This document shows, in pieces, positions 1 to 64,000 of a stretch of 64,000 nucleotides of DNA (positions are counted from its first letter, which is position 1; each line of letters begins with the position of its first letter). This DNA comes from Coleofasciculus sp. B1-GNL1-01 (lineage in GTDB: Bacteria; Cyanobacteriota; Cyanobacteriia; Cyanobacteriales; Coleofasciculaceae): NCBI GenBank assembly GCA_040220235.1, contig JAVJTO010000123.1. One strand, written 5' to 3'. Under the pieces are notes generated by a model that was not told the DNA's origin, made no database searches, and saw nothing but the letters and a program-made list of their open reading frames with translations. A program made the position numbers and the translations under genes.

Positions 1-148
1 GAGGTAAAATTTGGTGCTGTTGTCGGCGAAAATTCCAGGATGCAAGACGGTTATAGTGTAAAAACCTTGCACTTGTTGGGTCGAAAAATGGCTGGAAACC
101 CAAATCTTGTCTACCTTACACGCTTATGCAGCAAGCCCTAAATATGGA

Positions 149-482
149 TTTTAGTCCACTTTAGTGGACTTGAGCTATTAGCCCGGAGTTTGAACTCCGG
201 GCTTCGGGCTTCGGGCTTCGGGCTTCGCCGATATCCGTTAGCGGTTGAATCACAGCTTCATCCAGTCAAAAGTGATCTCCCCAAACAGAGGGGGATCTAA
301 AAGGGAAGGGGGCTGGGGGGTTAGGTTGTCCGAATTCGCCAACAGCATCAGGAACGAAACTCAACGCCCATAAGTTTCTGTTGGGTTTCGCTGTCGCTCA
401 ACCCAACCTACTGGAGGAGGGTACAACTTTTAGTCCATTTTAATAGACTTAAGCGATGAGCCAAGAATTTGAATTCTTGGCG
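149..482. repeat. Cluster of REP-like palindromes and GGGCTTC heptamer repeats
   Basis: Two related double-hairpin units (ttttagtcca…gactt… at ~149 and ~428), GGGCTTC x4 at ~199-227, and gttgggtttcgctgtcgctcaacccaacctac at ~380. Confidence 0.65.
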
Positions 483-579
483 GATGCTGGGGCTGACTGA
501 AAATGGTGCAATATGTGAATTTTAAAAGGGTTTCAATTGGATAATGTCAATTGATTTTACGGCTGATATTATATCATAT

Positions 580-3500
580 CTAACTCCTTTTATTCTCTAA
601 TTGTGCCAATTTATTCTGAGCAAACTCCCTAACTTGCTCATCAGGATCATTTTCGGATCTGTCGCGCAGCAAGGGTAGAGTCTGGGGATGGTTAGGATAT
701 TGTTTGATAAGGATTTCAATTGCTAATTGCCGAGGATTATCTTGCCCATTTTCCTCTCGCAAAAAGGGGTCATTGAGGACGCGATCGCGTAATAATTCAA
801 ATAGCCATGGCTCATTTTTCCAGCCTTGGGCTAATTCTTGCACCGCTGCATATCGCACATATTTATTGTCATCAGATTGGGCTTTTTGTTTGAGAATCGG
901 TAGGGTATCTGGGTCATCTTTCCAGCTTTTGGCTATTTCTTCAAGCACTTCACGTCGCACAAACCCATTGTCATCAGATTGGACTTTTTGTTTGAGCATA
1001 GGCAAGGTATCTGGGTCATCTTTCCAGCCTTTTGCTATTTCTTTTACTGCTGCACTTCGCACAAATCTATTGTCATCAGATTGTACTTTTTGTTTCAGCC
1101 AAGGTAAGGTATCTGGGTCATCTTTCCAGGCTTTGGCTATTTCTTTTACTGCTACCATTCGCAAAAGCCAATAGTCATCAGATTGTACTTTTTGTTTCAG
1201 CCAAGGTAAGATGTCTGGGTCATCTTTCCAGCCTTTGGCTATTTCTTTCACTGCTACACGTCGCACGTTATGATCGTCATCAGATTGTACTTTTTGTTTC
1301 AGCCAAGGTAAGGTGTCTGGGTCATCTTTCCAGCCTTTTGCTATTTCTTCCACTGCTACCATTCGCCCAGCAACACCGTCATCAGATTGGGCTTTTTGTT
1401 TCAGCCAAGGCAAGGTGTCTGGGTCATCTTTCCAGCCTTTAGCTAATTCTTGCACCGCTGCATATTGCACAGACGAATCGTCATCAGATTGTGCTTTTTG
1501 TTTCAGCCAAGGTAAGGTGTCTGGAGAATCATGCCAGGTTGTCGCAATTGCCGTAACCGCTTGGGTGCGAATTTCCCGAACTAACTTGGCTTCCTCTTCA
1601 TAAGGTTCATAATAATAAGGGAAGTCATACTGAATTAACCCCTTAATCTGGTTCAGTAATTGAGTCGCTGTTGATGCAATAACCGAACGATTCCTCACCT
1701 CATTCAGACAAGCCGTCGCTAGAAACACATTAATAAACTTTTCCGCTTCCCCCGACTGATTCCTCAAATAATCGATAATCTCCCCAGCTAACTTTGGTTC
1801 AATCATCCCCACAATCAGCCGTAACACTTCATGCCAAGACTCATCCTGCCAATGCTTGCCAAAAACCTCTGTTTTTAACTCCTCCAGAGAAATGGTTCGT
1901 TCTTTCTCAAACTGCCAAACATATTCCCAGGCGCAGAAATATTCCAAAAATGTCCGATGTACAAACGCATAATAATCTGCCCCCATGAAACATAATATAA
2001 AATTCCGTTCCCGCAGTTGCTTAATCATCACCCTAGCCACCGCCCTGGGATTATTGATATCGAGAGTTTTCAGATAATCCGTCAAAATTCCTTCTAACTC
2101 ATCCGCCGCAATCAGATTACCCGCTAACCCTTTCTCTGCTGCTTGCATCTGATAAGCAACCCGACGCAACATCGCCTGCTTATCTTTATAATCAATCGTT
2201 TGAATTTCTAACTGCTGATGTTCGACTAACGCCCGTTCCACATCCCATTGATGCAGCAATACCCGCGACGCTTGGTTGTATAATTCGGGTCTATCTCTGG
2301 GTAATTCCTGATTGCGATTTAAAATTGCCATCATTGTCAATAGCAGCGGATTTCCGGCGAGTTCGCGAATCGCTTTTGAGGTATCAATTGCCCGTTGCAG
2401 CCGTTCCCGCTTCCTCTGTTTATCCACTTGATCCGTAAACGTTAAATCATGCCAACGGTTAATAAATTCTTTAACCTGAGTTTCCTCCAAATCTTGCAAC
2501 ATAAAATAATCAAACTGGGCATCTCGTAACCGCTGCGGCTTATAGCCAATCACGCGAGACGTAACAATTACCCGCACATCAGGATAATCATTGGTGAAGC
2601 GATGAATATCGGTAATCACATCCTCCCGTTTTCCCGGATCAAATACCTCATCCAAGCCATCAAACAAATCTAATGCTAAATATTGCAATAAGGTAGACTT
2701 ACCCGAACCCGGATCACCGAGAATCACCAGATAGCGATAGTTATCGTTATCTTGAATAATTTCTCTGATAGAACAAATCGGCTGTTGAGAATAAACCTGT
2801 TTATAGTCGGTTAACTCTTCTAGAGATATATCTGTGTCAAGTTGATTACTCTCTCGCAGTCGCCGTTGATGTTCTTTGGGGAGTTCATAAACTTGGGGTA
2901 ATACCTGATGAACTTGTCACACATTTTGGGGAATGAAGACTTGCCAGAGTTTCAGTTCATTATAGGCACAGCCTGTTGTATCTAAACTGGATAAATTTAA
3001 ATGACTGTAGCGTTCCCGTAAGCCTTCTTGATATTTGGTTAAATTAAAATCGGGAGGAATTCTGGCATGGTCTCGAACCTGTTGTTCTATGGATTCTAGA
3101 ATCTCTAATTCTAAAATCGCCTTTAACTCTGGCGAATTGCGGACAATGCGTTTAAATTCTTTGAGATAGGGCTTAGTAATCTCCTCCCAGTTAAACCCAG
3201 TTGGCATATCGGGAGAATAGCGCTGTACCCAGATTATCCTTAATTGATTGGCGTCTATGACTCGGCAATCTTTTTCAAAGGCTTTTCCTAAGAGGGGTTT
3301 AACGTCATCGTCTTTGATAAACCGTTCAATTACTATTTGATAGGTGTCTCGGACTTCAGCTTCGGTTAACTCACATTCAAATAATAATTCATCTTCGATG
3401 AGTTTCAGGAATTGCTGTAAGGCTTCACCCAGCGCTTTTTTCAGGACATCGGGTTGGGCGGATTGCACTCCGGCTTTAATGCTGTCTTTGAAAAAATCTT

Positions 3501-3603
3501 TTACATAGTCTTCCAGCGCTTCCTTACCCAGTTTTAGAAGGATCTCCTTTAGGACTAAATCTTTGAGGATAGAAACGCCCAGCGCTGTCCAAAGTTCCAC
3601 CAT
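580..3603 (-). pseudogene. NACHT NTPase + HEAT-repeat (NLR-like) protein, disrupted
   Basis: ORFs 2917..3603 and 580..2727 are in one frame, split by a single TGA (…FIPQNV*QVHQVLPQ…). Walker A GDPGSGKST is followed almost at once by Walker B LFDGLDE, implying an internal deletion. C-terminal 31-aa HEAT-like repeats. Confidence 0.8.
800..1540 (-). repeat. 93-bp coding tandem repeats (31-aa HEAT-like units)
   Basis: About 7-8 near-identical units encoding W(K/H)D(D/S)PD(T/I)LPxLKQKxQSDD followed by a variable segment. Confidence 0.9.
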
Positions 3604-3945
3604 GCTGCTATGACTTAAGGATGGTTTATGGTTTATTATACACCCCTTCGGATATACGATGATCAGCCATAGTACGTTTTCCCTGATAGCGGTGCAAGGG
3701 TATAAAAGGGTTTAACCCTTTTTCCTTGAACAGGAGCAAATATCAATGCAACTCAAAGCCTTGATAGCTAAGGGTTTGGGAGTTGTGCAGGAAGCCCTAA
3801 TTACATGTACGGCGTGGGTATTTATTGTATTCTTAAATAACTGCAATATCTTAGAGATTAAGCTTCAAAGCCAACTACAAACAGTAGAGACGTTGCATGC
3901 AACGTCTCTACTCAAGTTTCAATTCAGTTGGAATGCCATCAGTCG

Positions 3946-4290
3946 TTAATGAGTTGCCAGTCCAACTTCTGTCGCTGAACGGTACAACATCGAAAGCTGA
4001 CGGTTTTTGAGGACTCGTTGTTGCTTGCTCATCCGCGAACGAGCTTTATCTTGACTGGAAACTAAAGTGGGTGCTGTTTCTGGTGCAACACCATTATTAG
4101 CAACAGTCCCCGGTGTTTGATAACGAACGCCGCGATATTGCAGGTTGACTCGTGGTTGTAACACTGGCGGATTTTTCAAATTGCGGAATCGCCAGTCCCA
4201 ACCCCGGTACTTACCACCAGCCTTTGATTCGACAGTTTCTACCGTAGGGGCATTGTATTCGTATTTGTTACCGCGATAAGTAAGTTTCAT
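3946..4290 (-). CDS. gifB: Glutamine synthetase inactivating factor IF17-like (DUF4278 N-terminus + IF7-like C-terminus)
   Basis: MKLTYRG…/YRGVRY DUF4278 motifs. C-terminal QDKARSRMSKQQRVLKNRQLSMLYRSATEVG matches the IF7/IF17 core. Upstream riboswitch and NtcA box fit. Start moved to ATG 4290. Confidence 0.85.
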   Translation of the reverse strand: MKLTYRGNKYEYNAPTVETVESKAGGKYRGWDWRFRNLKNPPVLQPRVNLQYRGVRYQTPGTVANNGVAPETAPTLVSSQDKARSRMSKQQRVLKNRQLSMLYRSATEVGLATH

Positions 4291-4325
4291 GGTATTCGCC
4301 TCGTAATGTAACTGTAGTGAGATGA

Positions 4326-4419
4326 GGCGCGTTCCTTCGGGAGTTGTCCCTACTTCCGTCTCCCTAATCATCCTTCACGGCTAATTGCTAACTGACTGAT
4401 GTCTAGAGAGATGAACGAT
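4326..4419 (-). ncRNA. Glutamine riboswitch (glnA RNA motif)
   Basis: Minus strand reads ATCGTTCATCTCTCTA…TAGGGAGACGGAAGTAGGGACAACTCCCGAAGGAACGCGCC, matching the glnA motif hallmarks (CGTTCA, GACGGAAGTAGG, CCGAAGGAACGC), in the 5' UTR of gifB. Confidence 0.9.
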
Positions 4420-4430
4420 TCATTTGTTCT

Positions 4431-4444
4431 GTATCTATTGTTAC
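4431..4444. promoter_or_regulatory. NtcA binding site (GTA-N8-TAC), probably repressive for gifB
   Basis: GTATCTATTGTTAC, 11 bp upstream of the riboswitch, so it overlaps the expected start/-10 region. NtcA repression of gif genes is established. Confidence 0.8.
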
Positions 4445-4552
4445 GGTTTTTTCAGGAATTGTCAACCTTTTAACAAAACTTTACCTTTTGAGGGTTTCCT
4501 GGGTGATTGTCTAACGCCACAATTTCCAGTATCAGGCGCTAAGGTGATTAGT

Positions 4553-5020
4553 ATGAGTGATCAAAGTAAAGGATTCAAAGTTGTTGCCGATAATCGGCAA
4601 GCACGCTTCCGCTATCATATTCTAGAGTCTTACGAAGCGGGCATCGAACTCAAAGGGACAGAAGTTAAGTCCATTCGCGAGGGTCGGGTCAATTTGCGAG
4701 ATGGGTACGCCCTGATTCGCAATGGCGAGGCTTGGCTGCTGAATGTACACATCTCACCGTATACCAGTAGCAGTCTCTACTTCAATCACGATCCGCTTCG
4801 CACCCGTAAACTGTTGCTGCACAAGCAGGAAATCAGCAAACTTGTGGGCAAAGTCGAACAACAGGGGTTGACCCTGATACCGTTGAAAATGTATTTGAAG
4901 CGAGGTTTGGTGAAAGTGAGCCTGGGTCTGGGTAAAGGGAAAAAATTATACGACAAGCGCGAGACCATTAAGCGGCGTGACGATGAGCGTAGAATGGCAC
5001 GAGTCGTTAAGAGTTATTAA
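4553..5020 (+). CDS. smpB: SsrA-binding protein
   Basis: NRQARFRY…EAGIELKGTEVKSIREG…RTRKLLLHKQEI…GKGKKLYDKRE. ATG at 4553. Confidence 0.97.
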   Translation: MSDQSKGFKVVADNRQARFRYHILESYEAGIELKGTEVKSIREGRVNLRDGYALIRNGEAWLLNVHISPYTSSSLYFNHDPLRTRKLLLHKQEISKLVGKVEQQGLTLIPLKMYLKRGLVKVSLGLGKGKKLYDKRETIKRRDDERRMARVVKSY

Positions 5021-5074
5021 GCCCACCGATCAGAATTTGAGGGCATAGTGCGTGAATTAACTCCCTCATCTTCT

Positions 5075-5671
5075 CTATCTACCTAACTGTTCCCGAACCA
5101 GATCTCGGTTTCGTTGTGCTTGTTCATAGTCGGGATCGAGTTCAATGGCACGCTCAAAGGCAGTGAGAGCCTCTTCGTAGCGCTGTAAAAGATACAGCGT
5201 TACACCACGATTTAGCCAAACTCTGGCCTGTTTATCGTCGATTTCCAGGGCGCGATCATGAGACGCTAAGGCGTCTTTATACTGCCCCAGTTGTCCTAAA
5301 GCCACACCTCGATTATCCCAGGCGGCTAAATAGTTAGGGTTGATCTCCACAGCTTTGTCAAAGGATGCTACCGCGTCTTCATATCGTTGTAGTTCGGTCA
5401 TCAGTAGTGTGCCTCGGTTATACCAGATTGAGGCATCATTGGAATTAATCGCGATCGCGTTATCGCAAGCCTCCAATGCTTCCTCGCCTGTGAGTTCATA
5501 ACAGCGATCAAACCAGTAATCAAAGTCATTCGCCTCTTGCACCAGTAATTGTGTAACTGGGATCACCGATTTAGGGTTAATTTGGGGCAATTTGGCGGCT
5601 ATCGAGGGCGGGGAGAATTGAGCCAAAATCGCTGTTGTTGTTAAAAGTAGACTTAAAGAAAAAGAGTTCAT
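5075..5671 (-). CDS. Exported TPR-repeat protein
   Basis: N-terminal signal-like segment. TPR units WYNRG/WDNRG/WLNRG…A(V/L/I)E(I/L)xP. Confidence 0.88.
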   Translation of the reverse strand: MNSFSLSLLLTTTAILAQFSPPSIAAKLPQINPKSVIPVTQLLVQEANDFDYWFDRCYELTGEEALEACDNAIAINSNDASIWYNRGTLLMTELQRYEDAVASFDKAVEINPNYLAAWDNRGVALGQLGQYKDALASHDRALEIDDKQARVWLNRGVTLYLLQRYEEALTAFERAIELDPDYEQAQRNRDLVREQLGR

Positions 5672-5691
5672 GGCATGATCAGGGGTGAAGA

Positions 5692-7320
5692 TTACCAGGT
5701 CACTCGCCCATCTAACTGCTGAAGTAGATGAGGTCCGATACCTGAGACTTGGTCTAAGTCGGCTAATGACGTGAATGGCTTTTGCGATCGCGCGGTAATA
5801 ATTCGCTCAGCCAGTTTGGGTCCGATTCCGGGTAGCGTTTCCAGTTCTTCCTGGGTGGCGGTGTTGAGGTTGACTATTCCCCTAAAACTTGGAGCGTTCG
5901 GATCTTCTGCCTGAGTAATCTGGGGACAGGATTGCTGCTGGTTCTGAATACTGCGCTGCACCGCCACCGGAACCCCCAGTATGGCATTCGTGTAGAGGCG
6001 CTGAAATTCACGTTCAAAATGGGCAGCGACTAAATGACTATCAATTACTAACAGCGTCTCGTCGTTTTGAGTATTGGCTGATGCTGACCAATTATGAGAC
6101 CCGGTAATCACTATTTCCCGATCTACCACCCCAAACTTATGATGTAACAGATCCCCTGATGGCAACTGGGGAACACCGACTGTAGCGATCGGATCGTGCC
6201 AAGGGCGATTACGGGCTTCATAGCGACATTGATTACTCAGCGCCACACCTAATAAATCCAGTCCTTCGCTGTAGTAGCGATAGGCAAAACTGGGGTCGAT
6301 TAACGCCTGCACTTGGACACCCTGTTCATGGGCAGTTTGTAACTGATCTGCCAATCGCTGTTCGGAAAAGACAAATAATGCTAGTTCAATAGTTTGGGCG
6401 GCACTTTGCAGGATTTGCTCAATGAAACCATTACTGCTTTGACTCCAGGGTTGAGTCGGTGACGTAGGCGAAAACTTGACCGCCAGGGTAGTATCTCCGA
6501 GTGTAACCTTTTGTATAGGACGTTGTAACTTTTTGAGACCAAACCGACTATCGGGTGCGCCACCGGATCCATCTCCCCACATCTGGTTAAATTCTTCTGT
6601 AAAGGAATTCGCTAATTCCACACTCTCAATTTTGAGGAGATTGTTGGCATTACCCCGACTATCCGGTGCTTGAAAATCGCCATGAATATCACTGGTGGTA
6701 AAGTTAGCGGATGTCACTATAACCGTATATCCATCCACAACAACAAACTTATGGTGCATTAAGCCGCTACCTTGAGAGCCATCAGCAGTATCGTCTAGTA
6801 TAGGAACGCCAGCATTGCGTAAAATAACGAGAGCATCCCGTTGATTAATTTCAGCAGGGGTCAGCTTGCCATCGTTATTACGGTCAATTAACCGTAAATT
6901 CTCTCGAGCGCGATCGCGTTCCCGAGACGGAAGTTTGGCAATTTCTTCCGGCGATACTTCACTCCAAGGGCGGTTGTAGGTATTTTCTACGATCACCCTG
7001 ACCCTAACCCCCGCTTGATGTCGGTTGACCAAAGCTTGAGCAATTTGTGGCAAGCGCAATTCTTGGACAGCAACATCGACCGTGGATTGAGCCGTCGCGA
7101 TCGCTTGGGCAATAATCTGCTCTAAATTATCGCCCGGTCGAGTCACTAAGCGATAGGGTTCCTTGTAGGTTGTCGAGGGGGAATGGTTAAAGTAGACCTG
7201 AACAAAGGGATCTTGCGGTAAGGGAGGCGGACGGTGAACTTGAACTGGAGGAGGTTGACAAGCGGACAGAGTTAGTACAATAAGCCAGATGATACCTTGA
7301 TGCCAGTATGATTGTGTCAT
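5692..7320 (-). CDS. comA: Phospholipase D-family nuclease with C-terminal ComEA helix-hairpin-helix (cyanobacterial competence protein ComA-like)
   Basis: Lipoprotein-like LTLSAC. Two HxKxxxxD motifs (HHKFVVVD, HHKFGVVD). VNLNTAT…LPGIGPKLA…VSGIGP HhH domain. Confidence 0.8.
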   Translation of the reverse strand: MTQSYWHQGIIWLIVLTLSACQPPPVQVHRPPPLPQDPFVQVYFNHSPSTTYKEPYRLVTRPGDNLEQIIAQAIATAQSTVDVAVQELRLPQIAQALVNRHQAGVRVRVIVENTYNRPWSEVSPEEIAKLPSRERDRARENLRLIDRNNDGKLTPAEINQRDALVILRNAGVPILDDTADGSQGSGLMHHKFVVVDGYTVIVTSANFTTSDIHGDFQAPDSRGNANNLLKIESVELANSFTEEFNQMWGDGSGGAPDSRFGLKKLQRPIQKVTLGDTTLAVKFSPTSPTQPWSQSSNGFIEQILQSAAQTIELALFVFSEQRLADQLQTAHEQGVQVQALIDPSFAYRYYSEGLDLLGVALSNQCRYEARNRPWHDPIATVGVPQLPSGDLLHHKFGVVDREIVITGSHNWSASANTQNDETLLVIDSHLVAAHFEREFQRLYTNAILGVPVAVQRSIQNQQQSCPQITQAEDPNAPSFRGIVNLNTATQEELETLPGIGPKLAERIITARSQKPFTSLADLDQVSGIGPHLLQQLDGRVTW

Positions 7321-7655
7321 TGAATCTCGATTAGATTCATTTATTGCTTTGATTATTTTTTATCATCTACGGGGACACAAACCTAGTAGGCTGTCCATGG
7401 AAATTGATCGATTGAGACAAGCCGGAGAAGCTAGGAAAGTATAACGTACAGGGGACTCTGAGGCATTTGGCTAAAACGGCTGATCGGTGTTTTTCTGATT
7501 TAGTTGAAAATAAGGCTCAAGGATTTGTCCCTATTGAACTAACATAAAAATACAATGGACAACTTAAATCACGTTTTCCACAACCTGAATGGGGGAAATC
7601 ACTATCAGGAAGATAACATGGTCAAGTCTAGGGTTTGAACCCATACCACCGTTCT

Positions 7656-8036
7656 ATGTCGAGACGAAAAAAGACATTTCCGTGCGGTCATAAGGGGTAT
7701 GGTCAAACCTGCCACCGATGTGAGCAAGAAAACAAAGCACGGGAAGCTAAAAAGCAACAAAAGCAAGAATGGGAGTCTACTTTTGACAACGATCCCATTG
7801 ATTTAAAGGATTTGCCCACCCATGTCGTGGTCAAAGCCCGTGCGATTATTGCCGGATTGGAAGAACAAAAGAACTACCGAGAGTTTGGCGGTAAGCGACT
7901 ACGCCACAATCGCTGGATTGTCAGTATCCCGGTTACCCGTAACTACCGAATGATTTGTCATGATTACGGGAGTTTGTTGGTTCCCTACGCTGTCTTGTCC
8001 CACGAGGACTACAATGTGGATAAACCCGGTGAGTAG
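7656..8036 (+). CDS. Small protein with Cys/His Zn-binding-like N-terminus and possible RelE/ParE-like C-terminus
   Basis: FPCGHKGYGQTCHRC, then GKRLRH…SIPVTRNYRMI…LSHEDYN. ATG at 7656. Fold is inferred. Confidence 0.6.
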   Translation: MSRRKKTFPCGHKGYGQTCHRCEQENKAREAKKQQKQEWESTFDNDPIDLKDLPTHVVVKARAIIAGLEEQKNYREFGGKRLRHNRWIVSIPVTRNYRMICHDYGSLLVPYAVLSHEDYNVDKPGE

Positions 8037-8038
8037 AC

Positions 8039-8211
8039 GGAGATGGGGGAGATGGGGGAGATGAGGGAGATGAGGGAGATGGGGGAGATGAGGGAGATGA
8101 GGGAGATGAGGGAGATGAGGGAGATGGGGGATTTAACTCAAAACACTTCCTGTTCCCCGTTCCCTGACAAATGACGAAGGACAAATGACGAAAGACGAAA
8201 GACAAATGACA
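8039..8211. repeat. 9-mer GGAGATG(A/G)G tandem array plus ACAAATG-type heptamers
   Basis: About 10 nonamer copies at 8039-8131. Degenerate GACAAAT/GACGAAA heptamers at ~8166-8211. Confidence 0.9.
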
Positions 8212-8219
8212 CTATAACT

Positions 8220-9395
8220 ATGCAAATCTATCTCGATTACAGCGCCACGACACCCCCCCGCCCAGAAGCGATCGCGGCGATGCAAGGGGTATTGACTCAG
8301 CAGTGGGGTAATCCCTCTAGCTTACATGAGTGGGGACAACGATCTGCCACTGTCGTGGAACAGTCGAGAATGCAAGTGGCTGGCTTAATTAATGCGCCAG
8401 CAGATGCGTTGATTTTTACCTCAGGTGGCACAGAGGCAGATAATCTAGCCATTATGGGGATTGCCAAAAATTACAGGACACCCCAGCATATTGTGGTTTC
8501 TAGCGTGGAACATTCCGCGATCGCTCAACCTGTGCGTTGGTTGGAAACCTGGGGCTGGCAAGTGACTCGATTGTCGGTGGATAGTGAGGGGCGAGTCAAT
8601 CCCCGTGACTTGGAAGACGCCCTACAACCGAATACGGTATTGGTTTCTGTAATTTATGGTCAAAGTGAAGTGGGGACGTTACAACCCATTGAAGCATTGG
8701 GTCAAATTGCTCAGGATCATGGGGTACTGTTCCATACCGATGCGGTACAAGTAGCTGGACGATTGCCCATTGATGTGCGACAGTTGCCTGTGGATTTGCT
8801 GTCAATGTCAAGTCACAAGATTTATGGACCTCAAGGAGTGGGGGCGCTGTATGTACGTCCTAGACTTGAATTAGTGCCACTGTTGTGGGGTGGGGGACAG
8901 GAAATGCAACAGCGTTCAGGAACACAGGCTGTTCCCGCCATCGCTGGGTTTGGTGTCGCCGCTGAATTAGCAACAGCCGAACTAACAACAGAAACACCTC
9001 GGTTAATTCAGTTGCGCGATCGCCTATTTTATCAACTCAGCGACATCCCTTACTTAAAACCCACTGGTTCGCTGCGACACCGCTTGCCTCATCATGTTAG
9101 TTTTTGCCTAACCAATATCCCAGCCTCTCAATTGGAGGGAGTAACAGGCAAAACGATGGTGCGTCAACTTAATCTGGCAGGGATTGGCATTAGTGCGGGT
9201 TCTGCCTGTGATAGTGGCAAACTGAATCCCAGTCCGATTTTATTGGCAATGGGTTATGGTGAGTCAGAGGCATTGAGAGGTATTCGCTTGACGTTGGGAC
9301 GACAAACCACGGCAGCTGATGTGGATTGGACAGTAATGGTACTCAAGCAGGTTCTAGCCCGGTTATTGCCAAAACCCGTACTATTAAACGTTTGA
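8220..9395 (+). CDS. Cysteine desulfurase (NifS/IscS family)
   Basis: YLDYSATTP, GNPSSLH, FTSGGTE, HTDAVQ, SSHKIYGP (PLP Lys), SAGSAC (catalytic Cys). Confidence 0.95.
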   Translation: MQIYLDYSATTPPRPEAIAAMQGVLTQQWGNPSSLHEWGQRSATVVEQSRMQVAGLINAPADALIFTSGGTEADNLAIMGIAKNYRTPQHIVVSSVEHSAIAQPVRWLETWGWQVTRLSVDSEGRVNPRDLEDALQPNTVLVSVIYGQSEVGTLQPIEALGQIAQDHGVLFHTDAVQVAGRLPIDVRQLPVDLLSMSSHKIYGPQGVGALYVRPRLELVPLLWGGGQEMQQRSGTQAVPAIAGFGVAAELATAELTTETPRLIQLRDRLFYQLSDIPYLKPTGSLRHRLPHHVSFCLTNIPASQLEGVTGKTMVRQLNLAGIGISAGSACDSGKLNPSPILLAMGYGESEALRGIRLTLGRQTTAADVDWTVMVLKQVLARLLPKPVLLNV

Positions 9396-9576
9396 CTCCG
9401 GTTGTGATACCAAATCCGGGGAACGCTACCCCCGTTATAACCCAGTCCGCGCAGGCGGACTACCCTTCGGGAAGCTTCGCATACATTTGTGTAGCAGTGA
9501 TTTCAATCGCCTCCTCTTGCTGGGGAGTGTCAATCCTTTCCCACTGCTGATATAATTTGTTATGCTAAACAAAGTT

Positions 9577-9648
9577 GCTGGTGTAGCTCAGTGGTAGAGC
9601 AGCTGATTTGTAATCAGCCGGTCGCAAGTTCAAATCTTGTCACCAGCT
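9577..9648 (+). tRNA. trnT: tRNA-Thr(TGT)
   Basis: GCTGGTG…CACCAGC acceptor stem, TAGCTCAGTGGTAGAGC D arm, anticodon arm GCTGA-TTTGTAA-TCAGC, GTTCAAAT T loop. No encoded CCA. Confidence 0.96.
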
Positions 9649-9870
9649 TAGTACTATTTCTAGATGCAGATAGGTTGCACGAAGATGGCTAAGTGGGTTC
9701 CTCGTGGCTACCCAATTTACCCTGCTGGTTGATGAAAAGCAGATTCAACCTGACCAGAAATTTCGTGGTAAGATGGGTATCTGTACTGAACAGACCAAAA
9801 TACTGATCGCTCAAAAGTATTCAGTAGAGTTTCAGATCCTGTTTTTCAGATAAAAGTAAGTAAACTATAG

Positions 9871-9993
9871 ATGGATATCAAACTGATTTTAGTGGTCTTA
9901 ACCATTCTTTTTACCGTATCCTCTCTCATTTTTGGCACTAAGAACGGGTTCTACGATTCAGATAACTATCACGGCAACGGTTCAGCCCACTAA
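9871..9993 (+). CDS. ndhP: NDH-1L complex small subunit NdhP (40 aa, below the ORF-track cutoff)
   Basis: Hand translation MDIKLILVVLTILFTVSSLIFGTKNGFYDSDNYHGNGSAH: one TM helix plus the characteristic FGxxNGFYDxDxYHGNGSAH tail. Confidence 0.93.
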   Translation: MDIKLILVVLTILFTVSSLIFGTKNGFYDSDNYHGNGSAH

Positions 9994-10241
9994 TCTGGGA
10001 TAAGCTAGCCCAGATATTTACGACATCATATTGAGCAGTAGCATGCTGCTTATATACCGTCTGCTTGTATACCGTCAATACACTCGTTGATAGAATCAGC
10101 TTTTCTAGACAGTTAACCGAAAAGATTAGGCTAAAAATGCTGAGGAATAAGGTTTAGAAGCATTGTCGATGTATTTATCGTTCTTCAAGTGAGTTGGTTG
10201 TCAAGCAACTGGCAAAGCGCAGAACCGTCTTCTCAAAGTTC

Positions 10242-11879
10242 ATGAGCAATCAACGCCCAGTGACATCCTCAGCAGAGGATGATCAATTAGCCTGTTTTGC
10301 CTATGGTGTTGGTCATGGTGCAGAGGGAGTTTGTTTGCTGGTGCAAATGGGACCCCACCGCATCCTAATCGATTGTGGGTTAGAAGACCTTTCGCCGCTA
10401 AAAGCTCAAGCTAATTTGCCGGCGGATGTGGTTTTATGTAGCCACGCCCATAGCGATCATGCCCAGGGGTTGCTAGCACTACACCAAGCCTTTCCGCAAT
10501 TACCAATTTACGCCAGTGAAGTCACAACTCAACTCTTACCCCTAAACTGGACGCATTTACCTCCCAAGGAGATTCCCGGATTCTGTCAAGCACTTCCTTG
10601 GCGATCGCCGATTGAATTCCGCGAAGGATTAAGCGTGCAATTGTTTCCTGCGGGACATCTACCGGGAGCCGCTGCTTTTTTATTAACCTATACCAGTCCA
10701 AATCGCACCTATCGACTCCTGTATACAGGTGACTTCTTTATCTCAAATTCGCGGTTGGTCGAAGGGTTGTCCATTGAAGCCTTACGAGGTACAAACCTAG
10801 ATGTCTTGATTATCGAAGGGAGTTATGGTACAGCGCGACACCCCCATCGGCGCCAACAAGAGAATCAACTTGTCGAACGAATTGATCAAGCATTGGCGGC
10901 AAATCGCTCTATTTTGCTACCTGTACCTACCTTGGGTTTGGGTCAAGAAATCTTGATGCTGCTGCGGAGTCATCATCAGTTTACGGGACGCAATCTAGAT
11001 ATTTGGGTAGATGGTACGGTTGCCAAGGGATGCGATGCCTACTTAGAACTCCTACCTCATCTCCCCCCATCCGTACAAAACTTTGCTCGCCATCAACCCT
11101 TGTTTTGGGATGAACGGGTGAAACCGCGTGTACGCCGCTTAGATGAGCAGCAACGAGGGGCGATCGCTCAAAACACCAGCATTGTTCTAACGGACGAAAC
11201 GGCTGACTTGAGGGTTTACTGTCATCCTAACCCCACATCTTGGACAGTGCTGCAACCTGAACGCCTGAGATATCCGCCTCCAACCCATGACTTGGGTAGT
11301 ACGGATATAGAAACTTATCTATTAACTGAGCATAGCGATTGTTTAGGAACCACTCAGTTAATCCATAATCTTCGTCCTCAACATATTATTTTTGTTCATG
11401 GCTCTCCCACGTATCTAGCTGACTTAACTGGATTGGAGGAGTTACAAAATCGCTACCATCTCCATACCCCATCATCAGGAACTCTGATCGAACTGCCAAT
11501 TGGAGAGACATTTATACAGCCAGCACCACCACCAGAAACTAATTACGAAGGAGAGCTAACTGAGTTGGGTACGGTGGTTTCTATCACGTTACCCGAGGCA
11601 ATTGCGGCTGACCCGCGCTGGCAAGATTTTGCGGATACAGGTTTAGTGGAAGCGCGTTGGCAAGGAGAGGAACTGGTCTTACGGGGTTTGTCCCAACGTG
11701 AACTGCTCAATCAGGGCAGTTCGGTAAAGATGCCTGCTAATATCGAGTGTTGTGCCAACTGTCGCCATCAACGGGGTCAGCGCTGCTGGAATTCTGCCTC
11801 TCCCCTCTACTCCTTTAAAGTTACACCAGAGGGATATTGTCCAGTGTTTGAGCCGACCGCACCTCCCACAGAAACTTAG
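10242..11879 (+). CDS. Metallo-beta-lactamase / beta-CASP family hydrolase with Cys-rich C-terminus
   Basis: IDCG, SHAHSDH, AGHLPGAA, YTGDF, EGSYG, IFVHG. C-terminal CCANC…RCWN…GYCPVF. Confidence 0.88.
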   Translation: MSNQRPVTSSAEDDQLACFAYGVGHGAEGVCLLVQMGPHRILIDCGLEDLSPLKAQANLPADVVLCSHAHSDHAQGLLALHQAFPQLPIYASEVTTQLLPLNWTHLPPKEIPGFCQALPWRSPIEFREGLSVQLFPAGHLPGAAAFLLTYTSPNRTYRLLYTGDFFISNSRLVEGLSIEALRGTNLDVLIIEGSYGTARHPHRRQQENQLVERIDQALAANRSILLPVPTLGLGQEILMLLRSHHQFTGRNLDIWVDGTVAKGCDAYLELLPHLPPSVQNFARHQPLFWDERVKPRVRRLDEQQRGAIAQNTSIVLTDETADLRVYCHPNPTSWTVLQPERLRYPPPTHDLGSTDIETYLLTEHSDCLGTTQLIHNLRPQHIIFVHGSPTYLADLTGLEELQNRYHLHTPSSGTLIELPIGETFIQPAPPPETNYEGELTELGTVVSITLPEAIAADPRWQDFADTGLVEARWQGEELVLRGLSQRELLNQGSSVKMPANIECCANCRHQRGQRCWNSASPLYSFKVTPEGYCPVFEPTAPPTET

Positions 11880-11981
11880 GGTTTGCTGAATCAGTGAAAG
11901 CGGTGGGAGTAGAGAGCTGGGGAAGATGGGGAAGATGGGGAAGATAGGGAAGATGGGAGACCAAATTTCTGTAGTCTATTA

Positions 11982-12133
11982 CCCTATTCCCTATTCCCTA
12001 TTCCCTATTCCCTATTCCCTATTCCCTATTCCCTATTCCCTATTCCCTATTCCCTATTCCCTATTCCCTATTCCCTGTTCCCTGTTCCCTGTTCCCTGTT
12101 CCCTGTTCCCTGTTCCCTGTTCCCTGTTCCCTG
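11982..12133. repeat. Heptamer tandem array (STRR-like): CCCTATT x13 then CCCTGTT x~8.7
   Basis: Directly visible between two convergent genes. Confidence 0.97.
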
Positions 12134-12152
12134 ACGAGTGACACCTAATTTT

Positions 12153-12464
12153 TTACTCTTGATTTGACTCAGGGAAACGTGGATGAATTTGTTCCGCTTC
12201 TGGACAATCGTCAGACACGAGCGGGTCAAAATTTCCTCGCGTCACAGAAGCCAGTTTTTGAGTAACTGAACCGATGCTTTCTAAGCGAACCATTTCCTCC
12301 CAGGAGCAAATTTCGTCTTCTTCGTCAGTTTCGTAGCGAATGGTGACTAAATCCCCTTCAATATCAACAATATGAGCGCGTTCAATCCAACGTTGCTGAT
12401 CCCGCAAGAAAATACAGACCTCACGACCATCGCAACACAGTTGATAAATCTTGCGGTGTAGCAT
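12153..12464 (-). CDS. Conserved cyanobacterial hypothetical protein (DUF6679-like)
   Basis: MLHRKIYQLCCDGREVCIFLRDQQRWIER…SWEEMVRLESIG. Family recalled, not searched. Confidence 0.75.
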   Translation of the reverse strand: MLHRKIYQLCCDGREVCIFLRDQQRWIERAHIVDIEGDLVTIRYETDEEDEICSWEEMVRLESIGSVTQKLASVTRGNFDPLVSDDCPEAEQIHPRFPESNQE

Positions 12465-13435
12465 ATTTGGCTTCTCCTAAGCAGATAACTCTTCCAATAC
12501 GTCTGGGAGCAAGTCGCCCCGGTCTTTAGGATAATTCAGGGAAAGTTTTTATCCAAGCTTAACTTCGGATAAGGTGACTCAGTTTTCCCTCGTCAACGAC
12601 GATATCCCTACTATTGTTATACTTCTCGGTCAATCCTTAAAAGTTTAGCTGGCATTTCACCGGAATTTTGATCATCAATTCAGGATATTTTTCACTAGAC
12701 AGAAAAAACCTTGAGATCTTCAACGGAATCGGGACAACATTGGCTATAATTTTGCTCAAGGTAAAGGTGGAGAGCAATTTCACCTGTGAGCAAATAACCG
12801 ATAGTTGAGGGATTGGCATTGGTAAAGAGCCACACAAAGGGAAGAAAACCGTGTATTTCGCCATTGAGACTAGCGCACTTTAATCCAGGTTATACATCCT
12901 GGTTGATAGGTACTATGTAGGTGTTTGAAGTTTAGACATGCCCGGAAAAATGTAAATTTTATCAGGATCGACTGAGTAAAATTTGCTTGGGCGAATGTCC
13001 ATATATCCCGGCGCTGAATCTTTAATTACAGCGCCAGACTTATAGCCTTCCCCCACCTTTAGTTAAGGGTTGTGTTAAGGGTTTACTTTCACCGCTGACT
13101 TGCCAGCCTTTTGTTGCTTGACAAATCACACTTGAAAGGAATTAACCCTTTGGTCGCATTTTAGCACATTAAACTGGTGATTTATAGGGGAATTGAGCCT
13201 CACTCCGTTAACTGACTCAATGGAAAAACCACGCCGTGAGATGAATCGCCGGACAAGTCAGCTAACGCTATTCCGTTTCGCGGTGCTTAAATCCAGATTT
13301 TTGCTAACCGACGACTCCCTTGATTGGCTTCCAGCCCAGCCGATTTTCAATCTTTCCCTGAAACGTGAGGTCAAACCTGCTGTAAATTCTTAGTTACTGA
13401 TCACTCTATGCTGATCCCGGTTGAATCGGGGGGAT

Positions 13436-13669
13436 TTACACGCTTGTTGCAGCGCTTTGCCTGTGCAGCTCAGGAAATGACAGAAAACGAGTATCATGAG
13501 CCTCCCGCTCTATTTGACCCGACTTCACCGCCTCATAAAGAACAGTCAAAGCCTCAAGGTCTGATGTTTGATACCCTTTTATTTCCAGAATTTGGCGAAT
13601 TAGCCCCTCAGAAGCAACGCTGAGGCAGCCAGTTTTAAGAGCCGATTGGACAAGAGTGCGAAGAATCAT
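13436..13669 (-). CDS. Small hypothetical protein, paralog of 51251..51466
   Basis: From ATG 13669: ILRTLVQSALKTGCLSVASEGLIRQ…DLEAL…AVKSGQIERE aligns with IRDLVQKALTIGYLTLAAEEQLRQ…ELNAF…AAMEGDVRQE. Confidence 0.75.
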   Translation of the reverse strand: MILRTLVQSALKTGCLSVASEGLIRQILEIKGYQTSDLEALTVLYEAVKSGQIEREAHDTRFLSFPELHRQSAATSV

Positions 13670-13981
13670 GGTAACCAAGCATTTGTAATCATAGGGGGTA
13701 CTTCTAACACTATCGACGATCTTCCCGCTAAAGACCTTGATAAGTGTCAGTTGCTTGATGTGATTCTCAACACATTTTAGAGTGATGTGTGTCACTCTAA
13801 AACCAACTTATCGCCTGTAGGCACCCCTGAACCCTAAAATTACAAGAATTGCTTATGTACTATCCTAAAGGCTTTTTGTTAAGAATTTGTAAAATTAGCA
13901 CCGTTTTTTTGAGAAGAGTTTGTTAAAGTTAGTCGTGCCGCTAACTCCAGCCGCTCAATTATTAAGGAAATCAACAGACAG

Positions 13982-14851
13982 ATGTTTACGATCGCCCTGA
14001 AACAGGAGCAATACTCAACCTATATCCTCACTGCCCAAGACTCTCAGTCTCGGCTGGAAGTCGTTCCCGAACGCGGCGGTCTGATTTCTCACTGGAGTGT
14101 TCAAGGTCAGGACATCCTCTACTTTGATGCCGAACGGTTTCGAGACCCGACCTTGAGTGTGCGGGGGGGTATCCCGATTTTGTTTCCCATCTGCGGCAAC
14201 TTACCGGACAATACCTACACCCATCAGGGCAAATCCTATCAACTCAAACAGCATGGTTTCGCCCGTGATTTGCCCTGGCAGGTCACAGAACGAGTGACGA
14301 ATGATTTGGTTAGCCTTACCCTAGTCTTGAATAGTAATGACCAAACTCGCGCTGTTTATCCCTTCGACTGGCAACTCTCCTTCACGTACCAACTTCAGGG
14401 CAATACCTTGACACTAATCCAGCGCTATACGAATCAGTCGGCTGAGGTGATGCCCTTTTCGACAGGAGTGCATCCGTACTTCTTAACCTCAGATAAAACC
14501 CAACTCCAATTTGAGATTCCGGCTTCAGAGTATCAGGATCAGCTAACTGGACAAGTTTCCCCCTTCACGGGCGGCTTTGATTGGAGTAAGGATGAAATTG
14601 ATGTCGCCTTTCGCCCACTCACGGGTCAATCAGCAACGGTGACCGACCAGCAACGGCGGTTAAAACTAACCCTGACCTACGGTGAACCCTACTCAACTCT
14701 CGTCTTCTGGACGGTTAAAGGCAAAGACTACTACTGTTTGGAACCCTGGAGCGCTCCCCGTAACGCCTTAAACACAGGAGACCATCTCACCAAATTGCCT
14801 CCTGGAGAGAGTTTGGAGACTTCGATCCAACTCAGCGCCACTTTTTTTTGA
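13982..14851 (+). CDS. Aldose 1-epimerase family protein
   Basis: RGGIPILFPICG, QHGFAR, GVHPYF, YYCLEPW. Confidence 0.92.
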   Translation: MFTIALKQEQYSTYILTAQDSQSRLEVVPERGGLISHWSVQGQDILYFDAERFRDPTLSVRGGIPILFPICGNLPDNTYTHQGKSYQLKQHGFARDLPWQVTERVTNDLVSLTLVLNSNDQTRAVYPFDWQLSFTYQLQGNTLTLIQRYTNQSAEVMPFSTGVHPYFLTSDKTQLQFEIPASEYQDQLTGQVSPFTGGFDWSKDEIDVAFRPLTGQSATVTDQQRRLKLTLTYGEPYSTLVFWTVKGKDYYCLEPWSAPRNALNTGDHLTKLPPGESLETSIQLSATFF

Positions 14852-14919
14852 AAAACCCTCTACATTTTTGGTGATTTCTGCTATTGTAGAAAACGGCGCT
14901 TGAAAACGCGCATGACTTT

Positions 14920-14991
14920 GGGTCGCTAGCTCAGCGGTAGAGCACTCGGCTTTTAACCGATTGGTCTTGGGTTCGAATCCCAGGCGACCCA
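14920..14991 (+). tRNA. trnK: tRNA-Lys(TTT)
   Basis: GGGTCGC…GCGACCC acceptor stem, anticodon loop CTTTTAA, GTTCGAATC T loop. Confidence 0.96.
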
Positions 14992-15169
14992 TTCTGTCAT
15001 ATTTATTTTTCTTTATAGTCAGGCACTGTGGAGTTGATCAAGAAGACTAATTTTAGAATCTTGACAAGATAATTTCCTATAAACTGAAAAATATCTTAAG
15101 ATTATTCTAAGAATTAAGTTTCTAGAAACGACTAGCTGACAAAACACCTAAAGTTAGGAGGACTTTTTT

Positions 15170-16249
15170 ATGGCGCTCGTACCCATGCGGCTGCTTTTAG
15201 ATCATGCGGCAGAGAATGGCTATGGCATTCCAGCATATAACGTTAACAACATGGAGCAGATCCTGGCAATTATGCAGGCTGCTGATGAAGCTGACAGCCC
15301 CGTGATCCTACAAGCCTCTCGCGGCGCTCGCAAATATGCAGGTGAGAACTTCCTGCGCCACTTGATCACGGCAGCAGTGGAAACTTATCCCCATATCCCC
15401 ATTGCTATGCACCAAGACCATGGGAATGGTCCAGCGACTTGCTACTCAGCTATCCGCAATGGTTTCACCAGTGTGATGATGGACGGTTCACTGGAGGAAG
15501 ATGCCAAAACTCCAGCTAGCTTCGAGTACAACGTGAATGTCACGGCTGAAGTGGTAAAAGTTGCTCACTCTGTCGGTGTCAGCGTTGAAGGGGAACTGGG
15601 TTGTCTCGGTTCTTTGGAAACGGGTATGGGTGACAAGGAAGATGGTCACGGTGCAGAAGGTAAGCTGTCCCGCGAACAATTGTTGACTGACCCGGATCAA
15701 GCGGTTGAGTTTGTTGAGCGCACCCAAGTTGATGCTCTCGCTGTAGCCATTGGCACAAGCCACGGTGCTTACAAGTTTACCCGTAAGCCCACGGGTGAAA
15801 TTCTTGCCATTAGTCGGATTGAGGAAATTCATAACCGTCTACCTAATACTCATTTGGTAATGCATGGTTCCTCCTCTGTACCCCAAGAGTGGCTGGATAT
15901 GATCAACCAATATGGTGGTGCAATTCCAGAAACTTACGGTGTGCCTGTAGAAGAGATTCAAAAGGGCATTAAGAGCGGTGTGCGTAAGGTTAATATTGAT
16001 ACCGACAACCGTTTGGCAATCACAGCAGCAATCCGTGAAGCGGCTGCCAAAGATCCCAAAAACTTTGACCCGCGCCATTTCATGAAGCCTTCTATTAAGT
16101 ACATGAAGCAGGTTTGCTCGGATCGTTATCAGCAATTCGGTACGGCTGGTAATGCGAGCAAGATTAAGCAAATCACATTGGATGAGTTTGCGGCTAAGTA
16201 TGCCAAGGGCGAGTTAGCGGCTGTTACTAAGCAAACTGTAAAGGCTTAA
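15170..16249 (+). CDS. fbaA: Class II fructose-bisphosphate aldolase
   Basis: [53 protein letters not shown] upstream. Confidence 0.97.
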
Positions 16250-16279
16250 TCGTTAACCGGGTAACACCCATTTATAGCG

Positions 16280-16307
16280 AATCCCCCGTTAATAGGCGGG
16301 GGATTTT
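16280..16307 (+). terminator. Intrinsic terminator of fbaA
   Basis: AATCCCCCGTT-aata-GGCGGGGGATT hairpin with a short T run, 30 bp after the stop. Confidence 0.7.
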
Positions 16308-16467
16308 GCTGGTTGGGGAAGCTGAGAGAACAGGGGAAGCTGGGGAAGAAAACAAGAGGAAATCTTCTACTGGGAAGGGAATAATCGCAGGATGAATCAC
16401 CATGCGATCGCGTCATCATCACGATTTTGCCTTTACCTACACATTCTGTTCATTTTGTCAAGGTTTC

Positions 16468-17094
16468 CTAAATTAAACACCCCAAGTGCTTCAAGATTCT
16501 CAACACTTCATAGAGATTGTTACGATAGTGCGATCGCGTGGCGAACAAATCCGAAATTCCATACTGTTTGCCTAATGTTTTGATAAACAAAAAGCTGCTA
16601 CCATTGGCTACCATACCATAGAGCGGTTGTTCCGGCTCTGGATGTGCTGCCATGTAAGCCAATGTTTGCGGAATCGCTAGTTCTAAATCAAACGTCGTCT
16701 TTTTGGATTCAATGAGAACAATCCACAGTTTACTCTGCAATACCAGCGCATCAATTCGTCCTCGTAAAATTTCTTCGTTGTCTCCTTCTGCCTCAATTTC
16801 TACGGAAACTTCTGTCTTGAATTTGTAAGGTGATTGATAGAAACCTGCTAACTCCAGCAATGGCGACAGGACAACCATTTTAATTGTTTCTTCCAGCAGA
16901 ATACCATCGGATATTTGGTAGAGATAGTTGCGACGTACCTGATCTAAACGAGATTGTTCTACCTCGCTCAATGCAGGGAATTCAGCCATCCATTCGGTAA
17001 AAAACTGGCTATCTTCTGTCAAGGTTAACCCCAGTTTTTCCTGGACTTGACGGAATGTCGTAATATCGTCTCCAATGGCTAGACTTCTGATCAT
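16468..17094 (-). CDS. Type I restriction endonuclease R N-terminal-like (PD-(D/E)xK) protein
   Basis: EETIKMVVLSPLLELAGF…GRIDALV…LIESK…AIPQTLAYM…YGMVANG. No methylase adjacent. Confidence 0.75.
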   Translation of the reverse strand: MIRSLAIGDDITTFRQVQEKLGLTLTEDSQFFTEWMAEFPALSEVEQSRLDQVRRNYLYQISDGILLEETIKMVVLSPLLELAGFYQSPYKFKTEVSVEIEAEGDNEEILRGRIDALVLQSKLWIVLIESKKTTFDLELAIPQTLAYMAAHPEPEQPLYGMVANGSSFLFIKTLGKQYGISDLFATRSHYRNNLYEVLRILKHLGCLI

Positions 17095-17254
17095 GGATCA
17101 ACCCTGTAGAGATTTCTTATTGTATCGCGTCATAAACTTGGATGACACTGAAATAAGCATTTAGGGAGCATCAAAACCCTTAATATACCGTAGGGTGGGT
17201 TGAGCGAAGTCGAAACCCACCAGCCTTAAGGAGCATGACATCCACCTTAACTTG

Positions 17255-18771
17255 CCTAGACTCCGCACTTCAACTTGAAGTACAAGAAGCTACATATCCA
17301 ATCAAGGGAAAAAGTCTGAAAAATTAAACACTTGAATATCTTTTCAGGAAACCGTAATTGTTTGGGAGATTCTTATGAGCTTTTTTAAGCAGCAGAAATT
17401 GAAGAGTATCTACTCTCCTGACACGGATTTATCCATTATCCAAAAATCCCCCAATTGCCACGAATGTGAGTCAAGAAAAAATCACAGATAATATTTTTGA
17501 CAAGAAGATGGCAAGAATTCCAAAATAAATTGACGTTCGTCCGTCAAGTTAACTATCTGTTTGACTCCATCGATAACTACTGCATGAATCCCTTGAAAAC
17601 ATTGAAATATCCACCGTAATGTTGGGCGATTAATCAATTTACCCACTTGATTTTTTATCCCAACTTTAGCTCTTTGTAAATTCTTCCTGATTTCTCTTTG
17701 TCCTAAGTTGTAGACTAAGAGGCACAAGGTCATAACAAAGAGCATCGTTTCTACTCTTTGGGGGTTTTCGACGAATAGACTATCGGCAAAAAATACCGGG
17801 TCTTTCAAAAATCTAAATCCTCTTTCACAAGATTGTTGATTTTTGTAATTTAAAAGGATTTCGGCTGAATTCAGAACGTCTTGTTCGAGAACATTCGTCG
17901 CTAGGATAAATCTTCCGGCTTGTTTTTCTCTCGCGGTAATTTCTTGCTCCTATCTTTCTGGCTTGGCTTTGATTTTATAAGCGGTTTGACCCGACTTAAT
18001 TATTTCCTTGCCGATCTGGACTTCAGCTAATTTAAACAGTTTCAGTTTTCGGTTTAATTCTTTTAACTTATACTTGGCTTGACTGGGATGCTCAAACTCT
18101 TCTTTCTCTAATTGCTTGATGAGTTTAGCGGCTTTTTCTTCTTCTTTTTTTATTTCTTTAATTAAACCTTCTGAAGGATTGCCTAACTCCCCATACTTAT
18201 AATTATATTCCCCATGAAGATGAAATGATGTGATATCTGCATGATTGAAATTTACCTCTATCTTAAATGTTTTCGTTAAAGCAATTGCTATTTCTAGAAA
18301 GAGTTGAGTCAATCCATATTTATAGATTTCATCCATCACTCGACCGAGTTTATCATCATTTAAATAGTCACCCTTGACTGAACCTCCTAATAATTTTTCT
18401 ATGTCTTTGTCTTCAAAAAAATTGCTAAATAAGTATAAAGGCTTAGAGACAAACCCTAAACCATTGAGAATCATCGCTTTAACGACTTGTCCCGATGAGA
18501 TTTTTTCTCGCTTGTCTATTCCTAATTTTTCATTGATGATATCCACTATTCCTATTTCATCAATTAATCCAGCTATAATCCCCAAATGGTCTAGGTTTTT
18601 GACTTCTATTGTTGTTGATGTAGACAAGGTAAATCTCTCTTTTAAATAGCCACAGGTAACTGGCTAATTATCTCAAGGTATCAATTCTTAGTAAAGTAAG
18701 TATTTATGCTTAGTGTTCTCAGAGACAAGTCTGTAACCTATCGTACTACGTTTTGAAGTGCGGAGTGTGGG
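17255..18771 (-). mobile_element. IS1634-family element, decayed
   Basis: Terminal inverted repeats CCTAGACTCCGCACTTCAA (17255) and CCCACACTCCGCACTTCAA (reverse complement ending 18771), 17/19 match, enclosing transposase remnants. Confidence 0.8.
17482..18627 (-). pseudogene. IS1634-family transposase, internally deleted with an in-frame stop
   Basis: NLDHLGIIAGLIDEIG…LNDDKLGR…HADITSFHLHGEY jumps to a late region. TAG at 17950-17952, then in-frame GRFILATN…YKNQQSCERGFRFLKDP…PTLRWIFQCF. Confidence 0.88.
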
Positions 18772-19361
18772 TTAATTGTCAACAACGGCGGCGCTTGCGG
18801 ATTCGTCGCACTAAACTCACTCCCATCAGGAAACGTAAAACTATTGTCCGTACTCGCCACAAACGAACCGCCAACATCCAACCGCGCATTCTCACCAAAC
18901 ACAATCCCATTGGGATTAATTAAAAACAGATTCGCTGTACCATTTGCCCAAATCCAGCCATCAATATCGGAAATATTAGTCCCCGTCACCCGCCCCAAAA
19001 TATTCTCAATATCCAACCCATTATTAAAAAACGCCTCACCCCCCGTCTGTACGGAAAACTCCTCAAAACTATGGAACAGATTCACTCCCCGCACTGTTCC
19101 CCCTTCTATCAAACAAACCGGACATCCCGTCACCTGAGAATTAACCGGGAGTGTATTATCCGGGACAATTTGCGCCCGCACCGCGCTTGGGGTGATGAGT
19201 ACAAGCAGCCAGAAGGCAGAAGGTAGAGAACAGAAGGCTTTTTGGTTTCTGGTGTTGGCGTTTAATCTATTCTTAACAGTTGGGTGGTTGAAGCCGCGCT
19301 GCCCTAGACACTCTAAGACCATGCGACTGACGACTTTAAGATAGGGAATAACTGACTTCAT
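18772..19361 (-). pseudogene. Filamentous haemagglutinin (TpsA) N-terminal fragment truncated by IS1634
   Basis: AQIVPDNTL…NLFHSFEEF…[13 protein letters not shown]…PPLLTIN, then runs into the IS terminal repeat. Confidence 0.85.
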
Positions 19362-19627
19362 AAACCTTAATCCTACCGCGTTGTTTACCTGTTTCTGTCT
19401 TCTGTGCTACATGAGTTTCTATAATTAAACAGTCTGCCAACTTTCCCCAACATCCCCCCTGGCTGGATTCAGGAGAGCGAAACGTTTTCGGTTGAGCTAG
19501 TTCCAGAATCTGATCAAAATCATTGGCTAATTTTACGTATAATCTGATACCTTTACCCAGTAATTTTCCTTCTTTCTCCACTTCAGGTTGTAGCTAGGTT
19601 AATTTGTCGTACTCTAAAGTCCAGTGG

Positions 19628-22600
19628 TTAAGGTACAGCAACAAAATCATAGCCGTAACCGGAACGAGAACCTGGCTCAATCGTGACAAGTTGACTCAAA
19701 GGATTGGTTAACTGATTTTTGCGATCGCCTGATGGTAAGAATTGTACCTTACCCGTTGCCCCATCAACACTAAAACTTTCTGAACGTAGGGTTTCAGCCA
19801 CCCCTTGGCGAGTCGGATTCTGCTTCAGTGCCGCAATCAGGGCTTGGGTGGCATCATAAGATAAGGCGGTGCGCCAGCTTACATCTGCCCACCAAAGCTT
19901 TCTTGATGTTTCTGCAAAATTGGACTGAGAATTGCTAATATGCCAGGGAACGGCAATCATCATATCTTTGACATTTTCTTCGTCCTGAGCAACCTCCAAG
20001 AGTTTCGTACCATAGAACGCATCTCCCCCTAAAATAATTTGGTTCCCCCGCTTTTGTTTAATGATCTCAATCGCGTCGTCGATTTCCTCCCTGTCGAGCA
20101 ACAATACCAGCACCTTAGCGCCTTGCTGCGTGGATTCTTGAACCGTTTGTTGGGCATCAAAATTAAGATCAGACAAGTCAAAGTCTTGCAAAACTTGCCC
20201 TCCTGCTGAACGCACAGCATCACCAAATGCTGACTTCAGGGATTGGCTATACTGACTTTGAGAATTATAGAAGACAACCGCGTTTTTCTCCTGGAGTTTA
20301 TTTAGCATAGACTTAGCCAACGTTGTCGCCGTGGTATTATCGTCGGGTGCGGTGCGGAACCTATATTGATCGGAATACCAACGGGGTTTAAACCATTGCG
20401 TCGAGGTACTAACTGGAGAAATGGCGGCTAATTTTTGGGCTTGATAAACCTTTCCCGCCGCTAGAGTAACATCACTGGCAAAATGTCCGACAACCCCAAG
20501 CACGTCCGGATTTTTGCTCAATTCTTGGGCGATTTGTTTCCCGACTTTGGGATCGTTATTATCATTAGCAATTAATACCCGCAAGAATACACCATTAATC
20601 CCCCCTTCTCGGTTAATTTCATCTTGAGCTTGAGCCACACCGCGCAAGACTTCCAATCCATGATTTACAGTATTCCCTAGGGGAACCGATACGGCAATAG
20701 TGTAAGATTTTTGAGTGCCAATGCGAGCATTATTCAAGTAAATTAAAGCTTCGGGATCATTGCGGTTTTCCCGTAGGGATGTGGTGAGTTCATCAATCGC
20801 GGTGGGAAAAGCACCAGCGGCGATTCCTTGCACTCCGGCTTGCTTGTCCCGATTGGTGAGGCTGGGAACTAAGAGTTTATCACCCCCCCGACTTAGGATT
20901 CTCTGGGTGGATACAGCAATTCCACCACAAAGTTGGCGATTAGGGTTATTCTGAAAATAATCTCCGATTGTATTGCAGATTCCTGCCTTGAGAGCGTCTA
21001 CATTACCTATTTGCCGCAGTTCAATCGAGCCATTGTTTCGACCAATTGCTAGGAATTTGCCATCCTGACTAAAGGCAACATTTGCAACACCTTGAGCCTG
21101 ATGGGTGGAAATTAGGGACAGTTTCGCTTCAGATTTATCCGATGTATCCCATAGATTGAGTGTGCCATTCTGACCAATGGTAGCGATGATGTTACTATTG
21201 GGACTAAAGACTAAACGGGTAATACTGGTTTGCTGTGTGGGAATTTGGTCAAGTAAGTTCCCCTTTGTGTCCCACAGTTTTAGCAACCCTTGATTTCCAG
21301 CCGTTGCTATTTTCTTATTGTTGGGACTAAACGCTACACTTTGAATGGGTTGCTGGGTTTGGAATTGATCCACTGACTGATTGGATAGTTTACCCCATGA
21401 GACAGTCCACAGGTTCAGGATATTACCTTGTGCGGTTGCCAGTTGTTTCCCGTCTGGACTAAACGCTAAACCATTGATTTGTGTTCGACTTAGTTGGCTA
21501 TTGGAGATATCTATAGGATTGAGAGTGTCATTCTGAATTTGCCACAGCTTGAGTTTACCATTACTGCCAATTGTGGCTAATTTCCGCTTATTGGGACTAG
21601 CAGCGAGACTCTGGATTTGTTGTTGCTGAGTGGCAAAGGACTTAATTTGGTTAGTGGAGATAGTCCAGAATTTTATCGTATCATCGTTGCCCACAATAAT
21701 CAACGTCTCACCATCCGGACTAAAGGTTACATTCTTCACCCCTCCCTGTTGCTGTTGGACGATTTCAGTAGCCGGATTTAAGCTTACTGTACCATCCTCT
21801 CGGACATTCCAGAGATTGAGTTGATTGTTTTTACTAATCGTGGCGAGGAGTTCCTGACTCGGACTAAACTCCATACGTTGAATCGTCCCCTGTGTAGTCG
21901 AGAATTGAGCCGGACGGTTACTAGATATGTCCCATACCTTGACCGTACCATCTCCTCCCCCGGTCACCAATTGCCTGCTGTCTAAGGGACTAAAGGCTAC
22001 ACTATAAAGTTGTCCTTGTCCGGTGTCAAATTGTTCGACAATGGCGTTCTGGGTGATATCCCATATCCGGACTAACCCCGTCTCATCTTCCGCTGCACTT
22101 GCACTTGCGATCGCGAGTCGTTTTTCGTCTGGACTAAATGCTACGCTGGTGAATGTCTCATTGTCTGTTTTTGGAATGGGAAGTTGCTGAAATTGATCAC
22201 TTTCTTCATCCCAAAGATTGATAGTGTCACCGTCTTTTCCCACGGTGACGAGATGTTCCCCATCGGGACTACTGGCTAAACCTTTAATCAGTCCTAAATC
22301 CTTGGGAAAAGATTCGGTACAATGTTTACCCGATGCTGTTTTTTTGAAGTCTCCCTCGTGAAGGGGGAAAAAGCGCGTCGTGCCATCTTCAAAAATAGTC
22401 ATCATTCCAGCATATTCGTCGTCTTCAAGTTTATTATATCGCCAGTTGTCTTCATCCGGTTCAGTCCCATCATTGGTATCGATGAAGGCGAACACAATCT
22501 GAGTGATAGGATTGGGTAATGATTCGGTGTTCTCATCCGTATTGTTGTTTTCCTCATCACAGACTGGCATATCTGGCAGTGAAATTGTATCAATTTCCTC

Positions 22601-25600
22601 ACCTGATGTATCTCGGATACTGATCTCACTATTCTCTCCACTGGTTAGCCAGAGATTCCCTTCTGGACTAAAGGCGATACTTTTAATATCTCCTGCATCT
22701 GTTTTAAATCGGGCAGTTTGTTGACCCAAATTATTCCAAAATTTTACAGTATCGTCTCCTGCAATAGTTGCCATTGTCTTGCCATCAGGACTAAAAACTG
22801 CACTCGTAGCGGTTATCCTTTGATTACTGGCTTCAATTGGTGGTATTTCTACAATAGGCTTGTCAAAAATCCGTTTGATGAATGACTGCCAAGTTCTATC
22901 GTGTAGCCTTATCGTACTATCTTCACCAATGGTGGCTAACCAGTTTTTATCTTCACTGAAGGCGATATCGTAGACAAGGGTTTGTTCTGTTTGAATTTCC
23001 TGCGGCGTTGGGTTGGCGAGGGTAGCTGTTCTACCATTCGTTTGAATTGTCCATAGTTTAATTGTGCCGCCATCACCACTGGTTGCCAATTTCCCGTCAG
23101 GGGTGAAGGCTAAGCTATAGACATTTCTTTTATCAGTGGGAAATTCTCCCAGTTTGTTGCCTGAGATGTCCCATAATCTGACAGTATTGTTTTGTCCAAC
23201 AGTGGCGATAATATTCTTATTAGGACTGAATGCTATGTCTTTAATAGGTACTGTGAGTTGGTTGTTTTGAGTAGGTACTGTGAGTTGATTTTTTTGACGA
23301 GTTGCTGTCTGTTGGTTGTTTGGAAGTTGACCTTCTTGACCCAGTGGTGTGTTGGCGATATTTCTTGGGATACACTTACCCTGTTTAATATCCCATAGAT
23401 TAACGGTGGTGGTTGGATTGTTCTGAGCGTCTTTTCTCTCTATAAGGGTTGCCAATAGCTTATTGTCATGACTAAAGGCTACACCAGAGATATTCCCTAG
23501 GTTAGCACCAGAAGGATTGGCTGGGTTAGTTCCAGAAGTATTGGTTGGATTAGCTTCAGAAGTATTGGTTGGGTTAGTTCCAGAAGAATTGGCTTGGTTC
23601 GCAATTGAACAGATTGTATTGTTTGAATTGTAATCTACGATGCCATCTTTTTTCAGATTCCACAGCTTAACTGTACCATTTCCGCCCCCCGTTGCTAATC
23701 GTTTGCCATCTTGACTGAATGCTACACTATAGAGCCGAGTTTGACCTGTTGAGAATTGGTCAACTTGATTGCCTGATTTATCCCAAAGTCGAATTGTGTC
23801 GCCATCACCAATGGTTACCAATTGGTTAGTTTTCGGATTGAAAGATACCTGCTCAAACGTCGCGCGATCGCTCTCTATGCGGTTGCGTTCTTTTACCGTA
23901 TAAAAAGCCTTGTACATTGTTTCTTGAACTTCGGCTAACGCGGTATCAGGTGAGGGAAGCCACAGCAGTGGGTGTTTAGAAATCTTGACTGCCCGTAAAA
24001 TATCGAGAAAGGCGCGGATATCGCGATCGGATTTTAAATTGCCTTCTGCGGATTCTCTCCACGCCAGCATTTCTTCAATTTTCGCCTGTCTTTGTCCCCA
24101 AACTGCAACAATGGTTAAAATGGATAATCCTGCGCCTATCAAAGCAAAAGAACACCAAACCCGATACGTATTTCTCCCTTTGTGGATGACACTTTCCCGT
24201 ACAAACTCATCTTCGGTTTTATTGAACCAATTGTCTTGGGAATCCAGGAATAAATCCAACTGAGCCAGTCGAGGATCATTGTGCCAAAGGTAATTTTTTG
24301 AGAGCCCACTGGATTGCTGTTTAGCTAGACGAGCCTTTTTAACCTTGCGGATTGGATGCTGGGCTTGAGCAATGAGAAAAGCTTCAACTTTTTCCAAGCA
24401 ATAAAAAAAGTATTTTATTCTAAATTTAGCTTTAGTTTTGCTATCTTTTTCTGGCTGATTGATTTCATGCCAATCATTCGCTACAGGAGTTAACTTGCGT
24501 TGTAAAATTAAATTTTCTTCCTGTTCATTTTTCCACTTCTGCAATTGAGCCCAGTTTTGTACTAAAGCATCATGTGCTGGCTCAACATAGGATTTACCTT
24601 CAGAATTCGTTCCCTGAACCAATAAACGTACCTCACAAAATTTGTCAATCACATTTTCCGCACGTTGATGTTCTGCCTCATCTGGATACTCTAGTTCCGA
24701 TAAAAGTACCCGACGGCGAGCTTCATCACCCACAGCAACCATCCGTAGCATCACCTGACGCACTGTTTTTTCGTAGGCTTTATCTTTTTTAACCAGAGTT
24801 TTATACTCCTCATCGGCACGCTTGGTTACAGAACCAATGACTTTTCCTAATGCTTTATAATCCGCATCAGTTAAGGCTCGGTTTTCTCTTCTTTCTTTCA
24901 CAGACTTCAGGTATAATTCACTGAGCGTGAAGGAAAGTAAGGGTAATCCTCCTGGCATCTGTACAACTTCGTTAATCAGATCATCAACCAGACTGGGAGG
25001 CTCAAAATATAATACTTTTTCCGATGCAGGTTTTTCAATGACTTCCCGCAATTCATCCTGAGTCATCGGTGGCACGACAAACCTGGCATTTTCCCAGAAT
25101 TCTTTGAGGATACCCTCTTGAAACTGTGCTTCAAAGTCAAGCCGCAATGTAACCACGACATCGAAGCAATCTGGACATTGTTTAATCGCTTCTTTGAGGA
25201 GTTCCTGGAATTGCTGTTGTTCTGTGTGACTATCACCCGTTTTGTTTTCTGGGTTACTATCACTTTGACTAAGAGTTGCCAACTCTTCAAACTGGTCAAT
25301 GACTAGCAATAATTGGTCGTTTGGATACCTTTTATGCCAGTCTTTAATCCAAATTACTAGAGCTTGTGAGTCTTTGGCAAACTCTTCAGCTATTTGAGTT
25401 GCATTTTGACTCGTTTTATCGGGAGTTGGCAAAACCTTTGCCAAAGCAGTTAGGGGACTGTCCCCCACGCGCATCTCTAAAATTTTATACTTATGATCCG
25501 CCACCAGACGCGGTAATAATCCAGCTTTCATTAAGCTGGATTTCCCAGTGCCAGAAACCCCTAAGATGACGGTGAAGGCTTGCTCTTCAGAAGCAACGTG

Positions 25601-26632
25601 AGCGCAAAGTTTATCGATTAGTTTGCTTCTGCCGTAGAATAATTTACTATCTTTTTGGTCATAGGATTCCAATCCTCGGTAGGGATTATTTTCTAGATTA
25701 AGGGGTGGTGCATCCTCTAAATTATCTCGGTTAAATCCGGGCAAAAGGAAAAAGAATTCTCCTTTTTGATGTTTTTTCAGCGGACACAATCCTGGGGTTT
25801 GGCGCTGGTAATGTTCTTCTGTGGTTGTCTCAACTTTTTCCCGTAGGTAATAATGAATCTCAGTCGCCGTGAGGATGTGATCTTGATTGAGATCAAAATT
25901 CAGATTAGAATTTTCATCAGTGGTTCCCTGTAAAGCCTCAAACAGAGCTTGAGCAAAGGGAGAATGTTTGCCATCTGAGGTTTTACCGCGTCGCGCCAAG
26001 GAATCCAAGGCTTTTTGATCGTCTGCGGCTGAGGTGATGACTTGCCATGCGCGATCGCTAATGAAGCGATCAAAACGTTCTTTATAGATTTTGACTCTCG
26101 GCTCAAGATCGCGACTGAGGCTTGCCCAGCGAAATGCTCCAGCAAAACAGCAGTCTAGAATGGTTAGCAAATGCCGACAGGGAAGTTCGAGTAAAGCATC
26201 GTGTAACTCCTGCATGGGTAAGTACGTGTTGTTTTGGTCTAAGATGGCATCTTGAGGAATCAGGTAGCCTGCTGGTCCATCCTGACTTTCTAGAGCATCT
26301 GAGGCAATTCCATGTCCAGCGAAGTAGAAAAGGATGCGATCGTCTTCACTAACATCTACTTTCCCTTGAGGAAGCGTTATTTGTTTACGTTTAAAGTCCT
26401 CAAGAAGTTGTTTGAATTTGTCAAGGGTTGCATCTTCGTTTAACAAAAGCAAAACTTCATACTTTTGTTGCTTTTGATACTTTTCAGTAAGCCGCTCATG
26501 TTGTTCTTTGAGAATGCGGGCAAGTTCTTCAGCATCAGGAGCGGCAGTCTGTAGGGGTGGGATGCGATTGTGATAGGTATTGATTCCGATAACGATAGCA
26601 AAATTCCGCTGAAAATTTTTCGATTTCGGCAT
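19628..26632 (-). CDS. Caspase-like peptidase (C14) + STAND NTPase + TM helix + WD40 repeats + LivJ-type solute-binding domain
   Basis: FAGHG and LDCCFAG dyad. GVSGTGKSS and LVIDQFEE. TM FALIGAGLSILTIVAVW. Many AFSPDG…V(K/R)LWD repeats. LRGVAQAQ…DDPK…GVVGHFAS…YDAT…GATG. Likely start MPKSKN at 26632. Confidence 0.9.
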   Translation of the reverse strand: MPKSKNFQRNFAIVIGINTYHNRIPPLQTAAPDAEELARILKEQHERLTEKYQKQQKYEVLLLLNEDATLDKFKQLLEDFKRKQITLPQGKVDVSEDDRILFYFAGHGIASDALESQDGPAGYLIPQDAILDQNNTYLPMQELHDALLELPCRHLLTILDCCFAGAFRWASLSRDLEPRVKIYKERFDRFISDRAWQVITSAADDQKALDSLARRGKTSDGKHSPFAQALFEALQGTTDENSNLNFDLNQDHILTATEIHYYLREKVETTTEEHYQRQTPGLCPLKKHQKGEFFFLLPGFNRDNLEDAPPLNLENNPYRGLESYDQKDSKLFYGRSKLIDKLCAHVASEEQAFTVILGVSGTGKSSLMKAGLLPRLVADHKYKILEMRVGDSPLTALAKVLPTPDKTSQNATQIAEEFAKDSQALVIWIKDWHKRYPNDQLLLVIDQFEELATLSQSDSNPENKTGDSHTEQQQFQELLKEAIKQCPDCFDVVVTLRLDFEAQFQEGILKEFWENARFVVPPMTQDELREVIEKPASEKVLYFEPPSLVDDLINEVVQMPGGLPLLSFTLSELYLKSVKERRENRALTDADYKALGKVIGSVTKRADEEYKTLVKKDKAYEKTVRQVMLRMVAVGDEARRRVLLSELEYPDEAEHQRAENVIDKFCEVRLLVQGTNSEGKSYVEPAHDALVQNWAQLQKWKNEQEENLILQRKLTPVANDWHEINQPEKDSKTKAKFRIKYFFYCLEKVEAFLIAQAQHPIRKVKKARLAKQQSSGLSKNYLWHNDPRLAQLDLFLDSQDNWFNKTEDEFVRESVIHKGRNTYRVWCSFALIGAGLSILTIVAVWGQRQAKIEEMLAWRESAEGNLKSDRDIRAFLDILRAVKISKHPLLWLPSPDTALAEVQETMYKAFYTVKERNRIESDRATFEQVSFNPKTNQLVTIGDGDTIRLWDKSGNQVDQFSTGQTRLYSVAFSQDGKRLATGGGNGTVKLWNLKKDGIVDYNSNNTICSIANQANSSGTNPTNTSEANPTNTSGTNPANPSGANLGNISGVAFSHDNKLLATLIERKDAQNNPTTTVNLWDIKQGKCIPRNIANTPLGQEGQLPNNQQTATRQKNQLTVPTQNNQLTVPIKDIAFSPNKNIIATVGQNNTVRLWDISGNKLGEFPTDKRNVYSLAFTPDGKLATSGDGGTIKLWTIQTNGRTATLANPTPQEIQTEQTLVYDIAFSEDKNWLATIGEDSTIRLHDRTWQSFIKRIFDKPIVEIPPIEASNQRITATSAVFSPDGKTMATIAGDDTVKFWNNLGQQTARFKTDAGDIKSIAFSPEGNLWLTSGENSEISIRDTSGEEIDTISLPDMPVCDEENNNTDENTESLPNPITQIVFAFIDTNDGTEPDEDNWRYNKLEDDEYAGMMTIFEDGTTRFFPLHEGDFKKTASGKHCTESFPKDLGLIKGLASSPDGEHLVTVGKDGDTINLWDEESDQFQQLPIPKTDNETFTSVAFSPDEKRLAIASASAAEDETGLVRIWDITQNAIVEQFDTGQGQLYSVAFSPLDSRQLVTGGGDGTVKVWDISSNRPAQFSTTQGTIQRMEFSPSQELLATISKNNQLNLWNVREDGTVSLNPATEIVQQQQGGVKNVTFSPDGETLIIVGNDDTIKFWTISTNQIKSFATQQQQIQSLAASPNKRKLATIGSNGKLKLWQIQNDTLNPIDISNSQLSRTQINGLAFSPDGKQLATAQGNILNLWTVSWGKLSNQSVDQFQTQQPIQSVAFSPNNKKIATAGNQGLLKLWDTKGNLLDQIPTQQTSITRLVFSPNSNIIATIGQNGTLNLWDTSDKSEAKLSLISTHQAQGVANVAFSQDGKFLAIGRNNGSIELRQIGNVDALKAGICNTIGDYFQNNPNRQLCGGIAVSTQRILSRGGDKLLVPSLTNRDKQAGVQGIAAGAFPTAIDELTTSLRENRNDPEALIYLNNARIGTQKSYTIAVSVPLGNTVNHGLEVLRGVAQAQDEINREGGINGVFLRVLIANDNNDPKVGKQIAQELSKNPDVLGVVGHFASDVTLAAGKVYQAQKLAAISPVSTSTQWFKPRWYSDQYRFRTAPDDNTTATTLAKSMLNKLQEKNAVVFYNSQSQYSQSLKSAFGDAVRSAGGQVLQDFDLSDLNFDAQQTVQESTQQGAKVLVLLLDREEIDDAIEIIKQKRGNQIILGGDAFYGTKLLEVAQDEENVKDMMIAVPWHISNSQSNFAETSRKLWWADVSWRTALSYDATQALIAALKQNPTRQGVAETLRSESFSVDGATGKVQFLPSGDRKNQLTNPLSQLVTIEPGSRSGYGYDFVAVP

Positions 26633-26861
26633 GGGTACAGCCCTCTGATAAGAATGCCAATAAATTAAGATTTGCCCACGGATATCACACCCGTTACGGA
26701 TAAAATAAACACCTGTGGGATCTGTGTAGGGGCGAGCCGCTTGCACTAATTAGAAACTCTATTTCACTCAATTTGCTCGGCTCGCCCTCTAACGTATCAT
26801 TCTGAGCTTGGGAATGGTGCGTTACGCTTCGCTAACGCACCCTACATTTGGTTACATTTGG

Positions 26862-29800
26862 CTACCTTTGGGTTACCATTAAATTTGGCAAGATGTGAGA
26901 TTTAGACTCTTGCGTCAAAGTTGTCAGTAAAGCCTTTAAGCCTTCTGGATGATTGAAATACGTCAAGTGATCACAAGCGACTTCTTGGATAAAGGGAGAA
27001 ACACTCCATCCATCTGGAAGAGACTTAATGCTATGCACCGTTACGGCTATATCATTCGGTTCACCCAAGAACGGTAAAGCAACGGCTTTATCAAATAGCT
27101 TTTTCATTAACCGTTTGAGCAGAGTCGCTTTTTCCCCGTCTTCCTGCAACGCTGCTGGACTAATCGATGTATTCCCGGCAATAATGGAATAGGGAATACC
27201 TGGATCGTTACTGGTAGCTAGAGCCTGAATAAATTGAGAGTTGGGCTGCATTTGATCGAGCGCTACCTCAACGGTGTTCATCATCGCCTCACTCAGACTA
27301 CCCAGCGCTTTCACTGGCAATGGTGTTTGGGAAAGACTATTTATACCTACAGCCATAACCATTGTTGCCCATTCTTTCACCGTTGCCCAAGGAGAACCAG
27401 CATTTGGTGTCCCCAACATAATCAAATGTTGGACAACTTTATTGCCTCCCTCTTGTTCAATAAACCAACGGGACACTAATCCGCCCATAGAATGGGCAAC
27501 AATGTGCAGAACTTTACCATGGTTGGCTCCTAAACCGACAGCTTCCAGTTGCTTTTTCAACAATCGAGCATTCTCTTCAATTGGCGTGTTTAGGTTCTCA
27601 TAGTCAAAGGTTAGAACGAGATCGTAAAGCTCCCGAATAGAACGGTTGTTATCCTCTACTTTTAGGGTCTGTTGCAGGCTAGATACCAAACTTTTCGTAT
27701 CGCCAATAATCCCATGAATGTAGAGAACAATTCGCTCGGATTGGGCAACTCGCTTTTTAACCTCAGCGACATCGGTTTCATCCGTTACTTTCTGATCATC
27801 TCCGACTTCAGCTATGGCGAGGAGAGGATATTGAAATTCCAAACCTAGCTGCTCTCGCACCACTTTCTGAAAACAGATCCGAATCGCCCCTTTTAGATCG
27901 CGTTTTCCTTGACTCACGGGTTCTGGTAATCGCTCTAGCTCAATTTCTGTCTTGCCATTTTGAGTGGTTTTTCCTAAACCTAATGGCATAAAAAACTCAC
28001 CGTCATAGCCAATTGGCAAAACATATTCATTGTCCTGTAATGGAGTGTCAACAACTAATTTCAGCGGGGCATCAGGGGTAACAACTGTATGGTTTTCTAC
28101 ATTATCTAGTTCCAGGATACTCAACTCTGGAGCCGTGCCACGACTAACGGCAAATTTAAAGGATTGAGTCACATGGGGATCGTCTTGAAAGATAGGTGGC
28201 ACAATCTTATTTCCCACATCCCGACTTACCTGAGGTGCGGTGGTTAAACGCACATTAGCTTGTAAGCTAGGATGCGGCTGCAATTGGACACCTGTCTTTA
28301 ATTCTTGCGGTTTTTTACTAAAAACTTTAATCGCATCCAGGGGACGAACTGTGGTGATAACAACTTCCTCTGTGTACCAATTGTCAAACCTTCCTTTGCT
28401 TCTGGGTTCCAGATCACGACTTTGAACCCGATTCATCAAACGATCAAGAGTACTTTGATTCGGAGATGATACATCTCTTTTTGTCAGTCGAGGAGTGTCA
28501 AGCGCCTCCTGAGTCATTAACCGGGCGTCAAACTCAGTGGTGCTGACAATTAATTTCATGATATCTTTGAATTCGGTAATCCCCTGCTCCCATAACTCGT
28601 CTGGCACTTTGGGCGCTATACCACCGTATTCTTCTAGAACCACAACTTCCTCCTCCGGCTGAAGCCGCACACTACCTGTGTCAGAAAACAGGGCTTGAAC
28701 AGCGAAAAGGTCTGTAAGATCAACTAAGGTAAGGTAAAGTGTTTTCTTACTTGTATTAGTGAGTTTGAGGTTAAATGCAGGCTGTTCCCACTCACCGTAG
28801 CTGTCACTGTACTTGTATTCCAAACGAATTTCCTTGGATTGAGATAATTCCTCACCCTCCTCTGACAAGAACGTCATCTTTACATCATCCGGTTTTATTG
28901 AACTGGTAGGAGGACTGTGAAGTTTAACAATTGCATTCCATCGGGCAATATGTTCGAGGCGTTGAATTGCCTTTTCTGCATTCTCACTCGTATAGCCGTC
29001 AATTTGCTCTACTAGAGGGCGATCATCGGTGGGTCGAACAATTAAATATTGTTCATTACAGCACAGCAGGCGAAACTCTGCCTCAGCGAGTTCCTGTTCT
29101 TCACGCACATAGGCTGAGGGCTTGCCAAAACTTGCTGACTGCAAAGCTTGACGTGCTAAATTAACTCCCGCTTCTTCTCCCTGAAAATAAACGCCTAAAG
29201 GTGGTAGTGGTACGCTGGTAACAACGGCTTTAAACGTTCGCTCTTTGGTCAAGTTTTCAATACCGCTGATTTTCACCTTACTCAGCGATGGCAACACCTG
29301 AGTTACTTTAGCTTCACCAACAGATTGTGACGGATCATGCAAGTCTTGACAATCAAGTGGAAACAGGGTTAGGAGAGTTGTTTCCCCTTTAGCAGAACCT
29401 TTAACACCGTGGACAGCCCCCCCATCAATCACCCAACCATGGTCTTTGGTATACTGAACTGTGAAGTAGGGTTTACGTTCTGCGATCGCACCATCTAGGA
29501 AAAATCGGGTTTCATCCTCTGGATGGGTTACTTCAAACTGAGGGGATTGAGCTGAAACCTTGCTGCGGACTAAGGCATTGGCTTGCTTAAATAAGTCCCG
29601 ATACGTCAACTTGCCATTGTTTCGCAAGGTTTCCATCAAGAGATAGGAAAAGGCTCCCTGCTGTTTGCCATCTACGGCGTCACTTGCTGTTTCGCAGTCC
29701 TGACAAGCGGCTAGGAGAATGTGGCGTCCTTTGGGTATCTTCCAACCACTCAGGTGATCTTTGGCGTCACCACGATTCACTGATAAACTTTCTAACTCTT

Positions 29801-30347
29801 TTGGTGAAAAGATGTAGCTATCCCGTGGGCGTTCGCGCTCATCTTTGCAGAAGCGACGCACCCCCGTTTCTTGCAACAAGTCTCTTGTTCCATTACCGGA
29901 ATGACAGCAATCCAAGATAATACAAATGTGGGGATTTTTCTCGGCAACTTTAGCAATCAAGTATGCCAATTCTTTATCCGCTAAACCCCAGCAACCTTCA
30001 GCACGACTGTCATAACAAACTAACGTTTCTTCCAGTCGGTCTGGCTCTAAATGCCAAAACTCTTTGGGCGTTTTTGCTTGAGAACCATGACCACTGTAGT
30101 AGAACAGAACAATATCTTCGCTTCCTGCTTGACACAAATGCTGTCGAAAGCCATCAATAATTGCTTTACGGGTAGCCTCTTGGTTTAAGAGCTTGCGTAT
30201 ATGAGGCTTGTATCCGTCTGGTTGAGCAATCCGCTCTTTCAAGTACTCTTCTACGGCATTAATGTCATTCACACAGCCAGATAAGCTAGAGATGGGTTTA
30301 GGGTATTCGTTAATTCCCACTAGCAGCGCATAAAGATGGCGACTCAT
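26862..30347 (-). CDS. Caspase-like peptidase (C14) fused to a C-terminal alpha/beta-hydrolase (lipase-like)
   Basis: ALLVGINEY, YSGHGS, LDCCHSG. C-terminal YIHGIIG, AHSMGG nucleophile elbow, LGTPNAGS, NDIAV, CDHLTYF. Confidence 0.9.
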   Translation of the reverse strand: MSRHLYALLVGINEYPKPISSLSGCVNDINAVEEYLKERIAQPDGYKPHIRKLLNQEATRKAIIDGFRQHLCQAGSEDIVLFYYSGHGSQAKTPKEFWHLEPDRLEETLVCYDSRAEGCWGLADKELAYLIAKVAEKNPHICIILDCCHSGNGTRDLLQETGVRRFCKDERERPRDSYIFSPKELESLSVNRGDAKDHLSGWKIPKGRHILLAACQDCETASDAVDGKQQGAFSYLLMETLRNNGKLTYRDLFKQANALVRSKVSAQSPQFEVTHPEDETRFFLDGAIAERKPYFTVQYTKDHGWVIDGGAVHGVKGSAKGETTLLTLFPLDCQDLHDPSQSVGEAKVTQVLPSLSKVKISGIENLTKERTFKAVVTSVPLPPLGVYFQGEEAGVNLARQALQSASFGKPSAYVREEQELAEAEFRLLCCNEQYLIVRPTDDRPLVEQIDGYTSENAEKAIQRLEHIARWNAIVKLHSPPTSSIKPDDVKMTFLSEEGEELSQSKEIRLEYKYSDSYGEWEQPAFNLKLTNTSKKTLYLTLVDLTDLFAVQALFSDTGSVRLQPEEEVVVLEEYGGIAPKVPDELWEQGITEFKDIMKLIVSTTEFDARLMTQEALDTPRLTKRDVSSPNQSTLDRLMNRVQSRDLEPRSKGRFDNWYTEEVVITTVRPLDAIKVFSKKPQELKTGVQLQPHPSLQANVRLTTAPQVSRDVGNKIVPPIFQDDPHVTQSFKFAVSRGTAPELSILELDNVENHTVVTPDAPLKLVVDTPLQDNEYVLPIGYDGEFFMPLGLGKTTQNGKTEIELERLPEPVSQGKRDLKGAIRICFQKVVREQLGLEFQYPLLAIAEVGDDQKVTDETDVAEVKKRVAQSERIVLYIHGIIGDTKSLVSSLQQTLKVEDNNRSIRELYDLVLTFDYENLNTPIEENARLLKKQLEAVGLGANHGKVLHIVAHSMGGLVSRWFIEQEGGNKVVQHLIMLGTPNAGSPWATVKEWATMVMAVGINSLSQTPLPVKALGSLSEAMMNTVEVALDQMQPNSQFIQALATSNDPGIPYSIIAGNTSISPAALQEDGEKATLLKRLMKKLFDKAVALPFLGEPNDIAVTVHSIKSLPDGWSVSPFIQEVACDHLTYFNHPEGLKALLTTLTQESKSHILPNLMVTQR

Positions 30348-30753
30348 TTAAATTTCTCCTTATCAAAAATACAGAGTATTAGAAAAACACAAAAATTAGT
30401 GTTTTTGCTTAAACAAATGAATCAAGCTCGTATTTTTTTGTCTAGCTAATATTGCACCTCATTAGCCACTTAATTACTACAATAATTTAGAAAATCTCTA
30501 ACATCATGCTGCTTTGTGTAAACAAAATTGCTTAATTCTGTATTTTGTGTTTCTTTTTAATACAGTTGTCTTTGCAGAAATCTGCAAGACAGAAGACAAA
30601 AAAATAGGGTGACGCGCCAGTCGTGGCATAGTACACCTGATTTGATGAATTAAGCTTATGTCCGAAAACTGTAGGGGTGCAAAGCGTTGCGCCCGATTTA
30701 AGGGTAAAGTCTATTCTGATTAACCCTACCTATCGTTGGCAGTTCTCGATATC

Positions 30754-32493
30754 TCAAAAGGGTTGATAACGCAGGGAAAAGTAGAGTCCATTGTCTTGCA
30801 GCGAGTCCCCTTCGTCATCAACGTCAATTAACGGGATGCCATAGTCGAGACGTAACGATAAATCGGGTGTAATTAACCAGTTTAACCCCAGTCCCAAGCC
30901 AGCAATCGTGGCGGGTTCAAGGGTAATGCCTTGGTTATTCCAAACGGTGCCAATTTCAAAAAATGGGGAGAATTGGAGTATATTAGGATCTGAGGTCACA
31001 GGCAGGCGAACCTCCACAGCACCCATAATCCCATTATCGCCCACCCGTTGATTGTGGGAATAGCCTCTGACGGTATCCACACCGCCGATGGTGAAGCGTT
31101 CTAGGGGAAGTAAAGCATCGGGGGTGAGTTGGGTATTGATTCGGGCGACGAGTAAGGCGCGGGGGGATAATTGTTCAACCCATTGAAATTGTCCAATCCA
31201 GGTAAAAAATCGCCCATCAATGCCGATATCATTAATCGTGGCATCAAAGGCATCAATGCCAAAACTAAATTGCGATCGCGCGGCTAAGACTCGTCCAGGA
31301 CTACGATTGACCCAATCTTGATAAAATCGAATCACCGTTACTTTCGATTCCCCATCGTCGGGACCTTCGGAGAAGGAAAAGGGAATATCATCTAGGATAT
31401 AGGTTTGGCTGCGACGCAAGTCGAAGGCTACACCAATCCCTAATTCTCGTTCTGGGGTGTAGATCAGGGGTTGGCGGAAATTGGCGGAAAGGTTGCGGCT
31501 TTCGCCTCTAATCTTTATGTCCTCGAAGGGTTCTTCAATAATCTGGCTGTTGGTATTGCTGTAACTTAGGGTTAAAGTGCCATCGCGGGCATTGAGGGGT
31601 AGGGTATAGTTCAGGTTGTAGAGGTTGACTCCTGAGGTGATGCCGTAGGTGGCACTGATGCGATCGCCAAATCCTAAGAGGTTATTATGACTGGCGTTAA
31701 TACTATTCTGCACAGAACCCAGGCTGGAAGATTGGGTATTGGCGGTAGCTATACCAGCGCCAAAGGTGGGGGCTTCTTGGAGTTGGATTTGGAGGATATT
31801 TCGCCCTGGGGTACTTCCAGCAGTTAATTCAGCGTTGACTTGTTGGAAGAGGGGATTGAGTTGCAACAGTTGCAGGGTGGTTTCGAGGCGTTTTTGGTTT
31901 AAGGGGGGACGAGTAGCAAGTTCTAGGCGACGGCGGACATAGCCTTCTCGGAGGCGGTTTAATCCAGTGATTTCAATCTGTTCGACTTCCCCTTCGACGA
32001 CTTGGATTTGAACGTCACCTTGGCTAAGTTCTTGATTATTGACGAGGAAGGCGCCAGAGGTGACATAGCCGTTTTCAATGTAGAGTTGAGTGATTCTTGA
32101 GCGGAGGTTGAGTAAGTCCTCGAAGCTGGCTTCTTGGTTTTGATAGGGTTCGATTAAGGCGGTAATTTCTGGGTGTAAGACGGTATTGCCAAGAACTTCT
32201 ATGGTTTTGATCAAGATGCGATCGCGATCGCTTTCTGGGGAGGTAATATCTGGTGGGGGTTGGGAGGGTGGGGTTTGCAGTTGCGGTTGGGGAGGGGGTG
32301 TCGGGGGTTCTGAGGGGAAGGGTGAGGCGGGGGGTTGAGGTTGGATTTGTTCGATGGTTTCGGGTGTTTCTGGGGGAAGGGTGACGCCCGGTGGCGGTAG
32401 GGATTGGGCTAGGGTATTCTGGGTTAGGCAGGTTGAGAGAGTCAGGATCGAGATTGGTATAAGTATCCATCTTACTGTTGAATTGACCGTCAT
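30754..32493 (-). CDS. TpsB outer-membrane transporter (ShlB/FhaC/HecB family)
   Basis: Signal peptide, Pro-rich linker, POTRA (LYIENGYVTSGA…QVVEG), IGGVDTVRGY motif, C-terminal YQPF. Confidence 0.92.
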   Translation of the reverse strand: MTVNSTVRWILIPISILTLSTCLTQNTLAQSLPPPGVTLPPETPETIEQIQPQPPASPFPSEPPTPPPQPQLQTPPSQPPPDITSPESDRDRILIKTIEVLGNTVLHPEITALIEPYQNQEASFEDLLNLRSRITQLYIENGYVTSGAFLVNNQELSQGDVQIQVVEGEVEQIEITGLNRLREGYVRRRLELATRPPLNQKRLETTLQLLQLNPLFQQVNAELTAGSTPGRNILQIQLQEAPTFGAGIATANTQSSSLGSVQNSINASHNNLLGFGDRISATYGITSGVNLYNLNYTLPLNARDGTLTLSYSNTNSQIIEEPFEDIKIRGESRNLSANFRQPLIYTPERELGIGVAFDLRRSQTYILDDIPFSFSEGPDDGESKVTVIRFYQDWVNRSPGRVLAARSQFSFGIDAFDATINDIGIDGRFFTWIGQFQWVEQLSPRALLVARINTQLTPDALLPLERFTIGGVDTVRGYSHNQRVGDNGIMGAVEVRLPVTSDPNILQFSPFFEIGTVWNNQGITLEPATIAGLGLGLNWLITPDLSLRLDYGIPLIDVDDEGDSLQDNGLYFSLRYQPF

Positions 32494-32580
32494 AAAAGCC
32501 TCCTAATAAAAGGCGTCAGCTTCTGTATTCTTGTTTTTCCGTGGAATCGGGCAAAACGGTAACGGCGCGATCGCACTGAA

Positions 32581-32685
32581 CTCTACTATCAGGATAATCC
32601 CGTTAAGTCATTCAATGATAAATAGTTTGTGCCAAAGTACTGGTCTCAATTGGACAAAGTAATCACCCACATGACATCCTGTCTG
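32581..32685 (-). promoter_or_regulatory. Partial copy of the shared upstream element, before tpsB
   Basis: GTTTGTGCCAAAGTACTGGTCTCAATTGGACAAAGT aligns with GTTTGTGCCAAGGTGATGGTAGAAACTGGACAAGT at 51056. Confidence 0.5.
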
Positions 32686-33306
32686 TCTGATGGGAACAAT
32701 TTTGATATGACGGGTGGATAATTGCATCCCCATTCCCTTTTGAGCCGGAAGTAGATGCATTAAACAGCTTTTTTGTCAAATATGCCTCGAAATGAGTCGA
32801 TCAAATTGGGTAATGAAACCTGATTGTAGTATTTTAATTTTTCCGGCGCTAGGGATAATAAAATAACGCATGATCAAGGCGTTTCCGGAATAGTTGGTTA
32901 AAAATGGTTACAAAAATAACCCAATACAGCATAACAATAACGTTATACTACACCCTCAAACCCAAGTCAAATCAGGATTTGCCTGGGGCATTTTCTGCCT
33001 GCCCGAATTCCGCTTATCTTTAGACTATTAAAACCTAAACGTCAAAATTAAAAGTTTTACTTATATAGAGGGGCTTCGTCACCATGAAGCTAAGTTAAAA
33101 AGGAAGACAGCGCCCCAACAAACTAAATTATCAGAGTTGGTGGGGTGGTGCGATCGCGCGAGGATGCGAGAGCTTTTGTTGCACGGGAGAAGGGGAAGCA
33201 GATTTTCTTGCTCCCCTCTTGCTCCCCTCTTGCTCCCCTCTCCCAAGCTTGGGAGAGGGGCTGGGGGTGAGGGCTGGCGTGGGTGAGGGGTTCACCTTAA
33301 GTTGAC

Positions 33307-33392
33307 GGGCGCACGTCGGTGGGGATTGGGCGCACGTCGGTGGGGATTGGGCGCACGTCGGTGGGGATTGGGCGCACGTCGGTGCGCCCCTA
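33307..33392. repeat. 21-bp tandem repeat GGGCGCACGTCGGTGGGGATT (x3 plus a partial unit ending in a REP-like palindrome)
   Basis: Directly visible. The same GGGCGCACGTCGGT core recurs at ~46200, ~57079-57120 and, reversed, at ~56815. Confidence 0.9.
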
Positions 33393-33424
33393 CGTGGATA
33401 AACGGCAAAAATCTGTTGCCAATA

Positions 33425-36400
33425 TTATTGATCGCATTCCCGACTCATGATCAATTCCCCATTGGGGAGTCGATATATCCCTGTGGGTTCGATAATCGGA
33501 TCACCGATTTTCCAAGGGCGACGAGTTGAGGAGGAAGAGTCTTCCCCATCTCCCTCACGGGGAATTGACCGCACCGTCCCCATCTGATACCGTGTAACAT
33601 AAGCATCCCCAGGGCGAAACGGGATACCCCCCGTACCCGTAATAAAGAAGCTACCCCGTTGCGGTTCATGGCGACGGGCGATGCAACTTTCGGCAATTAG
33701 TTCGTCGGTGTCGATTCCATTGCCCGATAACTGAATGAAGCTGTTCTCGATAAAGCCAGTGTCGGATGTGATGGTGATGACGCCTTCAACAGCACCGGTG
33801 GCATTGATATCCACGCGATCGTTATGATCTAAGGTACGAGGATCAGTGCCTTTGGGCGCAGGTTTGTAGTTTTGACCAAAGAAAGCGGGAGTGGTGAGGG
33901 TGATATCGCCGCCTTTTCCATCCTGGGCGAATGCCAGGATATCGCTGTCATTCAGGGCGATAATCGAGTCAGCCGTGAGGGTAATATTACCGCCACCGCC
34001 AGCACCTGAGGCAACGCGGCTGGTGATATCGCTATCTTCAAACAGGTGGATATCCGCAGCGGTAATCGTAATCGCCCCCCCCGCCGACTGTTCGGTTGAG
34101 GTGGCAATGGTGCCATTGGTGGCGGTGAGTTGTCCGGTATTAATCGTGATATTCCCAGCTTTAGCAACACCCGTCGATTGGGCGGATAACTGGGCTTGAT
34201 TCAGGGTAAAGGATTCTGTGGCGTTGATGGTGAGATTACCGCCTAAGCCAGATGAGTTAGGGGAGGCGGTGGAAGCTGAGATGGTTGCACCATCGGCAAT
34301 GGTGAGATTTTTGGTATCAATCGTCAGGTTTCCTGCTGCACCCTCACCCGTGGTTTCCACCGCAAGTGTACCTTGTCCGCGAATGGTGATGGCTTCCGGT
34401 GCGCTTACTTCCAGGTTTCCACCTCTACCACTGCCAGAGGTGGAGGCAGAGATGCGGGATTGGGGCGCTAGGGTAATGTCTAGGGTGGATTGATTCTCAT
34501 AAGGTTTCAGGGTTAAAGTGCCGGCGGGGGTTTGTCCTTGGGTGTCGGCAAAGACACCGACGATTCCGGCTAAATTCATGGTGGAGGCGTTTAAGGTGAT
34601 ACTACCCCCGCCTTCGGGATTCATCGCGTCTTGGGTGGCGGTGGCGGTGATGCGGGCGGTGTCGGAGAGGGTGAGGCTGGGGGTATTCACAATAATATTG
34701 CCGGCTTTGCCCGTGTTACTTGTTTCTACAGACAGAACCGGGGAAAAATCATCCACACCCAGACCGAGATTTACGGCGGTGGTAGCATTAACGGTGATGG
34801 TGCCACTATCGCCACTCCCCTCGGTGAAGGCGAAGATTTCTGCTCCCTGGGCAATGGTTAAGGTGGAGGTATCTAGGGTAATCGTGCCGGCGTTTCCAGT
34901 TCCTCTGGTTTCTGTGGTAATCCTGCCTTCTCCCTGGATTGTGATCGCATCTGGCGCTTTTATCTGGATGTCTCCCCCGGTGGCTTGGGTGAAGGGGGAA
35001 TTAGTGGAAGCCGAAATAGAGGTTTCTGGTGCCAGGTTAATCGTGAGGTTTTCTTGGGTGGGGTGGGATTGAAGGGTAATATTCCCCGCCTTGCCAGAAC
35101 TTTCTGTGGTGGTGGCTATTTGAGCGCCGTTTTCTAGGGTTAATTCGGGGGTGGTGAGGGTAATGTTTCCAGCATTGCCAAAGGTTTCTGGGGGGGTTTG
35201 GGTATCGCTATTTTCTTCTGGGATGGTTTCGGCAAATAAACCGCCGCGTTGAGGTGTGTCTTGGTAGGAATATAAGCCTTGGAACGTTATGCCATTTCCG
35301 GCATTGATGAAGATATCTCCTGCATCTCCGCTATTGCTGGTGTTACTGATAATTTGACTATTATTGAACGTGACTCGACCTGGGCTAGTAATCTTGACTT
35401 CACCAGCATTATCGCTACCATTGGTGTCACTTTCAATAGAACTGTTGTTGAAGGTGAGATTGCCTGAACTGGTGACGGTGACATCGCCGGATTGTCCTTC
35501 ACCGCCAACATCTAAGATTGTGGATACACTAGAAAATGGTACATCTACTTCCACCCGCCTGCTAGTGAGGATGCGGGTATTGGTCACGGATAAATCCCCA
35601 AACCCTGTTATTTCAACCGTTCCAGCTTGATTTGAAGACGATAGGGTTAAAATTTCCAGGTTGGTGATAGCGTTTCCAGCTTTTAAGGTGACATTTCCAC
35701 CATTTCCGGCTTCTCCTGCTTCTGAAAGGGCAAAGGAAGCTAGGAGTAAGTTAGCAGAAGTGCCGATAATATCGCCATCTCTAGCAATGAGGGAAATCTC
35801 TCCCCCATTTCCGGCATCACCCTCCCTCGAGTAAGAGTAGGAGTTCACCCGTGAATCATCGCCAAAAGAGATATCGCCACCGCTCAAGCTGATTTTTCCC
35901 CCATTTCCATTGCCAGAATCAGAGGAAGAGCTGGAGTCAACCAGTGAGTCATCGCCAAAGGAGATATCGCCGCCGCCCAAGCTGATATCTCCCCCATCTC
36001 CTGCATTGCCATCACCAAAAGAGGAAGAGCTGGAGTCCACCCCTGAGTGATCGCCAAAAGAGATATCGCCGCCGATGAAGCTGATATCTCCCCCATTTCC
36101 ATTGCCAGAACGATAGGAAGAGCCGGAGTACACCCATGAGCGATCGCCAAAAGAGATATCGCCGCCGATGAAGCTGATATCTCCCCCATCTCCCCCATCT
36201 CCAGCATTGCCATCACCAAAAGAGAAAGAGCTGGAGTCCACCCATGAGTTATCGCCAAAAGAGATATCGCCGCCGATGAAGCTGATATCTCCCCCATCTC
36301 CCGCATTGCCATCAAAAGAGGCAGAGGCGGAGATCACCCATGAGTCATCGCCAAAAGAGATATCGCCGCCGATGAAGCTGATATCTCCCCCATCTCCAGT

Positions 36401-38077
36401 ATTGCCTTCAATAGAGAAAGAGTAGGAGAAAACCCATGAGTCATCGCCAAACGTGATATCGTTACCTGCACTCAAGCGAATCTCTCCCCCATTTCCGGTA
36501 TCACCCCCACCCGAGTAGGAACCAGAAACTATCTCTTGGGAAACAATATTCCCCTGTGCCATCAGAATAATTGCTCCCCCATTAGCGGCATTCTGATTAA
36601 AATTGGGTTCAGGCTCAATAAAACCAAATTCATCTTTAACAACAGCACCGGATGCGGACAAGAGTTCTGTACTAAAAATATCCCCCCGACTATCAATCGT
36701 AATCGCGCCCCCATCCCCGCTTCTATTCATCGTATCAATCCGGCTAACTCGAATATCCCCCGCTAAATTCGACTGATACTGATTGGTTAAAAATACCACT
36801 CCCCCAGGATTCGTCACATTACCATCAATCCTTATATCTCCCCTCATCCCCATCCCCCCTGTACCGGGAACCATGGGCGAAAAACCAGCCGTTTCCCCTG
36901 TCACCCCCACTGTATCAAAAGCAGTTGTCCCCGCCCGAATATCCAGGGTTGGCTGTTTTGAACCATCAATCTCTATACGTGTCTCATCCGATAAAATCAC
37001 CGTCTCCTGAATCGAATTATCAGAAGTATCTGTCCCCGTAATCTCCACATCCCCCGTAATCCTGACACTCCCCCCCGCTAAAATATGCAGAGAAGCTCCT
37101 TGATAACTATCAAAACTTACATCCCCACTGGCACGAATAATGGGATCTCCAGGACTAAATAAACGCCCCAAATTCCCATTCAACTGTTCAATCCGAAAAC
37201 TTCCCCCACTCCAATACTGAGCATCCCCGCCCACATCAGCCGCACTTCGCAGCACCATATCCCCACCGGAAAACAACCCCGAATCGGGATGATTCAAGGC
37301 AAAAATATCAATCCCTTGATTTCCCGTTACCAGCAGATTTCCCCCAGCATCGGCGATAAACGGATTGGTCTGACTATCCCGAATCGTTACTGTATCCTGT
37401 GCTTGTAGGGTTAAATCTCTCCCCGAACCTAACTGTCCCTGTAAATCCAAATTCTCCCCATCTAAGGTCAGATTTCGTCCCGTGGTTAAATTCCCCCGAT
37501 TCGTAATCTTACCCCCCGCCGCTTCTACCGCATTATAAAATAGCGCCCCAGGACTTACTGAGAGTAAACGACTACTCTTCGGTTGAGTCGCACTAAAAAC
37601 CCCATCCTCCCCTAACTCTATCCCTGATGCTGTGGTGGCGACAAAAGACCCTTCTATATCTAAACTGGCATTTTCCCCAAATAAAATCCCATTGGGATTG
37701 AGTAAAAATAGATTCGCTTCACCCAATACCCCTAACCTGCCCAATATAGTCGAGACATTATCCCCAGTAACACGGGAGAGGATATTTTCTATCCCATCAG
37801 GATTGGCAAAATAAACCCCTCTGCCTTCGGCAATATTAAACTCTAAGAAACTATGAAACAGATTCGCGCCGCGAGTGGCGCCCCCATCAATTCTGTCGCT
37901 GAGTATCTCTCGTATTACATCAGGGGTAACCACAGAACTTTCCGCCCCCAGGGTATCATCCGGTATCACCTGGGCGACGACTCCCTCATTTCCCCCAGTT
38001 GAGAACATCCCCACCAACACCACACTACCGACAACCAAAGACTGCCAACGGCGAGTGAACCAGTCTAGAGTAATCAT
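33425..38077 (-). CDS. TpsA filamentous haemagglutinin-like exoprotein 1
   Basis: Signal peptide, TPS domain (NLFHSF, NLFLLNPNGILFG), many G(N/D)GGxIxI beta-helix repeats, C-terminal SC…FFITGTGGIP. Start 38077 has an AGGAG RBS. Confidence 0.92.
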   Translation of the reverse strand: MITLDWFTRRWQSLVVGSVVLVGMFSTGGNEGVVAQVIPDDTLGAESSVVTPDVIREILSDRIDGGATRGANLFHSFLEFNIAEGRGVYFANPDGIENILSRVTGDNVSTILGRLGVLGEANLFLLNPNGILFGENASLDIEGSFVATTASGIELGEDGVFSATQPKSSRLLSVSPGALFYNAVEAAGGKITNRGNLTTGRNLTLDGENLDLQGQLGSGRDLTLQAQDTVTIRDSQTNPFIADAGGNLLVTGNQGIDIFALNHPDSGLFSGGDMVLRSAADVGGDAQYWSGGSFRIEQLNGNLGRLFSPGDPIIRASGDVSFDSYQGASLHILAGGSVRITGDVEITGTDTSDNSIQETVILSDETRIEIDGSKQPTLDIRAGTTAFDTVGVTGETAGFSPMVPGTGGMGMRGDIRIDGNVTNPGGVVFLTNQYQSNLAGDIRVSRIDTMNRSGDGGAITIDSRGDIFSTELLSASGAVVKDEFGFIEPEPNFNQNAANGGAIILMAQGNIVSQEIVSGSYSGGGDTGNGGEIRLSAGNDITFGDDSWVFSYSFSIEGNTGDGGDISFIGGDISFGDDSWVISASASFDGNAGDGGDISFIGGDISFGDNSWVDSSSFSFGDGNAGDGGDGGDISFIGGDISFGDRSWVYSGSSYRSGNGNGGDISFIGGDISFGDHSGVDSSSSSFGDGNAGDGGDISLGGGDISFGDDSLVDSSSSSDSGNGNGGKISLSGGDISFGDDSRVNSYSYSREGDAGNGGEISLIARDGDIIGTSANLLLASFALSEAGEAGNGGNVTLKAGNAITNLEILTLSSSNQAGTVEITGFGDLSVTNTRILTSRRVEVDVPFSSVSTILDVGGEGQSGDVTVTSSGNLTFNNSSIESDTNGSDNAGEVKITSPGRVTFNNSQIISNTSNSGDAGDIFINAGNGITFQGLYSYQDTPQRGGLFAETIPEENSDTQTPPETFGNAGNITLTTPELTLENGAQIATTTESSGKAGNITLQSHPTQENLTINLAPETSISASTNSPFTQATGGDIQIKAPDAITIQGEGRITTETRGTGNAGTITLDTSTLTIAQGAEIFAFTEGSGDSGTITVNATTAVNLGLGVDDFSPVLSVETSNTGKAGNIIVNTPSLTLSDTARITATATQDAMNPEGGGSITLNASTMNLAGIVGVFADTQGQTPAGTLTLKPYENQSTLDITLAPQSRISASTSGSGRGGNLEVSAPEAITIRGQGTLAVETTGEGAAGNLTIDTKNLTIADGATISASTASPNSSGLGGNLTINATESFTLNQAQLSAQSTGVAKAGNITINTGQLTATNGTIATSTEQSAGGAITITAADIHLFEDSDITSRVASGAGGGGNITLTADSIIALNDSDILAFAQDGKGGDITLTTPAFFGQNYKPAPKGTDPRTLDHNDRVDINATGAVEGVITITSDTGFIENSFIQLSGNGIDTDELIAESCIARRHEPQRGSFFITGTGGIPFRPGDAYVTRYQMGTVRSIPREGDGEDSSSSTRRPWKIGDPIIEPTGIYRLPNGELIMSRECDQ

Positions 38078-38890
38078 AGTAAACGTCTCCTGAGCGAGTA
38101 AGGGGATTGTTATCAACTTCAGCCGAGGGAAAATTAAGCTGTTCGGCATTTAAACCTTAATGTCAATCATGACGAAATCCTTGCCGTAGTGCGTTTAGCG
38201 AAGCCATGCCGCAGGCTTTAGCGAAGCCATGCCGCAGGCTTTGCATCTTGCTCGCTACATTGAGCATCTTGCTCGCTACTAATACCCAATTTAAATGCAT
38301 GACAGCTTAGGTATCGGATACTACCAAATAACCCCAAAACCAACAGTGGGCAAACCAGCAAGGTTGAGTTGACACAAATTAAGGGAACCAAGCCCTGTTG
38401 ATATAGATTTTTATACTATAAACCGAATTATCCCATAGTTTGACAAAAAAAGTAGCTACGAATAAAATCCACCTCAATAACCCAATTTTCCCACACCAAT
38501 ACCCACAGGTATAAAATAACAACACCACTCAACTTAAGCCACAACCCCCTCACCCCCAGCCCCTCTCCCGACCCCCCTCGTTCCCCCCTACAAGAGGGGG
38601 GATGACAGAGGATGCTTCGCTTTTTTTGCACGGGAGAGGGGAGCAAGAGGGGAACCATGTTGCTTTCCTTTGCGTGATACCAAAAACGTCTTTATTTAAC
38701 TAACTTTCACAGTATGTGGCGTAACGAAGGGAGGTAAGTTTTGAGTGGGAGAGTGGGAGATTGTGTAGGGGCGGGTTTCACGACTATCTTGTCGGTTTCA
38801 TCCAGATGTGACTAAACCCGCCCCGACCCAGGTTTCTAGACTTCCCTTAACAGTTCCCCTTCTCCCATAAAACAAAAGCGAAGCATCCTT

Positions 38891-39613
38891 TCACGTCAAT
38901 CCTGCTTGATTCAACTGCTCATATAACCACGCCTCAAACAATTCATTCAGCAACCGCTGGCGCATCGCTTCATTCAACTGTGCTGGAATCAACTTCTCTA
39001 ATCGGACAACAGTATACCCATCTCTTGCCGGTTGAGGCGACCAAACTTGACCCGATTGACTACTGCGAAGTAATCCCGCTAAATTAGGACTCAGACTACC
39101 CAACTCAACCGGACCAATCAATCCCCCCCATTTCGCCTCTGACCCTTGAGAAAATTCACGAGCCAATTCAGCAAAGATTTGTTCCCCTTTCTTCAGACTC
39201 AAATAAAGTTGAAACGCCACCGCAAACTCTCTCGTCCTTAAACAGGAATAAACCACTCGATCTAACTCTCGTTTCCGCTGACGGAAATAATACTCCAATT
39301 GATGTCCCCAAGTGGCTTGTTTAAACATTTCCAATCGAATCCGCTGCTTGAACACCGCTTCTAATTCAGTCTGACCCATCCCACAACGCTTTAACCACGC
39401 TTGGAATTCATCTTCCCCCTTCAAATTATTGCGTTGACAGAATAACTGACAAGCCTTACGGACATCCTCATCCGTACAATCAAAGGGCGCGATCGCCTGA
39501 TTAATCAAACTCTCCCGTAACCCTGGCGGAATCAGCGATGCACGAACAACCATAGGCGTAACTTTTTTATCCGTACTGCGGCGGTTTGGGTGGTGTAAAA
39601 AGGTGGTCATCAT
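38891..39613 (-). CDS. PpiC/parvulin-type peptidyl-prolyl isomerase-like protein
   Basis: LDRVVYSCLR…FAELAREFSQGSEAKWGGLIGPVEL…VVRLEKLIPAQL. This type is commonly found beside cyanobacterial type I exporters. Confidence 0.85.
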   Translation of the reverse strand: MMTTFLHHPNRRSTDKKVTPMVVRASLIPPGLRESLINQAIAPFDCTDEDVRKACQLFCQRNNLKGEDEFQAWLKRCGMGQTELEAVFKQRIRLEMFKQATWGHQLEYYFRQRKRELDRVVYSCLRTREFAVAFQLYLSLKKGEQIFAELAREFSQGSEAKWGGLIGPVELGSLSPNLAGLLRSSQSGQVWSPQPARDGYTVVRLEKLIPAQLNEAMRQRLLNELFEAWLYEQLNQAGLT

Positions 39614-39655
39614 CTTGCTTAAACCCTAAAAAAACAGGTAAAATTAACAAAGTAT

Positions 39656-39829
39656 TTAACGAATCAGAATCATCAAGGCTGAATTCAAAGACTGTCCTAG
39701 ATTCCCGTTTCGCCCAAACACAAATTCACTGTAATCAGCTAAATTATCAAGTCCTAAAAGGTTGAGAATAATTTCCGTGACTAGCCAGAGTGTGGTAGTA
39801 AAAACGAGCTTCTTCCAATGAATGTGCAT
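39656..39829 (-). CDS. Small membrane protein (57 aa)
   Basis: MHIHWKKLVFTTTLWLVTEIILNLLGLDNLADYSEFVF. GAGGAG RBS before ATG 39829. Confidence 0.75.
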   Translation of the reverse strand: MHIHWKKLVFTTTLWLVTEIILNLLGLDNLADYSEFVFGRNGNLGQSLNSALMILIR

Positions 39830-39884
39830 GGCTTTTGTCTCCTCAACTCCCTGGCTTCCTGCGTTTCCGGCTTTCAACAGCGTT

Positions 39885-39984
39885 CATTACTTAACACAAT
39901 AAAAAAAAGAGCTGGATTAGACACCCCCCTCTTCTGCCAACTTCCTGACACAATTGTGTTAACCGACTTGCCGAAAACTGCAAT
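39885..39984 (-). promoter_or_regulatory. Shared upstream element, 22-bp-shorter variant
   Basis: CATTACTTAACACAATA at offset 0, TGCCAA at offset 50 (as in the full copies), TGCCGAAAACTGCAA at offset 84 instead of 106. Confidence 0.7.
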
Positions 39985-40132
39985 AGCCATGGCTAAATCC
40001 TGTAATTACTGGTTCTCAACCTGGCATTCAACCTGGTAGAAAACCTTAATCCCTTACCTCAACGAGTTGTTTATTGTAATTATCAAATGAATCCTAATAA
40101 TTTAAACCCAACTCAACCATTCAGCCAAATAT

Positions 40133-40438
40133 ATGATGCAATTTAAACCCACTACTCCCTCAACCCTACGACCCAGCACCGTAGTACTCAGACCCAGTGG
40201 TTGTCTAGATAGTTCTCGCAGTCCCGCGTTTAGGAAGTCTCTAGAACAAGCCTTAGAATTAGCAACGGATACCGTGATTGTAGATTTACTATCCGTCAAC
40301 GTAATTAAAGCCGAAGGAATTCGCAGCCTAATTGCAGGGATGAAACAAGCCGCTGCATTGGGAAAAACCCTATCTTTAGAATTTGTGGACGCCGTGACGC
40401 GGATGATTTTAGAAGAACAATTGCAGAATTTAAGCTGA
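40133..40438 (+). CDS. STAS domain protein (anti-sigma-factor antagonist-like)
   Basis: VVLRPSGCLDS…FRKSLEQAL…VIVDLLSVNVI…GIRSLIAG…GKTLSL. Confidence 0.8.
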   Translation: MMQFKPTTPSTLRPSTVVLRPSGCLDSSRSPAFRKSLEQALELATDTVIVDLLSVNVIKAEGIRSLIAGMKQAAALGKTLSLEFVDAVTRMILEEQLQNLS

Positions 40439-40442
40439 TAAG

Positions 40443-40605
40443 TGTCATTCGTCATTGGTCATTCGTCATTCGTCATTCGTCATTTGTTAGGGAATGGGGA
40501 ATGGGGAATAGGGAATGGGAAAAAGGTAGAGTTTTGAGTTAACTTCCCTATCTCCCCCAGCTCCCCCTACTCCCCCTACTCCCCCAGCTCCCCCCATCTC
40601 CCCAC
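40443..40605. repeat. Mixed GTCATTC / GGGAATG heptamer and CTCCCCCAG-type nonamer repeats
   Basis: Directly visible between convergent genes. Confidence 0.85.
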
Positions 40606-40610
40606 CAGCC

Positions 40611-43307
40611 CTAAACCATTTGCCGAACCATCAACTGAGCAAATAACCCCTCCACCGCCGCCAACTCCTCAAACGTTCCCTGTTGCACGATCCGCCCCCC
40701 TTCAATAACATAGATACGGTGAGCATGGCGAATCGTGCTGAGTCGATGGGCAATCACTAGCCGAGTCACCTGTAACTGATCCAAACTTGCACTGACAATC
40801 CCTTGAGTGCGATTATCTAACGCACTGGTCGCCTCATCAAAGAGTAAAATTCGCGGTTTCAAGACCAACGCCCTGGCTATCAATAACCGTTGCTGTTGTC
40901 CCCCCGACAAATTCCCGCCCCCCTCACTAATTACCGTATGCATTTCCATCGGCATTGCTGCAATATCATCCGCTAACCCCGCCATCCGCGCCGCGTCCCA
41001 GGCTTCATCCAACGTAATTTGAACCCCACTGGCAATGTTCTCAAAAATGCTCCCGGACAAAATCCGACCATTTTGCAGCACCACACCCAACTGTCGGCGC
41101 ACGGCGTTAATATCTAGCCCCGATAAGGCTTGACCATCATAATCAATCGTTCCCGACTCCGGGGTTTCAAATCCCAGCAATAATCGAAACAGCGTCGATT
41201 TCCCACTCCCAGAACGCCCGACAATGGCAATAAATTCCCCAGGTTCGGCATGAATACTCAAATTATCCAGGATCAGGGGAGCATCATCCCGGTAGCGGAA
41301 GCTCACCTGATTCACCCTAATTCTACCCATCAGTTTACCAGGATCTGCCTTGCTTAAACTCACCTCAGGTCTCGTCTCGACAATCGGCTGGAGACGTTGC
41401 CATTGGGGAATCACTTGCAAAACGTCCAGCGTTGTGTTACTTAAATCCGTAACCCCTTTAATAAACGTGCCAAATGCAGTGTTGAACGCCAAAAACGTGC
41501 CAATGGAGAGTCCCACATTCCCTGGGGTTTCCGCCGCCTCCAGCCGTTGCATCGTCAACCCAAACAGTAATCCCGATGCTAGGGTAGGCATGACCGTATT
41601 GAACAGCGTCACACTATCCTTAATCTGCTGCGTACTCAGATTCAGCTTCACTTGGCGACTATAGTTGTTACTCCACGTCGCAAACGCCCGCCCTTGGGCA
41701 CCGGCGATGCGGAGTTTTGCCATACCGTTAATCAACTGCACCGTCTGTCCGAAAATTGTCCCCTGCAGGGTTAGCAGTCGATAGGTTTTACCCACCAGCA
41801 AGGAACTCGCGATGAGAGTCAAGGCAATTGCTACCACCGCCACGACAACCGCCACCCAAGCCAATGGTACACTATAGTAAAATAACAGCGCCAAATTCAG
41901 CAATGCCAACCCAGCGCCAATAAAATGAATCACCGTCGTACCACCGAGTTGGCGGCGGATTTGACTAATGGAGGCGACACGAGACTGTAAGTTCCCCGCA
42001 CTGTAGCGGCGGAAAAAATAGACCGGTAAATTCAGCAATCGCTCCCAGACAGCCGCTTGGGTAGAGGTATCAGCCACCGTTTCCACTCGCAGCAGCGCCA
42101 ACCCTTGAGCAAACAGAAACAACGCCATTCCCATCGCCGCCACCAACAGTCCCGCCCCAACTTGCCATAATAAAGTGCGATCGCTATTCGGAATCGCCTG
42201 ATCCATTAAAATAGCCGTAGCTTGAGGCGTCAGCATACCCAACACCGTTGCGGCTATACCGGTGCCAAGAACCATGGGCAAGTCCTGAACCCGCCCCTTT
42301 ATGCTAAACTGCAAGACATCCCACGCCGTCAGCACCTTATCCGGCAGCGTCCGATAAAACATCCAGGCAAAAGCCGTCAAGGTTGAGGCATTCCGGGCAG
42401 TTACCGCTGTACGAGTCCCCAGCACGGGGTCAAAGATATCATAGCCCGTGGCTTTCCTGGGCAACAGCACAACAAGCTGATTATCACACTGTCTGTAGGC
42501 AACTAAAGCCCCACAATCCTTTTTCCACCAATCCTCTCGCAACAACACCCGCCGCATCTGAATCCGAGAGGCTCGCATAATCGCCTCCAACGGTTCCCTC
42601 AGCCGCTGGACATCTTCCGATTGACTCCCAGGGCGGATGGGGACACCCAACGCTTTTCCCACTGCACCCGCCGCCACTAACAAGGGTGAAGGGTTCAGGG
42701 AATCGGAGGTGGCTGGGGTTGCCAAGGTTGATGCCAATTCCCCGATGGCTTGGGCATTTACCTGACGATTCAGACATTCCTCGGCTTCCAGGCGTTGCTG
42801 GTGTTCGCGGTACTCGCGTTCTTCCTGGCGCTGAATCTGGTCAAATAACTGACCATGAACCTGGGATAACGTTTCCACCAGCGCATCAGGTTTAGACGTA
42901 ATTTCGGCAACTCCCTGACATCGGCTCTCGGTTTCGCGATCGCAGTATACCGTATAAACCTGTTGAAGCCAACCCGCTATCCAGTTCCTGACGTTATCAT
43001 CCCCCGTGGTAATTAACTGGCGAAACCATGTCCCGTCCAATTTTAGCAGCTCGGTCTCCCCAATCGGTACAACCAACAACTGGCGAAAAGACCCAGAAGC
43101 GGTGCCAAAAAGTGCCGCGCCAGAGTCACAACTAAATAGATAACGCCGAATTCCTTCTATCACACCTTGGTTTACCTTAACGGCAAATAGGGCAACAGAA
43201 CCCGACTGCACCAGCCAAACCGTCTGCGGGTCATCTAATAAGAATGGCTGATTTCCGTTAATTTTGTAAACTTGTCCCGGTAATTCTCGAATGGTTGGTG
43301 AAATCAT
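40611..43307 (-). CDS. NHLP-type bacteriocin export ABC transporter, permease/ATPase subunit (no peptidase Cys)
   Basis: N-terminal cNMP-like segment, R(R)VLLREDWWKKDCGALVAY, ABC TM domain, GRSGSGKST, LSGGQQQR, FDEATSALD. Confidence 0.92.
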   Translation of the reverse strand: MISPTIRELPGQVYKINGNQPFLLDDPQTVWLVQSGSVALFAVKVNQGVIEGIRRYLFSCDSGAALFGTASGSFRQLLVVPIGETELLKLDGTWFRQLITTGDDNVRNWIAGWLQQVYTVYCDRETESRCQGVAEITSKPDALVETLSQVHGQLFDQIQRQEEREYREHQQRLEAEECLNRQVNAQAIGELASTLATPATSDSLNPSPLLVAAGAVGKALGVPIRPGSQSEDVQRLREPLEAIMRASRIQMRRVLLREDWWKKDCGALVAYRQCDNQLVVLLPRKATGYDIFDPVLGTRTAVTARNASTLTAFAWMFYRTLPDKVLTAWDVLQFSIKGRVQDLPMVLGTGIAATVLGMLTPQATAILMDQAIPNSDRTLLWQVGAGLLVAAMGMALFLFAQGLALLRVETVADTSTQAAVWERLLNLPVYFFRRYSAGNLQSRVASISQIRRQLGGTTVIHFIGAGLALLNLALLFYYSVPLAWVAVVVAVVAIALTLIASSLLVGKTYRLLTLQGTIFGQTVQLINGMAKLRIAGAQGRAFATWSNNYSRQVKLNLSTQQIKDSVTLFNTVMPTLASGLLFGLTMQRLEAAETPGNVGLSIGTFLAFNTAFGTFIKGVTDLSNTTLDVLQVIPQWQRLQPIVETRPEVSLSKADPGKLMGRIRVNQVSFRYRDDAPLILDNLSIHAEPGEFIAIVGRSGSGKSTLFRLLLGFETPESGTIDYDGQALSGLDINAVRRQLGVVLQNGRILSGSIFENIASGVQITLDEAWDAARMAGLADDIAAMPMEMHTVISEGGGNLSGGQQQRLLIARALVLKPRILLFDEATSALDNRTQGIVSASLDQLQVTRLVIAHRLSTIRHAHRIYVIEGGRIVQQGTFEELAAVEGLFAQLMVRQMV

Positions 43308-43473
43308 GGGTTTTGAAGTAAATTGATTTTAAAGTTAACGGTTGAATAAATTCAAGTCATAAACTCGGCAAAAGGGGCGGGTTTAGTCGCATTTAGTTGC
43401 AACCAAAAAGATAGTTGTGAAACCCGCCCCTACAGATACATCCTGCCCAAAAAGCGTTGCGAAGGAACCCTTT

Positions 43474-43576
43474 ACAAATGACCAATGACAAATGACCAAT
43501 GACAAATGACCAATGACAAATGACCAATGACAAATGACCAATGACAAATGACCAATGACAAATGACCAATGACCAA
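43474..43576. repeat. ACAAATG-ACCAATG 14-mer tandem array (~7 copies)
   Basis: Directly visible. Confidence 0.95.
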
Positions 43577-43577
43577 C

Positions 43578-45788
43578 TTATTGATTTTGAATCAAGGTTG
43601 AATACACACCCTCCACCTGCCACAAATCTTGATGAGTCCCTTGTTGCACAACCTTTCCCCGTTCCAAAACAATAATTTGATCACAATCTCGAATCGTACT
43701 TAATCGGTGTGCCACAATCAAACAAGTACAGCCACGCCGCCGCAGATTCTCGTCAATCATCCGTTCCGTTTCAGCATCCAAAGCACTCGTCGCTTCATCC
43801 ATAATCAAAATAGAGGGATTATTCACCAACGCTCTAGCAATTTCCAACCGCTGCCGTTGACCGCCACTTAAATTAGCCGCATTTGCGATCAATTGAGCAT
43901 CATATCCTCCAGGTAGCGAGACAATCACATCATCAATAACCGCATCCTGACAAGCGCGAACAAGATTTGTTTCCGGGATTGTGGGATTCCAGAGGGTCAA
44001 ATTATCCCGAACCGTGCCACCAAATAACTGAATCGTCTGCTCAACCATTGCTACAGAATGAGTGAGAACTTGATCCGGTATTTCAGTTCTAAGTTGACCA
44101 TCAAAATAAATATCTCCTGACCAGGGTTGATACAGTCCACTGATCAGTTTAGCCAGAGTAGATTTTCCCGAACCACTACTACCCACCAAAGCAATGCGCT
44201 GTCCCGGTAAAACCTTGAGACTAAAGTTTTCAATCAGGGGGGGATCAACTCGGCTGTAGCCAAACGTAATCGCCTGTAACTCAACATAACCTTGTAACTT
44301 GGGATATTGACTCTTGAACTTAGCAGGTTTTGGCGCAACCTGGGGGTCAATTGGGTTACACAAAACATCATCAAGGCGAATTAAATTCCCCTCCAGTTCC
44401 TGAAGCATACTAGCAAAACTGACTAAATTATTCACAGGCAACAAAAAGCTCTGCATTAACCCTTGAAATGCCACCAGCATCCCTATACTCAGATATCCAT
44501 CCATCACCCGCCACCCGCCAACCACTAATAAAACTAGGGACGAAAGCGCTGATAAAACGGTGGGTAATACCGAGAAAATCTGATTAGTAACATCCAATTC
44601 CTGCTGAGAATTAATCGCTTTCGTATAGTACCCCGCCCAACGAGAAAATACATCGGACTCTAAACCCGAAGCTTTAACCGTCTCAATACTTTGAAGCGCC
44701 GCAATAGACGCCCCCGCTGCCTTACCATGCTCTTGAATTAAGCGTTGATTCGCATCTTTGCGTTTCCGGGAGACGGACTGTAAGATAAAAACATTCACCG
44801 CCGCAAAACCAACAACAATTCCCGTCATAATTGGGTCATACTGTACCATGACTAGCCCATAAAAAATCACCATCACGGCATCAATTACCGTCGTCGTCAA
44901 CCGTCCCGACAGCACCTCCGCCACTTGGTCATTGAGACGACTACGATAAGTAATTTCTCCAGCAAATCGTTGGGCATAAAAATCAACCGGTAAGCGCAGG
45001 ATATGCCAGAGAAAGCGACTGGACATTCCCACAGACAGTTTCACCTTCAGGCGGCGCAAATACCGCAAGCGTAGCTGAGTCAACAGTCCTTGCAGAATCG
45101 CTGTAATTCCTACACCAATAAGTAACGGACGCAGCCATTGTTGGCGTCCCTGAATCAAGATTTCATCAACAAAGATTTGGCTAAAGACGGGAATTGCCAT
45201 GCCCACGAGGGTCAATAAAAATCCTGCCACTATGCAGTACATTAAAGCGCCCACTGTACCTTGTAGCCGTTCCCACAAGGCGAGAATTGTGCTAAATTTG
45301 CGCCCCCCTTTGACAAAATCAGAATTGGGTGTCATCACCAGGACGATACCTGTATAACTGGCATCAAATTCCGAGAAAGACACCGTTCGTGGACCTGTAC
45401 CCGGGTCATTTACGTAAACCTGTCGCTTACCAATTCCTTCTACAACTAAAAAGTGATTGAAATTCCAAAAAATAATATAAGGCGGGCGCAAATCTGGAAG
45501 GTCTTGGATTTCCTGTTTATAGCCTTGGGCGTCGAGTCCATAGAGTCTAGCCGCTTTAAGAATATTCGCCGCTTTACTACCATCGCGAGACACACCACAG
45601 GTTTGCCGCAATTCAGGTAGGGGGACGATGCGACCATAGTAACTTAAAATAATACCCAAAGCAGCCGCACCACATTCCCCGGCTTCCATTTGCAAAAGTG
45701 TGGGCGTTTTTACCCGCCTATGGCGACGTTTTAGCCGTTTTTTAAGGGATTGAAAAGGGGTAATGAATGTCACGAATACAGTCGTCAT
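43578..45788 (-). CDS. NHLP-type export ABC transporter with C39 peptidase (double-glycine leader peptidase)
   Basis: TPTLLQMEAGECGAA (Cys), FWNFNHFLVV (His), VNDP (Asp), CGVSRDGS, GSSGSGKST, LSGGQRQR. Start is ATG 45788 or GTG 45818. Confidence 0.95.
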   Translation of the reverse strand: MTTVFVTFITPFQSLKKRLKRRHRRVKTPTLLQMEAGECGAAALGIILSYYGRIVPLPELRQTCGVSRDGSKAANILKAARLYGLDAQGYKQEIQDLPDLRPPYIIFWNFNHFLVVEGIGKRQVYVNDPGTGPRTVSFSEFDASYTGIVLVMTPNSDFVKGGRKFSTILALWERLQGTVGALMYCIVAGFLLTLVGMAIPVFSQIFVDEILIQGRQQWLRPLLIGVGITAILQGLLTQLRLRYLRRLKVKLSVGMSSRFLWHILRLPVDFYAQRFAGEITYRSRLNDQVAEVLSGRLTTTVIDAVMVIFYGLVMVQYDPIMTGIVVGFAAVNVFILQSVSRKRKDANQRLIQEHGKAAGASIAALQSIETVKASGLESDVFSRWAGYYTKAINSQQELDVTNQIFSVLPTVLSALSSLVLLVVGGWRVMDGYLSIGMLVAFQGLMQSFLLPVNNLVSFASMLQELEGNLIRLDDVLCNPIDPQVAPKPAKFKSQYPKLQGYVELQAITFGYSRVDPPLIENFSLKVLPGQRIALVGSSGSGKSTLAKLISGLYQPWSGDIYFDGQLRTEIPDQVLTHSVAMVEQTIQLFGGTVRDNLTLWNPTIPETNLVRACQDAVIDDVIVSLPGGYDAQLIANAANLSGGQRQRLEIARALVNNPSILIMDEATSALDAETERMIDENLRRRGCTCLIVAHRLSTIRDCDQIIVLERGKVVQQGTHQDLWQVEGVYSTLIQNQ

Positions 45789-45863
45789 GATTCCAATTTT
45801 ATAGGCTACCAGTCTCACCCTGGGTTATCGAATCGGTTGCCAGATGGATAACTCATCACTGGG

Positions 45864-45985
45864 CTTTAATTAAAACAATAAGCCAATAAATTTTTCGATG
45901 CAGTCCCAGTTTCTGCCAAGGTTATGGTAAGAAGGGGACAGATTAATTACACAATCCGGTGATTGCCCTTACCGAAAACTGCCAC
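45864..45985 (-). promoter_or_regulatory. Shared 122-bp upstream element, before the C39 transporter
   Basis: CTTTAATTAA…GATGCA…GTTTCTGCCAAGGTTATGGTAAGAA…GACA…CCCTTACCGAAAACTGC aligns without gaps to 51011 and 56499. Confidence 0.8.
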
Positions 45986-46213
45986 CCTCGTTTACGTCGG
46001 GATTATGTCACCTTTGTCATGGTGTGGCACAGTAACAGTAAGATTCCCATCAGGGCGGGTTTTGTTGAGAGGTTATCGGTCAATATCAACATTAAATGGC
46101 TAAACCCGCCCCTACAATTGACCTCATACCCTCATCCCCTCTTATCCCCCTACTGGCTTGATACAGCTAAGATTGTGGAATAGATTTCACCATTGAATCG
46201 GGCGCACGTCGGT

Positions 46214-46465
46214 CATTGGTGTCAACTTAAGGTTAACCCCTCACCCCCAGCCCCTCTCCCACGCCGGGGAGAGGGGAGCAAGAGCATCCGATCCCCCTTC
46301 TCCCGTGCAACAAAAGCGAAGCATCTGCTGTCCTCCCCCCTCTTGTAGGGGGGAACGAGGGGGGTGGAGAAGGGGTTAGGGGATGAGGGGGAAATGTTGA
46401 GGAATAGATAGACACGGTGTAAAACCTTGCCAGCATTGGTTTTCGACCTTAAGTTGACACGGATG
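46214..46465. mobile_element. MITE with 19-bp imperfect TIRs and a 9-bp target duplication
   Basis: CATTGGTGTCAACTTAAGG … CCTTAAGTTGACACGGATG, flanked on both sides by CACGTCGGT (46205-46213 and 46466-46474). Related internal sequence at ~33170-33306 and ~38528-38650. Confidence 0.8.
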
Positions 46466-46540
46466 CACGTCGGTGCTAACCTACGGTTTCGGGGCTAATG
46501 GTTAATTCATCAAATAAGGTGTGCCACACCATTACTCTCT

Positions 46541-47986
46541 TTAATAAATGCCACTACTCGACCTAAGAATCGGTAGAATAAACGTAATTGGCGCTCGTTC
46601 TTCTATCGTCACGCGAACGGTGGTGGTGGTTCCCGAAGAGATGTTGAGTTCAGGTCCTTTAGAAGATGACCATTTGTAACCACTAAATGTTGTAGAATCA
46701 GGATGGAGGTCAGCGACAACTTGCATCAGTCCTGCTGGCTGATTGGATACCAAATCGGCGACGATTTCTGGATTACCGACAACCTTCGCGGCGGCGGCTT
46801 GGGTGATGGGAAAGGTGGAAATATCTTTAACGGTACCGACGATACCGCCAAAGCGTTCCCGCTTCACGGTTTGGGGTGTGATTTGTAGCGTCATACCGGG
46901 TTTAATTTTTTTGCCGTCGCCAACGGAGAAATAGGTAATTCCCACCATTTCGCTGTCGGGATGTGCCGCGTCTAGGGTTGCCAAACGGGTTCCAGGGTTG
47001 ACCACTTGTCCAGGATTAACCGCGAGTTCGACAATGCGTCCGCTGTGGGGGCTGATAATTTGGCTATTCTCATTTAATTGTACTTCCAGTTGGGCAATGT
47101 CGCGCTGAACCGCTTGAATTTCTTTCTGGCGCAGGGTGACGGCTTCTAAGTCTTCTTGGGCGAGATTGGCTTGGCGACTCTCGAGGGCTTGGAGTTGCGA
47201 TCGCAAGTTAGTAATAGTACTTAGGTTATCACGATAGGCTTTTTCTTGCTCGGTTGCTGTAACATCGAGTTCTGTTAACTGGGTTTGGAGTTTAGAGATG
47301 GTATCCTGGTTCTCTTGAACTTGCACTTGAGCATCCAGCAGAACATCATGAGTAATCACTCGTTCGGCAAAAAGTTGCTGACGGATGTCTAATCTCTGTT
47401 GATAAATAGGAGTCATCCCCTGAACTTGCTGTAAGCTTTGTTGCAGGCTTTGGCGTTGTTGTTTCAGAGATTCATTACTGGTAGTTTTAAGTAATGGGGT
47501 TAAGGATTGGAGTTCCTGAATCCGTTGCTGGAGGTATTGGCGTTGCTGTTGAATCGAGTGTTTTTCCTGTTCAATTCGCAGGGCTTGCAGTGAACTAACG
47601 GCTTGGTTTTGGGACTGGAGTTGGGCGAGTTTAGTTCGTTGCTGTTGGAGTTGTTTTTGGAGTTCAGTTTGGTTAATAGTTCCCAGAATTTGACCTTTTT
47701 TAACGGTATCTCCTACTTCGACAGTTAAATCGGATAATTGCCCGGAATTTTTGGATTGAAGTGGGACAACGTTGCTAGGGTAAACCAAGACACCGCGCCC
47801 TTCAATCGTGATGGGAATGCGTCCGTAAATACTCCAGAATCCCGCAGCGGCGACTAAAGAGGTTAAGGAGAGTAAAGGAAGCCAACTTTTGGGGTTGACG
47901 ACTTCCATAAGTTGGTCTAGCCGTTCGGGAGAGGATAAACGTTCTAGAGATTTTTCTCGAAATAGAGTTTGTTTTTGAGTTAGCAT
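46541..47986 (-). CDS. NHLP-system HlyD-family secretion protein
   Basis: LFREKSLERLSSPERLDQL, one TM helix, long coiled coil, KRERFGGIVG, YKWSSSKGP, APITFILP. Confidence 0.93.
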   Translation of the reverse strand: MLTQKQTLFREKSLERLSSPERLDQLMEVVNPKSWLPLLSLTSLVAAAGFWSIYGRIPITIEGRGVLVYPSNVVPLQSKNSGQLSDLTVEVGDTVKKGQILGTINQTELQKQLQQQRTKLAQLQSQNQAVSSLQALRIEQEKHSIQQQRQYLQQRIQELQSLTPLLKTTSNESLKQQRQSLQQSLQQVQGMTPIYQQRLDIRQQLFAERVITHDVLLDAQVQVQENQDTISKLQTQLTELDVTATEQEKAYRDNLSTITNLRSQLQALESRQANLAQEDLEAVTLRQKEIQAVQRDIAQLEVQLNENSQIISPHSGRIVELAVNPGQVVNPGTRLATLDAAHPDSEMVGITYFSVGDGKKIKPGMTLQITPQTVKRERFGGIVGTVKDISTFPITQAAAAKVVGNPEIVADLVSNQPAGLMQVVADLHPDSTTFSGYKWSSSKGPELNISSGTTTTVRVTIEERAPITFILPILRSSSGIY

Positions 47987-48110
47987 GATTGATTCAGAAG
48001 CATCCCCCGATTTGACGTCGGGGGAGTGTTAATTACAATCTGGTTAGTGTCAGGACTAAGCTGTTATGCATTTAGTTTTTTGACCCGAAAATCTTGAAGG
48101 AGTCTGGGCT

Positions 48111-48347
48111 TCAGAACAGCGTATAAGGGTATTTACTGAACTGCGGTTTTGCAATATACCATCCACCAGATACGGTTTCCAACTGTTCATCGGATAGTTC
48201 TTCCGCCCCAAGGCTAGCCGTCAAATTTTGGGTAGATTTCATGGCTTGGACTTCATCTAAGTTTTTTCCTCCCGTTGTTAATGACAACGATTGTGGCTGA
48301 GTTTTAGATTCAGACATCTTGGCAAAAAATGGATTGATGTTAGGCAT
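48111..48347 (-). CDS. Double-glycine leader peptide precursor 1 (core WYIAKPQFSKYPYTLF)
   Basis: EELSDEQLETVSGG cleavage motif. GGAG RBS. Adjacent to the exporter genes. Confidence 0.9.
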   Translation of the reverse strand: MPNINPFFAKMSESKTQPQSLSLTTGGKNLDEVQAMKSTQNLTASLGAEELSDEQLETVSGGWYIAKPQFSKYPYTLF

Positions 48348-48544
48348 TTGATTTTCTCCGTTATTTTTGCGGGTTATGAGGACTCTTTTATTACAAAAAA
48401 TAGAACAGTCTATTTTTTGGTGTCCTACTCCATTAATACTAATCGCAATCTATTCTAATTGAGTAGTACTATTTTTTGGTAAAATAGGATATTTATTTGA
48501 ATAAATATATTGATTTAAAAAATAAATTACACAAAATAAAAGCC

Positions 48545-48650
48545 GATCATTTTCTGGAACTGCCGACTTCCCTAACTTGGCTTATTTTTCAGAAAATTAT
48601 AAACGCTCTAGCAATTTTTTTTGAAATAGCGTGTGTTTTTGAGTCAGCAT
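48545..48650 (-). pseudogene. Degenerate duplicate of the hlyD 5' end
   Basis: Translates MLTQKHTLFQKKLLERL* versus HlyD MLTQKQTLFREKSLERL. About 70 bp upstream is also duplicated. Confidence 0.8.
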
Positions 48651-48831
48651 GATTGATTCAGAAGAATCCCCCGATTTGAGGTCGGGGGAGTGTTAATTAC
48701 AATCTAGTTAGGGTCAGGATTATGCATTAAGCTATAGTCCATTGTTAGCGGCTCATAACGTATCATTACCTTACCGTTATAGATTGCGTAGATACGTTAA
48801 TTGTGTTCGTTTAAATTTGGCTAAATTTCGG

Positions 48832-49050
48832 TTACCAAAAGGCAATCCAATAAGGATAAGATGAACCACCAGCTATAGTTTTCAACTGTTCATCAGATAG
48901 TTCTTCCGCCCCAAGGCTAGCTGTCAAATTTTGGGTAGATTTCATGGCTTGGATTTCATCTAAGCTTTTTCCTCCCATTGTTAATGACAACGACTGTTGC
49001 TGAGTTTGAGATTCAGACATCTTGGCAGAAAATGGATTGATGTTAGACAT
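48832..49050 (-). CDS. Double-glycine leader peptide precursor 2 (core SSYPYWIAFW)
   Basis: Leader nearly identical to precursor 1. EELSDEQLKTIAGG. Confidence 0.9.
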   Translation of the reverse strand: MSNINPFSAKMSESQTQQQSLSLTMGGKSLDEIQAMKSTQNLTASLGAEELSDEQLKTIAGGSSYPYWIAFW

Positions 49051-49327
49051 TTACTTTTCTCCGTTGTTTTTTTGGTTTATAAGGACTCTTGTATTACAAA
49101 AGATAGACTGTTCTATCTATTGGCGTCCTACTACATTAATACTAATCGTAATCTAGTCTGATTGAGTAGTATTGTTTTTCGGTGAAATAGGATGTTTTTT
49201 AGGGTTGAAATTTTCAACAAATGTGAATAACTAGAAAAAGAGGGTATAAACTACCCTCTGCTTTTGCAAAAATTCAGTCGCTTTTAAAGCGATTAAGCTG
49301 TATACCAATTAAAATGTCATAACAGCT

Positions 49328-49486
49328 TCACTTGTACCACCAGAAAAATAGACCCCCGGCAACAGTCTCCAATTGTTGGTCGGATAACTCTTTTGCTTTT
49401 TCCTCTTGGATAGGTCGGGCAAAGACTGTTGTTTTGGAGCCCGTAATGGCGACTTTATTGGTCAAAAATTGATTGATGTTAGACAT
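49328..49486 (-). CDS. Double-glycine leader peptide precursor 3 (core LFFWWYK)
   Basis: Starts MSNINQF (like MSNINPF) at ATG 49486 with a GAGG RBS. KELSDQQLETVAGG. Confidence 0.88.
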   Translation of the reverse strand: MSNINQFLTNKVAITGSKTTVFARPIQEEKAKELSDQQLETVAGGLFFWWYK

Positions 49487-49796
49487 GATATTTTTCCTCT
49501 TGTAGTTTGGCATCGAGCATTTGGGAACTTAAAGCTATCTTGGGTTTTGAAAAGATAATCTTTTCATTTTTGCTTTAATTCTGCTCTATTAATAATCTTA
49601 AGGGTTATAAGTACAGGTTTAATAGGACAAAATTTAGCTAATTAATTTAGACAAATACCTGTTATATGTAAGGTTTTGACAAAGTAAAATACCCAACTTT
49701 TTATAGAAGTTAGGCATTTAAGAGTAATGCAGATATAAGTTGATTTTTTAGTATCTCAACAGATCAAGAAATCAAGTTGTTGATTAAAGTCCATGA

Positions 49797-50933
49797 TTAT
49801 TGCTTATTCTTGCGTTTCCGCAGAGTATTTGCTCCCCAAGTACCAAAGATAAGAATCCCCAAAATAGAAGAGGGTTCTGGCACCGAAGCCGTAGGGCGAA
49901 CTTTACCCGCCATCACATCATCGATGAAACTGGCATAAGTGGATACTCGTGTAACACCAGCAAATTCACCGAAACTAGCATTAGCGACTCCTTCAATGAC
50001 AACATCTGTAATTGGATTGTCTGGGAACAGGCGAATGTTAATAATGCCATCTCCATCAGTATCCCAAACGTCAGAAAAACCAAAAGAGGTAATTCCGGCA
50101 ATCAACTTGTTCCCTTCGTCGTCGAGGAGGAATGAGGGTCCTCCTGAATCACCTGGTCCTGGAGTAACTTCGTTGAATCCTAACCCTAAGTCATGGATAC
50201 CAAAGTGGACACCAAAGGCATCATTTTCCGGATTGCCGTTGTCAAAATCAAACAACAACTGGCTTGTAGTATCTTTAGGAAAGAACTCTTCAGGTAGCTG
50301 AGAAGCACCTTGAAAAATATCAATAAATGCATCAAATTGATTCTGTCCAAAGCGTTTCCTGCCATCAAATAATGATTCATCGAATCCTTCAGAGCCAATG
50401 CCAGTATTGCCATATCCTACTATTGTAAAAATCTGACTAATTTCATCTGACCCTCGATAAATATCATATTGTTCAATACTTGTGGGAGCTGGTTTTGCCA
50501 GCTTTAATATAGCAATGTCACCTTCTACAGAGAATGTATTAAAATCTGGAAACACAAAAAAATCAGTAACGGCGATTTCCTCAAACATTGCATTTGTATT
50601 GGGTAAAATCGCAAAATCTGAAGAAAAAATTGGCTCGTTATCAAGATTAAAAATTGCTGTCGTACTTCCCACTGTATCTGGATAAAATTCTCCATCTTGG
50701 TTTATGAGACAATGGGCAGCTGTGAGCAGGTGTAACCCTCCAGGTAGAAGTGAACTACTACAATAAAATTTTCCAGCTTCTGTTAGAGCGGCAACGCCAC
50801 TAAAATCGAAAGGATCAACCAAAGCATTAACTGACTCATCCGGAGTAACAATGGCTTTGGCGACTTCTCCTGTGCCTAGGGTGACGAATGCTGTTCCCAG
50901 TACAGCGATTGATGCTTGCTTGAGAATTGACAT
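49797..50933 (-). CDS. Secreted S1 (trypsin-fold) serine protease with PEP-CTERM sorting signal
   Basis: Signal peptide ending …EVAKA. LTAAHC, GDIAIL, GDSGGP triad. VPEPSSILGILIFG…RKRK tail. Confidence 0.92.
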   Translation of the reverse strand: MSILKQASIAVLGTAFVTLGTGEVAKAIVTPDESVNALVDPFDFSGVAALTEAGKFYCSSSLLPGGLHLLTAAHCLINQDGEFYPDTVGSTTAIFNLDNEPIFSSDFAILPNTNAMFEEIAVTDFFVFPDFNTFSVEGDIAILKLAKPAPTSIEQYDIYRGSDEISQIFTIVGYGNTGIGSEGFDESLFDGRKRFGQNQFDAFIDIFQGASQLPEEFFPKDTTSQLLFDFDNGNPENDAFGVHFGIHDLGLGFNEVTPGPGDSGGPSFLLDDEGNKLIAGITSFGFSDVWDTDGDGIINIRLFPDNPITDVVIEGVANASFGEFAGVTRVSTYASFIDDVMAGKVRPTASVPEPSSILGILIFGTWGANTLRKRKNKQ

Positions 50934-51010
50934 TGATTCTTTATCTCCAAAACGACAATTTCCTGTTGTTCCTATCCTTGAGCGGTAATCTATCCGGGTG
51001 AAAACCTGTT

Positions 51011-51132
51011 CTTTAATTAATACGATAAGGAAACTAACTTAAGGATGCATTCCCTGTTTGTGCCAAGGTGATGGTAGAAACTGGACAAGTCAATGGCATA
51101 ATACTGTCACCACCGTTGCCGAAAACTGCAAA
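51011..51132 (-). promoter_or_regulatory. Shared 122-bp upstream element, before the protease
   Basis: CTTTAATTAATACGATA…GATGCATTC…TGCCAAGGTGATGGTA…CTGTCACC…TTGCCGAAAACTGCAAA. Confidence 0.85.
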
Positions 51133-51250
51133 CCCTACACTTGAGGAGAGCAATCAGGATTTTCTGCATCTGAACTGTGGCACTATTGATTGGGTTTCGG
51201 CGCGTCAACTCAACCTACGATTTCACGCAAGTTAGTTAAACTGTTATCAA

Positions 51251-51466
51251 TTAAAGGGTTTGGGAACGTAATTCCAATTGGAACAGTTCGCGAGATTCTT
51301 GTCGTACATCTCCTTCCATTGCGGCTTGTTGCAACTTCATGAAGGCATTGAGTTCGTCTGGTTCATAAGTTTTGCTTTGTAAACGCTGCCGCAGTTGTTC
51401 TTCAGCGGCTAAGGTTAGATAACCAATTGTCAATGCCTTTTGAACTAAATCACGAATCGATAGCAT
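51251..51466 (-). CDS. Small conserved cyanobacterial hypothetical protein
   Basis: MLSIRDLVQKALTIGYLTLAAEEQLRQ…AAMEGDVRQESRE. Paralog at 13436. AGGTGG RBS. Confidence 0.8.
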   Translation of the reverse strand: MLSIRDLVQKALTIGYLTLAAEEQLRQRLQSKTYEPDELNAFMKLQQAAMEGDVRQESRELFQLELRSQTL

Positions 51467-51704
51467 ATTACCACCTAAACCTGAAATGAGCAGATGCTGG
51501 ATTTTAGAAACAATTTTTATGTTATGTCCACTTGATTTATACTCTACAAAAACAAAAAAATGATGTACTTGTATTTTCGGTAAACTCTATGACTGAAATC
51601 AGATTATTCAGTTACATAAAGTGATAACTAGCTTGGCAGAAAAGTATAAGTAGCGACCAAGATGGTCGCACGACAAGGGTGTCGCAATTATTGACAATCC
51701 GGTT

Positions 51705-51902
51705 TACAGCGCTTTTCAAGTAAGTGGGTAAAGAGATCCCCGACTTCTCTAAAAAGTCGGGGATCTGTCTGTGTTCACTTATAGCAGTAGACACATCGAT
51801 TAGGACAAACAAACTGTTGTTCCAGACGTTCCGGCGGAACGTCTCTACCATAAGATGTGTCCTAACGGCTATGGCGGTTGCTATACTACCAAAAGCGCTG
51901 TA
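51705..51902. mobile_element. MITE (TACAGCGCTTTT…AAAAGCGCTGTA) carrying a nested MITE
   Basis: 12-bp perfect TIRs and an internal AGATCCCCGACTT…AAGTCGGGGATCT hairpin. Confidence 0.75.
51780..51885. mobile_element. ~106-bp MITE (TATAGCA…TGCTATA)
   Basis: TA-bounded ends, TAGGACA/TGTCCTA subterminal repeats, internal AGACGTTCCGGCGGAACGTCT palindrome. Inverted copy at 56094. Confidence 0.8.
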
Positions 51903-51917
51903 TCTGAACTCTCAACT

Positions 51918-54900
51918 CTAATGGGATGGTATCTGCTGGGGAAATGCTATAGACTGGCTCTCTATTTGAATCTCAGTTGCAGCCACACCCGTTCGTTGAT
52001 TCAGTTCCTCCACCACAAAGTTAGGCACTCCACCTTGAGCCAGACAACAATCCCGCACCGCCAGCAGGAAGCCTTGAATCGCAGCGGGGGTTCCTTCCAC
52101 ATAGTCGGCTTTGTTTAAGAAATTGCGCCATTTTTGCTCATCGCTACCGTAAATATCAACTAAGTGCAAACCCGCTAAATATTCGGCGATGGGATCAACC
52201 GCAAAACGGATTTGGTCTTGAGCCGGACCAATAATTTGAATTAAACCTAGACGTTCTTTAAGATAATTGAGGTGTATTTCGGGTTCATCACCTCCTAGGG
52301 CATTGAGGGTATCTTGGCGTTTGGCTGGTGTGGGTCGATATTTGAGTCTTAGACATTCCCAAGCGATGATTTTGGCATCTTTCTGTACTGTACAGTTATC
52401 CAATGTATCGCTCACAACGTTTTGGTTGAGTTCATTCAAGTATGAAAGCATTAATTCAGGAATATTGTCGGGTAAATCCTGTTTACCTGTGCCTTCTTTA
52501 GCCGCAATCATCTGTTCAGCAAACAGCCTTGCCAGCAGCACTGTAATATTACGTTGTCCCACCATCAGAGAAAGTTGCCGACAGGCATCAAAGTATTCTG
52601 CATCGTCAAATAAATCCCGCTTACCCTGTTGAGTGAGGTAAGCTTCCATAAACGAGGAAAGGCGATTACCAGCAACTCGCATCGGTTGAATTTTTGTCTT
52701 GGTCACGCCACCCAGTTTTTCTGCAAATCGGGAGGTGACAATTAAACTGTTAATTGGGAAATCAGGCTGAGCCGGACAGATTGCACGGCGGGTGTCTTCG
52801 TTCATTTCTGAAAGATGATCCACAATCACCAAAATCCGCCGACGTCGTAGCAGACGTTCCAGGAGTTTATCGGGTATTTTTTCTTCGATGTCGATTAGGT
52901 CTTGCAACTGCCCATTAATGGTGTCTAACAGTAGGGATTGCGGTGATTTATCGGCGGCTTCAACATTGAGATCCTGTTCAATGAGTACAGGTAACATCTG
53001 GTGTTTGCACAGACGTTCGGTTTCATCCTCTGACATTGCCCAGCGAGCAATTTGACAGGCGAGGCTGGTTTTTCCGGCTCCTCCTTCTCCCCAGATGAGT
53101 AAGCAGTCTCGTTGTTTTTTAAAGGTGGAGCGTAATTCTTTACCGGTGAGATTGGGGAGGGTTTTACCATTGAGAGTAACGGGCATGGAAATATAGACTT
53201 GGCGGTTTTTGACGGTTTCTTTGTCCTGAAATTCAGCTTGAGCGGATTGGATATGTGCTTTGACCCAGGCATCTAGGACTCTGGGGTGATAATGAAAAAA
53301 CTGGATCATCAGAGCCGTGCGAAGCGATATCTTAAAACCGCCCAGGTTTGGGGGCAATTCGATAACATCGGTGTGTTTCAGGATTTGGTTGAGATTCAAC
53401 AACCACAAGGGGCGCAGCCAGAGGAGGATTGACCAAAGGGAGGGAACACAGATCAGGTAGACTATTACTCCCATTGCCCAGGGATTCTGGCGAATCAAAT
53501 TGGAAACGTGAGCGTTTTGTTGGTCTTTCAGGTCTGCGATCGCCCGACGTACAGCGTTAGTCTCTTCCTCTGAGAACTCCGTTTGATTGGCTTCCAGAAT
53601 CTTTAGGGCTTTCTCCAATTCAGATCTTGTAGACGCTAATTCTTTCGGAGATAGTGTGTTTACGTTGTCCTGAAGGCTATCAGCCATCAGCTTCAGAGCC
53701 GAAGCTGCATTGCTACGAATATCCTTATCTGGGTCTTCGAGCGCTGCTGTTAAGTCGGGGATTGTCTCTTTGGCATCAGCGCCGATGCGCCCTAGAGCAT
53801 AAACGGCAGAGCGACGCACCTGCACATCCTCATCGTTGTCTTTGAGAATTGCTCTTAACTCCGGAACAGTTTCTTTAGCCTCTGCACCGATTTTCCCTAA
53901 AGCACTAACCGCATTTGATCGCACATCTGTATCGGAGTCTTTGAGTGCTGCTTGCAAGTCGGGAACAGCGTCTTTGGCATCAGCACCGATACCTCCCAAA
54001 CCATAAGCGGCGCCGCCGCGCACGTACTTCTCTGAGTCTGTGAGAGCGGCTTGCAAGTCGGGGACAGCCTCTTTTGCCTTGGCACCAATTTCCCCCAAAG
54101 CATAAGCCGCATTTCCACGCACGTATTTATCGGAGTCTTTGAGAGCCGCTCTTAAGTCGGGGAAAGCTTCTTGAGCCTCAACACCAATGGTATACAAAGC
54201 TAAAGACGCACTTCTACGAACCTGTACTTCTTTGTCTTCTTTGAGCGCTACTCTCAATTGGGGAACCGCTTCTTTAGCGCCGATAGCTCCCAGCGCATCA
54301 GCCGCCCAGCTTCGCACCTGCGCCTCCTTATCCTCTTTGAGCGCTACTATCAAATCAGGAACCGCCTCTTTGGCATCATGACCGATCATTTCCAAAGCAT
54401 AAGCCGCACTTCTACGAATATCCTTGTCTGAGTCTTGAAGTGCCTGGATCAAATCAGGAACTACCTCTTTGGCATGACTGCCAATCCTTCCCAGAGCCCA
54501 AGCTGCATTGCGACGCACATCCTTGTCGGAGTCTTGAAGTGCTGCCCTCAAATCAGGAACCGCCTCCTTGGCATCAGCACCAATGCCCCCCAGCCCATCA
54601 GCGGCACTGCTGCGTACTCGTGCATCTGTATCTTGGAGTGCCTGGATCAAATCGGGAACCGCGTCTTTTGCATCATGACCGATATTGCCCAGTGCTGAAG
54701 CGGCACTGCTGCGTACTCGTGCATCTGTATCTTGGAGGGTTTCTATCAAATCGGGAATAGCATCTTGAGCGTCATGACCGATACTCCCCAGCGCATCAGC
54801 GGCACTGCTGCGAACTCGTGGCTCTGGGTCTTTAAGCACTACGATTAAGTCAGGAACAGCATCTTGAGCCTGAGAACCGATATTCCCTAACCCATTCGCG

Positions 54901-55526
54901 GCACTCCAACGGACTTGCTCTTTGTCTGATTTTAACCCTTCGAGTAGATCCGGGATAGCTGCTTTTCCAATTCTTCCCAGGGCATTAACGGCACCTTGAC
55001 GAACTTGCAAATTCTCTGACTGTAAGGCTTCAATGAGTTGGGGGATAGCGGGTGAACCCAGTTTTCTTAACGCATCAACAGCGTCCTCAACTAGAAATTC
55101 ATCCGCTTTTTTTAAGTTTTCAATTTCTGATGCAATTTCCGCCTTTGTGGGTTCTTGCGCCCAAGTATTACGGGTTACTCCGAATAGGGGAATAAGACAG
55201 AGAATAGTCGTTGCGATCGCGAGTTGGGTTGTCCAGGCTTTTTTTCCACTGAAACACCATCCTTGGTTCGACTGAAGCCTTGCTGGTAATGATATCTGAT
55301 TTTGTGGGGGGCTCTCATGATTACTAGTGCAAGAAGGCAGAAATAACTGAACAGCTAATATCTCCCCCTGCTTCCCCTGCTTCCCCTGCTTCATTGTATC
55401 TACGAAGCTGCTCAAGTATTTCCGCAGCGCTGCACTAGGGGTGTCGCTGACAACCAAGCGATGAGATTTGGCTAGGGAGGGATTGGGTGTAATCCCTGAA
55501 GCATGAAGTCGTTTTGAGTTTTCCAT
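51918..55526 (-). CDS. HEAT/PBS-lyase repeat protein + TM helix + C-terminal NACHT-like NTPase
   Basis: Signal-like LAIATTILCLIPLFG…WAQ. About 14 VRxxAAxALGxIG repeats. TM WAMGVIVYLICVPSLWSILLWL. WGEGGAGKTS and LVIVDHLSE. True start uncertain. Confidence 0.85.
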   Translation of the reverse strand: MENSKRLHASGITPNPSLAKSHRLVVSDTPSAALRKYLSSFVDTMKQGKQGKQGEILAVQLFLPSCTSNHESPPQNQISLPARLQSNQGWCFSGKKAWTTQLAIATTILCLIPLFGVTRNTWAQEPTKAEIASEIENLKKADEFLVEDAVDALRKLGSPAIPQLIEALQSENLQVRQGAVNALGRIGKAAIPDLLEGLKSDKEQVRWSAANGLGNIGSQAQDAVPDLIVVLKDPEPRVRSSAADALGSIGHDAQDAIPDLIETLQDTDARVRSSAASALGNIGHDAKDAVPDLIQALQDTDARVRSSAADGLGGIGADAKEAVPDLRAALQDSDKDVRRNAAWALGRIGSHAKEVVPDLIQALQDSDKDIRRSAAYALEMIGHDAKEAVPDLIVALKEDKEAQVRSWAADALGAIGAKEAVPQLRVALKEDKEVQVRRSASLALYTIGVEAQEAFPDLRAALKDSDKYVRGNAAYALGEIGAKAKEAVPDLQAALTDSEKYVRGGAAYGLGGIGADAKDAVPDLQAALKDSDTDVRSNAVSALGKIGAEAKETVPELRAILKDNDEDVQVRRSAVYALGRIGADAKETIPDLTAALEDPDKDIRSNAASALKLMADSLQDNVNTLSPKELASTRSELEKALKILEANQTEFSEEETNAVRRAIADLKDQQNAHVSNLIRQNPWAMGVIVYLICVPSLWSILLWLRPLWLLNLNQILKHTDVIELPPNLGGFKISLRTALMIQFFHYHPRVLDAWVKAHIQSAQAEFQDKETVKNRQVYISMPVTLNGKTLPNLTGKELRSTFKKQRDCLLIWGEGGAGKTSLACQIARWAMSEDETERLCKHQMLPVLIEQDLNVEAADKSPQSLLLDTINGQLQDLIDIEEKIPDKLLERLLRRRRILVIVDHLSEMNEDTRRAICPAQPDFPINSLIVTSRFAEKLGGVTKTKIQPMRVAGNRLSSFMEAYLTQQGKRDLFDDAEYFDACRQLSLMVGQRNITVLLARLFAEQMIAAKEGTGKQDLPDNIPELMLSYLNELNQNVVSDTLDNCTVQKDAKIIAWECLRLKYRPTPAKRQDTLNALGGDEPEIHLNYLKERLGLIQIIGPAQDQIRFAVDPIAEYLAGLHLVDIYGSDEQKWRNFLNKADYVEGTPAAIQGFLLAVRDCCLAQGGVPNFVVEELNQRTGVAATEIQIESQSIAFPQQIPSH

Positions 55527-55569
55527 GGTAGAGCAATGAATTAAGGGTAAACTATTGAACGTCTAAAAC

Positions 55570-56028
55570 CTAATCAGAAGTAAGTTGATAGGGTTTGCCA
55601 TGGGATTGATGCGCTTTTCTCCAGGCTTGGGGTGGTATGCCGTTAAGTTGGCGAAACTGTCGAATAAAATAGCTAGTATCGAAATAGCCCACAGCTTCTG
55701 CGATCGCTTGCACGGATTGACTGGTGACGAGAAGTAAGCGACGGGCTTCTGCCATGCGGCGCTTGATAATCCAGCGACATACCGACTGTCCCGTCTGGCG
55801 TCGCACTAAGTCGGTTAAGTAAGCGGGAGAGTAACCCACGGCTTGGGCGACATCGCGCAGGCTAATTTGTTGGTGATAATTCGCTTCGATAAAGTTAAAG
55901 CATTCACTGAGTTTGGGAATGGAGGGAAAGACAACTGAATGGTTGGTTGATGAAGGGGTGTGTGCCGTAAATTCTCTAACAATAGTTCGGGTTTGGGTAT
56001 CATTTTCAATGATTAGAATGGTTTTCAT
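55570..56028 (-). CDS. AraC-family regulator with a vestigial receiver N-terminus
   Basis: MKTILIIENDTQTR (receiver beta1-alpha1 only). FIEANYHQQISLRDVAQAVGYSPAYLT…IAEAVGYFDTSYFIRQFR…GIPPQAWR. Confidence 0.9.
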   Translation of the reverse strand: MKTILIIENDTQTRTIVREFTAHTPSSTNHSVVFPSIPKLSECFNFIEANYHQQISLRDVAQAVGYSPAYLTDLVRRQTGQSVCRWIIKRRMAEARRLLLVTSQSVQAIAEAVGYFDTSYFIRQFRQLNGIPPQAWRKAHQSHGKPYQLTSD

Positions 56029-56093
56029 TAGAAACCTGATCCTGTTCTTTAATTTGAAGTCTAGGACGATTTAAATTGGGAATGGGTAGCAGC

Positions 56094-56200
56094 TATAGCA
56101 ACCGCCATAGCGGTTAGGACACATCCGGATCGTAGAGACGTTCCGCCGGAACGTCTGGAACAACAGTTCGCTTGTCCTAATCGATGTGTCTACTGCTATA
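56094..56200. mobile_element. ~107-bp MITE, inverted copy of 51780..51885
   Basis: TATAGCAACCGCCATAG…GATGTGTCTACTGCTATA is the near-exact reverse complement of 51780..51885. Confidence 0.8.
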
Positions 56201-56461
56201 TCATCGAGATGATGCGCGACTTTGAACCCCTTGTTTTGGTTTAGGGTTGAAGGGTAAAGGCGTGGGTTTTAAGCCCCAGACAGGGCTGATATAAGAAATG
56301 CTGCGATACTTAAGTTGTCGAAATCCTGCCACGGAAAGGGCGTTTTTCAGGATAGATTTGTGCCAAGGCTTCCCTCGATAATTGCCAATTGTTGCGGATT
56401 CAGTGCTAGGAATTGCAGTGGGATTTTTCTGGTAAGGAACGCCACGATAACAGAGTTGCAT
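56201..56461 (-). CDS. DUF4278-domain small protein
   Basis: MQLCYRGVPY…GNYRGKPW…LKYRSISY. AGGAG RBS. No IF7-like tail. Confidence 0.82.
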   Translation of the reverse strand: MQLCYRGVPYQKNPTAIPSTESATIGNYRGKPWHKSILKNALSVAGFRQLKYRSISYISPVWGLKPTPLPFNPKPKQGVQSRASSR

Positions 56462-56498
56462 TGGCTTGGTTTCTCCTGGGAATGGCTAAAAATTTGCT

Positions 56499-56620
56499 CT
56501 TTAATTAATACGATACGGAAAGAAACGAAGCGATGCATTCACTGTTTCTGCCAAGTTGATGGTAAGAATTAGACAACATTATGGCGCAATCCTGTCACCG
56601 CCCTTGCCGAAAACTGCAAA
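56499..56620 (-). promoter_or_regulatory. Shared 122-bp upstream element, before DUF4278-araC-HEAT/NTPase
   Basis: Ungapped, high-similarity match to 51011..51132. Confidence 0.85.
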
Positions 56621-57171
56621 TTAATACGCCAAACCTCTATTTGTAGGGTGTGTTAGCGCAGCGTAACGCACCTTGAACACTAGGTTTGAGGAAGGAGCGA
56701 TCGCAAGTATTAATGTTTGGAGAGGTTGGGCAGTTAAAAATTGGGCAAGGATGTTTGTGGCGGTGCAATCAGGGTGGGTTGGATTATACAAATACACATA
56801 AGATGTAGGGGCGCACCGACGTGCGCCCTCATCTTATTGGGGAATACCATAATGTGATAAATTGTGATTGGATAAATTTACCTATCCCCCTAATTTAACC
56901 TCTGGTGAAATTTAGCCGGAGATAGATAAATCGGGCACGGCTTAGGGATAATTGATTCGGTAGGGGCACGATAGTATCGTGCCCTGATCTAGTTCTCTTC
57001 AGGGGGTATTTATTTGCTATGACACAGCCAAAATTGTGGAACAGATTTGACCATTGAATCGGGCGCACGGGGCGTGTTGGGCGCACGTCGGTGTGTCGGG
57101 CGCACGTCGGTGCGCCCCTACGGTTTCGGAATTCCTCAAATCAGGTGTGCCGAACTACTACCCTTTTACCG

Positions 57172-60100
57172 TTACTCCCCACATAAACGACCCATGATTA
57201 ATTCCCCATTGGCTAATCGATATATCCCCGTGGGCTCGATAATTGGATCACCGATTTTCCAAGGGCGACGAGTTGAGGAAGATTCTTCCCCAGCTTCCCC
57301 ATCTCCCTGACTGGGAATTGACCGCACGGTTCCGGTCTGATACGGTGTAACATAAAGATCCCCAGGACGAAACGGGATACCCCCCGTACCCGTAATAAAG
57401 AAGCTACCCCGTTTTGGTTCATGACGACGGGCGATGCAACTTTCGGCAATTAGTTTGTCGGTATCGATTTGATTATTCGATAAGGGGGTGAGGCTGTTGC
57501 GAACTGCGCTGGTGTCGGGTAGGGTAATCACGCCTTCTACTGCACCTGTAGCATTGATATCCACTCGACCATTATGATCCAGGGTATCAGGATCAGTGCC
57601 TTTGGGGGCAGGAGCATAGGCAAAACCGAAGAAGACGGGAGTATTGAAGGTGATATCGCCCCCTTTGCCATCTTGGGCGAATGCCAGGATATCGCTATCG
57701 GCAAATGCCAGGATGGTGTCGGCGGTTAGGGTAATATTACCGCCACCGCCAACACCAGAGGCGACATCGGTTCTGATGTCACTGTCCCCAAATAGGCGGA
57801 TGTCAGAAGCGGTGATGGTAATCGCACCGCCTGCGGATTGAGTTGCGGAGGTTTCAATTGAGCCATTGTTGGCACTGAGTTGTCCAGTGTCTACTGTGAT
57901 AGTACCCGCCGGGGCTGCACCTGTGGATTGGGCGAGTATACGGGCTTGGTTGGTGAGGGTGAAGGATTCGCTGGCGTTGATGGTGAGATTACCGCCTAAG
58001 CCTTGGGGGTTGGGGGAGGCGGTGGAAGCGGATATCGTTGCGCCGTCGGTGATGGTGAGATTTTGGGTGTCAATGGTGAGGTTTCCGGCGGCACCATCGC
58101 CTGTGGTTTCTACGGAGAGTTGTCCTTGTCCGCGAATGGTGATAGATTCGGGTGCGGTGACGCTTAAGCTTCCCCCTTCACCGCTACCGGAAGTGGCGGC
58201 AGAGATTTTGGCGTTATCTTGAAGGTTAATGGTTAAATTCTGTCCATTGGCAAAGGGTTGCAGGGTTAATGCACCAGCGGGGGCGACGCCTTCGGTTTCG
58301 GCTAATAAGCCTATTTCTGTGCCTTTGAGGTTGATTTGAGAAGCGTTGACATCGATACTACCACCTTCTCCTAAGCTGGTGGCAGTGGCGCTGGTGGTGA
58401 TGGAACCGTTATCGGCGGTTAGTTGTTCGGTGTTTATGGTGACGTTGCCAGCTTTGGCTGCACCTGTTGATTGGGCGAGTAAACTGGCTTGATTGGTGAG
58501 GTGGAAGGATTCGGTGGCGTTGATGGTGATGTTACCACCGACGCCGGAGGGATTGGCGGAGGAGGTGGAGGCGGAGATAGAGGCGCTATCAGATATGTTG
58601 AGCCGCTGTGTGTCAATGGATAGGTTGCCAGCAGCGCCATCACCCGTGGTTTCTACCGAAAGTTGACCATTACCGCGAATTGTTACCGCTTCGGGTGCGG
58701 TGACAGTTAAGTTTCCTCCCTTGCCACTACCGGAAGTGGAAGCAGAGATTTGAGCGTTATCGGTTAAGTTGAAGTTGGTTGTGACAATTTCTATATTGCC
58801 GCCGTTGCCAGTGGAGTCAATTTCTGTATTGGCAAATAATCCACTATTAGGTCCTGTTTCTGTGATACCGTTAGCAACAAACGGATCGATGGGGTTGGGA
58901 AATTTGGCAATGCGGTTGGCGTAATTCGGGTCACTACCAGATATAGTTATCTGGTCTGTTGCATTAACAAATATATCGCCGGCTTGTCCTTGACCAAATG
59001 TTGTTGTTATTAGCTGTCCGCCACCCGTCGCCTCAAATGTACTGCCGACATTCACTGTGATATCGCCTCCCTGCCCATCCCCTTTGCTGCGGGCACTTAA
59101 AGCGGCTCCATCTGCAATTCGGAATGTTTGAGTGTCAATAACAATATCGCCAGCGTCAAAAGTGGTATCGGTGCTGGTAAATAACCCACTGGGCAATCCA
59201 CTACTGGGAACACTACCTAAGATATCGACAACATCAGCATTGACATAAATATTGCCTGCATCTCCCTGTCCCTGAGTACTGTTTTTGATAATAGCGCCAT
59301 CTGTCAGAATTAGAGAACCAGCCCTGATATTCAGGTCTCCACCAGAACCTGTTCCACCCGTGAGTACACCTAGAGTAATTCTGGTTGATTCCCCAGTTGG
59401 GGCAGTCTCTCCACCAGTGAGCGAGAGTGTACCTTTGACATTTAAGTTGATATCTCCCCCCCGTCCTTCTCCACCTGGATTTACATCCCCAATAAGTGCG
59501 GCATTTGAACTCAAGGAGAGCTGATCGGCTTCGATACTGATGCTGCCCCCATTCCCCCGTCCAGAGGTGGCGATAAACAGTTCAGCATCATTAGTTAACG
59601 AAAGCGACCTTGCGGTGATGTTGATGTCGCCACCTTGACCCACTGCTCCCTGTGCTACGCTGCTAAACACCTTACCATCATCAAAGGAGACAGTATGACG
59701 GGCATTGATATTCACGCTACCTGCATTCCCTTGCCCAAAAGTGGGGGCGGATAAGGAAGCACCAGTGTTTACAGACAGCGATCCAGTGGTGATGTTAATG
59801 CTGCCACCATCACCCTCTCCTTGTGTGTTGACTTGGCTGAATATATTACTGTCTTTATCAATAATAACCGTATCGTAGGCAACAATATTTACGCTGCCTG
59901 CATCCCCCTGTCCAAACGTTGTAGCACTTAGCCTAGAATTATTACTAATAAAGATCGATTGCCCTTCAAGATTAATGTCTCCCCCTTTACCTGCTCCAAA
60001 GGTTCTACTTCTGATCGTGTGATTGTTCTCAACCCGGACTACTCCATTCTCACTAACAATAGTTATATCTCCGCCACGAGCCAATGGATCAGACGAATAA

Positions 60101-63100
60101 ATAGTAGAGATAATTTCTCCGGGAATAATGTCACCAAAGGCATCAAGTTGAATATCTCCCGCGTTGCCACTTCTGGAATCAGTTGCCAAATCTCCCTCAG
60201 TAGTGTCTATTGTTCCATTTGTACTGGTAAGGTGGATAAGTGAGCCATTGCCCGATTCGGCACTCGAGTTTAAGGTAGCCGTGCGAATATCACCTCTAGC
60301 CGTGAAAATAATGGTTCCGGCATTACCTGTGCCACCTGAATTATCCCGAATTTGAGAGGTGACATTCCCCCCAGTGGTGTCAATCTCTCCCGCCGTGCTA
60401 GTGAGGGTGATGTTTCCACCATTGCCTGCACCCTCTGTCTGAGAATCTATCTCACCCGTTGTGATGTTACCGTTGGCAAACAAGGTGATCAACCCACCAT
60501 TTCCGGCACTACCAGAACCAGAGTTCGCGGCAGATAAGAGATTGCCCGTGTTAATGCTGCCGTTGGTGGCGCTAATATTAATCGCGCCTCCATTTGCGGC
60601 ACTCTCAGAATCCGAGCGTGAGTCAGAACTCAAGTTGCGCGTGTTAATGCTACCGTTCGTGGTATTCAGGGTAATCGCCCCCCCATTCCCGGCATCGCCC
60701 GAATTAGAGCGTGAATCAGACCACAAGTTGCGCGTGTTAATGCTGCCGTTGGCTGTGACGAGACTAATTGTGCCTCCATTTGCTGCTGTTCCCCCATCAT
60801 CAGAGACCGAGTTAGCGTATGCATCATCATCGATAGTGATATCATTAGCGGCACTGAGATTAATATTTCCCCCATTTGCTGCATTACCCGAACTAGACCA
60901 CGAGTCAGATAACAACAAACCTCTGATATTAATTCCATCGCCGCTTTCAATGCGAATATTCCCCGCATTTCCTGTATTGCCAGAAGAAACAGAACGAGCT
61001 CTAGAATTTAAGGTATTTGTGGAAATGTTACCGTTAGTGGCACTGAGGCTAATATCTCCCCCATTCCCGGCATTGCCCGAATCAGACCACGAGTAAGAAT
61101 CTAAACCACCAGTGATAGTGATATCGTTAGCGGCACTGAGGCGAATATCTCCCCCATTCCCGGCATTGCCATCTACAGACTGCGAGTAAGAGAACAAATT
61201 CCCAGTAATATTGATGCCGTTTGCGGCAGTTAGACTAATTGCACCACCATTGTCTGTATTATTGGATAAAAAAGAGTACGAGTGCGAGTACAAATAACCA
61301 GTAGAAATGCCGCCCTTAGCGGCACTCAAGGTAATCGCGCCACCCTGACCCGCACGACCTGAATTAGAGCGAGAGACAGATTCCAAGTTACCCGTGTTAA
61401 TGCTGCCGTTCGTGGTATTCAGGGTAATTGCGCCACCCTTTTCTGTATTGCCAGAATCAGGAGAGAACGAGTAAGAGAACAAATTCCCGGTAATATTAAT
61501 GTCATTAGCGGCATTCAAGGTAATCGCACCCCCATCTCCAGCATTGCCCGAATTAGAGCGCGAGTAAGAGAGCAAATTCCCAGTAATATTGATGCCGTTA
61601 GTGGCACTGAGGCGAATATCTCCCCCATTCCCAGCATTGCTATCTACAGACCGTGAGTAAGAATCTAAACCACCAGTGATAGTGATATCGTTAGCGGCAC
61701 TGAGGTTAATATCTCCCCCATTTCTGGCATTACCCGAATTAGAGAGAGAGACAGAATTTAAACTGCGTGTGTTAATGCTGCCGTTCGTGGTATTCAGGGT
61801 AATTGCGCCACCCTTTTCTGTATTGCCAGAATCAGGAGACCACGAGTAAGAGAACAAATTTCCGGTAATATTAATGTCATTAGCGGCAGTTAAGCTAATC
61901 GCCCCCCCATTCCCGGCATCGCCCGAATTAGAGCGAGAGGAAGAGAACAAATTCCCAGTAATATTGATGCCGTTAGCGGCACTGAGGCTAATAGCTCCCC
62001 CATTTCCGGTAGTGCCCTGATTAGAGGAGTATGAATACAAAAAGCCATTGATGTTGATATCATCAGTAGCTTCCAGGCTAATATCACCCCCATTTCCTGC
62101 ACTACCAGCAGAATAAGAACGTGAGTTAGATGCTAAAAAACCAGTGGAAACGCTGCCATTGTTGGCTTCAAGGCGAATTGTTCCTCCATTTCCGGCGATG
62201 CCAGTATCAGAGTATGAGGAAGAATTCAAATTCCCCGTGGTAATACTGCCGTTGGCAGCTTCCAGACTAATCACGCCCCCGTTTCCTGCATTCCCAGAAT
62301 TAGACCACGAGTCAGAAAACAAACCCTCGGTATCAATGCTGCCGTTAGTGGCACTAAGGCGAATATCTCCCCCATTTCCTGTATTGCCAAAAGAAACCGA
62401 ACGAGATCTGGAGTTCAAGATATTTGTGGAAATGTTACCGTTAGCGGCACTCAAGGTAATCGCACCCCCATCCCCAGCATCGCCATCTACAGACCGTGAG
62501 TAAGAATCTAAACCACCAGTGATAGTGATATCGTTAGTGGCACTGAGGTTAATATTTCCCCCATTTCCGGCATTACCCGAATTAGAGTACGAGTAAGATA
62601 ACAAACCACCAGTGATAGTGATATCGTTAGCGGCACTGAGGCGAATATCTCCTCCATCCTCAGCGTTACCAGCCTTTTCTGAACGTGAGTCAGAGATTAA
62701 AGAGCCACTGTCAATACTGCCATTGGCGGCACTGAGGCTAATATCTCCCCCATTTCCTGCATTACCTAAGGGAGAGAACGAGTAAGAAAACAAATCGCCA
62801 GTTTTAATACTACCGTTGGCGGCGATGCTAATTGCACCCCCTTGGGCATCATTGTCAAAGTTAGAGACTTGTTGTCCATTGGTGCTAATGAGTTGGGTAT
62901 TCACATCCCCCGATGCCGCTTCCAGATCAACTATCCCCCCAACCCCATTAAACGGCTGTAAGACAACATCTCCACCAATCGTAATTCCCTCTGGCACATC
63001 TGTCGTACTATAATCAGGTGCTGGAACCGAATTAACCCCCCCATAAGCCAAAGTATCCTGCCCCGATCGCATAATTAAAGCTGTACGTGTACTCAGTGTT

Positions 63101-64000
63101 TCCGTATCCGGTCCATCCGGTAACACATTCCTATCATCAGGTCCAGTAATGTTGATATCACCCTGAAATTGAATATTACCCATTGCTTCCACTAATAACG
63201 ATGTCCCGGTATAGTTAGCTGCAACATCCACATTCCCAGTAGCACTAATAATCGGGTCATTAAGGCTGACAAAATTTGCCAGTCCCCCCGACACACTTTG
63301 AATCACAAAACTGCCACCACTGGCAAAACGAGCATCCCCAGAAATAATTCCATCACTCCTTAAGATTAAATCACCCCCACTCACAAATGGTGTCTGTGTC
63401 GGATGATTCAGCGCCCAAATATCAATACCGCCATTCCCCTGAATCGTTAGATTTTCACCCGCTTGTGCCAAAAACGGTGTCGCCACACTATCCCGCACTT
63501 TCACAGTATCCTGGGCAAAAAGGGTTAAATCACTGCCAGAACGTAACTCTCCCTGTAAATCCAAATTCTCCCCATCTAAGGTCAGATTTCGTCCGGTGGT
63601 TAAATTCCCCCGATTCGTAATCTTACCCCCCGCCGCTTCTACAGCATTATAAAATAGCGCCCCAGGACTTACCGAGAGTAAACGACTACTCTTCGGTTGA
63701 GTCGCACTAAAAACCCCATCCTCACCCAACTCTATCCCTGATGCTGTGGTGGCGACAAAGGAACCTTCTATATCTAAACTGGCATTTTCGCCAAATAAAA
63801 TCCCATTGGGATTGAGTAAAAATAGATTCGCTTCACCCAATACCCCTAACCTGCCCAATATAGTCGAGACATTATCCCCAGTAACACGGGAGAGGATATT
63901 TTCTATCCCATCGGGATTCGTAAAATAAACCCCTCTCCCTTCCCCAATATTAAACTCTAAGAAACTATGAAACAGATTCGCGCCGCGAGTGGCGCCCCCA
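57172..64000 (-). CDS. TpsA filamentous haemagglutinin-like exoprotein 2 (5' end outside the window)
   Basis: Frame stays open to the window edge (GGATRGANLFHSFLEF…). NPNGILFG, long AGNGGxIxL repeats, same C-terminal domain as TpsA1. Confidence 0.92.
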   Translation of the reverse strand, partial: GGATRGANLFHSFLEFNIGEGRGVYFTNPDGIENILSRVTGDNVSTILGRLGVLGEANLFLLNPNGILFGENASLDIEGSFVATTASGIELGEDGVFSATQPKSSRLLSVSPGALFYNAVEAAGGKITNRGNLTTGRNLTLDGENLDLQGELRSGSDLTLFAQDTVKVRDSVATPFLAQAGENLTIQGNGGIDIWALNHPTQTPFVSGGDLILRSDGIISGDARFASGGSFVIQSVSGGLANFVSLNDPIISATGNVDVAANYTGTSLLVEAMGNIQFQGDINITGPDDRNVLPDGPDTETLSTRTALIMRSGQDTLAYGGVNSVPAPDYSTTDVPEGITIGGDVVLQPFNGVGGIVDLEAASGDVNTQLISTNGQQVSNFDNDAQGGAISIAANGSIKTGDLFSYSFSPLGNAGNGGDISLSAANGSIDSGSLISDSRSEKAGNAEDGGDIRLSAANDITITGGLLSYSYSNSGNAGNGGNINLSATNDITITGGLDSYSRSVDGDAGDGGAITLSAANGNISTNILNSRSRSVSFGNTGNGGDIRLSATNGSIDTEGLFSDSWSNSGNAGNGGVISLEAANGSITTGNLNSSSYSDTGIAGNGGTIRLEANNGSVSTGFLASNSRSYSAGSAGNGGDISLEATDDININGFLYSYSSNQGTTGNGGAISLSAANGINITGNLFSSSRSNSGDAGNGGAISLTAANDINITGNLFSYSWSPDSGNTEKGGAITLNTTNGSINTRSLNSVSLSNSGNARNGGDINLSAANDITITGGLDSYSRSVDSNAGNGGDIRLSATNGINITGNLLSYSRSNSGNAGDGGAITLNAANDINITGNLFSYSFSPDSGNTEKGGAITLNTTNGSINTGNLESVSRSNSGRAGQGGAITLSAAKGGISTGYLYSHSYSFLSNNTDNGGAISLTAANGINITGNLFSYSQSVDGNAGNGGDIRLSAANDITITGGLDSYSWSDSGNAGNGGDISLSATNGNISTNTLNSRARSVSSGNTGNAGNIRIESGDGINIRGLLLSDSWSSSGNAANGGNINLSAANDITIDDDAYANSVSDDGGTAANGGTISLVTANGSINTRNLWSDSRSNSGDAGNGGAITLNTTNGSINTRNLSSDSRSDSESAANGGAINISATNGSINTGNLLSAANSGSGSAGNGGLITLFANGNITTGEIDSQTEGAGNGGNITLTSTAGEIDTTGGNVTSQIRDNSGGTGNAGTIIFTARGDIRTATLNSSAESGNGSLIHLTSTNGTIDTTEGDLATDSRSGNAGDIQLDAFGDIIPGEIISTIYSSDPLARGGDITIVSENGVVRVENNHTIRSRTFGAGKGGDINLEGQSIFISNNSRLSATTFGQGDAGSVNIVAYDTVIIDKDSNIFSQVNTQGEGDGGSINITTGSLSVNTGASLSAPTFGQGNAGSVNINARHTVSFDDGKVFSSVAQGAVGQGGDINITARSLSLTNDAELFIATSGRGNGGSISIEADQLSLSSNAALIGDVNPGGEGRGGDINLNVKGTLSLTGGETAPTGESTRITLGVLTGGTGSGGDLNIRAGSLILTDGAIIKNSTQGQGDAGNIYVNADVVDILGSVPSSGLPSGLFTSTDTTFDAGDIVIDTQTFRIADGAALSARSKGDGQGGDITVNVGSTFEATGGGQLITTTFGQGQAGDIFVNATDQITISGSDPNYANRIAKFPNPIDPFVANGITETGPNSGLFANTEIDSTGNGGNIEIVTTNFNLTDNAQISASTSGSGKGGNLTVTAPEAVTIRGNGQLSVETTGDGAAGNLSIDTQRLNISDSASISASTSSANPSGVGGNITINATESFHLTNQASLLAQSTGAAKAGNVTINTEQLTADNGSITTSATATSLGEGGSIDVNASQINLKGTEIGLLAETEGVAPAGALTLQPFANGQNLTINLQDNAKISAATSGSGEGGSLSVTAPESITIRGQGQLSVETTGDGAAGNLTIDTQNLTITDGATISASTASPNPQGLGGNLTINASESFTLTNQARILAQSTGAAPAGTITVDTGQLSANNGSIETSATQSAGGAITITASDIRLFGDSDIRTDVASGVGGGGNITLTADTILAFADSDILAFAQDGKGGDITFNTPVFFGFAYAPAPKGTDPDTLDHNGRVDINATGAVEGVITLPDTSAVRNSLTPLSNNQIDTDKLIAESCIARRHEPKRGSFFITGTGGIPFRPGDLYVTPYQTGTVRSIPSQGDGEAGEESSSTRRPWKIGDPIIEPTGIYRLANGELIMGRLCGE

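Follow-up and report, generated by a model that had tools for sequence, protein, structure and literature searches.

Tandem double-glycine precursors with short aromatic cores and an ordinary type of exporter in an accessory cassette of Coleofasciculus

Cyanobacterial genomes hold hundreds of precursors with a double-glycine (GG) leader and, to our knowledge, almost no products or roles have been assigned to them. The window analysed here, a 64,000-nucleotide stretch of contig JAVJTO010000123.1 from Coleofasciculus sp. B1-GNL1-01, raises this question for three such precursors with very small aromatic cores: what would they make, next to an exporter and with no tailoring enzyme at hand?

All three open reading frames of the original prediction are present in tandem on the minus strand (48111-49486). 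Precursor 1 (49328-49486) encodes 52 aa, with a 45-aa leader ending in GG and the core LFFWWYK, and represents a short-leader subtype to which its relatives P0040-P0044 also belong; precursor 2 (48832-49050) encodes 72 aa (62-aa leader, core SSYPYWIAFW) and precursor 3 (48111-48347) 78 aa (62-aa leader, core WYIAKPQFSKYPYTLF). If unmodified, these cores would have monoisotopic masses of 1088.55, 1318.60 and 2051.06 Da, respectively. A recount agrees with the core lengths (7, 10 and 16), aromatic contents (5/7, 5/10 and 6/16), absence of Cys and occurrence of YPY in two cores that had been claimed. Each chosen start is preceded by a GGAG/GAGG element, which the alternative starts (49513 and the internal Met36) lack. 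The precursors exceed chance, since they account for three of the four matches to the GG-leader pattern across the 8.66 Mb genome and no match was found in 6.4 Mb of triplet-shuffled window sequence. F, W and Y make up 16 of the 33 core residues, a share that is 8.1% in the long ORFs of the genome (binomial P ~1e-9) and would be 11.8% if codons were drawn at random from the local intergenic composition (P ~2e-7). Most likely, the neighbouring C39 exporter would cut the three products to aromatic peptides of 7-16 residues.

This transporter is of a known, ordinary type. It comprises a HlyD-type membrane fusion protein (46541..47986, minus strand; TIGR03794, 454 bits against a cut-off of 156; the sole copy over the cut-off among the genome matches listed), a C39 peptidase-ABC transporter (43578..45818, minus strand; TIGR03796, 1160 against 853 bits) whose motifs Gln43, Cys49, His122 and Asp138 are intact, and a second ABC transporter (40611..43307, minus strand; TIGR03797, 989 against 709 bits) with no C39 match. 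The trio had thus been called correctly, all members scoring above the TIGR cut-offs and the C39 domain lying in the first ABC only; a TolC-like gene is found away from the cassette (G000:C84, G000 being this genome). That such a trio is unusual without a tailoring enzyme, as first supposed, does not stand, as this is the known architecture of group V of Wang, Fewer and Sivonen (2011, PMC3140520): a short C39-ABC, a peptidase-less ABC, HlyD, arrayed GG precursors and no LanM (clusters with LanM form group IV instead), with many precursors in that survey being neither NHLP nor N11P. Group V differs in having a twin CAP_ED/cNMP-binding gene (TIGR03896), present at 10 of the 20 further trio loci that were fetched but absent from the locus here (the sole relative reported is a 186-aa single-module protein on contig C124), and in cores rich in Gly/Cys/Ser/Thr, whereas those here are aromatic, 6-19 aa long, and follow a leader family whose named records so far all come from Coleofasciculus. 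According to Haft et al. (2010, PMC2887384), leader type goes with the transporter and not with any particular enzyme. Of the four nearest trios, L037 and L038 accompany GG peptides with short leaders, and the DNA fetched for these two holds no enzyme.

The locus is best explained as an accessory cassette of six genes (two to three precursors, hlyD, the C39-ABC and the second ABC), carried by 2 of 52 family genomes (this one and G005) and 2 of 9 within the genus. An element at 48588..48725 (minus strand) is an 86% copy of 47924-48061, consisting of a hairpin and the beginning of hlyD in decayed form; it shows that a unit of about 700 bp was duplicated in tandem to give precursors 2 and 3. A conserved, putative promoter region upstream of precursor 3 (48352..48497, minus strand) shares 84% identity with the corresponding stretch of precursor 2 (49055-49200), and the genome has no further copy. 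Pattern matching alone locates a GC hairpin between the last precursor and hlyD (48003..48025, copied at 48667-48689) and a terminator-like hairpin 3' of precursor 1 (49239-49259). The surroundings comprise STAS, rotamase, trypsin-like PEP-CTERM, 71-aa ORF, HEAT/NACHT and AraC genes. The PpiC-type rotamase (PPIase; 38891..39613, minus strand), originally counted in the system, does not belong to it: an opposite-strand STAS ORF, to which it is linked (40133-40438, plus strand), lies between, and it does not travel with the cassette. In G005 some 20 kb separate the rotamase gene from the second ABC, and G004 has it but lacks the trio. A gene for a trypsin-like protein with a PEP-CTERM tail (49797..50933, minus strand) fills the upper 1.1 kb of the range first described, where it had gone unmentioned; it is not a cassette member, as G007 and G003 have this gene but no cassette.

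Searches with profile models bear out the view that these leaders belong to neither the NHLP nor the Nif11 type. Their best scores are 17.7 bits for the NHLP model TIGR03793 (cut-off 50.9; profile positions 50-77 only) and 13.2 bits for the Nif11 model TIGR03798 (cut-off 32.3), and PF07862 (Nif11) has no match among them. Scores were also below the cut-off for the CTB family bacteriocin model NF038167 (16.8-23.6 bits against 32; only the GG helix of its 72 positions), for the XyeA-type triceptide model TIGR04495 (17.4 and 20.7 bits against 33) and for the EntF model (one leader only), while the bacteriocin signal TIGR01847 (cut-off 15.7) gave 15.8 bits for precursor 3 and 14.1 and 13.6 for the others. 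Only the generic GG helix of the leader matches known models; NCBI names some relatives 'bacteriocin', and beyond the generic bacteriocin signal no family model or publication was found to match, so the peptide family looks undescribed. The locus shares with NHLP/Nif11 (N11P) cassettes (PMC2887384) the trio, an acidic GG helix, paralogous precursors and a hypervariable core after GG, and differs from them in having no nitrile-hydratase-like or Nif11 domain above cut-off, no Cys and no linked YcaO, LanM or radical-SAM gene. Leader positions -12/-7/-4 are L/L/V-or-I in 33/33 family proteins, which, as the GG-site pattern itself requires these residues, means that no family member failed it; LahT binds the same positions before GG, according to PMC6363468. 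With substitution counts that are small and pairs that are not independent, pooled pN/pS was 0.32 for leader codons 48-62 and 0.75 for codons 1-47 (10 pairs, 5 genes), and dN/dS was ~0.09 for hlyD and ~0.14 for the C39-ABC gene, both intact. By these ratios the GG helix is under purifying selection, and the stretch that an enzyme would bind is weakly constrained.

Database searches for relatives, as originally proposed, yielded 33 family proteins with 26 distinct cores of 6-19 residues (0.79-2.54 kDa), many of which are variants of each other. They are 33% aromatic, W reaches 9.7% where random local codons would give 0.7%, and their 320 residues include no Cys. The cores have hydrophobic or aromatic residues at both ends and a basic middle; many are Pro- or Arg/Lys-rich. 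No motif tried occurs in more than 9 of the 26, and they share neither an enzyme motif nor a spacing motif; YPY, present in only 4, is not a family feature. The cores are best explained as varying from strain to strain and being replaced quickly behind an export leader. Two further known classes were rejected: lanthipeptide/TOMM (no Cys, and 9/26 cores without S/T/C) and XyeA-type triceptide (sub-cut-off leader scores, W-x-R/K/N/W in 5/26 cores and no radical-SAM gene on the contig).

Given the genes, motifs, core statistics, cassette limits and distribution, which are directly established, the best explanation is that the peptides stay linear and unmodified, are released by cleavage after GG and leave the cell as a mixture that varies by strain and antagonises neighbouring cells, a reading that we hold tentatively, at somewhat less than an even chance. 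The C39 domain would bind the last leader helix through Leu-12, Leu-7 and Val/Ile-4 and cleave after Gly-Gly, the site being that of known families; by the same analogy, the two ABCs, HlyD and a TolC-type channel encoded elsewhere would export a peptide of 6-19 residues. Each strain would release a mix of two or three cores, whose most likely targets are mat organisms nearby, antagonised through binding to the membrane interface or to a receptor. That the cores are unmodified, one of the options of the original prediction, is in itself probable on their sequences, and we count for it the absence of Cys and of a common motif, the 9 cores lacking S/T/C, the weak constraint on the leader stretch open to an enzyme and the predicted disorder of the precursor (pLDDT 55); antagonism would claim a little over half of that probability and seems more likely than signalling. 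Counted for antagonism are the two or three different cores per strain, the charge of the cores (5 acidic against 42 basic residues, net negative in 0/26), the PKS/NRPS clusters that occupy the cassette site in G005, G007 and G004, and the nearest trio by path (L037), whose core has a sub-cut-off match to Bacteriocin_IIc. Counted against it is the absence of an immunity gene: besides the precursors, 47987-49796 holds no stand-alone same-strand ORF of at least 30 aa. In favour of antagonism, partitioning to the membrane interface (Wimley-White scale) ranks 18 of the 24 cores examined within the top 5% of windows from the proteome; against it, most cores have a charge of only 0 to +2 and mainly small helical moments, which is weak for membrane lysis in salt water. 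Class IIa microcins of the MccV type (PMC10233263) are likewise unmodified peptides with a GG signal, a PCAT, a membrane fusion protein and TolC in a Gram-negative envelope (here predicted) and with no sequence shared among cores, but their signals are 15-18 aa and cores 60-90 aa (45-62 and 6-19 aa here), class II microcins typically have an immunity gene, and the locus here has none adjacent and two ABC genes.

The composition of the cores suits pheromones or self-assembling peptides about as well. Polymorphic, unmodified pheromones or kin labels, with a receptor elsewhere, might control bundling, motility or secondary metabolism and let mat-building filaments tell self from non-self, a role we consider rather unlikely on present sequences. 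In size and make-up, the 6-12-residue cores, aromatic at their ends and carrying little charge, would resemble the short hydrophobic pheromones of streptococci, no immunity gene would be needed, and each precursor has a conserved upstream region of its own. Gram-positive GG pheromones (CSP, bacteriocin inducers) are, as predicted for the peptides here, unmodified, short, cationic-hydrophobic, strain-variable and cut after GG by a PCAT. Pheromone and receptor are, however, usually linked, which lets both vary together; those Gram-positive systems have a linked two-component receptor, whereas no sensor kinase, response regulator or peptide-binding regulator adjoins the cassette in G000 or at locus L001, and the host is a cyanobacterium. 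Two or three unrelated cores per strain and absence from most of the genus also speak against signals, although PCATs export quorum peptides in Gram-positives, as stated in PMC6363468 and PMC10986499.

Modification before export by an enzyme encoded elsewhere we judge unlikely. No tailoring gene is near, as had been noted: genome-scan matches for LanM, YcaO, radical-SAM and P450 all lie off this contig. Foremost among the candidates is an SkfB-like radical-SAM/SPASM protein (G000:C2:30004-31233), an orphan enzyme that has an N-terminal extension of ~100 residues and might cross-link aromatic residues; among solved structures its closest match is the peptide maturase SkfB (E 1.7e-12; Atlas rank 2), and no precursor was seen beside it. 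Its gene occurs in 3 of 52 family genomes, namely both carriers and G004; searches did not recover it from G007, a cassette-less close relative whose assembly is in 1440 contigs. This co-occurrence is not independent, because G000, G004 and G005 share 90-96% DNA identity over flanking genes, and G004 has the enzyme (84% identical) with no precursor match and no trio. SkfB chemistry, moreover, needs Cys, which the cores lack, and PqqD has no match in the extension. The earlier idea of a trans-acting cross-linker has this candidate in both carriers and is weakened by the lack of a motif common to the cores. The 9 cores that lack S/T/C cannot be substrates of LanM or YcaO, the LanM genes (contigs C41 and C49 only) have their own precursors, and neither LynF/TruF, a full-length Trp halogenase nor DUF7005 was found in G000. 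The leaders of 45-62 aa do exceed the length that export needs, and a stand-alone LanM working with group V clusters has been suggested for Prochlorococcus (PMC3140520).

Self-assembly of the exported cores by aromatic stacking into sheath, adhesion or matrix material is improbable. PMC4997328 describes EbfG1-4 of Synechococcus elongatus as GG proteins from tandem precursors with Tyr/Pro-rich stretches, exported by a C39 transporter (PteB), shown by mass spectrometry to be cleaved after GG, and needed for biofilm, and SYPY occurs both in the N-terminus of mature EbfG1 and in core 2. That is a single four-residue coincidence, the transporter architecture differs, and the mature proteins are of 6-7 kDa, against 0.79-2.54 kDa for the cores here. 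The cassette does lie among PEP-CTERM and two-partner-secretion adhesin-like genes, but the PEP-CTERM neighbour is outside it, YPY is scarce, many cores are Pro- or Arg/Lys-rich, and fast core replacement and patchy presence are unlike a structural role. That the cassette is decaying or silent and its cores are truncated remnants, as the weak constraint over most of the leader and the very short cores might suggest, is very improbable given the intact, constrained hlyD and C39-ABC genes, the selection on the GG helix and the strongly non-random cores.

Unmodified peptides would make this family easy to test, with 6-19 standard residues, no enzyme needed, exact masses and a natural 26-variant library of one design. 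Should the radical-SAM enzyme act on them, they would constitute a new RiPP class, with aromatic cores that lack Cys and are cross-linked by an SkfB-like enzyme from an unlinked locus. If inhibitory, they would be far shorter than the cores of class II microcins (60-90 aa) and would work without an immunity gene. If signals, they would represent PCAT peptide signalling in a Gram-negative phototroph, for which evidence is lacking according to PMC10986499, and would amount to peptide-based kin recognition in mat-forming cyanobacteria.

Three short minus-strand ORFs, which in the direction of transcription are precursor 1 (49328-49486), precursor 2 (48832-49050) and precursor 3 (48111-48347), precede a trio of export genes on the same strand. 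Precursor 3 lies directly before hlyD (46541-47986, passing TIGR03794), which is followed by genes for a C39-ABC (43578-45818, TIGR03796), its Gln, Cys, His and Asp motifs intact, and a second ABC (40611-43307, TIGR03797). The original prediction of three double-glycine precursors with aromatic cores before an exporter is borne out by these ORFs, by the trio models and by the pattern counts: the GG-leader pattern occurs four times in the whole genome, three of them at this cassette, and not once in 6.4 Mb of shuffled window. Aromatics make up 16 of the 33 residues in the three cores, against 8.1% in the proteome and 11.8% for random local codons.

The leaders also proved, as proposed, to be neither NHLP nor Nif11, as none reached either cut-off in an HMM check; the cut-offs of the CTB and XyeA models were likewise unmet by the three leaders, and matches to all four models are confined to the last ~15 leader residues. 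Precursor 3 is narrowly over the cut-off of a generic bacteriocin signal model, and some relatives of the precursors carry the NCBI label 'bacteriocin'. Leader positions -12, -7 and -4 hold Leu, Leu and Val or Ile; the LahT protease binds leader residues at these positions, according to PMC6363468. The precursor is predicted to be disordered, and an Atlas search with precursor 3 gave a top feature score (0.87) under the 0.9 bar and meaningless structure matches (pLDDT 0.36). A second cut site at leader positions 23-26 ('TTGG') was rejected for want of conservation (variants TTGE, TTGR and ATER), as was an internal start at Met36, where an SD element is absent. A scan for promoters, with 14 sites against an expected 10.4, was uninformative.

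We propose that the leader helix would dock on the C39 domain, that this domain would cut the bond after GG, and that the linear core would be released by the two ABCs and HlyD with a TolC-type protein, such as the one encoded on contig C84 of this genome. Hairpins behind the precursors may favour precursor over transporter message. A search for expression found eight metatranscriptome-labelled runs holding 26-33% of sampled words; the four mapped onto the window consist of contigs that cover intergenic and repeat DNA besides genes, and their libraries possibly contain DNA. One metatranscriptome-labelled run has higher depth in two precursor bins, contig depth being a measure that cannot rank genes.

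Word-index searches, a full profile search against 1.84 billion representatives and, for 10 proteins, a look-up of their clusters yielded a leader family of 33 proteins, with the full leader in all but one, which has its last 27 residues; 24 weak matches to the GG helix only (database proteins P0022-P0034 and P0047-P0057) were left out. The family carries 26 distinct cores of 6-19 residues (for example WGILWIAYH, IFARVW, WIFSRYGPYPFW, IFHLLRYF and WAAIPRHRLNRLPSWL), which are not independent draws because several are variants of one another. Their 320 residues include 106 F/W/Y (W, 31), 42 K/R, 5 D/E and no Cys, and net charge is negative in none. Residue 1 is hydrophobic in 25 of 26 cores, an aromatic residue stands among the last three in all 26, and YPY occurs in four. 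Aromatics fill 60/104 terminal vs 46/216 inner positions, and K/R/H 5/104 terminal vs 47/216 inner ones.

All family records that name an organism name Coleofasciculus. Full leader matches were found in two of 52 family genomes, that of the window (G000) and a second carrier, G005 (locus L001, the same stretch as its contig C321, was counted once), and a phylum sample of 401 genomes, with 14 candidates scored in each, gave no carrier besides the window's own genome. No relatives were present among 252 pattern matches on viral contigs, and a metagenome scan gave at least one true relative (L056) among the 13 loci listed. Weak matches in genome G015 were rejected as members, being Nif11-type precursors that adjoin a LanM fragment. 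The precomputed Pfam accession PF28158 falls on two family members and on many unrelated GG-helix proteins; it also marks many members of a separate small-protein family (P0023, P0029, P0031, P0033, P0034 and P0047-P0055) characterised by two GG-leader helices in tandem, with a similar short acidic segment after each. Full-text searches of the open literature, which covered listings and the openings of abstracts apart from the papers cited here and PMC10986499, showed no description of the leader family; subscription journals and bioRxiv supplements lay outside this scope.

A trio without an enzyme is not in itself unusual, contrary to what had been supposed, since Wang group V and some related trio loci share that architecture. 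In Wang et al. 2011 (PMC3140520), group V consists of the TIGR03794/03796/03797 trio without LanM, and according to Haft et al. 2010 (PMC2887384) the occurrence of precursors is tied more closely to the transporter than to any enzyme. Of 41 related genomes, 18 have a match above the TIGR03794 cut-off. From 20 loci fetched, the four nearest C39-ABCs were taken by tree path among 13 other trios in the tree, using path distances alone, as a 7-row clade of a quick tree was unsupported in a careful one. At two of these four loci (L037 and L038) a short-leader GG peptide adjoins hlyD and the scanned ORFs include no enzyme; L036 has a GG peptide adjoining hlyD and a YcaO gene ~10 kb off, and L039 has Nif11 precursors and LanM. 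The distinctive feature of the Coleofasciculus cassette is its cargo, not the enzyme-less trio.

Other observations concern the fetched loci themselves. A protein of ~390 aa with an HExxH motif, DUF7005 (PF22541), adjoins 9 of the 20 NHLP-type trios (L036, L039, L040, L041, L045, L048, L049, L050 and L051), and may serve such systems as a peptidase or maturase that has gone unrecognised. A GG precursor upstream of the trio at L040:10545-10760 has a His-rich core of 33 residues, a possible metal-binding exported peptide, and L055:2583-3614 encodes a candidate tailoring enzyme, a protein of 343 aa that matched neither Pfam nor NCBIfam and whose gene stands upstream of a trio and two NHLP precursors.

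As to the role of the peptides, we tentatively favour antagonism, at somewhat less than even chances, over signalling or matrix functions, because the cores are aromatic and never acidic, rank high in membrane-interface partitioning (on the Wimley-White scale, 18 of 24 cores tested are among the highest 5% of proteome windows), are predicted to be made several per strain, and share their site with PKS/NRPS blocks. Against antagonism stands the low charge of the cores, as does immunity: microcins have an immunity gene, according to PMC10233263 and PMC12219008, whereas none was found at the Coleofasciculus cassette. That the cores are signals seems rather unlikely, a linked receptor being absent at the cassette.

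Modification in trans, by an enzyme encoded away from the cassette, is unlikely, because the cores share no motif and the leader N-terminus is weakly constrained. This part of the original prediction gained one orphan candidate from the genome scan, which gave 3 LanM, 3 YcaO, 11 P450 and 24 radical-SAM matches in G000. The LanM genes have precursors of their own, and the nine cores that lack S/T/C cannot be substrates of LanM or YcaO. The P450s were rejected, being present in 9/9 genus genomes, and next to the 11 matches no short aromatic precursor was seen. LynF/TruF (in a search without a positive-control match), full-length Trp halogenase and DUF7005 were not found in G000. Fifteen of the 24 radical-SAM proteins were scanned against NCBIfam; the other nine we take, by eye from N-termini and neighbours, to be housekeeping enzymes. 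TIGR04085 gave no match, and two proteins passed the Pfam SPASM cut-off. The radical-SAM genes of contigs C49 (within a LanM cluster, only in G000) and C141 (in 8/9 genus genomes) were rejected.

The orphan candidate, one of the two SPASM matches, is a SkfB-like radical-SAM/SPASM gene (G000:C2:30004-31233; L153:6005-7231), beside which no precursor was seen, with a ~100-aa N-terminal extension that by eye appears RRE-like. It occurs in three of 52 family genomes, namely both carriers (C42 in G005) and G004 (C65), but in G004 the precursor match is absent, and the overlap with the cassette is weak evidence since the three are close kin. Complex prediction of enzyme residues 1-100 with leader 1-62 scored 0.00, which argues neither for nor against binding, and the enzyme's fold, predicted from an alignment of three rows, was poor (pLDDT 40.5). 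In G000 and G005 the gene is inserted behind a hydrogenase large-subunit gene, whose last codons are repeated behind it in G005. Elsewhere, a protein joining a GG-leader-like stretch to a Peptidase_S74 chaperone domain (G000:C82:29944-30600, L113; L043:13101-13679) directly precedes a YcaO gene in two genomes. A role as matrix material is very improbable, its precedent, the EbfG proteins, being much larger than cores of 6-19 residues (PMC4997328).

Precursors 2 and 3 arose by tandem duplication, in which the hairpin and the first hlyD codons were copied as well. In P0001 the precursor 2 leader is joined to the precursor 3 core, which may reflect paralogue recombination or, alternatively, a chimeric assembly. 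For the GG helix the pooled pN/pS is 0.32, against 0.75 for the remaining leader (small counts, from 10 pairs among 5 genes), dN/dS is ~0.09 for HlyD and ~0.14 for the C39-ABC, and the single alignable core pair has 7.5 replacement vs 1.5 silent changes. Further along the window, two ORFs at 17482-18627, presumably pieces of a broken transposase, are followed by a short TPS-domain-like fragment (18738-19361); genes for a large caspase-like/WD-repeat protein, a caspase-hydrolase protein, a ShlB-type transporter and a TPS protein cluster at 19628-38149, and a second TPS gene lies at 57172-63858.

Comparison of the block between a 71-aa ORF and a STAS-rotamase pair (window 40400-51500 vs L086-L092) delimits the cassette. 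This block is the peptide cassette in G000; in G005 it is the cassette plus a halogenase-PKS block and NRPS, which separate the second ABC from the STAS-rotamase pair; in G007, a close relative without the cassette, it is halogenase-PKS alone, directly after a trypsin/PEP-CTERM gene; and in G004 a different PKS block lies behind the 71-aa ORF, the STAS-rotamase pair being present and the trio absent. The cassette therefore consists of precursors and trio, with rotamase and protease as flanks, so that the PPIase (rotamase) once counted as part of the system is not. The halogenase beside the second ABC in G005 was rejected as a partner, as it belongs to the PKS/NRPS block, in G007 lies directly behind the trypsin gene, and did not turn up in G000. 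The site of the cassette is one at which secondary-metabolite blocks are swapped among close relatives.
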